A stretch of DNA of 32,000 nt from Candidatus Saccharimonadota bacterium (GTDB taxonomy: Bacteria > Bacillota_I > Bacilli_A > Mycoplasmatales > Hepatoplasmataceae): the NCBI GenBank assembly GCA_027925325.1, contig AP027133.1, positions 300,001-332,000 of the forward strand, read 5' to 3'. The translations under genes and the position numbers were made by a program. This document shows positions 1 through 32,000 of this stretch, in pieces. Positions within the stretch are counted from its first letter, which is position 1. The number at the start of each line of letters is the position of its first letter. The notes under the pieces are model-generated. The model was not told the origin of the DNA. It saw nothing but the letters and a program-made list of their open reading frames with translations, and did no database searches.

Positions 1-1566
1 GGTGTAATTAATAGTTTTTCCTATCCACAAAAGATAGTTCCGCAAAATCAAATAAATTGAAAAGGAAAGATTATTGATTTATCCTTGGGAACAGATTTTA
101 GCGGGGTGATAATTGATACTAATTTAGATAATTATGGTGACACACTTTATATGTGAGGTAACAATAGTAATGGACAATTAGGAAATGGTAATATTGAAAA
201 TTTAAATTATCCTAAAATTATTACCCCACAAAATGAATCTTGAAATGGTAATTTAATTGATCTTGAATTGGGAGAAAAGGATTCAGCGCTTACTATTGAT
301 ACTAATTATGATGGATATGCCGATACCCTTTATATGTGAGGAAGTAATGAATTTTTGCAATTAGGTCAAGAAGATTCCAATTTAAATAATCAAATTTATC
401 CAACAATAACAGAACCAAATAATATAAATGGATTTGATGGTAATATTTTAGATTTATCGACATCAAAATATAGTTCTGGGGTAATTATTGATAATAATTT
501 AGATAATTATGGTGATACATTATATATGTGAGGGACAAATATAAATGGCGTAATTGGCAATAATATCGATTCAAATATAACTCCTACTATTATTTCCTCT
601 TTTCCTGGTAATTTAATTAAATTTGTAACGAAAAATCAAAATTCTGGTGTTACCGTTGATACTGATTTAGATGGATATGCTGATACTCTCTATATGTGAG
701 GAGATAATCAATATGGTGAAGCTGGAACAGGGGATATTGATCAAAATGTTATTTATACTCCGATAGAAATATTACCCTATTTTGGTAGTTGAGAAGGAGA
801 TATTTTAAATTACGCAATCGGTGATACTTATGCAAGTGTTGTAGTAGATAGAAATTATGATCAACATGGTGATACTTTGTATATGTGAGGAAGTAATCAA
901 TATGGTGAAATAGGATTGGCACCTTCTCCTAATGTCATTCTTCCTAACGATGTCTTTAATTTAATTAGTTATTCTATTTCCGAGCTTTTAATAACAAATA
1001 ACAATGATCATGGCTTAAATTTAAGATTATCTTTAAATGATTATTGAGATATTTTCAATATTAACAATCTTCCAGAAGTTACTTTATATGATCAATATAA
1101 TTCAGAATATTCTCTAACTTATTTAGAAGATTTATCAAATCCTGATAGTGACTTATATTATTTTGAAATTAATGATCTTAATTCAGGAACAAAATATATT
1201 TTTGAAAAAATAAAAATCGATCAATTACATTTTCATTTTCCTGAAATTATTGCAATAAGTGATTATTATATTTCTGGGATGGAAGTAAAATCAATTGGAA
1301 CTAATGATGTGGTTTTTGATCTTGATTTAATTTTGGCAGATAATTTAAATATTAGTTATTTTGATTTTAACGAAAGAAAAGTAAGAGTAAATTTTAGTAA
1401 TGATACTTATCAAGAAGCATTAATTAATAATGATCGTAGTGTTAAATTAATTAATTTAACTGCTAATACCAATTATCAAATAACTAGCATTGATTATTTT
1501 TATCAAGATCAACAATATAAATATAACTTGGTAACTGATATGGCTTTTAAAACTTTAGCAGAATAA
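1..1566 (+). CDS. RCC1-repeat (beta-propeller) protein with two C-terminal FN3/Ig-like beta modules; the 5' end runs off the window
   Basis: Frame 1 is open from base 1 to TAA 1564-1566 when the nine in-frame TGA codons are read as Trp. There are five evenly spaced copies (56-64 codons apart) of the RCC1 blade signature ...(G/A)DTLYMWG.N..G(Q/E/V)(L/I/A)G. The Trp in each copy is encoded by TGA (154, 337, 529, 697, 886). The tail from ~950 has two ~95-aa beta-rich modules (...LNSGTKYIFEKIKID; ...LTANTNYQITSIDYF). Confidence 0.8.
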
Positions 1567-1568
1567 AA

Positions 1569-2240
1569 TTAATTATCTTTTGGCCAAACTCATTCTCCAA
1601 ATAATGGGTGCTGAGGGAAAATACCTGATCAGTGGGCAATTTTTTTATTAATATAAAAAGTAAAAATAAAATCACGATGCAAAATTACTTCTTTTTGATT
1701 CAAATCTAATAATTTTGCATCTATTCTAATTTTTTTACTTTTAGCATCAATAATAATGTAATTTATAATAAATTTTACAAAACTTTTATCATATCTTATT
1801 TCAACATTTATTTTACTATTTAATAATCTTTTATTTTTCCAATTAATTTTTATAAGTTCATGTCTTATTGTTTCTTTATGTTCAAGAATTTTTCCATACA
1901 AATCTTCATCAGCTTCAATTCTTAATGGGATATTTATCTTAGTTGTAATTAAATTAGCTCCTCAAAAACTGTTGAGACTATTTTTAATGTATCTTCGTTT
2001 TGTAATTGGAATAATAATAAATGATTGGATGATAATGGCAATAATTACAGAAAAAGTAGCGATTTCTAAATTATTTGTTATATTCTCATTTGATACCGTT
2101 AAAATTTCAGTAATCGATAGAAAACTTAATATTAAAACAGCAATATGAAGTAATGTTGCAAAAAATTCTAATATTTTATATCAATTTGAACCAACAATTA
2201 AAATATCTTGTTTTTCATGTATTTTTTTAATATTAATCAT
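1569..2240 (-). CDS. hypothetical membrane protein (two N-terminal TM helices plus a ~120-aa beta-rich domain; possibly bacterial PH/YdbS-like)
   Basis: ATG 2240 is preceded by AAAGGTGAT. Track fragment 1629..1901 extends on both sides through in-frame TGA codons to TAA 1569-1571, 3 nt from the convergent RCC1 gene stop. The product is 223 aa. The fold guess rests only on the TM + beta pattern. Confidence 0.6.
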
Positions 2241-2263
2241 AATCACCTTTTTAATGTCTTTAA

Positions 2264-3568
2264 TTATATATCAAATATTTTTTTCTCAAATAAAATAATG
2301 ATTCAAATTAATTGTTGATAAATAATAATTTGATAAAAATTAAATGAATTATAATAAAGTAAAATTTTAAAATCCTTAAGTAAAAATAAAAGTGATAAAA
2401 GAGGAATAAATCCATATGTAACTATATCTCAACTAAAAGGAAAAAATATCGAAAAAAATAAGATAAAATAAGTTATTTTTATAATTGGATTTAAAATAAT
2501 GCAGATTAAAGGTGATAATAAATTAATATTTCCTGATCAATTAATTACAAAAGGAAAAGAAATCATAAAAATAAAGATATTGAGAATAACAAATTTATAA
2601 AGATTATTTTTAATTTTTATTTGATGAAAAAATTTATATGCAAAAGAAATTAAAAAAGATAATATTAAACCTGAATTTAAGGCCGAATAAGGATTATAAG
2701 TAAGAAAGAATAATCCAGTAAGAGCAATGGAATTAAAATTTCCTTTTTTAATCTTTTTATTTTGCTTACAAAAATAATCAATTAATGATTTTATTCCTGT
2801 AATGGGAAAGTAAAAAAAATAAAGATAATAGGTAGTTAATAAAAATAAAATTAAATTTTTAATAAGATCCTTCTTAATTATTTTTTTTAATCAAAAATTG
2901 TTTATTTTGATAATTAGAAGAATATGGAATCCAGAAATTATGATTAAAAAACTAATTCCTAAATTTTGAAATAAATTAGCTAGATCTTGATTGTAAATTG
3001 TCTCTTTTTTATATAAAAATAATAATGATAATTGATTATAAATTTGTTTTCTATTTACCAATTTTAAATAAATTAAATTACGAAATGATTGATGGGCATA
3101 TTCTTCTATTTGATAATAATCACTATATCCATAATAAACAGCATGATTTGTTAATAACAAAAAATTAAATGAATTATATTCTTGTTCAATCGGATAATAA
3201 TAGCAATTAAAACTTATTATAGTATGAGGAATTAAATCAGTACAATAATCACTAAAGATAACAAAATAAAAATTTTGTTCTTCTTTTACTAAACAGGATT
3301 TAGAATAACTTTTAATTACTTCCCCTTGATGTTGATAATTTTGATTGGGATTTAAATTACTTAAAAAGTAATTTAAAATAAACAAATGAATAAAAATTAA
3401 AAAGTAAAGCAATATAAAAAAATATCCACCATATTTAAATGTATAGTGGATACCAAAAATAAATGATAAGGATAAGAAAATTATTGTAAATTTTAAAAAA
3501 TATGCATAAAAAAGAATCAATAAATATATCAAAAGATAAAAAAATTTATTTTCATTTTTCCTAAGCAC
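2264..3568 (-). CDS. comEC: ComEC/Rec2-like competence-domain membrane protein (short form, no metallo-beta-lactamase domain)
   Basis: Start is GTG 3568 (no in-frame ATG is available) and stop is TAA 2264-2266, giving 434 aa that are polytopic. ...QNLGISFLIIISGFHILLII... matches the ComEC 'SHLLAISGLH'-type signature. Fragment 2891..3568 continues through TGA codons; I translated the whole 3' half. Confidence 0.65.
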
Positions 3569-3599
3569 ATATCTAATTTAGCAATAAATTTATCTTTTT

Positions 3600-4880
3600 C
3601 TACTTTTTTTGATGATAATAAATTTTAAAAATTGATCAAGTTAAGATAATTATTGCCGGATTTAAAATAAACATTGATATATAATAAGGATTTGTTTTAT
3701 ATCCATTTGATAGTAAAATAGAAATTCCTTCATTATAAATACCAGGATTGATTCCTACATTACTAATTCGAACATAAATAACAAAACCTTGCTGTTCTAA
3801 TGAAATTGGACCACCGTTTGCTTCAATTTGATTACGAGAGATCGGATAAATAATAAATTTATCGAGAGAATAAAATAAGACTAAATTAATCAAAATTAAA
3901 ATAACAAATAGATAATAAACAAAATTAATTCTTTTATTTATTTTCACTTTATCACTAAGATCTTTATAGAAAACATTATAAACTCAATAAGAAACAGCAA
4001 AAAGAAAGATAAATATTCAAATTGTAAGTAAAAGATAAGAAGGAATATTATTATTTGCTCCTAATCATTTACTTTTCGGAGCGATAGCATCGGTAAAATT
4101 AACACTTAATGGTCCAGGAAGAGCTTCGCTTATTGTATCTTGTAAACCATATATATCAATAAATTTAACATTTGCGGAATTTAATCCGAATGTTCCTAAT
4201 CCTTGTAATCCTTGAAAAGAAAAAGTCATTGAGATAAAAGCTAAAATTAAAGTTGTATTTACGGTATATCGATATTTAATTTCATTTTTAATTTTTAATT
4301 TTTGATAATAAAATAAACTACCAATTAATAAAATAACAATAATACTTATAATTCATAACGATGAAAATAAATTATTAAAGATATCTAGATTATCAACAAT
4401 TAATAGATAATTTAAAGCTACTTTCAAACCTTCATTATCCAATAATTGCAAAAAAGTTGCAGCATCTGCATTTGGGTTTAATTCATTTTTAAATAAAGTA
4501 TTAGCAAAAGTAATTGCTAATAAAACTTGTAATGATAATAAAACAAAAGTTGCAACATAAATTGCGCCATATGTAATAAGAATAGATCTTCTTTTATGAG
4601 GATCATCTGTCTTTCATGTATTTATTAATCACAATAATATCAGTAAAAATAAAATACCAACAAAAACCAAACAAGTGATTGAAAATCATTCAAGATTCGT
4701 GCAAAGAAAGGCTTCGCCAAAATAATGATCGGTATATTTACCCAAAATTAAAAAGTAAAAAATTCCGAATCAAGTCAAGATTAAAATTAAAAATGTACCT
4801 CATTTACTTTTTCAAAAATTTTTAAATTGCTCTCAATTATTATTATTTTTTATATTACTTCTTGTATTTACATTTTCCAT
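3600..4880 (-). CDS. hypothetical polytopic membrane protein (426 aa)
   Basis: ATG 4880 to TAG 3600-3602 has no TAA/TAG in frame and many TGA=Trp codons, which is why only the last 103 aa appear in the track (3636..3947). There are several hydrophobic helices plus a ~100-aa loop. No family was recognised. Confidence 0.6.
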
Positions 4881-4937
4881 AAATTAATTCTCTAGATTTT
4901 TAATTGCTTTAATTTTAAAATAATTTTAATAAAATAA

Positions 4938-5651
4938 TTATTTTATTTCCTTTTTAATTTTTTTAGAATCATCTTTCTTTTTACTTTTTTTCTTTTTTTT
5001 ATGTTCTTTATAAAGAATTATTAAATTAGTTTGATGACGATAGACAATTAAAATAAATGCTAATCAGATAATTACAACAGCAGTTACTGTTTGTGATCAA
5101 TCAAATAATGGTCAACCGTCACTAAGATAAGGATTAAAAGTTCCTAATAAAGCAATTGAAAATACCGCTCCAATTGATGAATATGTAACTTTATATTTTG
5201 TTGAATAAAATATTATTAAAAATATAATTCCTCCAATTGCACAAAAAATTCAGTTTATTGCAAGCATAAAACCAAATGTCGTTGCAACTCCTTTTCCACC
5301 CTTGAATTTAAATCAAATTGGCCAAACATGTCCAATGACAACAAAAAAAACAGCAATTGCAATATAATCCTCCACTGCTTTAAAAATATTATCACCACTG
5401 TTATAAGTCAAATTAATTGATAATTCTGTAAAAATTATCGCAACAATAAAAGCTTTTAAAAAATCAAAAAGGAAAACAAGTATGAATGCCTCTTTTCCAA
5501 ATGTTCTTCCGGCATTTGTTGCTCCATAATTTTTCGAACCTACTTTTCCTAGATCAACTTTTTTGTATTTTGAAAGAAGTTGTCCTGCGTTCATTGATCC
5601 AATGAGATAGGCGATGATTGAATATAAGAGTAGTCCTAAAAATATCTCCAT
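4938..5651 (-). CDS. plsY: glycerol-3-phosphate acyltransferase PlsY
   Basis: The sequence ...GSKNYGATNAGR... and ...[21 protein letters not shown]... carry the PlsY signatures. Fragment 5313..5651 extends through TGA codons to TAA 4938-4940 (237 aa), ending in a Lys-rich tail. Confidence 0.85.
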
Positions 5652-5795
5652 TTTGGTAAAATTAATTCAATTATTCATATTATATATGAATATAAATTTA
5701 TATTTAATATCTATGATATTTATTATTAAAATTGTGTAAAATTATACTTATAATATTGCTTTTTTGAAATTAAATTTGATAGAGAGGCATTTTTA

Positions 5796-6680
5796 ATGGT
5801 TAGAACAACGGATAAAACAAAAAAAAAGAATAGAAAAAATTATTGAGATTTAATCGCAATTAATAAAAAATATCGTAATTGAAAAACAATTTTATTAGCA
5901 GAATTGATTGGGACATATTTATTAACACTTTGAATTATTCTTCCTTCATCAGTTGATTTTGATGGAATGAATAATTGATGAGGATATATTTGAACTTTAA
6001 TGATTATGAAGGCATTTTGAGTTGCGGCCTTTATTGTATTAATTGTATATGTTTTAAGATATATATCGGTAAATTTAAATCCCGCTGTTACAATTGCTGA
6101 AATTGCAAAAGGAAATGATAAATTACCGATCGGAATTGCTAAAATAAATGTTCAATTTGTCGGCGGAATTATGGCTGGTTTTACCGGATTAGGATTAGCA
6201 ATTCTAACCGATAATAATACATCAACTCTTGATGCTATTAGTCCGCTTGTAAGATATTATGATTGAGGTAATATCGGAGCAAATGGATGATATGATAATC
6301 CAATAATCTCTAAGAGTTATTATGATTTTAATGGCGGGCAAGCTGGATTTGTTATGTCTACAATGATTCTTGAATTTATCTATACATTTGCATTACTAGC
6401 AAGTATATTTTATTGAGATGATAAAGTAAGTCATAACATGAGACCACTTGTAATAGGGGTTATTGTTTGAATTGCAGTTACATTGGGAGTAAGAACAAAT
6501 AATATTGCTTTAAATCCAGCAAGATTAGTTGGACCAGCAATTGCACAGACAACTTCTGATTATTTAATCTCTCCAATTAATTACACAGATTGAATGTGAG
6601 TATATTTAATTAGTGAATTTGCTGCTGCTGCTGTTTTTGGAATGATTGAGTTAAATAAGCGAAATAAATTAGAAATTTAA
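5796..6680 (+). CDS. glpF: MIP-family channel (glycerol facilitator/aquaporin-like)
   Basis: ATG 5796 follows AGAGAGG and the stop is TAA 6678-6680, giving 294 aa with the frame checked. Two NPA boxes are present: NLNPAVT (6078-6086) and LNPARLVGP (6513-6521). The gene is absent from the ORF track because of frequent TGA=Trp. Confidence 0.85.
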
Positions 6681-6695
6681 GCATCATAACATATA

Positions 6696-6737
6696 AAATC
6701 TAACAATTTTAATTGTTAGATTTTTGTTCTTTTTTTA
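6696..6737 (+). terminator. intrinsic terminator downstream of glpF
   Basis: An inverted repeat AAATCTAACAA(TT) / (AA)TTGTTAGATTT gives an 11-13 bp stem including two G:C pairs. It is followed by TTGTTCTTTTTTT. Confidence 0.55.
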
Positions 6738-6806
6738 TAAAGTGAGAAAATTATATTAGTACAAGGGTTTATTTAATGTTGTAAAGAATAATTTCAAGAG
6801 GGAAAG

Positions 6807-8396
6807 ATGAAACTAGCGAAAATTTATATTAAAAGATTTAAAAATATAGAGAATTTGGAGATAAATTTTGAGAAATATAAGAATCTAATAAGTATCATCG
6901 GTTTAAATAATATTGGAAAAACAAATATTTTAGAAGCAATATATTTTTTTGAAACTTTAAAAATAAAAAAGCTTCGGAAAAATGAAGAAAAATTACAAAG
7001 TGTGAGTTTTTATTATAAACTAGATCAAGATGATCAAAATATTTTCTTTGATAATTATCTTGAAGAAACAAGATTAATTGATATAAATAATTATAAAAAA
7101 AATGAAAAGTATTTAAATGAAAAACATGAAAAGCAATTTAATAAAACATATAATAAAAGCAAATCAAATTGAGAAAAATTAAGAATTTTTGAAATTAATG
7201 TAAGTTGAGATAATGAGAAAAAAGAATATATTCGATATTTTCCTGAAGAAATTATTAATTCAAAATATTTTTATAATAAAATTTATCAAGAAAATAAATT
7301 TAAGGTTTTTTATTTTGATAAAACCGTAAAGAAAAATTTTCTCGAAAATCAATTTTTACTTAAAAATAAAATCTTTAAACAAATATTGAAAAATATTGGA
7401 TATGAAGATTTTATTGTTAATTTTTATAATTACAATGATATTGAATTAAATGATTGAATTGAAAAAATAGAAAAATCTCTTGCCGTTTTTCTTTTTGATA
7501 ATTGAAATGATAATTTTAGCATAAAATATAGTGTGAAATTGATATTAATAGATCGAAAAGAAGGAAAATTTTCTTTAATAATTAGTAACAAAAATAATAA
7601 AAAAAATAATTTTCAATTAGAAGAAAGTAGCGATGGATTAACTTCAATTATTCTTATGAAATTATCAATCGGAGAAACCTTTTCTAAAAGATTAATTTTG
7701 ATTGATGAACCGAATACTTTTTTACACTCATCTGCACAAATTAAATTATTAAAGTATTTTAAAAAAATAGTAGCAAAAAATGATTGTAAACTAATTTATA
7801 CGACACATTCTGAGCATCTTGTAGATTCTGATGTTCCTGTAATTTATAAAGGAAAATTAAATTGGGAGATAAAAATAATAAATGATATAAAAGAATATCA
7901 AAATATTCAGCTAAAAGTTTTAGCGAATAATCTATTAATTAATAATCCTATTAATTTAATTTTGAAAAAAGAAAAAGATTTTTATAAATTCATTGAATTC
8001 TATAATAAAAAAGAATATAAAATGTCTCTTACTTATATTCATACGTTATTAGAAAAAGAATTAAATATATTCATCTATAAATTAAATTTAAATGATCAAA
8101 TTAGCAAAAAAAATAATATGTATGATAAATTAAAATTAATTTTAGAAAAAATTGAATTTGATAATTTTAAATTGAATTTACCAGCAGAAAAACAATTAAT
8201 TGAAATTATTAAAAATAACTTTAAAAATACACTCTATCTTTCATCTTTTCGAAATAGTGCAAGTTATGCTCATACCAATAGAATAAAAGATATTGATCTT
8301 GAAAATATCATTCCGATTGTTATTTTTACTTATCTTGCAAATATTGAATTTTTGCGAAGATTTACAGAGATTATAATTGAGAGGAAAGAAGAATAA
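6807..8396 (+). CDS. orphan ABC/OLD-type (AAA_15/21-like) ATPase with a C-terminal helical domain bearing an RNx5H (HEPN-like) motif; candidate PrrC-like abortive-infection/defence nuclease
   Basis: ATG 6807 follows AGAGGGAAAG. Track fragments 6807..7172 and 7533..8396 share a frame and are joined by a stretch with four TGA and no TAA/TAG, giving 529 aa. Motifs seen are Walker A IIGLNNIGKTNILEAI, signature-like SSDGLTSIIL, Walker B/D-loop RLILIDEPNTFLH, and H-loop LIYTTHSEHL. The C-terminal ~190 aa contain FRNSASYAHTN (8250-8273). Confidence 0.75.
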
Positions 8397-9321
8397 ATTT
8401 AGCGATAAATAATTGATAATTTGTTGAACTATAGTTTGATTTAAAAAGAATTAGACTTTTAATTAATTTATTGATAATTTCTTCAATATATTGGTAACTA
8501 TAATTATTTGCGTTCTCGATGATTTTTTTTAGTCTATATTTATTTAAATTTAAATCTAAAATTGATGTTTTTTGTTTTAGCTTTAAATTTTGATAATTTT
8601 TAATTAAAAGTAAATATTGTAATTCCTTAATTAAGTATTCTATTATCATGATTGGTGATATATTTTTAGTTTTAAGAGAATTCAAAATTTTACTTAAGTT
8701 AGAAATATTTTTTGCAAGTAACGAATCATATAATTTAAAAATGTTTTCACCTACATAATCATAAATAATTAAATCGAGATCATTTGTAATGCTTTTATCT
8801 TTTAATAAAGAAATTTTTTTTAATTCATTATGTAAGATATCATAATCATATTTTACATATCCAAGTATTTTATTAATTTTATAGGAATCAAAAAAAAGAT
8901 TATCTTGTTTTAATTTTTCTCTTAAAAATTTATTAATTTCCATTTTACTAGGAATTTGTTTATAGATTAAATTAATTTTTTTTGCTTTTAAAAATTCATT
9001 TAAGAAAAGATTATTTTTGCTCAATTTATTTGTTTTAAAAATTAAAAAATTATCATTTTTTGCATTAAATAAAATATTTATTTTTTTGATAAATTTTTTA
9101 TCTAAAATTTTTTTCTCCAAAAATAAACAATTATTGATAATAATAATTTTTTTTTCTCCAAAAATAGAATTACTTAAATATTGATCAAAAGCTCTTGCAA
9201 ATTGATTTTCAGTGTAATCAAAAATAAAAATTTGTTCTCTTTTAAAATTAGCAAATTTAATAATATTTTCAACTTCTTCTTTTTTAATAAAAAAACTCTC
9301 TGATTGAATAATATATTTCAT
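8371..9321 (-). CDS. holA: DNA polymerase III delta subunit (HolA)
   Basis: This is a contiguous 316-aa ORF. Its N-terminal Rossmann-like part is ...EKKIIIINNCLFLEKK... and its C-terminal helical part is ...KLYDSLLAKNISNLSKILNSLKTKNISPIMIIEYLIKELQYLLLIK..., typical of HolA domain III. The assignment is by pattern, not by search. Confidence 0.6.
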   Translation of the reverse strand: MKYIIQSESFFIKKEEVENIIKFANFKREQIFIFDYTENQFARAFDQYLSNSIFGEKKIIIINNCLFLEKKILDKKFIKKINILFNAKNDNFLIFKTNKLSKNNLFLNEFLKAKKINLIYKQIPSKMEINKFLREKLKQDNLFFDSYKINKILGYVKYDYDILHNELKKISLLKDKSITNDLDLIIYDYVGENIFKLYDSLLAKNISNLSKILNSLKTKNISPIMIIEYLIKELQYLLLIKNYQNLKLKQKTSILDLNLNKYRLKKIIENANNYSYQYIEEIINKLIKSLILFKSNYSSTNYQLFIAKFILLSSQL

Positions 9322-9373
9322 ATTAGTACTATTATAAATTATTTATAATTTATAAAACAATTAAAAATTTATC

Positions 9374-10690
9374 ATGGAAAAAACAATTTTAACAATAGAT
9401 GTTGATGCCTTTTTTGCTCAAGTAGAAGAAATTAAAAATCCAAAATATAAAAAAAAGCCAATTGCAATCGGAAAGAAAATTAATGGAAAAGGAGTAATTA
9501 GCACTTGCAATTATATTGCTCGTAAATACGGTGTTTATTCAGGAGAACCGATCTTTAAGGCTAAAAAAAAATGTGTAAATTTAATTTTAATCGAACCAAA
9601 TTTTAATGATTATATTTTTTATTCAGAAAAAATATTTAAGATTATAAATAGTTTTTCTAACATCATTGAAATATCTTCAATTGATGAATGTTATGTTGAT
9701 ATTACAAAATTAATAAAGAATAATCAAAATGCTTTTTTTTGAGCAAAAAAAATTCAATCTAAAATTTTTAATGATTTAAAAATCACTGTTTCAATTGGAA
9801 TTTCTAATCGTAAAATTCTTGCTAAAATCGCTTCAAAAAGAAAAAAACCATTTGGAATTTATTCAATTTATCAAAATGAAATAAAAGAAAAATTATGATT
9901 ATTACCGATCAATGAATTTCATGGAATCGGATTGCAAACTGCTCGTAAATTTAATAATTTAAATTTATATAAAGTTGAAGATCTTGCAAAATTAAAAAAG
10001 AAAGATCAATATACAATTTTGCGAAATATGATTGGCAAAAATCTTGATCTTTTGATCGATGAGGCAAATGGTATTGGCAATGATAATTTAGATACAAAAG
10101 AAAAAGATTTAAAATCTATTTCTTTTCATGAAACTTTTAAAGCTCCTATTTTAGATTATAAAATCCTTATTGCTAAATTAAAAAAACTTACAATTAAAGC
10201 GGTCCAAAAATTAAATTATCGAAATCTTGCGACAAGAGTTGTATTTTTGATAACAAAAGATAATAAAAGCGAAAGTAGAATTGAAAATACGATTGAAAAG
10301 GCAATATTATTAAGAAAAATTAAAAGTAAAAGAATCTTATTAGATCACTATGAAGATAATTTTGAAATCATCTTCTCTTTTGTTTTAAAATTATTTGATG
10401 ATCATTATCAAGAAAAAGAATTTAATTTTATAGGAGTGGGATTAGGTGAACTTAAAAATAAGATTTATCTTAAAAAACAAATGAAATTTGATGATGATTT
10501 TAATGAATATTTTATTAAAAAAGAAAATAAAACTATAAATAGCAAATTAGATGATCTAATTTTAAATATTAATAGTTTCTTTAATCAAAAAATTTTAATA
10601 AAAGGGAATTATCTTTTAAAAGATAACAAGTATCAGGATCGTAGTTTTTCAAATCGCGATCAAATTAAATTTAAAGCTTGAGGGAAATAA
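9374..10690 (+). CDS. dinB: DNA polymerase IV (Y-family, DinB)
   Basis: Motifs seen are TIDVDAFFAQVEE, SIDECYVDIT, SIGISNRKILAKIASKRKKP and HGIGLQTARKF. Fragments 9374..9742 and 9932..10681 share a frame and are joined through TGA codons. The final TGA 10679 is read through to TAA 10688-10690 (438 aa). Confidence 0.85.
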
Positions 10691-10692
10691 TT

Positions 10693-11421
10693 TTATTTAT
10701 CAAAGCAGTTTAAATTTTTAATTCTTTTATGTTCGCTGTTTTTATGACAAGCTATAATTTTGGAACTTATTTTCTTATCTAAATTAGGATCATTTTGTCA
10801 ATATCTTTCAAGATCTTCATATTTAAATCCTAATTCCTTTTCATCTGTCTGTCCACATCAAAGATCAGCACTTGGTTTTTGTTTAAGTATTTTTGTAGGA
10901 AGTTTTAGCAATAAACCTAATTGATAGATTTCTGATTTTTTAAATTTTGCAATTGGATAAATATCTGCAGCTCCATCTCCTCATTTTGTAAAATAACCCA
11001 AATACATTTCAGAATAATTTGATGTTCCGATAACAAGATAGTCTTTCATATTTGCATAAGCATATAAAGCATTCATTCTTAATCTTGCTTTGATATTACC
11101 TTCAATTAATAAGTTATTATTACCGGAAATATTTAAATCTTTTAAAAAGGCATTAAAACTATTTTCAAGATTTATTAATTGATGATTAATTTTAAATTTA
11201 TCAACTATCAACTTAAAATTATTATGTGCTTCATCTGAAGAATTAATATTTAAAAAAATACCTTCTGTATTTTTTGGAAAAGCAATCTTTGCTAATACAG
11301 CACAAACTGCACTATCTATTCCCCCTGAAATAGCGATGCAAACTCCTTTTGCATTAGCTTTTTTTACTTCTTCTCTAATTCAATTTACAATTTCTTTAAT
11401 TTTTGTTTCTTTTATTTTCAT
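10693..11421 (-). CDS. nadE: NH3-dependent NAD+ synthetase
   Basis: The gene runs from ATG 11421 to TAA 10693-10695 (242 aa). It has the PP-loop CIAISGGIDSAVCA and ...[25 protein letters not shown]... Track fragment 10981..11211 is extended both ways. Confidence 0.85.
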
Positions 11422-12154
11422 TATTAGTATTCTCGATAATTTTTTCTGTTTTTCGATTAGGATCAATTTTTAATTTATCTTCTTTTACTTTACTTTTTGT
11501 TTTCTCGTTTTGAATATTTTTATGATTAACTTCTCTTTTTATTGCTTTTTCTTTTTCTTCTTGCTTTAAAATTTTGATAATTTTTTTAAATTCATCATTT
11601 TCTATCTTTAAAGTTTTCTGTTTTGCTCTTAATTTTTTTAAAATACTTGTCGATCTTATGTATTTATTTTCAATTTTTAATTTATCTTCTTTTAAAAGGA
11701 TAAATTCTTCTTCTAATTTTTTACTTTTTTTGCAATTTGCTTCAATTTTTTTTGTTTTTTCTTTTAATTGCAATAGTTCTTCTTCTTGTAAATTTATTTT
11801 TTCTGCTTGTTTGTGTATTTTTTCTTTTGCTTTATTTATTTTTGTTTGCAAGAAAGATGATTCTAATAATTTTTGCTTATCAATAAAATTATTTTCTAAA
11901 AAATAAAAATAAATTAAACTAATAGCTTCTGTGATGTATTCTTTTATTTCTTGTTCATCTGCTAATAAATTTTCTAAATTTTCGATTTTTAGAAATTGAT
12001 GAATAAAACTTTCTACTCCATAAACAATAATTTTAAGATTGTGTTCTGGATTATTTTTAAAATTATTATTATTTGAGATAACTTTTAATAATTTTTTTAT
12101 TTTTTGAAGATGATACATTAAATCTTTATTATTTAATTTATCGTTTTTAACCAT
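11396..12154 (-). CDS. hypothetical K/E-rich coiled-coil protein
   Basis: ATG 12154 is preceded by AAGGAA; the track uses an upstream TTG at 12199. A ~110-aa helical N-domain is followed by a long heptad-like K/E region. The 3' end overlaps the nadE start by 26 nt. Confidence 0.5.
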   Translation of the reverse strand: MVKNDKLNNKDLMYHLQKIKKLLKVISNNNNFKNNPEHNLKIIVYGVESFIHQFLKIENLENLLADEQEIKEYITEAISLIYFYFLENNFIDKQKLLESSFLQTKINKAKEKIHKQAEKINLQEEELLQLKEKTKKIEANCKKSKKLEEEFILLKEDKLKIENKYIRSTSILKKLRAKQKTLKIENDEFKKIIKILKQEEKEKAIKREVNHKNIQNEKTKSKVKEDKLKIDPNRKTEKIIENTNNENKRNKN

Positions 12155-12221
12155 AATAATACTATTCCTTAGAAATTTATATAATAAAGATTTAGACAAT
12201 TAAATTGCCTAAATCTCTGTC

Positions 12222-13769
12222 TTATTTTTTCTTTTTATTTAAAATATCATTAATCTCATTTAATTCTTGTTGAATTGTTCTAATTATTTCATCTTCATCG
12301 TAATTACTATTATTATATTTTTCAATTATTCTCTTATTATTATTTTCTTTTTTTAAATAACCGCTTTCTTCTTTGATCCCATTCTCAATTTTACTTACTT
12401 TTCTTGCTAATTTTTCAATTTCATTTTCAACTGAAAGTAATATATTTTCAATTCGATCATTTTTCTTAACTTCGTGACTACCTAAATTATTTTCCTTTAT
12501 CTGGTATTTTTCTTTATATTTTTCTTCAATCTCTCTTTCCAGTTGCTGGCGTGCAATTTGCTCTGAATTTTGTCTTGCTAATTTTAAATTTTCTTCTTGT
12601 AATTTTTTTAAATTTTCAAACTCATGATCCAATGAATGTTTAAAATAATAATCATCACCATAATACTTTTCTCTTTGATTACGATTTTGTGGATAATAAT
12701 CCTCACGATAATTTTCTCTTTGATATCTTAAACGATTTAATTCAGCATTCTCTCTTTTTAAACGTTCCAATTCATCTTTTTCATGCATCATTTTTAGATA
12801 TCTTAAATAATTTTCTTCTTCATCTAATTTGTCATCATAAAAACGCCGACCTTTTTTAAGAACATTATCTTTTTCTTCTTTTAATTGTTCTAATTCTTTT
12901 TTGATAGATTCACGTTCATTTTTAAGGAAAAATATTAACTCACGTTCTTTTTTTAATTGTTCTAATTCTTCTTTTCTTGATTCTAAATTTTCTATATTAA
13001 CTTCTTTTGTCAATAAAGGCTCTTTATTTTCTTCAGAAAATTTAGCTAATGCTTGCTTTTCTGCTTGTTCTTTTGCAAAATCTAAACGTTTTTTTTCAAT
13101 ATCTAATTTTTCTTGTTCGATTTTTAATTTGGCTTGTTCCAATTTAAATTGTTCAGAATCTTCTTTAATTTCTTCACTCTTTTCTAAATTAGATTCATCA
13201 TTATTTATTTTTTCTATTTTTTCTTCTTTTACTATTTCACTAAGATTTTGATCATTTTCATAAGTTTTTTTTACAGGTAAAAATTCTTTATTAGTCGCAT
13301 CAGCGGTTTGATTAGTCTCATTTTTAACTTCTGATGATTCTTCTTTCATCTCTCTTAACATAATTAATTGTTCAAGTCGAGCTGTTGAATATTGCTCTGG
13401 ATTTTCAATACCCATTTTTTTCGCTTTTATAACAATTTGATCATCGCTTGCGGTATTCTCATCTTCTAATAAAGCTTCTTTTGCTTCTTGTTGCTCAATT
13501 TTTTGTCTTTCTAATTTTTGTTTTTCCTTTTTAGAAAGTTTTTTATTTTTACCGGTAAATTCTGGATTATCTTGATTTTTTATTATTTTTTTTCTTATTT
13601 TACGATTTTTATAAAAAATCACAAACAGCAAAATTAAAAATATTAAAAAAGTAGCAACTAAAATTATTAATGCTATTATTAACGCCATATTATTTTCTCA
13701 TAGCGTATTTCAATCAGCACCAACTTGTGATTGCATTAAATTTTTCAGTTTTGCTATATTTAAATTCAT
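12222..13769 (-). CDS. membrane-anchored (single N-proximal TM) E/K-rich coiled-coil protein
   Basis: The track ORF starts at ATG 13688 (MALIIALIILVATFLIFLILLFVIFY...). Under code 4 the frame stays open 27 codons further to ATG 13769 (MNLNIAKLKNLMQSQVGADWNTLWENN...). Either start is possible. The remaining ~450 aa are charged coiled coil. Confidence 0.6.
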
Positions 13770-13830
13770 AATGTATTATTATATCACGTTATTATTTTAT
13801 TAAAATAACTTTCTTCTCTAATAAAAATAT

Positions 13831-13860
13831 AAAAAGTTAATATAATTATATTAACTTTTT
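13831..13860 (-). terminator. candidate (weak, nearly AT-only) hairpin terminator after ftsZ
   Basis: A perfect 30-nt palindrome AAAAAGTTAATATAATTATATTAACTTTTT starts 14 nt downstream of the ftsZ stop. It is followed on the minus strand by a U-rich run. Confidence 0.35.
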
Positions 13861-13873
13861 ATTCTTTTTAAAA

Positions 13874-14932
13874 TTAACTTGCAAAATATTTTTCTTCGAT
13901 ATCTTTTACATCATCTGTAAGAACTATTTTATCCATTCCGGTTAAAATAAGAGAAATTTTAACATTATCTTCTAAAGCTGGATTATTTGTTACTCCAAAA
14001 ATAATATCCAAATCATGACTTACTTCTGATAAGATTTTATTTACAATAAATCTTACATATTCCATTTTTAAAATGTTTGGTGAACCAGAAATACTCAATA
14101 ATGCTTTTGTTGCTGTTTTAACATCAGAAGGAATAAAAGTAAGATCAAATAAATTAGAAATTGCTTTTTCAAATTTTTCTTTATTATTATCTAGACCGCT
14201 TCCATCAATTCCTTTTGCAAAGGCAATATTTATAAATCCGCCACCTGAATCTTTTATAACTTTACGAATATCAGCAAGGTCAAGATTAATTAAAGCATCC
14301 TCAAGTAATAAATTTAAAATAGTAATAATTCCATCACCTAAATATTTATCTGCTTTTGCAAATGTATGTTCAACAGTATCAGAAGAATGCTTCTTAAATA
14401 AATCATTATTATTAATAACAATTGAAAGATCGGCATATTTTTCCATTGTTTTTAAACCTGTTAAAGCATTATCCATTCTTTCTTTTCCTTCAAAAAGAAA
14501 AGGTAATGTTGAAACACCAATTGTTAAAATTCCCATATTCTTTGCAAGTCTTGCAATGTAGGGACCTGCTCCTGTTCCTGAACCTCCGCCCATTCCAGTT
14601 GCAATAAAAACAAGTCTTTTATCAGATAATCATTTTTCGATTCATTCACGATCTTCGGCAGCAGCTTTTCATCCAATATCAGGATTTGAACCTGCTCCCA
14701 AACCTCTTGTTAAACGACGTCCTATTAATTTACGTTCAAAAAATTTTGAATTATCTTTTTTTACTCCTTTTCTTTGCTTTTCCAATGCTTGAATATCTGT
14801 ATTTATTGCCAAGAAACTACAGTCAAAAGGTACAAATTTATGCGCATTATTAGCAATGGCATTTGTACCACCACCACCAGCACCAATAATTCCTATCTTT
14901 ATTTTTCTAATTGGTTTTTTACTTTCAGCCAT
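13874..14932 (-). CDS. ftsZ: cell division protein FtsZ (short, 352 aa)
   Basis: Motifs seen are GIIGAGGGGTNAI, GLGAGSNPDIG and ATGMGGGSGTGAGPYIA (tubulin signature). Fragments 13874..14593 and 14669..14932 share a frame and are joined through TGA codons. Confidence 0.9.
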
Positions 14933-15020
14933 AAAATTTATTTTCCTTTAATTTATAACTCTAAAACAAAGAGTTTTTTAACTTTTAAAATTACTATTAA
15001 TCTTAATTAATACAAGAAGT

Positions 15021-15029
15021 ATTATACCA
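15021..15029 (-). promoter_or_regulatory. candidate extended -10 promoter element for ftsZ
   Basis: The minus-strand sequence reads TGGTATAAT (TGnTATAAT) about 90 nt upstream of the ftsZ ATG, in the only sizeable gap upstream. Confidence 0.35.
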
Positions 15030-15101
15030 AATAAATAAAATATCCTATTTTTTTGTATTCTATTTATTTACCAATAAATAAATAATAAAATGATATTTTT
15101 C

Positions 15102-16946
15102 TTATGATAATGTTACAAGAACAGGGATGACAAGAATAAGCGTTAATATCAGTAAAATCGAAACATAAGGATAAACTGATTTTAAATATTCTTTATATGA
15201 AACATTTGCCGCATCAAGAGAAGTAAGGACAACGGCTTGTGTTGGTGTGATCATATTTGCGATTCCTTCTGCAATTACAAACATTAATACCGTTCCCCCA
15301 AGAATTTGAATTGTGTTTGGATCAATATTATTACCGCTAGTAATATTAAAAGATTCAGCGATGATCGGAAATCAAAGAACGGCTAGTGAACTTGTCGATG
15401 GAATAATCATTGAAAAGGCTAAAAAGATTGCAAACATCGTAAAGTAGTAAAGATAAAGATTATTTTGTCCAGGAATCGTATCCGGATTGATAAAGGCATA
15501 AATAAGTCCAGAATAAATAATTACAATTGAAACAGCACGGGCAATCGCAATAATCGTAACAAGACCGATCATTCCTTTCATTCCATCAAATAAATATTTT
15601 GATCAATCTTTTACTTTTAATCTATTGATAATAATTAATATAAAAATCCCAAAGAAAAATAATCCTGAAGTTTCATAAAATCCTCATAAACCAAATGGCG
15701 TAATAATTGTAGAAAAAATGAAAAAGTAATTTTGGAAAAAGCTATTTCAATTATTGATATAAGTTTCTTCATCTAGACCTAAAAGATCAACTCAAGGAAT
15801 AAAACCAATAATCATAATTAAAATGATTACAAAAAAAGTAATTATAGAATAAAGCTGCTTATGACTCATTTTTTTATAATTTTTTAAATCAGTCGTTAAA
15901 TTTTTTGTAAGTTCTTGTTGCTGTTTATTTTCAATATCTAAAATTGTTTCTTCTGGTTTTTGTCTTGTTTTAAAAGCAAAAGTAGTGACAAAAACAGTTC
16001 CAATTGCTGTAATAATAAATCAAAAAATAAGACGGAATAAAAATAAAACTCCTGATGATATTCCAACTGCTTCGGAAGCTATTCCGGTTGCAAAAGGATT
16101 AATCACTGATGCGACCATTCCGGTTGTATTACCAACCATCATTGTCATAACAGCAACAACCGGTTTAAAGCCGATCATCACCATTAATGGAGTTACGATT
16201 GAATAATAAGCAAGTGTTTCTTCTTGCATTCCTCAAATCGTTCCAAAAGCAGAAAAGGAAATAAATAAAATTGGAACAATATAAAGTTGTTTTGATTTTA
16301 ATTTGTAAAGTAAAGAACCGATCAAAGCATCAAAAGTTTTAGTTTGAATTATGATCTCAATAAATGCCCCTAAAGAAAATAAATAGATAATAATTGGAAA
16401 AGCTTGAAAAAATCCAGCTGTGATTAACAGGAAAATATCAAAAAGACCGTAAAATCCATCTTTAGGAGCGATTGCAGAAAAATTATCACTATCAGCAATA
16501 ATTTGATCTAATTGCGCCTGATAACCATTATCAATTAGAAATTGATTTATATTGAAATCAGGTGGAAGATATCCACTTTTGATTAGCATATCAACAAAAG
16601 CAGATAAGTTATCTTGACTAATAAAATAATTTTGGAAAACGTAGATATTCTCTTCTTGATATTCCCATCAAGAATCATGTGGAATAACTCAAGTCAAGAA
16701 AATAAAAAATGATAATAAACCGATTACAATCATAATTGAGTGTAAGGTAAATTTTCGTTTTTTCTTTTCTTTTTTATTTTTTTCGTCCAGAGATATGATT
16801 TGATTTTCAGATTTATTTTTATCTGTAAGAATTTTATTATTAGTATTAATTTGTGAGTCTATTTCTTCTAATTCGTTCTTTTTGGAGATTAAAAAAGAAC
16901 TATCTGAAAATAAATTATTATCGTCAGAAAAAGAATTTTCTTGCAT
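15102..16946 (-). CDS. YfcC/DcuC-family membrane transporter (putative basic amino acid or C4-dicarboxylate-type carrier) with a hydrophilic N-terminal extension
   Basis: Five track fragments (15102, 15372, 16020, 16233, 16689) all share one frame, and the gaps contain only TGA, giving 614 aa. Blocks such as ...FGTIWGMQEETLAYYSIVTPLMVMIGF...NPFATGIASEAVGISSG... and ...PSTSSLAVLWFPIIAESF...MITPTQAVVLTSL... align by eye with E. coli YfcC. Confidence 0.8.
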
Positions 16947-16984
16947 TTCTATTCTAAAGGAAGATGAAAAAATTTAAATTTATT

Positions 16985-17296
16985 CTATCCTTTTTTCTCG
17001 CCGTTATCCGTTATCGGATTGACATTAACAGTTAATTTATTATTTTTATGAACATATTTGACTATTCCATTTATAGTTGCAAATAATGTATCATCTTTGC
17101 CTTTTTTAACATTTAAACCTGGATGAACTTTTGTTCCGCGTTGACGATAAATAATCGCCCCACTTTTAGCAAACTGTCCATCAGAAAGTTTTTGTCCCAA
17201 TCTTTTGCTGTGAGAATCTCTTCCATTTTTGGAAGAACTTCCCCCTTTTTTATGAGCAAAAAATTGTAAATCTAGTTTGTATTTTAATCCTAGCAT
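16985..17296 (-). CDS. rpmA: 50S ribosomal protein L27 with cleavable N-terminal pro-peptide
   Basis: The sequence [34 protein letters not shown]... carries the Firmicute-type Prp cleavage motif (FFA|xKKG). Confidence 0.95.
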
Positions 17297-17302
17297 TTTT
17301 AT

Positions 17303-17620
17303 CTACCTCTCAATTTTTATTTTAAAATTATTATTTTGTTCTTTCAGCATACTAAGAGAATAATATAATCCTTTTAGTAAAATTTGGTTTTGTTTTGTTA
17401 TTTTTAAAATATTTATATTAATTAAATTATCTTTTATTAAAATTTTATGATTATTTTGATCTAATTTATCTAAACTGTTAATGTTTCCAAATACTATCGC
17501 AGAACATCCGGCGCAAGCAAGACTATTATTTAAATCATCTCGATCACAATCTGCATGTCCGCTTATATTAAAACTAATAAACTCTTTATTTTTATTTTCT
17601 TTAAATTCTATAAAAATCAT
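17303..17620 (-). CDS. prp: ribosomal-processing cysteine protease Prp (YsxB family)
   Basis: It lies between rplU and rpmA. It has ...ISFNISGHAD...ACAGCSAIVFG... (His/Cys dyad). Confidence 0.85.
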   Translation of the reverse strand: MIFIEFKENKNKEFISFNISGHADCDRDDLNNSLACAGCSAIVFGNINSLDKLDQNNHKILIKDNLININILKITKQNQILLKGLYYSLSMLKEQNNNFKIKIER

Positions 17621-17621
17621 C

Positions 17622-18099
17622 TTATTTTTGTTTATTATCTATCTCGTTGACTGAAACTTGCTTTAATTCATCTTCTTTTTTTAAATTACTAATTTGCTTG
17701 ATTTTATTATCTTGATCAGAACTTTTAATTTGCTTAATTTGTTCTTTTTTTTCTTCTTCAATATATTTATCAATTATTTTATCTTTATAAATAATTTCTT
17801 CCACTAAAAGTCTTGTATAAGGTTGTCGATGTCCCTGCTTTTTCTTTCAATTTGACTTTTGCTTTGTTCGAAAAATAATAAGCTTTTTATTCTTGCCTTG
17901 CTTTTGTACCCTAGCCTTAATTTTGGCATCAATTTTAGGAGTACCAGCGATCAAATTATCTCCATCGTAAATTGCAAGTACATCTGTAAAAAAATATTCA
18001 TTACCGACTTCTGCATTTAATTTTTCAACTCAAATTGCTGAACCGACATTTACTTTAATCTGCTTGCCGCCGGTTTTTATGATTGCGTATTTTAACACT
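17622..18099 (-). CDS. rplU: 50S ribosomal protein L21, interrupted by an apparent +1 frame break and carrying a ~55-aa K/E-rich C-terminal extension
   Basis: GTG 18099 follows GGAGGAAG (18103-18110). Frame A gives MLKYAIIKTGGKQD then TAA (18055-18057). The rest of L21 (KVNVGSAIWVEKL...KKKQGHRQPYTRLLVEE...) lies in the +1 frame down to TAA 17622-17624. The length of 478 nt is not a multiple of 3. Confidence 0.85.
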
Positions 18100-18200
18100 T
18101 TCTTCCTCCAAAGACTCACCCTTTTTGGTAGTTTAAACTTTTAAAACCTCAAGGAGTGGTTGTTGTATTATTTTAAATTAAAAGTAATTTAAAATTTCTT
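18100..18200 (-). promoter_or_regulatory. candidate structured 5' leader of the rplU-prp-rpmA operon (L21-leader-like)
   Basis: A local G+C-rich patch sits in an otherwise AT-only spacer. The minus strand reads ...ACAACAACCACUCCUUGAGGUUUUAAAAGUUUAAACUACCAAAAAGGGUGAGUCUUUGGAGGAAGAAAGUG, with CUCC complementary to the SD. Firmicutes carry an L21 leader at this position. The structure was not verified. Confidence 0.3.
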
Positions 18201-18272
18201 TAATAAATTTATTAAACTAATTAAATTTTATCTTAATTTATGCTGTTACAATAATAATTTTGCTATTTTAAA

Positions 18273-18749
18273 TTAGTTTTTGATTGAAACAATCTTAATT
18301 TCATAATTGTTAACCGGTGTGATAACCATAACCATATCACCTTTTTTATGATTTAATAGTGATCTTGCAAAAGGAGAATCATTTCCAATTTGTGGAATAT
18401 TTAAAAGAGGATTGGCTTCAATTGAACCAACAATTTGCACTTTTCTAATATTTTTCTCCCCTTTTTTATGGTATTCGATAATTGAGCCTAATTGAACATA
18501 ATCATTTTTTTTGATATCAACGATTTTTGCTTTTGATAAGACATTTTCTAATTCAAAAATTTCAGCTTCAATTTTTGCTTGTTTATCCTTTGCAGTATCA
18601 TAATCTGCATTTTCACTCAAATCACCTTGTTCGCGTGCAGCACTTAATTCTTTTAAAATTTGTGGACGAATTATACTGACCAATTCTTTAAGACGATTCT
18701 TTTTATCTTCGTATCCAGTTCTAGTTAATAAGATTTTTTCACCTGTCAT
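18273..18749 (-). CDS. greA: transcription elongation factor GreA
   Basis: MTGEKILLTRTGYEDKKNRLKEL...GDLSENADYDTAKDKQA... is a canonical GreA. A start at ATG 18749 gives 158 aa and aligns with Bacillus GreA. In-frame alternatives exist at 18788 (ATG) and 18842. Confidence 0.9.
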   Translation of the reverse strand: MTGEKILLTRTGYEDKKNRLKELVSIIRPQILKELSAAREQGDLSENADYDTAKDKQAKIEAEIFELENVLSKAKIVDIKKNDYVQLGSIIEYHKKGEKNIRKVQIVGSIEANPLLNIPQIGNDSPFARSLLNHKKGDMVMVITPVNNYEIKIVSIKN

Positions 18750-18882
18750 ATCTTTTCCGATATTTAAATCTTCTCTTTTTTTATTCATTATTTTCCCTAT
18801 TAATATTTGTTTAATTAAATTAGTCCAAAAAAAAATTAACATATAAATAATATCATTATTTAAAATATAAAAATTATTTAAT

Positions 18883-19554
18883 TTAATTATTATCCTTTAT
18901 CAAATCAAAAATCTGCTTTGCTTTTTTATTTATATTAATTTTACTATCAATATTATTTAAAATTACATAATCTGCTTGTTTGCGATTTTTTTCAATATAT
19001 TTTTTAAACATTGGATATATCTGTTTTTCTCAACGATTAATAAAATTTTCACAATTAAATGAATGATTATGATGATGATAATTATAATCTCTTTTATATC
19101 TTCTAATTAAACGTAAATCACCGTCAGCTTCAATATAAATCTTCTTAAAGGCATTATTTAGTAATTTTTGATTGAAAAAGGCAAATATTCCTTCAATAAT
19201 AATATATTCTGCTGGTTTAACTTTAAATGTTTTGCTAAGATCATAGTTACATGTTTTAAAGTTATAAATTTTTCGTTCAACAATCAAACCAGAAAAAACT
19301 TTATTTAGATCATCATTAAAATCTTTCCAATTAATTGTATTTGGATCATCAAAATTAACTTTTGTAAGATCATTAATTTTGAAAATATTTTTTATCTCTT
19401 TCTCATCATAATAATAATTATCGATACTAAAAAAAGAAGCATCAATTTTGTTTTTTTGAAAAATTTCAGAAAGATCTTTTGAGATCGCACTTTTGCCCGA
19501 TGCTGTCCCACCTGATATTAAAATAATTTTACTTTTTTGTTTCATTTTCAACAT
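18883..19554 (-). CDS. udk: uridine kinase
   Basis: It has the P-loop ILISGGTASGKSAI and ...IIIEGIFAF...IYIEADGDLRLIRRYKRD... Fragment 19030..19554 reads through TGA to TAA 18883-18885. An alternative ATG lies at 19545. Confidence 0.85.
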
Positions 19555-19924
19555 TTTGCAATTCTTCTAATAATAATTTAATAAGTTGATCTTTTGGTAA
19601 CGTTTGATCATAATCAATTTGTAAATCTATTAATGCTTTTTTTAAATCATCCAAAGCCATTAGATTAAAATAATCAAAATAATCATTCTCACTTTTAAAA
19701 TCATCAATTTGTAAATTTTTCTCTGTATTTATAATACTATTTTTATTTTGTTCTTGATTATTTTTTTCAATTTGGATTGAATCATTTTTATTTTGTGTAT
19801 TTTGTCTTTTTATACTATATTTTTTTTTAACTAAATATAATCTAATATTTACAATCACCAATACTAAAATAGCTAAAATAGAAACTATTATTAATGATAA
19901 AACAAGTGCATCCGCTGTATCCAT
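19529..19924 (-). CDS. small N-terminally membrane-anchored protein with a C-terminal helix-extended-helix (Rho_N/SAP-like) motif
   Basis: This is a contiguous 131-aa ORF. It has a TM segment ALVLSLIIVSILAILVLVIVNI, an N/Q-rich linker, then ...LDDLKKALIDLQIDYDQTLPKDQLIKLLLEEL. Confidence 0.6.
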   Translation of the reverse strand: MDTADALVLSLIIVSILAILVLVIVNIRLYLVKKKYSIKRQNTQNKNDSIQIEKNNQEQNKNSIINTEKNLQIDDFKSENDYFDYFNLMALDDLKKALIDLQIDYDQTLPKDQLIKLLLEELQNVENETKK

Positions 19925-19932
19925 CTTAATAA

Positions 19933-20343
19933 TTAAACTTTCCCTAAATAATCAGTTAACATAAGACAGGCCGCAAAAAGATCTTTATTTGCCTTAAAAT
20001 CAACTTTATTTTCTTTAATATATTCTCCTGCTCGTTTAGTTGTAAATCTTTCATCAAAGAGAATAATTTTTATTTTATTGTTTTTTTTCTGGAAAATTTC
20101 AAGAAAATTATCAACATTAATTGTTGCCTGACTTTTTTTATTATCTGTTCTTTTTGGATAACCGATAATAATCGTATCAATATCATCATGTTTTTGCAAA
20201 AGATTTAAAATAATTTTTGTTGCTTCTAAAAAATCAAATCTTTTAAAAAAATAATTTTCAATCGGAATCGCAATAATATTATTTTTATCACTTATACAAA
20301 CCCCAAGACTTTTTTCTCCAAGATCAATTGCTAATTTTCTCAT
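19933..20343 (-). CDS. ruvX: YqgF/RuvX putative pre-16S rRNA nuclease (Holliday junction resolvase-like)
   Basis: It has MRKLAIDLGEKSLGVCISD...IIIGYPKRTDNKKSQ...DERFTTKRA... The ATG lies 1 nt after the alaS TAG. Confidence 0.85.
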   Translation of the reverse strand: MRKLAIDLGEKSLGVCISDKNNIIAIPIENYFFKRFDFLEATKIILNLLQKHDDIDTIIIGYPKRTDNKKSQATINVDNFLEIFQKKNNKIKIILFDERFTTKRAGEYIKENKVDFKANKDLFAACLMLTDYLGKV

Positions 20344-20344
20344 C

Positions 20345-23038
20345 CTATTTTTTTTCCTTTAAGAATTTAATAATTGTATTTTCAACCATTTTTAAGTTAT
20401 CTATTTTCCCACCGAAAACATATAAATAATTCTTACCGCCACCTTTTAAATTAAATTCATTTAATTTATTTTCTAATTCGATAATTCTGTTTTTAAATTT
20501 ACTTTTTTGTCCTAATACAATAAATAAAGTATATTTTTGTTGATCAAATAAAGCAAGTAAAAGAGTTTTTTCTTCCTTATCTAATAATGCTTTAAAAGCA
20601 ATTTTTGTTAAATTTTTTAAATTTAATTTTTTTAAATTAAGATAAATAATATCTTCTTTTGTTGCTAATATTTCTTTTAATTTTAATTCTAATTGTTGTG
20701 TCTTTATTTTTAAAGTTCAATCAATTAAAACTTGACTTTTATCTATCAAATTATTGAGATCTTGATTAAAATTTTGCTGATCAAATTTTAATTTATTTAA
20801 ATTTGTTTGTATTTTCTTTAAATCAGAAATTTTATCTGCCGTTAAAATTTTTTGATCATTTAAAAATATATCATCTAAATTTTTAATTATAGGATCAGCA
20901 ATTTTAAATCAAATTTCTTCATTTTCTTTTACAAAATATGATTTAATATTATTTTTACCTGTAATCGCTTGTAAACGATAAATACCTGAACCTTTTTTCT
21001 CTAATTTTGCAATTTTTATCGCTTCAATTTCTTTGATATTTGTGACATGAGTTCCACCGCAAAGATCGATTGTCTCATCTGTTAATTTTACAATTCGAAC
21101 AGATTCTTTATAATTTTTTCCTTCAAGATAACCAGGATTTAATTTTAAAGCCTCTTTTAATTTTAAAATTTTAATCTCTGATTGAAAACCTTTTTTAATT
21201 CAATTATTTGCTAAATTTTCAGCAGCATCTAATTCGTTTTTAGTAATCTCTTTTTGATAAGAAAAATCAAATCTTAAAAAAGATGGAGCCACTTTTGAAC
21301 CGACTTGTTTTAAATCTTGCTTTAAAATAATTTCAAGCGCTTTAAAAAGCAAATGAGTTGCAGAATGATTATTTGTTAATTTTTTTCTTCTATCAAGATC
21401 AATTTTTAATTCAACGTGTTGTCCGATTTTAAATGGATTTTCTTCTAGTAAATGAATAATTAAGTCATTTTCTGTTTTAAAAACAGTAAGAACATTGACA
21501 TTATCAATTGTTCCTAGATCTGATTCTTGTCCTCCTGAAGTTGGATAAAAAATGGTCTTATCACAAACAAGATAATTATCCAAAATGGCAATAACTTTCG
21601 CTTTAAAAGGATTTTTATAATCATTGTATCCTAAAAACAATGTCTCTTTTAATTTTGGAAATAATTTTTTTTGTATTTCCATTCCTTTAATAAAATTAGC
21701 ATTTTGCTTTGATTTTAATTTAAATTGATTATTTAATTCTAATAATTTTTGATAATCAATCTCAATTTGATATTTACTAGTTAATTTTTTTATATAACTT
21801 AAATTTAATGGCAATCCATAAGTTTCATGTAATTTAAAAATTTGCTCTGTATTTAACCTATTTTCTTTTTTATATTTTAAAAACATCGCTAATGCTTGTT
21901 TATATGTTTTATTAAATTTTTCACCCTCTTCAATTACTAAATTTAAAATTTTATTTTGATTTAAAATTAGATATGGATATCTTTCTTTTTCATTTTCACA
22001 GATAATTGCGATAATTTTTCGCAAAAAAGTAAAGCTAATTTCTAATTGCTCCGCAGTAATTATCGCTTCTCTTAATAATCTTCGAATTACATATCCTCTT
22101 CCTGTTGCACTAAAATTAGCTTGATCAGCCAACATAAAAGTAATTGCACGTGTAAAGTCTGCTATTTTTTTAAATTCACTATTTACTTCCGCTTGTTTTT
22201 TATTTTCTTGTCAAAGTTTTGTTGGATGATAATCTCAAAGATAATTATAAGAAGAAAATTTTTCTAATTCTTTAATGATTGGTTTAAAAATGTCTGTCTC
22301 AAAAGTAGTGGGAGTATCTTCAAAAATCATCGTTAATCTTTCAAGTCCTGCTCCCGTATCGATATTTTTTTGTGGTAATTCTTGATAATTACCTTTACCA
22401 TCATTACTAAATTCTGAAAAAACAATATTTCAAATCTCTATAAAACGATCATTTTCGATATCATCTTTAATCAATATTGATGCATCTCTTTTATCATATT
22501 CTTTTCCGCGATCATAAAATATTTCAGTAGAAGGTCCACACGGTCCTTTGCCGATATCTCAAAAATTTGTTTCTCTTCCCATTTTAAAAAGATGATTTTT
22601 TGCTATTCCTTTTTTAATTCAAAAATCATATGCATTTTGATCATCATTAAAAACAGTAATATAAATCTTTTCTTTTGTAAATGCAAAGTATTCCTTTGCA
22701 AATAATAATTCATAAGCATAATCAATCGCTTCTTTTTTAAAATAATCGCCGATTGAAAAATTGCCAAGCATTTCAAAAAGGGTTTGATGACGAGCAGTTA
22801 TTCCGATCTTATCAATGTCGCCCGTTCTAATTGATCTTTGATAATTTACAAGTTTTTTGCTTGGTGGTTTTTTTTCTGCACTAAAATAATTTTTTAAAGT
22901 TGCAACACCAGAATTTATTCATAATAATGAATTATCATTTTTAGGGATTAATGAAGAAGAAGAAATTAGTAGATGATTTTTTTTAGTAAAAAAATCAATT
23001 CATAGCTTTCTGATCTGAATTGAATTTAATTTTTTCAT
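20345..23038 (-). CDS. alaS: alanine--tRNA ligase
   Basis: The gene runs from ATG 23038 to TAG 20345-20347 (897 aa), and every codon was checked for TAA/TAG. Motifs seen are ...[16 protein letters not shown]..., ...[19 protein letters not shown]..., ...[21 protein letters not shown]..., ...[14 protein letters not shown]... and ...HSATHLL... Only 21200..22135 appears in the track. Confidence 0.95.
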
Positions 23039-23110
23039 AACAAAAAAATTATATCTAAATAATTTCAATTATTTAAATTAAGTAAACAATCAGTAATTAA
23101 ATTTATTATT

Positions 23111-24148
23111 TTATTTATTTTTTGTTTTTCTTGAAATATAAATTCCTAATAAACCAAATAAAATTAAATAAATATAAGGAACAAAAATATAAGCCGATCA
23201 TAACCAACAACTAAAAGAAAACATTTTATATCTAAATAATACTCATGTGCTAGGATCATTTGGATTTATGATTAATTTATCATTATTAGATGGATCAATT
23301 CCAGGAAGATAAAGTGATGTGGTTCGATAAAAATTAACAAATACATCATATTGACTTCATTGAATGATTCAATAATATGGATTTAACATATGAATAAATT
23401 GAAAAATATTAAAATCATAAAAAAAGGTCTTATCAACTCTTGCATTACGATCAAAATAAGGTTTAAAAGTTAAAACCTGACTTTCTGAATCATAAGAATA
23501 ATAATAAATAGCATCAGCTGAATCTGAATATGGTTTTGAAAAAACAGCACGAAAGACAAAAGTAGCAGAAAAAAGCAAAATTATCACAAATACAAAAAGA
23601 ATAACGATAAAATAATTCCTTAAATTTTTACTAAAGGATTGAATTAAAAAAGCAATTACAAAAGATTCAAAAAAGATAATTAAAACATAATAAATTAAAA
23701 TTCCTCATCGAAGTTGATTAAAATCTTTAATTTGATAATAAATTATATTTTTATTTTGCAAATCTCAAAAAGCGACAATATTTAATGCGTGAAATATATA
23801 AAGATATGTAAGAGCGATAAAAAAAGAAAAAAAAGCAAATAAAAGTAAATTTATAAAAATAGGAAAATAAATTTGAAATTTGTTGGTAGTTTTTTGTTTT
23901 ATTAAAAAATAAAAATGAGATCTTCTAATATTAAAAAATATCAAGCCATAAAATAAAAAAGTATTAAAAATAATTGAATAAGCGATCGTACTATCAATTG
24001 ATAAAACAGTCGGCGTTTGCAGAAAAAAAGCAAGATCAAAAAATAAAGGAGTAAAGAATAAAGTTATATAAAATCAGAGAGATTTTATACTTTTTTTAAA
24101 ATAAAAATTTATCAAATAAAAAGTCTTAAAATTGTATCTATTCCCCAT
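23111..24148 (-). CDS. tandem-array 6-TM membrane protein, copy A (345 aa; divergent subtype)
   Basis: ATG 24148 (alternative 24160) to TAA 23111-23113, with the frame checked. It contains track fragment 23369..23587. It has the shared blocks ...YYYSYDSESQVLTFKPYFDRN..., MLNPYYW, DPSTWV and FSFSCWLW. Confidence 0.75.
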
Positions 24149-24173
24149 TTTTCAACTCATTTACTAAAATATT

Positions 24174-25223
24174 TTAATCATTATATTTTTTTTTCTTTTT
24201 TACAATCAAAGCCCCTAAAAAACTATAAGTAAAGATAAAAATATATGGAACAAAAATATAGGATGCTCATAATCAATTTGTAAATGAGAACATTACATAA
24301 TCATATTTTACTCATGTACTAGGGTCATTTTGATCTATTACAATTTCATTAAGTCCCGGAAGTGTAAGTGATGTTGTTCGATAACTATCGATAAAAATAT
24401 CATATTGCCCTCATACCGTAATATAGTAAAAAGGATTAAACATTTGTATAAATTTATGAATAGAAAAATCATTGAAAAAGTATTGATTTTCTGTCTTTGG
24501 AGCACTTGGATCAAAATAAGGTTTAAAAGTTAAAATTTGCGTTTCTGGATTATAACTATATAAAAGATCATTTGAATGATTAGAATAAGGAGTAATAAAA
24601 ATTGTAAAAAGCAAGGTTCCTGAAAAAGTTACTATCAAGACAAAAATAAAAACGGTAATTAAAATATAAAAACTAAGATTTCTACTTAAAGTTTGAATTA
24701 AAAATGCTAACGAAATCGAAATAATAAAAATGACAATTATATAATAAATTAATAATCCTCAGCGATAATCAGAAATTTTAGATAATTGATAATGATATTC
24801 AGCATTATTTCAATTTTGAACGGCGATTCAATTAATTTTATCAAATAAAAAAATAAAAAATAATGAAAAAACAAATGTAAGAAAAGTGATAATGATTAAA
24901 TTAAAAAATATTGGTAGATGCGAAATAAATCTATGATTATTAAATTTTTGTTTAATTAAAAGATAAAAATGTGATTTACGAAAATTAAAAAATAATACAC
25001 CATAAAAAATAATAATATTAAAAATTAAAGCAAATACAATCGTACTATCAACAGTTAAAAATGCTGGCAATTGTGTTAGCAAAAATAGACAAAAAAAGAA
25101 AGGAATTAAAATTATTCCAAGATAAAATCAATATGATGTTACTAATTTTTTAAAGTAAAATCTCGTTAATTCAAATAAATATCGGTTTTCAAAAAAACCT
25201 ACATTCTTATTTCTTATTCGCAT
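24174..25223 (-). CDS. tandem-array 6-TM membrane protein, copy B (349 aa)
   Basis: ATG 25223 to TAA 24174-24176, with the frame checked. It joins fragments 24411..24638 and 24828..25082 through TGA codons. Confidence 0.8.
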
Positions 25224-25249
25224 TTATTTTAAAACCTTATAATATGATA

Positions 25250-26290
25250 TTATCTTTTTTTCTTTTTTTTCGCAATAAAAATTGCTAAAAAAGTATAAAA
25301 GATAATAAAAAGATAAGGGGCAAAAATATAAGATGCTCATAATCAATTTGTAAATGAAAACATTACATAATCGTATAATACCCATGTGCTAGGATCGTTT
25401 TGATCTATTACGATTTCAGGAAGACCCGGAAGTGAAAGTGATTTTGTTGCATAACTCTCAGTAAAAATATCATATTGCCCTCATTCTGTAATATAGTAAA
25501 AAGGATTAAACATTTTCATAAATGTAAAAAAAGAGAAATTGTTCAGAAAACGTAAATTAGGATTATTACTAGGATCTAAATAAGGTTTAAAAGTTAAAAC
25601 TTGTGTTTCTGGATTATAACTATATAAAAGATCCTCTGAATTATTAGAGCGAGGAGAAACAAAAGTTGAAAAATCAAACGCCGTTCCCGAAAAAAGCATA
25701 ATCAAAATGAAAATAAAAATCATTAATAAAAAATAAAAATTAAGATTTTTACTTAATATTTGAATCAAAAAAGCTACCGAAATAGAAACTATAAAAATGA
25801 TAGAAATATAATAAATTAATAATCCTCAGCGATAATCAGAAATTTTAGATAATTGATAATAATGTCCTTCAGTATGAGTTCAATCTCTAGCTGCAATTCA
25901 ATTAAGTTGATCAAATAAAAAAATAAAAAATAATGAAAAAGAAAAAGTAATAAATGCAATGATAACCAAATTAAAAAAAATTGGAAGATGAATCATAAAT
26001 TTATGATTATCAAATTTTTGTTCAATTGAAAAATAAAAGTGTGATTTACGAAAATTAAAAAATAAGACACCATAAAAAATAATAGTATTAAAAATTAAAG
26101 CAAAACCGATTGTACTACCAACAGTTAAAAATGCTGGTAATTGTGTTAGTAAAAATAAACAGAAAAAAAGAGGAATTAAAATTATTCCAAGATAAAATCA
26201 ATATGATGTTACTAGTTTTTTAAAATAAAAAAATGTTAATTCAAGCAAATATTGATTTCCAAAAAAACTTAAATTCTTATTTCTTTTCAC
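25250..26290 (-). CDS. tandem-array 6-TM membrane protein, copy C (346 aa; GTG start)
   Basis: GTG 26290 to TAA 25250-25252, with the frame checked. It contains fragment 25481..25768. The ATG homologous to the B/D starts (26292) is out of frame. Confidence 0.7.
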
Positions 26291-26317
26291 ATTTATTTCA
26301 AGCCTTATAATATGATA

Positions 26318-27364
26318 TTATCTTTTTTTCTTTTTCTTAGCAATAAAAATCGCTAAAAAAGTGTAGGAGAAAATAAAAAGATAGGGAACAAAAATATAAG
26401 ATGCTCATAATCAATTTGTAAATGAGAACATCACATAATCATATAATACTCATGTGCTAGGGTCGTTTTGATCTATTATGATTTCATCAATCCCTGGAAG
26501 AGAAAGTGATGTTATCCGATAACTATCGATAAAAATATCATATTGCCCTCATACTGTAATATAGTAAAAGGGATTAAACATTTGCATAAATTTAAAAAAA
26601 GAAAAATCATAAAAAAACCTTCAAGTAGGAAAAAAGGTTGTATTAGGGTCAAAATAAGGTTTAAAAGTTAAAACATGTGTTTCTGGATTATAACTATATA
26701 AAAGATCATTTGAATTATTAGAATTAGGGAAAGTAAAAATTGTAAAGTTAAGTAAGGTTCCCGAAAACATCATGATTAAAATGAAAATACAAACCGCTAA
26801 TAAAATATAAGAATTTAGCTTTTTACTTAAAACTTGAATTAAAAAAGCTAACGAAATAGAAATTATAAAAATGATAGAAATATAATAAATTAATAATCCT
26901 CAACGATAATCAGAAATCTTAGCAATTTGATAATAATTATCAGGATTACTTCAATTCTGAACCGCAATTCAATTAAGTTGATCAAATAAAAAGATAAAAA
27001 ATAACGAAAAAAGAAATGTAAGAAAAGCAATGATAACTAAATTAAAAAAAATTGGCAGATGTGCCATAAATTTATTATTATCAAATTTTTGTTCAATTGA
27101 AAAATAAAAATGTGATTTCCGAAAATTAAAAAATAAAATTCCATAAAAAATAAAAACATTAAAAATTAAAGCAAATCCAATTGTACTATCAACAGTTAAA
27201 AAAGCTGGCAATTGTGTTAGTAAAAATAAACAAAAAAAGAAAGGAACTAAAATTATTCCAAGGTAAAATTGATACGACGTAATAATTTTTTTAAAATAAA
27301 ATAACATTAATTCAAAACAAATATTGATTTGAAAAAAATTCCCATTTTTATTTTTTATTTGCAT
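26318..27364 (-). CDS. tandem-array 6-TM membrane protein, copy D (348 aa)
   Basis: ATG 27364 to TAA 26318-26320, with the frame checked. It extends fragment 26969..27364 through TGA codons. Confidence 0.8.
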
Positions 27365-27390
27365 TTATCTTAAAACCTTATAATATGATA

Positions 27391-28434
27391 TTATCTTTTT
27401 TTCTTTTTTTTCGCAATAAAAATCCCTAAGAAACCATAAAAGAAAATGAAAATATAAGGAACAAAAATATAAGATGATCATAATCAATTTGTAAACGAAA
27501 ACATCACATAGCTATATCTTACTCATGTACTAGGATCACTTTCATTTATTATAATTGGATCAATTCCGGGAAGAGAAAGTGATGTTGTTCGATAAAAATC
27601 AATAAAAATATCAAATTGTCCTCATGCCGAGATGTAATAATAAGGATTAAACATCTCAATGAAACGACCGAAGGTAAAATCTTGAAAAAATCTTTTATTA
27701 AAAAAATCAGGGTCGTTTCGATCAAAATATGGTTTAAAGGTTAAAATTTGTTCATTTTGATCATAATTATATAATAATTCATTACTATTATCTTTATATC
27801 TTGGTGTATCAAATGCCGATGTTATTCCAAATGTCCCAGAAAAAAGAATTATGATTATTATTACAAATAGTGAAAATAAAAGAAATGAATTAAAATTATT
27901 ACTTAAATTTTGCAATAAAAAAGCCAATGTAAAAGTAATCATAAAAATAATAAGCAAATAATAAATTAGTAACCCTCAGCGAAAATCAGCAATATCTTTA
28001 ATTTGATAAAAATAATTTTCACTATAATTTCATGTTTCCAAAAATAATCAATCACTATTTACAAAAATATAAAAAAATAAAATTGCAAAAAAAGTTGTAA
28101 AAATAACAACAATTAATAAATTAAGAAAAATTGGAAAATAAATAAATATCTTCTTATAATTAAATTTTTGATTTATCAAAAGATAAAAATGCGATTTATG
28201 AAAAGAGAAAAATAAAATTCCATAAAACAATAAAATATTAAAAATTAGCGAAAAGGAAATCACACTATCAACGACCAAAAATGTCGGTGTCTGTGTAAGA
28301 AAGGCGAGACTAAATAAAAAAGGAACGATAATTATTAAAAAATAAAATCAAACCGAAAAGATCATTTTCCTGAAAAAAAACAAGAAAAGTCCTACAAAGT
28401 TATGATATAAATCTACATTCTTTTGTTCTTTCAT
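27391..28434 (-). CDS. tandem-array 6-TM membrane protein, copy E (347 aa; divergent subtype)
   Basis: ATG 28434 to TAA 27391-27393, with the frame checked. It joins fragments 27622..27957 and 28048..28278. It starts 19 nt after the nrdF stop. Confidence 0.8.
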
Positions 28435-28453
28435 TTATCTTTCTATTATCTAA

Positions 28454-29437
28454 TTAAAAATCTTCAAAATCTTCATCATTTAATTCTTCATGGACAATCG
28501 GTTTAATATATCCATTCCCTTTTGTTGAAAAAAAATCATGTGTTTTAGTTTCTGTATCTAATCCATTTAAAATGATCGGATTTATATCTTTATCATTGAT
28601 ATTAAAATAAGGATCAAAACCAAAATTCATTAAAGCTTTATCAGCATTATATTTAATAAATTTTACCACATCATCAGTAAGATTAACTTTATCATAAAGT
28701 TCTTTTGTATAATTAATTTCATTTTGATAAAGATCTAACATTAAATCATAAACTTTTTTACTTAACTCTGCTTTTTTTTCGATTGTAAATTTTTTAAAAA
28801 TATTTTGCGCAATTAAGCCCACAAAAGTTCCATGAACCGATTCATCTCTAATAATAAGATTGATAATTTCTCCTGATCCGACTAACTTTCCCTGTCCTGA
28901 AAATCATAATGGATAAAAAAAGCCAGAATAAAATAAAAATGTCTCTAAAAGAACCGAAGTTGTAAGTGCAAGATAAAGATCTTCTTCGTTATTTATCTTT
29001 CGATAATAAGAATCAACTTTTTTTACCTTGTATTGCAAATATTTATTATCTTGAACTCAATCAAAAAGCTCATTAATTCTCTCTGAATTTGAAAGAGTTG
29101 AGAAAATTGTAGAATAAGATTTTGCATGCATCTGCTCCATTGCTGCCATAAAAGCAAAGACCGCCTTTACATGCAGATCATCAATTTTATCAAGGATAAG
29201 TGGCATCCCCACTCCTCCTTGTTCAGTATCAAGTAAAGTAAGACCGGCAAGAATTTTTTCATAAGTATCTTTTTGCTCTTGATTTAATTTATCTCAATGC
29301 TTTCGATCCTCAACTAATGAAATCTCTTCATCAACTCAAAATTGTCTAATATTTTGATCTCAAAACAATTTAACATAATTATTTTCAATTTTATTTCAAT
29401 TTATCGCTTTGATAATTTGTTCTTTTTTATTAAGCAT
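28454..29437 (-). CDS. nrdF: class Ib ribonucleotide reductase beta subunit
   Basis: ATG 29437 follows GAGGAG and overlaps the nrdE stop as ATGCTTAA. The product is 327 aa. Metal ligands are ...[11 protein letters not shown]... and ...[10 protein letters not shown]..., with an acidic C-terminus ...[11 protein letters not shown]. Fragment 28454..28822 was extended. Confidence 0.9.
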
Positions 29438-31538
29438 AACAAGATTCACACTCCTCAATTTTTAAATTTTTTGTTCTTGTATAATATAAAGCTTTTAAAC
29501 CTTTCTTATTTGCATAAATATATAATTTTGCAAGATCTTTTGTTGAAATTGAACTATCAACATAAAGAATTGTTGATATTCCTTGATCAACATGTTCTTG
29601 GATTGATGCAACCATATCAATAATCTTTTTTTGATCCATATTATATGCATTTTTATAAAATAAAACATTATCTTTTCTAAGATAAGGCATCGGATAATAT
29701 GTTATTGAATTTGCATATGTTCTTGCTTCAATAAGTGAAGTAATAGGCATCACAGAAGGAGTAGCGTTTGCGATATAAGCAGTTGATTGATTAGGAGCAA
29801 TTGCTAAACGATAACCATGATAAAGTCCATATTTTTTTACATTAACAGCCAATTCTTTTCAATCACTAATAGAGGGCAATTTGATTCCTAAAAAAAGTTT
29901 TTTTACTAATTCTTCTTTTGGTAAAAAATCATTTATAAAATATTTTTTAAAATAATTGCCATTTGCATATTCAGATTTATCAAAATCAATAAATTTTTGC
30001 TGTTTTCTTTTTGCAATTTCCATTGATTTTTTAATTGAATAAAAATTAACCGCACTAAAAAAAACACTAGCAAATTCACGAGCTGTAGCCGATTCATAAT
30101 TAATTCGATTTTTGGCAAGATAACCATGTAAATTTAAAGCCCCTAGACCGATTGCGTGTAATTCTTTATTAGCTTTATTAATTCCTGGAGCAAATTTAAG
30201 TTCTGATAAATCAGTAACAGCTGTTAATGCCTCAACGGCGACAGATACTGTTTTTTCAATATCTTTATTTTCCATAACTTTTGCAATATTTAAAGAACCC
30301 AAATTACATAATACATCACGTTTAATTAAATCTTTTTCATCATAATTATTAATAATTGAAGTTTCTTGTAATTGAAATATCTCTGTACAAAGATTACTCA
30401 TTTTAATCTGTCCAATATTTTTTAATGGATGAACTTTATTTGCATTATCTTTATACATAATATAAGGATAACCAGATTCAAGTTGAGTTTTTGCGATCTT
30501 TAATAATAATTTACGAGCAGAAATATAACTTTTAGCAATTCTTTGGTCATCTACTAATTTTTGATAATCTTTATTGATATCAAGATCATCCAAATCTTTG
30601 TGATAATATTTCTTTACATCATAAGGAGAAAAGGTTGCCATCATTTTGTTTTCTTTTGCAAGTTCAAACATTTTATCACTAACAATAAGTCCTAAAGAAA
30701 GAAATTGAATTCGATGTTTTTCGTCAGCATTTATCTTTTTTGTATCTAAAAATTCTAATACATCTTTGTGAAAAACATTTAAATAAGCAGCACCAGCGCC
30801 ATTTCGTTGATCTAATTTATTTGCAAACGAAAATCCATCTTCTAATAATTTTAAAATTGGCATTATTCCTGCTGTGATATTTCTTACCCCCCTTAAAGAA
30901 GAACCTCTTGATCTAATTTTAGAAAGATTAACAGCAACTCCACCGCCAATTTTTGAAAGATGTAATGAAGTTCCAAGAACATAATTAATTGAATTTAATG
31001 TATCGTCCATCTCAAGTAAAAAGCATGAAATCATTTCGCCTGAATTTATTCTGCCTGCATCTTGCATTGTAGGTGTTGCAGGTTGATATCTTCCATTTAT
31101 AATTTCTGTAGCAATATCTTTTGCAATATGATAATTACCACGACCAAGATATAAAGATAAAATTAAAACACGATCAAAATAATCTTCATAATTTATATTT
31201 TTATCGACAGATTTTAAAACATATTCATTTAAAAATTTTTTTGCAGCCATATATGAATCAAATAGATGATTTGTTGATAATAAAAAATCATACAAATCAT
31301 CTATTTGCTGTTTAGAATATCATTTTAAAACTATCGGATTATAAAGTTTAAGATCTGAAAGTTCTTTTATTTTTTCATAACCTTTTTTATCAAATTGATA
31401 ATTTTTATAAAAATTAGCAAGAAAGATATCTCGTGCAATTTTATCTTTATCTAATTGATAAAAATCTGTCTTATCTTTCAATTTGATTTGATTATTTAAT
31501 TTTATATCGATTAAATGCTCATGATAATTAATTTCCAT
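29430..31538 (-). CDS. nrdE: class Ib ribonucleotide reductase alpha subunit
   Basis: Three fragments (29430, 29859, 31320) share one frame and are joined by TGA, giving 702 aa. Motifs seen are ...ISCFLLEMDDTLNSI..., ...SNLCTEI... and a C-terminal ...CESCYA redox pair. Confidence 0.95.
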
Positions 31539-31896
31539 TACTTAAAAACTCCAAAATATTTTTTCTGCATTCTTCAATTTGATTATTTGTTCCCGCTAAT
31601 TCAATACTAGCGAAATATTTGACATTATATTCTTTTGAAATAGTTTTTGCTGCCTTACAATAACTCTGTCCTCAATTTCTATTTCCCGATCCAATTACTC
31701 CGATCATTTTTTCACTATTATTTTTTAAAAAAGACTTAACCTCTGGTTGAACTTGGCCAAAGCCAATAGAAGAGGCGATTAAAATATAATTATCATTGAT
31801 TAATAAATCATTTTTAATTTCTTCTATTGGAAATAAATCTAATTTTTCAGCAATTTTTTTTGTATTTCCGGTTAAAGAAAAGAACACAAATTTCAT
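31528..31896 (-). CDS. nrdI: flavodoxin-like NrdI
   Basis: MKFVFFSLTGNTKKIAEKL...VIGSGNRNWGQSYCKAAK... is NrdI-like. Fragment 31672..31896 reads through TGA to TAA 31528-31530, overlapping the nrdE start by 11 nt (122 aa). Confidence 0.85.
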
Positions 31897-32000
31897 AGTT
31901 TGCTCACATTACATCCTTTTATTTTTATTATCTTATTTCTGATTAATTTTAATCAAAAAAATTGCAGAATTATTATAATACTTTTTTTAAAAATTTATGA

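What the first reader, a model, noticed from the sequence alone, without database searches (positions are those of the whole stretch)
6807..8396. Stand-alone ABC/OLD-type ATPase fused to a helical C-terminal domain with an RNx5H (HEPN-like) motif
The track splits this gene, but it is one 529-aa CDS with four internal TGA=Trp codons. The N-terminal ~340 aa form a RecF/SMC/OLD-style ATPase head with Walker A GLNNIGKT, a long helical insertion, SSDGLTSIIL, Walker B LILIDEPNTFLH and THSEHL. The last ~190 aa (about 7830-8393) look all-helical and carry F-R-N-S-A-S-Y-A-H-T-N (8250-8273) about 45 residues from the C-terminus. HEPN RNase domains place their Rx4-6H catalytic motif in that position and in that form, often as R-N-...-A-H. 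An ABC-like NTPase plus a C-terminal HEPN domain is the architecture of the PrrC/RloC anticodon nucleases and other abortive-infection ATPases. Here no hsd/R-M or other defence genes flank it. This is a candidate single-gene, NTP-gated RNase defence or toxin module in a minimal genome.
Basis: partly seen in the sequence, partly recalled or inferred. Interest (0 to 1): 0.7.

Follow-up and report, generated by a model that had tools for sequence, protein, structure and literature searches.

The report
OLD-type ATPase with orphan C-terminal domain
This is a real, intact gene of an isopod-gut mycoplasma-like symbiont: a defence-type ATPase that has lost the usual nuclease domain and carries a unique helical tail, and the tail could be an RNA-cutting (HEPN) domain but nothing beyond one short motif shows it.

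Summary
Window 6807-8396 (+) is one 529-aa CDS read with TGA=Trp (four internal TGA). It is identical to HPPSJP_2610 of Candidatus Hepatoplasma scabrum. Residues 1-340 are an AAA_15/OLD-type ABC ATPase (Pfam 1e-22) with intact Walker A, signature, Walker B and H-loop motifs. The nearest relatives outside the genus are ~600-aa OLD-type ATPase-Toprim proteins, one of them inside a type I R-M locus.

The last ~190 aa are an orphan. An exhaustive HMMER search of 1.84 billion representatives found only the protein's own cluster. Pfam, PADLOC, NCBIfam, PDB, phages and plasmids gave no significant hit.

R482-N-x5-H489 exists, is invariant and sits where a HEPN motif should. But the orthologs are 76-85% identical overall, and shuffling gives such a motif by chance in 3-15% of cases. 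AlphaFold2 models were low-confidence (pLDDT 47-53), and Foldseek gave nothing significant. Only sub-threshold hints remain (Abi_C, Csm6_6H, HepT).

The gene is intact, syntenic and under purifying selection (dN/dS 0.12-0.19) in seven H. crinochetorum/scabrum-clade assemblies. No ortholog was detected in H. vulgare or other Mollicutes.

Verdict: a new variant of the ABC-ATPase defence theme. The HEPN reading is unproven, at roughly 25-30%.

The parts
6695..6724 (+). 13-bp hairpin followed by a U-run. It is the likely intrinsic terminator of the upstream glpF/MIP gene, so the ATPase gene is probably its own transcription unit.
   Evidence: Seen in the sequence. RNA fold -12.5 kcal/mol, z = -4.1, 0 of 200 shuffles as stable. 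The consensus terminator scan missed it because the stem is AT-rich.
6807..8396 (+). Single 529-aa CDS (genetic code 4), ATG start, TAA stop, preceded by the AGAGGG Shine-Dalgarno-like sequence at 6797-6802.
   Evidence: 100% identical to HPPSJP_2610 of Ca. Hepatoplasma scabrum.
7170..7505 (+). Span containing the four in-frame TGA=Trp codons (7170-7172, 7206-7208, 7455-7457, 7503-7505; W122, W134, W217, W233). All lie in the ATPase insert region.
   Evidence: Each of the six orthologous genes read also has four in-frame TGA codons.
6807..7826 (+). ABC ATPase head of the AAA_15/OLD type (aa 1-340).
   Evidence: Pfam AAA_15 1.2e-22 and AAA_21 9e-12. PADLOC AriA/mad3/PtuA/Old/GajA models 1e-22 to 1e-14. 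PDB Rad50 and OLD 6p74 by sequence. Foldseek of the full-length model hits Rad50, SMC, OLD, PtuA and GajA at E 1e-6 to 1e-5.
6900..6923 (+). Walker A / P-loop, G32-L-N-N-I-G-K-T39.
   Evidence: Invariant across Hepatoplasma and 21 OLD-type relatives (G32, G37, K38, T39).
6987..7616 (+). Mostly helical insert between Walker A and the signature motif (aa ~61-270). It is the least conserved part of the protein.
   Evidence: 63-76% identity and dN/dS 0.20-0.36, against 0.02-0.12 for the catalytic segments. Helices in the model.
7626..7655 (+). ABC signature-like motif, S274-S-D-G-L-T-S-I-I-L.
   Evidence: E273, S275 and G277 are invariant with the OLD-type relatives.
7692..7727 (+). Walker B and D-loop, L296-I-L-I-D-E-P-N-T-F-L-H307.
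   Evidence: D300, E301, P302, L306, H307 are invariant.
7800..7820 (+). H-loop, T332-T-H-S-E-H-L338.
   Evidence: Y331, T332, T333, H334, S335 are invariant.
7827..8393 (+). Orphan C-terminal domain (aa 341-529): two short strands, then helices. Known only from the H. crinochetorum/scabrum clade.
   Evidence: Exhaustive phmmer against 1.84e9 representatives found only its own cluster. The word-indexed search found only a 123-aa fragment of the same gene. No family, PDB, phage or plasmid hit. dN/dS 0.10-0.16.
7860..8081 (+). Most conserved block of the tail (aa 352-425, nearly invariant in six orthologs). It includes one TPR-like helix-turn-helix (aa ~387-420).
   Evidence: Alignment of six orthologs. 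Sub-threshold matches to Fis1/consensus TPR in PDB (E 0.1-1) and to Pfam Csm6_6H (E 0.013-0.036, aa 389-420, all three orthologs).
8250..8273 (+). R482-N-S-A-S-Y-A-H489, an Rx6H motif with Asn after Arg (HEPN-like). It lies between predicted helix 459-479 and the last helix 495-528.
   Evidence: R, N and H are invariant in six orthologs; S484 is K in the others. Pfam Abi_C matches aa 453-495 of one ortholog at sub-threshold level (E 0.037-0.11).
8371..8396 (.). 26-nt convergent overlap between the 3' end of the ATPase CDS and the 3' end of holA (minus strand, 8371-9321).
   Evidence: holA = DNA_pol3_delta. The same arrangement with a 20-nt overlap is seen in L001, L002, L011-L013.

Best explanation
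The gene encodes a functional ABC ATPase of the OLD/AAA_15 lineage. That lineage serves as the nucleotide-gated sensor in OLD, Gabija, PARIS, Septu and PrrC/RloC-type defences. Here the Toprim nuclease of its nearest relatives is absent. In its place is a lineage-specific ~190-aa, mostly helical domain.

The most likely history (inferred) is acquisition of a stand-alone defence-type ATPase-effector gene by the ancestor of the H. crinochetorum/H. scabrum clade. The gene was then retained under purifying selection at a fixed site between glpF and holA.

The most likely mechanism (inferred from the family, not shown here) has two steps:
1. ATP binding engages two heads across the Walker A/signature interface.
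2. That nucleotide state controls the fused C-terminal domain.

No partner gene is adjacent, so the tail is probably the effector itself. A metal-independent HEPN-like RNase centred on R482/N483/H489 is the leading single candidate for its chemistry, at about 25-30%. A non-catalytic adaptor role is about as likely.

Shown here: the intact CDS, the ATPase family and its motifs, the orphan status of the tail, the conservation, the synteny and the selection.

Inferred: the defence origin, ATP gating and any nuclease activity.
For: - CDS and identity.
- ATPase family: Pfam AAA_15 1.2e-22; PADLOC AriA/PtuA/Old/GajA/HEC models.
- Catalytic residues are invariant with 21 OLD-type relatives.
- Relatives are ~600-aa ATPase + OLD-like Toprim proteins. 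P0004 sits in hsdM-hsdS-[ATPase]; P0007 and P0028 stand alone.
- The tail has no homolog outside its own cluster among 1.84e9 representatives.
- Seven clade assemblies carry an intact, syntenic copy.
- dN/dS is 0.12-0.19 for the whole gene and 0.10-0.16 for the tail, lower than holA, nadE and the neighbouring hypothetical genes.
- A terminator hairpin upstream and a convergent gene downstream make it a monocistronic unit without a partner gene.
- No ortholog appears among H. vulgare proteins, although H. vulgare is in the searched database.
- ABC ATPase heads with swapped effectors are an established theme in defence (bioRxiv 10.1101/2024.01.29.577857; PMC3710099).
- Hepatoplasmataceae keep other defences, namely type II-A CRISPR-Cas9 and R-M (PMC10928387).
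Against: - No experiment or structure supports any activity of the tail.
- Fixed position, intactness and strong purifying selection in a ~606-kb reduced genome fit a housekeeping or domesticated role as well as a defence role. Defence genes are usually variably present.
- Absence from H. vulgare and Tyloplasma rests on negative searches, not on reading their whole genomes.
- AlphaFold2 could not fold even the certain ATPase head with confidence, so nothing structural can be concluded.
- The most conserved part of the tail is aa 352-425, not the RNx5H segment.
Confidence: 0.6

Rival explanations
1. The C-terminal domain is a true HEPN RNase. The protein would be a single-gene, NTP-gated RNase (PrrC/RloC-like in logic) that cleaves tRNA/rRNA/mRNA when the ATPase senses infection or stress.
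For: - R482-N483-x5-H489 fits the Rx4-6H rule, with a polar residue (N) after R. HEPN definition: PMC3710099.
- In the low-confidence model the motif lies just after a long helix (459-479), in the loop before the last helix (495-528). [quoted passage not shown]
- R, N and H are invariant in six orthologs.
- A motif of this stricter form at this position arises in only 0.7% of shuffles.
- Sub-threshold hints: Pfam Abi_C over aa 453-495 in one ortholog (E 0.037-0.11); Csm6_6H upstream in all three (E 0.013-0.036); the HEPN toxin HepT (6m6w_B) has the highest TM-score in an otherwise non-significant Foldseek list (E 3.4, TMt 0.45).
- Stand-alone ABC ATPases of this lineage normally carry their effector in cis.
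Against: - No significant match to any HEPN family in Pfam, PADLOC or NCBIfam, nor to any PDB sequence.
- Foldseek gives 0 hits at E<=1e-3, and the model's pLDDT is 39 at the motif.
- The Abi_C hint appears in one of three orthologs, after about ten queries. Its membership in the HEPN clan is from my memory and was not checked here.
- The looser Rx4-6H form arises by chance in 15% of shuffled tails, and R[NDH]x3-5H occurs in 3 of 23 other ORFs of the window.
- Invariance is uninformative at 81-88% tail identity.
- The best-conserved block is elsewhere, at aa 352-425.
- An unrestrained RNase toxin without a neighbouring antitoxin or R-M partner, fixed in a minimal genome, would be unusual.
Confidence: 0.27
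2. The tail is a non-catalytic helical (partly TPR-like) adaptor or oligomerisation domain, as in PtuA or AriA scaffolds. The protein would act with an unlinked partner, or would have been domesticated as a housekeeping ATPase in DNA or chromosome transactions.
For: - Weak TPR-like matches (Fis1 E 0.097, consensus TPR E 1) in the most conserved block.
- Foldseek alignments of the full-length model to ~530-aa retron/Septu PtuA chains span the whole length (566-603 columns, E about 2e-5).
- Fixed locus, intactness and low dN/dS in seven assemblies of a reduced genome.
- The neighbours holA and dinB are DNA-metabolism genes.
- A recF N-terminal hit, P-loop region only (E 3e-8).
Against: - No partner gene (HNH, Toprim, PIN, NERD) is adjacent, whereas known scaffold ATPases are encoded next to their effector.
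- No sequence similarity of the tail to the PtuA, GajA, OLD or Rad50 chains in PDB.
- The full-length model is low-confidence (pLDDT 25-45 in the tail).
- No ortholog was detected in other Mollicutes, which argues against a core housekeeping role.
- The TPR-like hits are sub-threshold.
Confidence: 0.3
3. The tail is a degenerate, catalytically dead remnant of the OLD-family Toprim domain (E to K, DxD to NLN).
For: - MAFFT places K388-E-K-D-F-Y on the EGKxDFY Toprim-glutamate motif of the relatives, and I-x-D-x-x-E-Y (aa 358-364) on ILDxLEY.
- The tail is 35-50 aa shorter than the relatives' C-terminal regions.
Against: - hhalign of the two C-terminal profiles gives probability 0.08% and E 0.62.
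- An HMM of 32 relatives' C-termini scores the Hepatoplasma tails at -3.8 to +0.4 bits, a range equalled or exceeded by 484 to 1987 of 2000 shuffles.
- The predicted secondary structure is mostly helical, not the alternating beta/alpha of Toprim (low confidence).
- Strong purifying selection on the tail is not expected for a dead remnant.
Confidence: 0.07

Closest known systems
OLD-family nucleases (ABC ATPase + Toprim; P2 Old, Thermus scotoductus OLD 6p74, HEC-04)
   Same: The ATPase head matches: Pfam AAA_15. The nearest non-Hepatoplasma hits are 23-29% identical over aa 1-340, with all catalytic residues shared. It is also a single-gene, stand-alone arrangement.
   Different: No Toprim domain. 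The catalytic Glu and DxD are absent, and there is no statistical similarity of the tail to the relatives' C-termini.
PrrC / RloC anticodon nucleases (ABC ATPase + C-terminal HEPN)
   Same: Same order of parts: an N-terminal ABC ATPase, then a ~190-aa C-terminal domain carrying an Rx4-6H-type motif near its end. A closest ATPase relative (P0004) occupies the PrrC-like position inside a type I R-M locus.
   Different: No sequence similarity of the tail to any HEPN family. The head is AAA_15/OLD-like. There is no hsd linkage here, and H. scabrum lacks type I R-M altogether (PMC10928387). There is no RloC-type coiled coil or zinc hook.
PtuA (Septu / type I-A retrons) and AriA (PARIS) scaffold ATPases
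   Same: AAA_15 head. Similar overall length (~530 aa), with a helical region after the head. PADLOC PtuA/AriA models hit the head, and Foldseek hits PtuA chains.
   Different: Those act with an adjacent nuclease gene (PtuB HNH, AriB Toprim). None is adjacent here. The tail has no sequence similarity to them.
HEPN superfamily (e.g. AbiJ/Abi_C, HepT, Csm6)
   Same: An Rx6H motif with Asn after Arg, located at the junction before the last long helix. Sub-threshold hits to Abi_C and Csm6_6H, and the best (non-significant) TM-score to HepT.
   Different: Nothing reaches significance, the fold is untested and the activity is untested.

Membership tests
ABC ATPase, AAA_15/OLD-like clade | Profile match over the whole head, with Walker A, signature-like Sx(G), Walker B DE and H-loop | tested here: met
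   Pfam AAA_15 E 1.2e-22 (81.6 bits against a cutoff of 32.1), residues 1-339 covering profile positions 1-374 of 374. G32/K38/T39, S275/G277, D300/E301 and H334 are invariant with 21 relatives.
OLD-family nuclease | C-terminal Toprim domain with catalytic Glu and DxD | tested here: not met
   No OLD-like_TOPRIM hit, whereas relatives P0006/P0008/P0019 have it. hhalign probability 0.08%. The HMM score is no better than shuffles. The aligned positions read K and N-L-N.
HEPN superfamily | Rx4-6H motif with a polar (N/D/H) residue after R | tested here: met
   R482-N483-x5-H489, invariant in six orthologs. Chance is 2.8% per tail for this form and 14.7% for plain Rx4-6H.
HEPN superfamily | Four-helix up-down bundle with the motif at the end of helix 3 / start of the loop to helix 4 | tested here: inconclusive
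   In the model the motif lies in the loop between helix 459-479 and helix 495-528, which is compatible. But pLDDT is 52.8 overall and 39 at the motif. Foldseek PDB gives 0 hits at E<=1e-3; HepT 6m6w_B is at E 3.4.
HEPN superfamily | Significant profile similarity to at least one HEPN family | tested here: not met
   No HEPN family in Pfam, PADLOC or NCBIfam at E<=0.01. The best is Abi_C at E 0.037-0.11 (13-14.6 bits against a cutoff of 24) in one ortholog only.
HEPN superfamily | Metal-independent endoRNase activity dependent on the R and H | not testable with these tools
   Needs biochemistry.
PrrC | Embedded in a type I R-M (hsdMSR) locus that silences it | tested here: not met
   The neighbours are plsY, glpF, holA, dinB and nadE in all loci. 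H. scabrum has no type I R-M genes (PMC10928387).
PrrC / RloC | Homology of the C-terminal anticodon-nuclease domain | tested here: not met
   The exhaustive search with the tail finds only its own cluster. No PADLOC or Pfam hit for the tail.
PtuA/AriA-type two-gene systems | Adjacent, co-oriented partner nuclease gene | tested here: not met
   A terminator hairpin lies upstream and holA is convergent and overlapping downstream. No HNH, Toprim or PIN gene within +/-10 kb in L001.

The most novel reading that the evidence does not exclude
The tail is a previously unrecognised effector family, either a very divergent HEPN RNase or a new fold, that replaced Toprim on an OLD-type sensor ATPase. 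This single-gene ATP-gated toxin/immune module would then have been fixed and kept active in a ~0.6-Mb host-restricted symbiont genome.
Probability: 0.3. Interest if true: 0.6.

Novelty: new variant of a known kind. Interest (0 to 1): 0.38.

Why it matters
ABC-ATPase sensors fused or linked to interchangeable effectors are a main theme of prokaryotic immunity. This protein would add an effector (or adaptor) domain that has no detectable relative in about 15 billion predicted proteins. It would do so in a minimal-genome mollicute where every retained gene is under scrutiny. If the tail is an RNase, it would be a compact, partner-less ATP-gated nuclease. It would also be a rare case of a defence/toxin gene fixed by purifying selection in a reduced symbiont genome. 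If the tail is not an RNase, the gene is an ordinary lineage-specific ATPase of unknown role. The current evidence does not decide between these, so the practical value is a clearly defined, cheap test set (an HHpred/AF3 dimer model and four point mutants).

Tried and rejected
1. Degenerate Toprim. The MAFFT alignment looked suggestive (KEKDFY against EGKxDFY). hhalign (prob 0.08%) and an HMM-against-2000-shuffles test show no signal, so I rejected it as unsupported.
2. Homologs of the tail. The word-indexed search and the exhaustive HMMER search of 1.84e9 representatives found only the same gene. tblastn against phages and plasmids found nothing.
3. Structure. AlphaFold2 of the tail with 3 orthologs gave pLDDT 52.8. 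The full length with 24 sequences gave pLDDT 47.3. Both are too poor. Foldseek on the tail gave no significant hit. On the full length it only recovered the ABC head.
4. PDB profile searches with the tail (A3) and with its last 100 aa (A4) gave only sub-threshold TPR-like hits or nothing.
5. PHROGs. phrog_8323 aligned to aa 1-502 of the full protein, but the tail alone does not hit it. I treat this as alignment over-extension.
6. Genome scan for the ATPase in GTDB representatives failed: the AT-rich degenerate patterns gave 600 matching stretches, none of which tblastn confirmed as a relative. A second scan with dinB recovered H. crinochetorum Ps, which has the ATPase, and one 3-kb MAG contig too short to be informative.
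7. An 'empty site' in H. vulgare could not be shown. Its glpF lies in a glycolysis cluster with different neighbours, as do two other Hepatoplasmataceae-like contigs.
8. An Ex3[KR] acidic motif (E397-x3-K401, E514-x3-R518) is present, but I count only those two against roughly 2.7 expected by chance in this K-rich tail (my own count from the translation and the composition), so it is not evidence.
Full report
**What is there.** The window has about 22% G+C. Translating 6807-8396 (+) with the standard bacterial code gives a 529-codon frame broken only by four TGA codons, at nt 7170, 7206, 7455 and 7503. With the mollicute code (table 4) it is one ORF of 529 aa. The product is 100% identical to HPPSJP_2610, a 'hypothetical protein' of Candidatus Hepatoplasma scabrum on a 606,194-bp contig. 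That length matches AP027133.1 in the genome paper (PMC10928387). An AGAGGG lies 4 nt before the ATG. Upstream, a 13-bp hairpin plus U-run at 6695-6724 (-12.5 kcal/mol, z = -4.1) probably terminates glpF. Downstream, the CDS overlaps the 3' end of the convergent holA gene by 26 nt. The gene is therefore a stand-alone unit.

**The head.** Residues 1-339 match Pfam AAA_15 end to end (E 1.2e-22) and also AAA_21. PADLOC models for AriA, MAD3, PtuA, Old, GajA and HEC-01A/HEC-04 all hit the head only. PDB sequence hits are Rad50 and an OLD nuclease. Even the poor full-length model retrieves Rad50, SMC, OLD, PtuA and GajA with Foldseek (E 1e-6 to 1e-5).

Outside Hepatoplasma the best relatives (E 8e-10 and weaker, 23-29% identity over aa 1-340) are ~590-620-aa proteins that continue into an OLD-like Toprim domain. 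The best one, P0004, sits directly after hsdM-hsdS in a type I R-M locus. Two others are stand-alone. Walker A (G32, G37, K38, T39), the signature-like S275/G277, Walker B D300/E301 and the H-loop H334 are invariant between Hepatoplasma and 21 of these relatives. The head is therefore very probably an active ATPase of the defence-associated OLD/AAA_15 lineage.

**The tail.** Residues 341-529 have no match above threshold in Pfam, PADLOC or NCBIfam. PHROGs gives nothing for the tail alone. PDB sequences, phage genomes and plasmids also give nothing. An exhaustive phmmer search of 1.84 billion cluster representatives returned only the protein's own cluster. It is an orphan domain at the sequence level.

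I tested whether it is a decayed Toprim, because MAFFT put KEKDFY on the EGKxDFY motif of the relatives. hhalign gives probability 0.08%. An HMM of 32 relatives' C-termini scores the Hepatoplasma tails no better than shuffled versions. That idea is unsupported.

**The HEPN question.** By the published definition (PMC3710099), a HEPN domain is a four-helix bundle. [quoted passage not shown] The residue after R is usually polar (N/D/H), and there is often an Ex3[KR] in helix 2.

The motif here (Rx6H, N after R) qualifies. In the tail-only AlphaFold2 model it lies in the loop between helix 459-479 and the terminal helix 495-528. That placement is compatible.

The model is unreliable, however. Its pLDDT is 52.8 overall and 39 at the motif. 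The full-length model is worse, at 47.3 overall and 25-45 in the tail. Foldseek against the PDB gives no hit at E<=1e-3. The HEPN toxin HepT (6m6w_B) has the best TM-score in the list, but at E 3.4.

Pfam gives only sub-threshold hits:
- Abi_C over aa 453-495 in one of three orthologs (E 0.037-0.11).
- Csm6_6H over aa 389-420 in all three (E 0.013-0.036).
- A TPR-like resemblance of aa 387-439 to Fis1 and consensus TPR (E 0.1-1).

From memory, Abi_C is the AbiJ HEPN domain and 6H is the domain that precedes HEPN in Csm6. The two hints would then be mutually consistent. They are leads, not tests.

Shuffling the tail produces Rx4-6H in 14.7% of cases and R[NDH]x3-5H in 2.8%. The stricter motif at the right distance from the end appears in 0.7%. 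Three of the 23 other ORFs in this window carry R[NDH]x3-5H. Invariance of R, N and H adds little, because the tails are 81-88% identical. The best-conserved block is aa 352-425, not the motif. I put the HEPN reading at about 25-30%.

**Distribution and selection.** The gene is intact (527-529 aa, the same four TGA codons) and sits at the same place, plsY / glpF / ATPase / holA / dinB / nadE, in seven assemblies. These are H. scabrum (the window), H. crinochetorum AP027132 (L001), H. crinochetorum Ps (L014) and four Logan assemblies (L002, L011, L012, L013). They form three lineages that are 76-85% identical.

Nei-Gojobori dN/dS is 0.12-0.19 for the gene. That is lower than holA (0.30-0.40), nadE (0.28-0.52) and the adjacent hypothetical genes. 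Within the gene, the values are:
- Catalytic segments: 0.02-0.12.
- Tail: 0.10-0.16.
- Helical insert: 0.20-0.36.

H. vulgare is much more distant (its glpF is 42% identical), and its proteins are in the searched collection. No H. vulgare, Tyloplasma or other mollicute ortholog appeared. The glpF neighbourhoods of H. vulgare and two other Hepatoplasmataceae-like contigs are different and lack the gene.

The gene is therefore clade-specific but fixed within the clade. It argues against a universal housekeeping role.

**Interpretation.** The best-supported account is a defence-lineage ABC ATPase whose Toprim effector has been replaced by a unique helical domain. The gene would have been acquired once and then kept under purifying selection. 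By analogy with OLD, HEC-04, PrrC/RloC, Gabija, PARIS and Septu (PMC3710099), ATP-driven head engagement would gate the C-terminal domain. With no partner gene adjacent, the tail is probably the effector. A HEPN-like RNase is the leading candidate for its chemistry, and a non-catalytic adaptor (PtuA/AriA-like, partly TPR-like) is about as likely. A dead Toprim is unlikely.

The family is not PrrC/RloC: there is no hsd linkage and no tail homology. It is not an OLD nuclease in the strict sense, because there is no Toprim.

**Verdict.** It is a new variant of a known kind (an ABC-ATPase sensor plus a novel C-terminal domain) of moderate interest. What would settle it is profile-profile search with HEPN libraries, a confident dimer model, and four point mutants.

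Noticed in passing
window 23111-28434 (-): Five tandem paralogous genes for ~348-aa polytopic membrane proteins, 45-77% identical to each other. The one scanned has no Pfam match. The middle copy (25250-~26300) is open in frame over its full length but lacks an ATG at the equivalent start, so it probably uses a non-ATG start codon.
   Followed up: partly
window 151-1566 (+); L001 1-4705: Large proteins with RCC1/WD40_RLD-type beta-propeller repeats lie upstream of the locus. This is unusual content for a ~0.6-Mb mollicute genome. The Pfam labels come from the orthologous H. crinochetorum locus.
   Followed up: no
window 6695-6724 (+): An AT-rich 13-bp hairpin plus U-run after glpF (z = -4.1). 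The consensus terminator scan misses it because it requires at least 3 G-C pairs. Terminators in this genome will be under-called by GC-based rules.
   Followed up: yes
window 8371-8396: The convergent ATPase and holA coding regions overlap by 26 nt at their 3' ends. A 20-nt overlap is kept in the other Hepatoplasma loci.
   Followed up: partly
window 11396-13769 (-): Two Lys/Glu-rich, probably coiled-coil proteins (252 and 515 aa) lie between nadE and ftsZ. The 252-aa one, the only one scanned, has no Pfam match. Both have the highest dN/dS of the neighbourhood (0.35-0.65).
   Followed up: no
L004 3301-7773: The closest non-Hepatoplasma relative of the ATPase (P0004, ATPase + Toprim) is embedded directly after hsdM and hsdS of a type I R-M locus. 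It is followed by DUF4325 and a faint PIN-domain gene, a PrrC-like 'embedded defence' position.
   Followed up: partly
window 7965-8066 (aa 387-420): One TPR-like helix-turn-helix (KEKDFYKFIEFYNKKEYKMSLTYIHTLLEKE) lies inside the most conserved block of the tail. It has sub-threshold matches to Fis1, consensus TPR and Csm6_6H.
   Followed up: partly

What the first reader, a model, noticed from the sequence alone, without database searches (positions are those of the whole stretch)
23111..28434. Five-gene tandem array of uncharacterised 6-TM membrane proteins between nrdIEF and alaS
Under code 4 the seven short track fragments between 23.1 and 28.4 kb fuse into five intact, same-strand CDSs of 345-349 aa with a ~1.07-kb period. 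I checked all five frames codon by codon and found no TAA/TAG. Every copy has the same plan. It begins with a basic N-terminus (..FYFKK..) and three TM helices, then a ~28-aa loop ending (D/Q)(Y/F/L)RWG. Two more TM helices follow, then a ~105-aa aromatic-rich loop with invariant blocks (LTFKPY(F/L)D; NP(F/Y)YY; QYD(I/V)F; DPSTWV; FSF(T/S)(N/C)WLW). It ends with a last TM helix and a poly-Lys tail. The inner copies B, C and D are close to each other even at DNA level. The outer copies A and E form a second, more divergent subtype (shared FDRN.., FYRTTSL.LPGIDP). The 6-TM plan and an 'NPxYY' box after a large outside loop recall ABC-2-type permeases, yet no transport ATPase, lipoprotein or transposase gene is nearby. 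I cannot place the family from memory. A five-fold amplified accessory membrane family dropped between core operons in a minimal genome is the best candidate here for an undescribed system, perhaps surface variation, immunity/exclusion or receptor masking.
Basis: partly seen in the sequence, partly recalled or inferred. Interest (0 to 1): 0.8.

Follow-up and report, generated by a model that had tools for sequence, protein, structure and literature searches.

The report
Five tandem ABC-2-like permease genes
Five neighbouring genes in the very small genome of a woodlouse gut symbiont encode highly diverged copies of a common membrane-transporter subunit (an ABC-2-type permease) whose ATP-driven motor is encoded elsewhere, so the array is real and unannotated but is not a new kind of system.

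Summary
Under code 4 the minus strand of 23111-28434 carries five intact paralogous genes of 346-349 aa between nrdIEF and alaS. The window is Candidatus Hepatoplasma scabrum. The same junction holds 4, 3 and at least 2 copies in three other Hepatoplasma assemblies, so the array is not an assembly artefact.

The proteins match no Pfam, NCBIfam or PADLOC model. Four results still place them as very divergent ABC-2 (type V ABC exporter) membrane domains:
- An exhaustive profile search found about 49 distant relative clusters.
- A confident AlphaFold model (pLDDT 87) matches only type V ABC membrane domains in the PDB.
- Pfam ABC2_membrane is the only family that relatives hit repeatedly, always below threshold.
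- In five loci (four lineages, Hepatoplasma included) relatives directly abut a fused double-NBD ABC ATPase.

H. scabrum has that ABC locus elsewhere in its genome. All copies are under purifying selection (dN/dS 0.24-0.49), and the outside loops are not hypervariable. No phase-variation or defence signature was found.

Most likely the five genes are extra permease subunits energised in trans. The substrate is unknown. This is a new, lineage-restricted member of a known kind, of modest interest.

The parts
27391..28434 (-). c1, 347 aa. First copy, directly after nrdF (19-nt gap). Orthologous to the first copy in other Hepatoplasma genomes. NCBI HPPSJP_2810 is annotated too short (262 aa).
   Evidence: Intact table-4 ORF with ATG start and 8 TGA codons. 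Groups with Av_1 and Ps_1 in the NJ tree. A1/A2 profile hit at 2e-160 and 3e-108.
26318..27364 (-). c2, 348 aa. One of three close paralogs (c2-c4). NCBI HPPSJP_2800 is annotated as 329 aa.
   Evidence: It is 77% and 76% identical to c3 and c4.
25250..26290 (-). c3, 346 aa, GTG start (NCBI HPPSJP_2790). The open frame continues upstream to 26317.
   Evidence: The NCBI protein P0002 begins MKRNKN at this GTG.
24174..25223 (-). c4, 349 aa (NCBI HPPSJP_2780, P0003). This is the copy that was modelled.
   Evidence: AlphaFold model with pLDDT 87.1 and pTM 0.87. Foldseek hits are all type V ABC membrane domains.
23111..24160 (-). c5, 349 aa. Last and most divergent copy, 42 nt upstream of alaS.
   Evidence: It is 46-50% identical to the others. 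It groups with P0010 and shares NPYYW and FSF(S/K)C motifs with Av_2-4.
25224..25249 (-). 26-nt spacer upstream of c4 (TATCATATTATAAGGTTTTAAAATAA). It is part of the duplicated unit and carries an AAGG possible ribosome-binding site.
   Evidence: Nearly identical spacers lie upstream of c2, c3 and c4.
26291..26317 (-). 27-nt spacer upstream of c3 (TATCATATTATAAGGCTTGAAATAAAT).
27365..27390 (-). 26-nt spacer upstream of c2 (TATCATATTATAAGGTTTTAAGATAA).
28454..29437 (-). Flank, for context: nrdF, last gene of nrdIEF, immediately upstream of c1.
   Evidence: Pfam Ribonuc_red_sm at 1.5e-83. Same order in L001 and L004.
20345..23038 (-). Flank, for context: alaS, immediately downstream of c5.
   Evidence: Pfam tRNA-synt_2c at 1.5e-144. 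Same order in L001, L004 and L012.

Best explanation
The five genes encode very divergent ABC-2-type (type V ABC exporter) membrane domains. They form a lineage-specific tandem expansion inside the genus Hepatoplasma.

**Shown.**
- Each protein is N-in and C-in. It has an N-terminal amphipathic helix (FYFKK), six TM helices and a short cytoplasmic helix after TM2 (FFNFRKSHFY).
- A net-acidic outside domain of about 115 aa lies between TM5 and TM6. About 23% of its residues are aromatic, no more than in the whole protein. It contains the NP(F/Y)Y helix.
- The family's other members are encoded in tight operons with a fused double-NBD ABC ATPase. Hepatoplasma has such a locus with four more paralogs.

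**Inferred.**
- The array copies are extra or alternative permease subunits. They dock through the conserved TM2-TM3 loop onto that ATPase, which is encoded elsewhere, and so form ATP-driven exporters or floppases.
- The paralogs differ mainly in patches of the outside loops, so they probably handle different but related ligands.

**Speculative.** By analogy with other type V transporters, and given a wall-less bacterium living in a digestive gland, the ligands would be hydrophobic or amphipathic molecules such as lipids or sterols, host surfactants or antimicrobial peptides.
For: - **Remote homology.** The Hepatoplasma-only profile finds 49 clusters at E<=1e-3 among 1.84 billion proteins, many aligned over the full length.
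- **Fold.** AlphaFold with 29 sequences gives pLDDT 87.1 and pTM 0.87. The 50 listed of 73 Foldseek PDB hits are all type V ABC membrane domains: ABCH-9C, ABCG5/8, ABCG2, ABCG1, ABCG25, TarG, NosY, KpsM, PmtCD, Pdr5. TM-score normalised to the target is 0.50-0.54 for the permease-only chains (5njg, TarG, NosY, KpsM).
- **Pfam.** ABC2_membrane is the only family hit by more than one distant member (2 of 29 and 3 of 27, best E 1.3e-4). ABC2_membrane_3 is hit by three more. One ATPase-linked paralog hits it at 2.8e-4 over profile positions 11-211 of 211.
- **Link to ATPase-linked paralogs.** hhalign of the array profile against them gives probability 96.7%, E 4.4e-10. The array-only HMM also finds them at 1e-17 to 1.6e-5.
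- **Gene context.** Members directly abut (8-nt overlap up to a 96-nt gap) a 705-836 aa protein with two ABC_tran domains in L005, L007/L008, L009, L011 and L013.
- **Co-occurrence.** Array and ABC locus occur together in strain Av (X271_00310-312 and X271_00425), in strain Ps (L004 and L011 on one contig), and in H. scabrum (this window plus HPPSJP_3840). UniProt already calls X271_00425 'ABC-2 family transporter protein'.
- **Conserved cytoplasmic loop.** The block at the end of TM2, YGxxFFNxRxSxxY, is among the best conserved of the whole superfamily and is kept in all five copies.
- **Selection.** dN/dS is 0.24-0.49 for all paralog and ortholog pairs.
Against: - The five proteins themselves match no Pfam or NCBIfam model, even at E<=1.
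- Profiles find no PDB sequence at E<=10.
- No Foldseek hit is better than E=0.036, and TM-score normalised to the query is only 0.40-0.46.
- No ABC ATPase gene lies in the 32-kb window, so coupling in trans is an inference.
- The Hepatoplasma ABC locus already has four membrane-domain genes for one double NBD, so it is unclear why more would be needed.
- The ATPase could not be assigned to a subfamily. DrrA and PQQ-ABC models score best, all far below cut-off.
- I could not read the H. scabrum ATPase gene.
- Expression is untested and the substrate is a guess.
Confidence: 0.6

Rival explanations
1. The copies keep the ABC-2 fold but work without an ATPase. They could be surface receptors, scaffolds or immunity-type membrane proteins that use the large outside loop to bind a host or microbial ligand.
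For: - No NBD gene is within 32 kb.
- Solitary family members without an adjacent ATPase exist in other lineages (L006 and L010).
- The outside domain is large and has several invariant blocks.
- From general knowledge: ABC-2-like membrane domains without an ATPase are known, for example the YhgE/Pip phage infection proteins.
Against: - The best-conserved cytoplasmic element is the TM2-TM3 loop. In type V transporters (general knowledge) this loop forms the helix that contacts the NBD. It is shared with the ATPase-linked paralogs.
- Every genome with the array also has the ATPase locus.
- No defence model matches.
Confidence: 0.25
2. The array is a variable surface-antigen family used for phase or antigenic variation, as in many Mycoplasma multigene families.
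For: Tandem same-strand paralogs in a mollicute. Copy number differs between species: 5, 4, 3 and at least 2. Several patches of the outside loops differ between copies.
Against: - Outside loops are as conserved as the TM helices (56% against 57% mean identity). dN/dS is 0.34-0.48 for the outside loops and 0.27-0.61 in the most variable patches.
- All copies are intact with their own start codons.
- No long homopolymer or short-repeat switch lies in the spacers. There are no strong inverted repeats and no recombinase gene nearby.
- The proteins are polytopic membrane proteins, not lipoproteins.
Confidence: 0.04
3. The ABC-2 resemblance is spurious: a generic 6-TM helical bundle plus low-complexity hydrophobic sequence. 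On this view the family is an unrelated membrane protein of unknown fold, and its adjacency to the double-NBD protein (possibly an ABC-F-like soluble factor next to engB) is incidental.
For: - All sequence links to ABC2_membrane are below threshold.
- Foldseek E-values are 0.036 or worse.
- The ATPase has a long K/E-rich linker and also matches ABC-F models and ABC-F structures.
Against: - All 50 listed Foldseek hits belong to one transporter class, with no other 6-TM families among them.
- The same Pfam clan recurs independently in eight different relatives.
- The ATPase-member gene order, with overlaps or gaps under 20 nt in most loci, is kept in four lineages whose members are only about 30% identical.
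- DrrA-type models outscore ABC-F (200.9 against 161.8 bits).
Confidence: 0.1
4. The array is an assembly artefact or a set of decaying pseudogenes.
For: The sequence comes from a metagenome-assembled genome. The public annotation truncates two copies.
Against: - Copies differ by 16-36% in DNA and the longest shared identical run is 55 nt.
- Three other assemblies have arrays at the same junction.
- All five frames are intact and dN/dS is well below 1.
Confidence: 0.01

Closest known systems
ABC-2 / type V ABC exporter membrane domains (Pfam ABC2_membrane PF01061; bacterial TarG, Wzm, KpsM, NosY, PmtD; eukaryotic ABCG and ABCH membrane domains)
   Same: - Six TM helices, N-in and C-in, with an N-terminal amphipathic helix.
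- A short cytoplasmic helix between TM2 and TM3.
- Helices in the TM5-TM6 outside loop.
- These are the only fold matches in the PDB.
- Relatives give sub-threshold PF01061 hits, and relatives are encoded next to an ABC ATPase.
   Different: - The five proteins have no significant sequence match to any Pfam, NCBIfam or PDB entry.
- The TM5-TM6 loop is expanded to about 115 aa and has its own invariant blocks (LTFKPY, DPSTWV, MFSF).
- The genes are not linked to an NBD gene and occur as 3-5 tandem copies.
ATPase-linked paralogs of the same family in Hepatoplasma and related mollicutes (for example X271_00425, HPPSJP_3840, P0020, P0018, P0021, P0022)
   Same: Homologous by HMM (1e-17 to 1.6e-5) and by hhalign (96.7%). 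Same TM plan, and the same conserved block at the end of TM2.
   Different: - Only about 20-25% identical.
- Encoded in an operon of double-NBD ATPase, 3-4 members and engB.
- The outside domains differ in length and sequence.
Multi-permease ABC-2 systems such as lantibiotic immunity LanFEG and the S. aureus PmtABCD exporter (general knowledge; PmtCD is a fold hit)
   Same: They use two or more paralogous ABC-2 permeases with an ATPase. They expel amphipathic peptides from the membrane. This is a plausible functional analogue for a wall-less symbiont.
   Different: In those systems the permease and ATPase genes lie in one operon and the permeases are about 250 aa without a large outside domain. 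No bacteriocin or peptide gene is seen near the array.
ECF transporter S-components that share one energising module (general knowledge; an analogy only)
   Same: Several small membrane subunits encoded away from the ATPase genes could take turns on one ATPase module.
   Different: The fold and transport direction are unrelated, and there is no sequence or structural similarity. Sharing of the ATPase is not shown here.
Mycoplasma variable surface multigene families (Vsa, Vsp, Vlp and similar; general knowledge)
   Same: Tandem paralogs in a mollicute, with copy number differing between lineages.
   Different: Those are lipoproteins with repeats and with phase-switch tracts or recombinases. The proteins here are polytopic and under purifying selection, and no switch elements were found.

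Membership tests
ABC-2 / type V ABC transporter membrane domain | Sequence match to a curated ABC-2 membrane model (PF01061, PF12698 and relatives) at the gathering threshold | tested here: not met
   The array proteins have no Pfam or NCBIfam hit even at E<=1. Only distant relatives hit ABC2_membrane or ABC2_membrane_3, all below threshold (best 1.3e-4, 20.9 bits against a cut-off of 26.9).
ABC-2 / type V ABC transporter membrane domain | Six TM helices, N-in and C-in, preceded by an amphipathic interface helix | tested here: met
   AlphaFold model (pLDDT 87): H8-29, then TM helices 31-51, 54-83, 98-129, 155-179, 183-199 and 317-348. K/R residues cluster in the N-terminus, the TM2-TM3 loop and the C-tail, and the large loop is net acidic.
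ABC-2 / type V ABC transporter membrane domain | Three-dimensional similarity to solved type V membrane domains | tested here: inconclusive
   All 50 listed Foldseek hits are type V ABC membrane domains. TM-score per target is 0.50-0.54 for TarG, NosY, KpsM and the ABCG2 membrane domain. But the best E is 0.036 and TM-score per query is 0.40-0.46.
ABC-2 / type V ABC transporter membrane domain | Short helices in the outside loop between TM5 and TM6 | tested here: met
   The model has helices 245-251, 255-261 and 264-277 (NPFYYITVWGQYDIF) between TM5 and TM6. The proline of this box is invariant across 29 family members. Whether they re-enter the membrane could not be checked.
ABC-2 / type V ABC transporter membrane domain | Gene linked to an ABC ATPase (NBD) gene | tested here: not met
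   For the array itself there is no ABC_tran protein in the 32-kb window. For the wider family the feature is met: members abut a double-NBD ATPase in L005, L007/L008, L009, L011 and L013.
ABC-2 / type V ABC transporter membrane domain | Physical coupling to NBDs and ATP-dependent transport | not testable with these tools
   The only indirect support is the conserved block at the end of TM2, shared with the ATPase-linked paralogs.
Mycoplasma-type variable surface protein family | Hypervariable exposed regions, plus a switch mechanism (short-repeat tract, invertible promoter or recombinase) | tested here: not met
   dN/dS in the outside loops is 0.27-0.61. No switch-like repeats or strong inverted repeats. 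No recombinase gene in the window.
Known anti-phage defence or immunity proteins (PADLOC) | Match to a defence-system protein model | tested here: not met
   c1, c2 and c5 have no PADLOC hit at E<=0.01.

The most novel reading that the evidence does not exclude
One fused double-NBD ATPase serves a pool of up to nine interchangeable ABC-2-type membrane subunits: four in its own operon and three to five in the nrdF-alaS array. That would be a shared-motor, swappable-permease design, known for ECF importers but not for type V ABC exporters. It would let a 0.6-Mb symbiont genome cover several substrates in the host digestive gland with a single ATPase.
Probability: 0.2. Interest if true: 0.6.

Novelty: new member of a known kind. 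Interest (0 to 1): 0.3.

Why it matters
- **Annotation.** It gives a fold and a likely role to five 'hypothetical' genes, and to 7-9 such genes per Hepatoplasma genome. That is on the order of 1% of the genes of a roughly 0.6-Mb genome. It also defines a family that current domain libraries miss.
- **Biology of the symbiont.** Keeping and repeatedly re-expanding this family in a reduced genome suggests that transport of some membrane-active or lipid-like compound matters for life in the isopod hepatopancreas.
- **Transporter design.** If the copies share one ATPase, that would be an unusual modular arrangement for type V ABC transporters.

None of this is a new kind of system.

Tried and rejected
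- **Library scans of the array proteins.** Pfam, NCBIfam and PADLOC found nothing except one weak T6SS_Burk_ExIF hit (E 0.017, 14.8 bits against a cut-off of 90), which I dismissed.
- **First AlphaFold run.** Nine Hepatoplasma sequences gave pLDDT 47, which is unusable. It was replaced by the 29-sequence run.
- **Word-indexed profile searches.** They added almost nothing beyond Hepatoplasma because of the candidate cap.
- **PDB sequence searches.** Profiles A2 and A6 gave no hits at E<=10.
- **Viral structure library.** Nothing.
- **Species-representative genomes.** The broad alignment had no usable conserved stretch. The narrower one found only H. crinochetorum Ps. The family looks restricted, but the sensitivity of this scan is low.
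- **H. scabrum ABC locus.** The look-up by HPPSJP_3840 failed: not on record.
- **ATPase subfamily.** Not resolved.
- **Promoter and terminator scan.** Uninformative in 23% GC DNA: 100 promoter-like sites found against 97.6 expected.
- **Gene conversion among c2-c4.** No long identical tracts.
- **Diversifying selection in the outside loops.** Not seen with pairwise Nei-Gojobori estimates.
- **Rejected ideas.** Phase-variation switch, foreign origin (native GC, conserved synteny), and c1 plus c5 as one subtype.

Full report
**What is in the sequence.** The window has 23.4% GC and only reads sensibly under genetic code 4. On the minus strand of 23111-28434 there are five intact ORFs:
- c1 27391-28434, 347 aa
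- c2 26318-27364, 348 aa
- c3 25250-26290, 346 aa, GTG start
- c4 24174-25223, 349 aa
- c5 23111-24160, 349 aa

Each has 7-8 in-frame TGA codons and a TAA stop. Under table 11 the region falls into 25 fragments. The gaps between genes are 13-42 nt. The 26-27-nt spacers before c2, c3 and c4 are nearly identical, so the duplicated unit includes the spacer. The flanks are nrdI, nrdE, nrdF and alaS by Pfam. All run in the same direction: nrdIEF, then c1 to c5, then alaS. c2-c4 are 74-77% identical in protein. c1 and c5 are each about 46-56% identical to everything else. The idea that c1 and c5 form one subtype fails on identity and on the tree.

**Whose genome, and is the array real.** The best database hits are the 'hypothetical proteins' HPPSJP_2780-2810 of Candidatus Hepatoplasma scabrum, followed by H. 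crinochetorum proteins. The same nrdF-[array]-alaS junction holds:
- four copies in H. crinochetorum Av (L001)
- three copies in strain Ps (L004)
- at least two copies in a further Hepatoplasma-like contig, L012, where the C-terminus of a second copy is visible at the contig edge

Copies in this window differ by 16-36% in DNA and share no identical run longer than 55 nt. GC content is native. An assembly artefact or a recent foreign insertion is therefore excluded.

A neighbour-joining tree shows one orthologous 'head' copy (c1, Av_1, Ps_1). The other copies cluster by species (c2-c4; Ps_2-3; Av_2-4), and c5 groups with P0010. Copies have therefore been gained and lost repeatedly.

**What the proteins are.** Pfam, NCBIfam and PADLOC give nothing for the five proteins. 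Four lines of evidence still place them:
- **Distant relatives.** An exhaustive HMM search with a Hepatoplasma-only profile found 49 clusters at E<=1e-3 among 1.84 billion representatives, many aligned end to end. None has a Pfam domain above threshold.
- **Structure.** With 29 of these sequences AlphaFold gave a confident model of c4, pLDDT 87.1 and pTM 0.87.
  - Its elements are an amphipathic helix at 8-29, TM1-TM3, a beta-hairpin loop, TM4-TM5, an outside domain at 200-316 with strands and three helices (one is the NPFYY helix), and TM6.
  - The charge distribution puts both termini and the TM2-TM3 loop inside and the net-acidic large loop outside.
- **Fold search.** Foldseek against the PDB returned 73 hits. 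All 50 listed are type V (ABC-2) ABC transporter membrane domains: ABCH-9C, ABCG5/8, ABCG2, ABCG1, ABCG25, TarG, NosY, KpsM, PmtCD, Pdr5 and Cdr1.
  - E-values are weak, 0.036 at best.
  - TM-scores normalised to the permease-only targets reach 0.50-0.54.
- **Pfam at relaxed thresholds.** ABC2_membrane is the only family that several distant members hit (2 of 29 and 3 of 27). ABC2_membrane_3 is hit by three more.

**Gene context of the relatives.** This is the strongest clue. In L005, L009 and L013 a 705-772 aa protein with two ABC_tran domains is followed by three family members and then an EngB-like GTPase. The junction between the ATPase gene and the next gene is an 8-nt overlap or an 8-nt gap. 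In Hepatoplasma (L007/L008, and L011 from strain Ps) the order is member, member, 836-837 aa double ATPase, member, member, GTPase.

All of these neighbours are family members by the broad A2 profile. Most are also found by the array-only HMM, at 1e-17 to 1.6e-5. hhalign of the array profile against the 'downstream' paralogs gives 96.7% probability, E 4.4e-10. One of those paralogs hits ABC2_membrane at 2.8e-4 over the whole model. UniProt already names X271_00425 'ABC-2 family transporter protein'. H. scabrum itself has such a paralog, HPPSJP_3840, elsewhere on the same 606-kb contig. The array and the ABC locus therefore co-occur in all three genomes that could be checked. The array proteins are closest to the P0020/P0018/P0021/P0022 type of ATPase-linked member, which is the likely source of the expansion.

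**How it most likely works.**
- **Shown:** the proteins are ABC-2-like membrane domains, and their relatives are operon partners of an ABC ATPase.
- **Inferred: trans-coupling.** The five copies are extra permease subunits driven in trans by that ATPase.
  - The main argument is the block at the end of TM2 leading into the cytoplasmic loop, YGxxFFNxRxSxxY. It is among the best-conserved segments of the whole superfamily and is intact in all five copies.
  - In type V transporters (general knowledge) this loop forms the helix that contacts the NBD.
- **Selection.** All copies are under purifying selection, dN/dS 0.24-0.49.
- **Where the copies differ.** Differences between c2-c4 concentrate in the N-terminal tail and in patches of the two outside loops. 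Even there dN/dS is 0.27-0.61, and the invariant outside blocks are very tightly conserved. This fits related but distinct ligand specificities better than immune evasion.
- **Speculative: the substrate.** Type V transporters typically move lipids, sterols, glycolipids or amphipathic peptides out of or across the membrane. A wall-less bacterium in a digestive gland could use them to expel surfactants or antimicrobial peptides, or to handle lipids.

**Rivals.**
- **ATPase-independent role.** This remains possible at about 0.25. Nothing shows physical coupling, solitary members occur elsewhere, and the Hepatoplasma ABC operon already has four membrane-domain genes.
- **Antigenic or phase variation.** Unlikely: conserved loops, no switch tracts, inverted repeats or recombinase.
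- **Defence.** No support.
- **Spurious ABC-2 resemblance.**
  - For it: every individual sequence link is below threshold, and the ATPase has an ABC-F-like K/E-rich linker.
  - Against it: the fold hits all come from one transporter class, the same Pfam clan recurs, and the operon order is conserved.

**Comparison and novelty.** The family fails the formal sequence test for PF01061. It meets the topology and loop-helix features. It is inconclusive on fold statistics. The linkage criterion is met only through its relatives. I file it as a new, lineage-restricted and highly diverged member of the ABC-2 permease kind.

Neither Hepatoplasma genome paper mentions the array. Their 'tandem clusters' are different, giant repeat ORFs.

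Three things are unusual:
- The family lies beyond current domain models.
- The TM5-TM6 outside domain is about 115 aa.
- A 0.6-Mb genome keeps 7-9 paralogs, with 3-5 of them as an ATPase-less array that has re-expanded independently in each species.

The most novel reading still open is a shared-ATPase, swappable-permease system. It is untested.

**Verdict.** Interest is modest at 0.3.

Noticed in passing
window 6792-8396 (+): A roughly 530-aa AAA_15/AAA_21 ATPase. Its best PADLOC match is AriA (PARIS) at 7.9e-22, and it also resembles OLD, GajA and PtuA ATPases. It may be a solitary defence gene in a very small genome. It is not a transport ATPase.
   Followed up: partly
window 1-1566 (+), runs off the window start: A protein with RCC1 repeats (a eukaryote-like repeat). 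RCC1-repeat genes also lie near the solitary family member P0023 in L006 (1976-5490).
   Followed up: no
window 27391-28434 and 26318-27364 (-): The public annotation starts c1 (HPPSJP_2810, 262 aa) and c2 (HPPSJP_2800, 329 aa) too far downstream. The full ORFs with ATG starts, 347 and 348 aa, align with the orthologues from the first residues.
   Followed up: yes
window 26288-26317 (-): c3 has no in-frame ATG near its start and uses GTG. An ATG lies one base out of frame just upstream, which suggests a 1-nt indel relative to c2 and c4. Ps_2 in L004 also starts with GTG.
   Followed up: partly
L005 3285-9649; L009 3674-9765; L013 3539-9771; L007 6879-15223; L011 5792-14054: A conserved mollicute ABC locus. 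It has a fused double-NBD ATPase (705-837 aa) with a long K/E-rich linker between the NBDs, 3-4 paralogous ABC-2-like membrane genes, and then an EngB-like GTPase. No characterised homologue was found, and the subunit stoichiometry is unclear.
   Followed up: partly
L012 2-157 and 328-1410: A further Hepatoplasma-like lineage (Logan ERR14656831) has at least two tandem copies directly upstream of alaS. The contig ends inside the upstream copy.
   Followed up: partly
window 3600-4883 (-), 1569-2339 (-), 11396-12199 (-), 19529-19984 (-): Four more ORFs with no Pfam match, including a 426-aa polytopic membrane protein at 3600-4883. None is related to the array family by HMM.
   Followed up: no
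window 1-32000: No tRNA gene, and no Rfam family at the gathering threshold, anywhere in the 32-kb window.
   Followed up: yes

What the first reader, a model, noticed from the sequence alone, without database searches (positions are those of the whole stretch)
23369..27957. Divergence among the paralogs is concentrated in the two predicted outside loops
The TM segments are nearly identical among B, C and D, for example LGIIL(I/V)P(F/L)FFCLFLLTQLPAFLTV(D/G)STI. Loop 1 differs: NWIAVQNWNNAEYHYQLSKISDYRW / NWIAARDWTHTEGHYYQLSKISDYRW / NWIAVQNWSNPDNYYQIAKISDYRW. Two patches of loop 2 also differ: TLLFTIFITPYSNHSND / TAFDFSTFVSPRSNNSED / TLLNFTIFTFPNSNNSND, and DPSAPKTENQYFFNDFSIHKFIQ / DPSNNPNLRFLNNFSFFTFMK / DPNTTFFPTWRFFYDFSFFKFMQ. 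These variable patches sit between strictly conserved anchor blocks (LLYSYNPET, LTFKPY, MFNPFYY). With a positive-inside topology (basic N-terminus, basic loop NFRKSH, poly-Lys C-terminus) both variable loops face outward. That is the pattern expected for diversifying selection on a surface-exposed ligand, phage or antibody interface rather than for neutral decay.
Basis: partly seen in the sequence, partly recalled or inferred. Interest (0 to 1): 0.65.

Follow-up and report, generated by a model that had tools for sequence, protein, structure and literature searches.

The report
Tandem ABC-2-like membrane protein paralogs

Summary
The quoted sequences are real. Read with genetic code 4 (TGA=Trp), window 23111-28434 (minus strand) holds five intact tandem paralogs of 346-349 aa between nrdIEF and alaS. 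Both variable loops are predicted to be extracellular, by the positive-inside rule and by an AlphaFold model (pLDDT 85) whose 50 best PDB matches are all type V/ABC-2 transporter membrane domains.

"Concentrated in the two outside loops" overstates the pattern. Among the three close copies, variable columns make up 26% of TM helices, 48% of loop 1, 33% of loop 2 and 43% of cytoplasmic segments. The cytoplasmic N-terminal tail and TM5 vary as much as the outside patches.

dN/dS is below 1 in every partition (patches 0.33-0.55, TM 0.09, cytoplasmic tail 0.57). A site-model signal for omega>1 appears only in the three-copy set. It disappears when 11 codons that cannot be aligned, next to an indel, are removed.

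One point survives. The tip of the TM5-TM6 loop ("patch 2b") is a divergence hotspot among within-genome paralogs in three genomes, but not between orthologs.

Best reading: co-transcribed ABC-2-like permease paralogs with a conserved core and relaxed or sub-functionalising surface loops. Interest is modest.

The parts
27391..28434 (-). Paralog A (347 aa), first copy after nrdF. Orthologous to the first copy in other Hepatoplasma genomes (65-71% identity).
26318..27364 (-). Belongs to the young B/C/D clade.
25250..26290 (-).
   Evidence: P0002
24174..25223 (-). This is the protein modelled by AlphaFold (P0003; pLDDT 85.3, pTM 0.86).
23111..24160 (-). Paralog E (349 aa), last copy before alaS. 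Its ortholog is L007_1 (78% identity).
24759..24833 (-). Loop 1 in D (residues 131-155): the extracellular TM3-TM4 loop, a beta-hairpin in the model. Equivalent stretches are 25826-25903 in C and 26900-26974 in B.
24567..24617 (-). Patch 2a in D (residues 203-219): end of TM5 and start of the TM5-TM6 ectodomain, low pLDDT. Equivalent stretches are 25631-25684 in C and 26705-26758 in B.
24444..24512 (-). Patch 2b in D (residues 238-260): the most divergent stretch, carrying an indel, and the lowest pLDDT inside the ectodomain (57). Equivalent stretches are 25514-25576 in C and 26582-26650 in B.
24516..24566 (-). Conserved anchor LLYSYNPETQILTFKPY in D, lying between patches 2a and 2b (two beta-strands in the model).
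24963..24986 (-). NFRKSHFY in D: the near-invariant start of the cytoplasmic TM2-TM3 loop, at the position of the NBD-coupling helix in type V ABC transporters. That role is inferred. Equivalent stretches are 26033-26056 in C and 27104-27127 in B.
25152..25223 (-). Cytoplasmic N-terminal tail of D (residues 1-24). It is as variable as the outside patches, which contradicts an 'outside only' pattern.
27365..27390 (-). A-to-B spacer (26 nt, TATCATATTATAAGGTTTTAAGATAA). It is near-identical to the B-to-C spacer (26291-26317) and the C-to-D spacer (25224-25249) and contains an AAGG RBS-like motif. No terminator is present, so co-transcription is inferred.
28454..31896 (-). nrdI-nrdE-nrdF, upstream and co-directional. 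This is the conserved left border of the array in all Hepatoplasma genomes examined.
20345..23068 (-). alaS, downstream and co-directional. This is the conserved right border of the array.

Best explanation
The five genes are co-transcribed paralogs of a Hepatoplasma-specific, previously unannotated family with the type V (ABC-2/ABCG-like) ABC-transporter membrane-domain fold.

Architecture: an N-terminal cytoplasmic tail and amphipathic helix, six TM helices, a short conserved cytoplasmic TM2-TM3 loop (FFNFRKSHFY) at the position of the NBD-coupling helix, a short extracellular TM3-TM4 hairpin (loop 1), and a folded extracellular domain of about 110 aa between TM5 and TM6 (loop 2).

No ATPase gene is adjacent. 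The inferred mode of action is that the paralogs dimerise, as homo- or heterodimers, and borrow an ATPase encoded elsewhere. The likeliest partner is the fused double-NBD protein of the ABC/engB operon, whose own membrane subunits are distant relatives of this family.

The array arose by lineage-specific tandem duplication, giving 3, 4 or 5 copies in different Hepatoplasma genomes. Purifying selection holds the helical core, the coupling loop and the ectodomain scaffold. Flexible, low-confidence surface segments on BOTH faces of the membrane (N-terminal tail, tip of loop 1, end of TM5 with patch 2a, patch 2b) evolve 4-6 times faster through substitutions and small indels. After duplication the ectodomain tip (patch 2b) diverges particularly quickly, most plausibly through relaxed constraint or sub-functionalisation of substrate, partner or dimer specificity.

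Shown here: gene structure, topology rule, fold class, synteny, copy-number variation, rate heterogeneity, omega<1. Inferred: ATPase partnership, dimerisation, co-transcription, the reason for hotspot divergence.
For: Five intact ORFs under code 4.

Fold and family:
- Positive-inside rule holds in all 17 copies.
- AlphaFold model with a 26-sequence alignment: pLDDT 85.3, pTM 0.86.
- All 50 best Foldseek PDB matches are type V ABC membrane domains (ABCG5/G8, ABCH, ABCG25, NosY, TarG, KpsM). Probability is 1.00 for the top hits, and TM-score normalised to stand-alone TMD chains is 0.52-0.57.
- Weak Pfam ABC2_membrane hits in distant relatives (E=9e-4; E=0.046).
- Distant relatives found by exhaustive profile search lie in operons of a fused 2xABC_tran ATPase, two or three paralogous membrane proteins, and engB. 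One such operon is in Hepatoplasma itself.

Array evolution:
- Synteny nrdF-[3/4/5 copies]-alaS.
- Middle copies cluster by genome.
- Near-identical 26-27-nt spacers, no terminators, promoter-like hits at chance level, no slippery repeats.

Selection:
- M0 omega 0.063.
- Shared-dS partition omega: TM 0.045, inside 0.104, loop 1 0.109, loop 2 0.060.
- No omega>1 class with 13 or 5 sequences.
- Strain pair L002/L005: 27 synonymous and 5 nonsynonymous differences.
- dS is similar in TM helices and loops, so TM identity reflects constraint and not conversion.
- The lowest-pLDDT blocks coincide with the variable segments.
- Patch 2b is a hotspot in three paralog sets (OR 9.3, 6.7, 5.4) but not in A or E orthologs.
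- The family's A-type orthologs (65-71% identity) diverge about as fast as alaS, ruvX and udk (68-75%).
Against: - No array member reaches any Pfam or NCBIfam threshold, and profile searches of PDB sequences find nothing. The ABC-2 assignment therefore rests on a predicted structure with modest Foldseek scores (E>=0.04, TMq 0.41-0.46) plus the context of distant relatives.
- No ATPase gene lies within about 10 kb of the array in any genome examined, so coupling to an ABC ATPase is inference only.
- B/C/D alone do give a significant site-model signal (M8 vs M8a P=0.0017). A residual trend remains after trimming (P=0.04-0.09).
- My simulation shows low power for short patches, so some positive selection at the loop-2 tip cannot be excluded.
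- The codon-ML code is my own, and synonymous sites are near saturation in this 22-25% GC genome (tree length 16.5 substitutions per codon).
Confidence: 0.6

Rival explanations
1. The exposed tips of loops 1 and 2 form an interface with a phage receptor-binding protein or a host factor and are under diversifying selection. The array supplies several variants expressed side by side.
For: - Both loops are extracellular.
- Patches are significantly enriched for replacements among B/C/D.
- The patch 2b hotspot recurs in three within-genome paralog sets but not between orthologs.
- Patch omega is 4-6 times the TM value in B/C/D, but only 1.6-2.5 times in A-type orthologs.
- The B/C/D site model finds 7-8% of sites at omega about 4 (M8 vs M8a P=0.0017).
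- 4 of 5 nonsynonymous strain differences fall in loop 2.
- Hepatoplasmataceae carry CRISPR-Cas9 and restriction-modification systems, so phages are a real pressure (PMC10928387).
Against: - Omega is below 1 in every patch, even though the patches were chosen after the fact.
- The signal vanishes when 11 unalignable, indel-adjacent codons are removed.
- There is no signal with 5 or 13 sequences.
- dS is raised together with dN in patch 2b.
- The cytoplasmic N-terminal tail is just as variable.
- Recombination mosaicism among B/C/D (runs test P=0.03) is a known cause of false positives in site models.
- The family is not faster than neighbouring housekeeping genes.
- Isopods make no antibodies (general knowledge).
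Confidence: 0.17
2. Concerted evolution. Gene conversion among tandem copies keeps most of the gene homogenised within each genome. The patches are older sequence islands that escape conversion because they can no longer pair. The contrast between conserved blocks and variable patches would then reflect conversion tracts and not selection on loops.
For: - Middle copies cluster by genome and not by position.
- Phylogenetic signal among B/C/D is mosaic: C+D are favoured in the first 90 codons, and B+C in columns 90-119 and at the 3' end (runs test P=0.03; longest C+D run P=0.002).
- pS in patch 2b (0.58 in B/C/D, 0.84 in L001_2/3) exceeds the gene-wide values (0.33, 0.40).
- The 3' tails and spacers of A, B and C are near-identical.
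Against: - dS in TM regions (0.39-0.56) is not lower than in the loops as a whole (0.36-0.41), so the conserved blocks are not recently homogenised.
- B/C/D still differ at about 16-17% of nucleotides, and the longest identical runs are only 38-55 nt.
- No patch 'alleles' are shared across genomes.
- dS in the 3' third of A against B/C/D is not significantly reduced.
Confidence: 0.13
3. The proteins have the ABC-2 fold but work without an ATPase, for example as a channel, scaffold, receptor or attachment component. The array would then be a dosage or diversity expansion unrelated to transport.
For: No ATPase gene lies next to the array in any of the genomes examined. The array sits in a housekeeping operon context. 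No curated ABC2_membrane match exists for array members.
Against: The TM2-TM3 cytoplasmic loop at the coupling-helix position is among the best-conserved segments. It is conserved into the distant, ATPase-linked relatives (YGxxFFNxRxSxxY in the A3 consensus). The relatives are consistently operon-linked to a double-NBD ATPase.
Confidence: 0.1

Closest known systems
Type V ABC transporter membrane domains (Pfam ABC2_membrane PF01061; ABCG5/G8, ABCG2, ABCH, NosY, TarG, KpsM/Wzm)
   Same: Six TM helices with both termini inside; an N-terminal amphipathic helix before TM1; a short cytoplasmic TM2-TM3 loop at the coupling-helix position; and the largest extracellular loop between TM5 and TM6. All 50 best structural matches of the model belong to this class.
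   Different: No significant sequence match for array members. The TM5-TM6 loop is expanded into a mixed alpha/beta domain of about 110 aa. There are five tandem copies and no adjacent ATPase gene, whereas bacterial ABC-2 permeases normally sit beside their NBD gene (general knowledge).
Unnamed Mollicute operon: fused double-NBD ABC ATPase (772-836 aa), two to four paralogous 6-TM proteins, and engB (loci L008, L009, L011)
   Same: Its membrane subunits are the only detectable sequence relatives outside the array family (E from 1e-19 to 1e-3). They have the same length class and TM layout, and also occur as tandem paralogs. Hepatoplasma carries one such operon.
   Different: Only 20-25% identical and ATPase-linked. 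The array family is a separate Hepatoplasma-restricted clade at a different, conserved locus (nrdF-alaS).
Mollicute variable surface protein multigene families (e.g. Vsa, Vsp, Vlp, MgPa repeats). This comparison rests on general knowledge.
   Same: Tandem paralogs in a Mollicute, with divergence in exposed segments and copy number varying between strains.
   Different: Those are lipoproteins or adhesins with switching machinery (invertible promoters, slippery repeats, silent cassettes). Here the proteins are polytopic 6-TM proteins with a strongly constrained core. There are no repeats, no invertible elements, 13-27-nt spacers, and no robust omega>1.
YhgE/Pip 'phage infection protein' family: ABC-2-related membrane proteins with a large ectodomain that serve as phage receptors. 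This comparison rests on general knowledge.
   Same: An ABC-2-like membrane core combined with a large extracellular domain. It shows how such a protein could act as a phage interface.
   Different: In Pip the ectodomain lies between TM1 and TM2, not between TM5 and TM6. No NCBIfam hit of any kind was found for the array proteins apart from one chance-level match.

Membership tests
Type V / ABC-2 ABC-transporter membrane domain (PF01061 and relatives) | Sequence match to a curated ABC-2 membrane model above threshold | tested here: not met
   Array proteins have no Pfam or NCBIfam hit. Only sub-threshold ABC2_membrane hits exist, in 2 of 26 distant relatives (E=9e-4) and in one operon subunit (E=0.046).
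Type V / ABC-2 ABC-transporter membrane domain (PF01061 and relatives) | Six TM helices, N- and C-termini cytoplasmic, largest external loop between TM5 and TM6 | tested here: met
   Hydropathy plus the positive-inside rule in all 17 copies; helices in the AlphaFold model.
Type V / ABC-2 ABC-transporter membrane domain (PF01061 and relatives) | Three-dimensional fold superimposable on solved type V membrane domains | tested here: met
   The predicted model (pLDDT 85) has type V ABC TMDs as all 50 top Foldseek PDB hits. Probability is 1.00 for the best, and TM-score is 0.52-0.57 when normalised to stand-alone TMD chains (NosY, TarG, KpsM). The match is nonetheless weak: E>=0.04 and TMq 0.41-0.46. 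It is a predicted structure, not an experimental one.
Type V / ABC-2 ABC-transporter membrane domain (PF01061 and relatives) | Cognate ABC ATPase gene in the same operon | tested here: not met
   No ABC_tran gene lies within about 10 kb of the array in L001, L002 or L005, and none was found among the window ORFs examined. Distant relatives do sit next to a double-NBD ATPase.
Type V / ABC-2 ABC-transporter membrane domain (PF01061 and relatives) | Conserved cytoplasmic coupling helix that contacts the NBD | tested here: inconclusive
   The TM2-TM3 loop start FFNFR(K/R)SHFY is near-invariant in the family and partly conserved in distant relatives, and it forms a short helix in the model. Contact with an NBD was not modelled.
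Type V / ABC-2 ABC-transporter membrane domain (PF01061 and relatives) | ATP-dependent transport of a substrate | not testable with these tools
   Needs biochemistry.
Phase- or antigen-variable surface protein multigene family of Mollicutes | Switching machinery: slippery repeats, invertible promoters or silent donor cassettes | tested here: not met
   No notable tandem repeats. Promoter-like hits are at chance level (73 against 74 expected) and there is no terminator between copies. Spacers are 13-27 nt. All five copies are full-length ORFs.
Phase- or antigen-variable surface protein multigene family of Mollicutes | Positive selection (omega>1) on exposed segments | tested here: not met
   Patch omega is 0.33-0.55. 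M2a equals M1a with 13 sequences. The B/C/D-only signal depends on 11 unalignable codons. Power is limited.
YhgE/Pip phage-infection protein family | Match to pip_yhgE models and a large ectodomain between TM1 and TM2 | tested here: not met
   No such NCBIfam hit. The ectodomain lies between TM5 and TM6.
Known anti-phage defence or phage protein families | Match to PADLOC or PHROGs models | tested here: not met
   No hits at E<=0.1.

The most novel reading that the evidence does not exclude
The array is a set of interchangeable 'plug-in' membrane subunits that share one ATPase encoded elsewhere in a ~600-kb genome. The tip of their TM5-TM6 ectodomain (patches 2a/2b, with the loop 1 hairpin) is a true hypervariable interface, diversified after each duplication under pressure from phages or isopod host factors. 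This would be a polytopic-membrane-protein counterpart of Mollicute variable surface antigens that works by simultaneous expression of variants, not by switching.
Probability: 0.12. Interest if true: 0.6.

Novelty: new member of a known kind. Interest (0 to 1): 0.3.

Why it matters
Hepatoplasma genomes hold only about 550-600 genes, yet they keep 3-5 tandem copies of this unannotated membrane protein at a fixed locus, so the family probably matters for life on the isopod gut epithelium. Recognising it as ABC-2/type V permease-like gives a first functional handle on proteins labelled 'hypothetical' in every database. It also raises a concrete question: do orphan permease paralogs share one ATPase? 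The selection result is a cautionary example. An apparent 'variable outside loops' pattern largely reflects generic flexibility of surface segments on both faces of the membrane, together with an alignment artefact beside an indel. If the paralog-specific hotspot at the ectodomain tip turns out to be adaptive, it would mark a candidate host- or phage-contact site in an uncultured symbiont.

Tried and rejected
1. Table-11 ORF listing fragments the genes. Re-translation with code 4 was required.
2. The first genome-contig scan failed because its peptide patterns contained Trp, which this genome encodes mostly as TGA. The W-free rescan recovered only the Ps genome plus a Spirochaetia false positive: a soluble 587-aa protein with no HMM hit.
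3. The first AlphaFold run, with 11 close sequences, was unusable (pLDDT 51). Adding distant relatives fixed it.
4. Profile searches of PDB sequences, PADLOC and PHROGs found nothing.
5. A second large-database search with the deep profile added only one new unnamed relative (P0068) and no names.
6. Gene conversion as the cause of TM identity was rejected, because dS in TM helices is not lower than in loops.
7. Conversion of the 3' third of A by B/C/D was rejected, because pS is not significantly reduced.
8. Compensated frameshift as the origin of patch 2b: alternative frames show no similarity.
9. Phase-variation machinery: none found.
10. Literature: the Hepatoplasmataceae genome paper describes giant tandem Ig-like ORFs and says the ABC transporter substrates could not be determined, but does not describe this family. 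A search for tandem ABC-2 permease paralogs in Mollicutes gave nothing relevant.
11. NG86 and ML omega differ about five-fold (0.3 against 0.06) because of extreme AT bias and saturation. Both are reported, and both are below 1.

Full report
**What is there.** The window has 18-29% GC, and table-11 ORFs break at TGA. Translated with code 4, the minus strand between 23111 and 28434 holds five intact, equally sized tandem genes:
- A 27391-28434
- B 26318-27364
- C 25250-26290
- D 24174-25223
- E 23111-24160

They lie directly downstream of nrdI-nrdE-nrdF and upstream of alaS, all in the same direction. B/C/D are 74-77% identical in protein and 83-84% in DNA. A and E are 46-56% identical to the others.

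**Relatives and locus.** Close homologs occur only in Hepatoplasma and are all labelled 'hypothetical protein'. The locus is syntenic but copy number varies. There are 3 copies in strain Ps (L001), 4 in strain Av (L002) and in AP027132 (L005), and 5 in the window. Short-read contigs from other samples end inside the array. The first copy (A-type) and the last copy (E-type) have cross-species orthologs (65-71% and 78% identity). The middle copies cluster by genome, which indicates lineage-specific duplication or concerted evolution.

Spacers are 13-27 nt. The A-to-B, B-to-C and C-to-D spacers are near-identical and carry an AAGG motif. Promoter-like hits are at chance level (73 against 74 expected), no terminator separates the copies, and no slippery repeats occur. 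Co-transcription is therefore likely, and there is no switching apparatus.

**What the protein is.** Pfam, NCBIfam, PADLOC, PHROGs and PDB sequence searches give nothing for array members.

An exhaustive profile search found 50 relatives, only three of them close. The distant ones (E from 1e-19 to 1e-4) also lack Pfam domains. Several were checked for context. Three lie in Mollicute operons made of a fused double-NBD ABC ATPase (772-836 aa), two to four membrane proteins of about 310-480 aa, and engB. One of these operons is in Hepatoplasma itself. The other membrane proteins of those operons also match the family HMM weakly. Two distant members and one operon subunit give sub-threshold ABC2_membrane hits.

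With the 26-sequence alignment, AlphaFold gives a confident model of copy D (pLDDT 85.3, pTM 0.86). All 50 best Foldseek matches in the PDB are type V ABC-transporter membrane domains: ABCG5/G8, ABCH-9C, ABCG25/16/1/2, Pdr5/Cdr1, NosY, TarG, KpsM. Scores are modest (E>=0.04; TM 0.41-0.46 on the query, 0.52-0.57 on stand-alone TMD chains), but the verdict is unanimous.

The layout matches that fold: N-terminal tail and amphipathic helix, TM1, short outer loop, TM2, short conserved inner loop (FFNFRKSHFY, at the coupling-helix position), TM3, loop 1 (28 aa hairpin), TM4, 6-aa inner loop, TM5, loop 2 (about 111 aa, mixed alpha/beta), TM6, poly-Lys tail.

**Topology.** K+R makes up 21-29% of the proposed inner segments and 4-9% of the outer ones in all 17 copies. 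Type V ABC structures place the TM3-4 and TM5-6 loops outside (general knowledge of that fold, together).

**Is divergence concentrated in the two outside loops?** Only partly. Variable columns among B/C/D:

| Region | Variable columns |
|---|---|
| TM helices | 35/136 (26%) |
| Cytoplasmic segments | 29/67 (43%) |
| Loop 1 | 14/29 (48%) |
| Loop 2 | 39/119 (33%) |

Loops 1+2 against the rest give OR 1.28, P=0.31. TM1-4 are 14-21% variable, but TM5 is 50% and TM6 is 35%.

At finer scale the replacements cluster into about five hotspots (max-window permutation P=0.024): N-terminal cytoplasmic tail, loop 1 core, inner loop 2/TM5, patch 2a and patch 2b. So is the cytoplasmic tail (OR 4.2, P=0.003). 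Across the whole family, sites assigned to the neutral class under M1a number 12/28 in the N-terminal tail, 12/140 in the outside loops and 4/136 in TM helices. The lowest-pLDDT blocks of the model (residues 1-10, 241-250, 211-220, 201-210, 91-100, 131-140) coincide with these hotspots. They therefore look like flexible surface segments on both faces.

**Selection.** Nei-Gojobori omega is 0.2 in TM helices and 0.3-0.5 elsewhere. dS is similar in TM helices (0.39-0.56) and in loops (0.36-0.51 in all but one loop-1 comparison based on ~15 synonymous sites), so TM identity reflects constraint and not recent conversion.

I wrote codon-ML models (code 4, F3x4). A simulation check shows good recovery of omega=0.1, but noisy estimates for 50-codon partitions with omega=1.5. 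Results:
- M0 omega is 0.063.
- With shared dS, omega is 0.045 (TM), 0.104 (inside), 0.109 (loop 1) and 0.060 (loop 2). Inside exceeds the outside loops pooled (0.104 vs 0.069; adding the inside/outside split improves the fit, P=3e-7).
- M2a is no better than M1a with 13 sequences: 9% of sites are neutral and none have omega>1.
- In the young 5-sequence clade, M8 vs M8a gives P=0.21.
- For B/C/D alone, M2a vs M1a gives P=0.037 and M8 vs M8a P=0.0017, with top sites at columns 251-257.

That stretch (patch 2b core) cannot be aligned among B, C and D even at the nucleotide level. It contains a two-codon indel and is flanked by near-identical DNA. Removing its 11 columns abolishes the signal (M2a vs M1a P=0.71; M8 vs M8a P=0.09). 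In patch 2b, pS is also raised (0.58 against 0.33 gene-wide), giving omega 0.37 by Nei-Gojobori.

Omega=1 is rejected for loop 1 core and patch 2a (P<0.001) and marginally for patch 2b (P=0.049). Outside patches and the cytoplasmic tail do not differ (P=0.28). Two near-identical strains (L002/L005) differ by 27 synonymous and 5 nonsynonymous changes, four of the latter in loop 2. The A-type orthologs (65-71% identity) diverge about as much as the neighbouring alaS, ruvX and udk (68-75%). Modest mosaicism among B/C/D (runs test P=0.03) is a further caveat for site models.

**What survives.** Patch 2b core is a hotspot in all three within-genome sets of middle paralogs (OR 9.3, 6.7, 5.4). It is not a hotspot between A-type or E-type orthologs (OR 0.47 and 2.6, not significant). 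In A orthologs it reads RNDPxFxxKRFF across species. Patch omega relative to TM is 4-6 times in B/C/D against 1.6-2.5 times in A orthologs. Post-duplication acceleration at the ectodomain tip is therefore real. Whether it is relaxation, sub-functionalisation or weak positive selection cannot be settled with three to five sequences and an indel-ridden stretch.

**Conclusion.** The finding is a correct description of real variable patches in extracellular loops of a tandem paralog family. The claim that divergence is concentrated there, and that it indicates diversifying selection, is not upheld. The most likely biology is a lineage-specifically expanded, co-transcribed set of ABC-2/type V permease-like subunits. 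They have a strongly constrained core and loosely constrained surface segments on both sides of the membrane. They probably work with an ATPase encoded elsewhere, which is inferred. The family is a divergent, unannotated member of a known kind, and interest is modest.

Noticed in passing
window 1-1566 (+): C-terminal part of a protein with RCC1 repeats (PF00415, E=1e-25) that runs off the window start. This is a eukaryote-like repeat protein in a Mollicute symbiont and a possible host-interaction factor.
   Followed up: partly
window 6807-8396 (+): A 529-aa AAA_15/AAA_21 ATPase (E=1e-22), of the OLD/AbiEii-like class often found in defence systems. No partner gene was examined.
   Followed up: no
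window 27365-27426, 26291-26353, 25224-25285 (3' tails of A, B, C plus spacers): The last ~36 nt of genes A, B and C and the 26-27-nt spacers after them are near-identical, although A is only about 68% nt-identical to B/C/D overall. This could be a duplication-unit junction, a short conversion tract or a translational-coupling element.
   Followed up: partly
L003, L006, L007, L013 (other Hepatoplasma samples): Short-read assemblies repeatedly end inside this array, so public MAGs probably under-count its copies.
   Followed up: no
L011 4879-12646 (Hepatoplasma ABC/engB operon): A fused double-NBD ATPase of 836 aa with long K/E-rich coiled-coil-like inserts is flanked by four distantly related 6-TM proteins (370, 446, 478, 400 aa). 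One source annotates the 446-aa protein as 'Cation transport ATPase'. That label does not fit a protein with no ATPase domain match: no Pfam or NCBIfam hit at all.
   Followed up: partly
window 12222-13769 (-): A 515-aa protein with one N-terminal TM segment and a very K/E-rich, coiled-coil-like body lies just upstream of ftsZ and has no Pfam hit.
   Followed up: no
window 2264-3568 (-), 4938-5678 (-), 5796-6680 (+), 8371-9321 (-): Routine annotations: ComEC-like competence protein, PlsY, a MIP/GlpF channel, and DNA polymerase III delta subunit.
   Followed up: no
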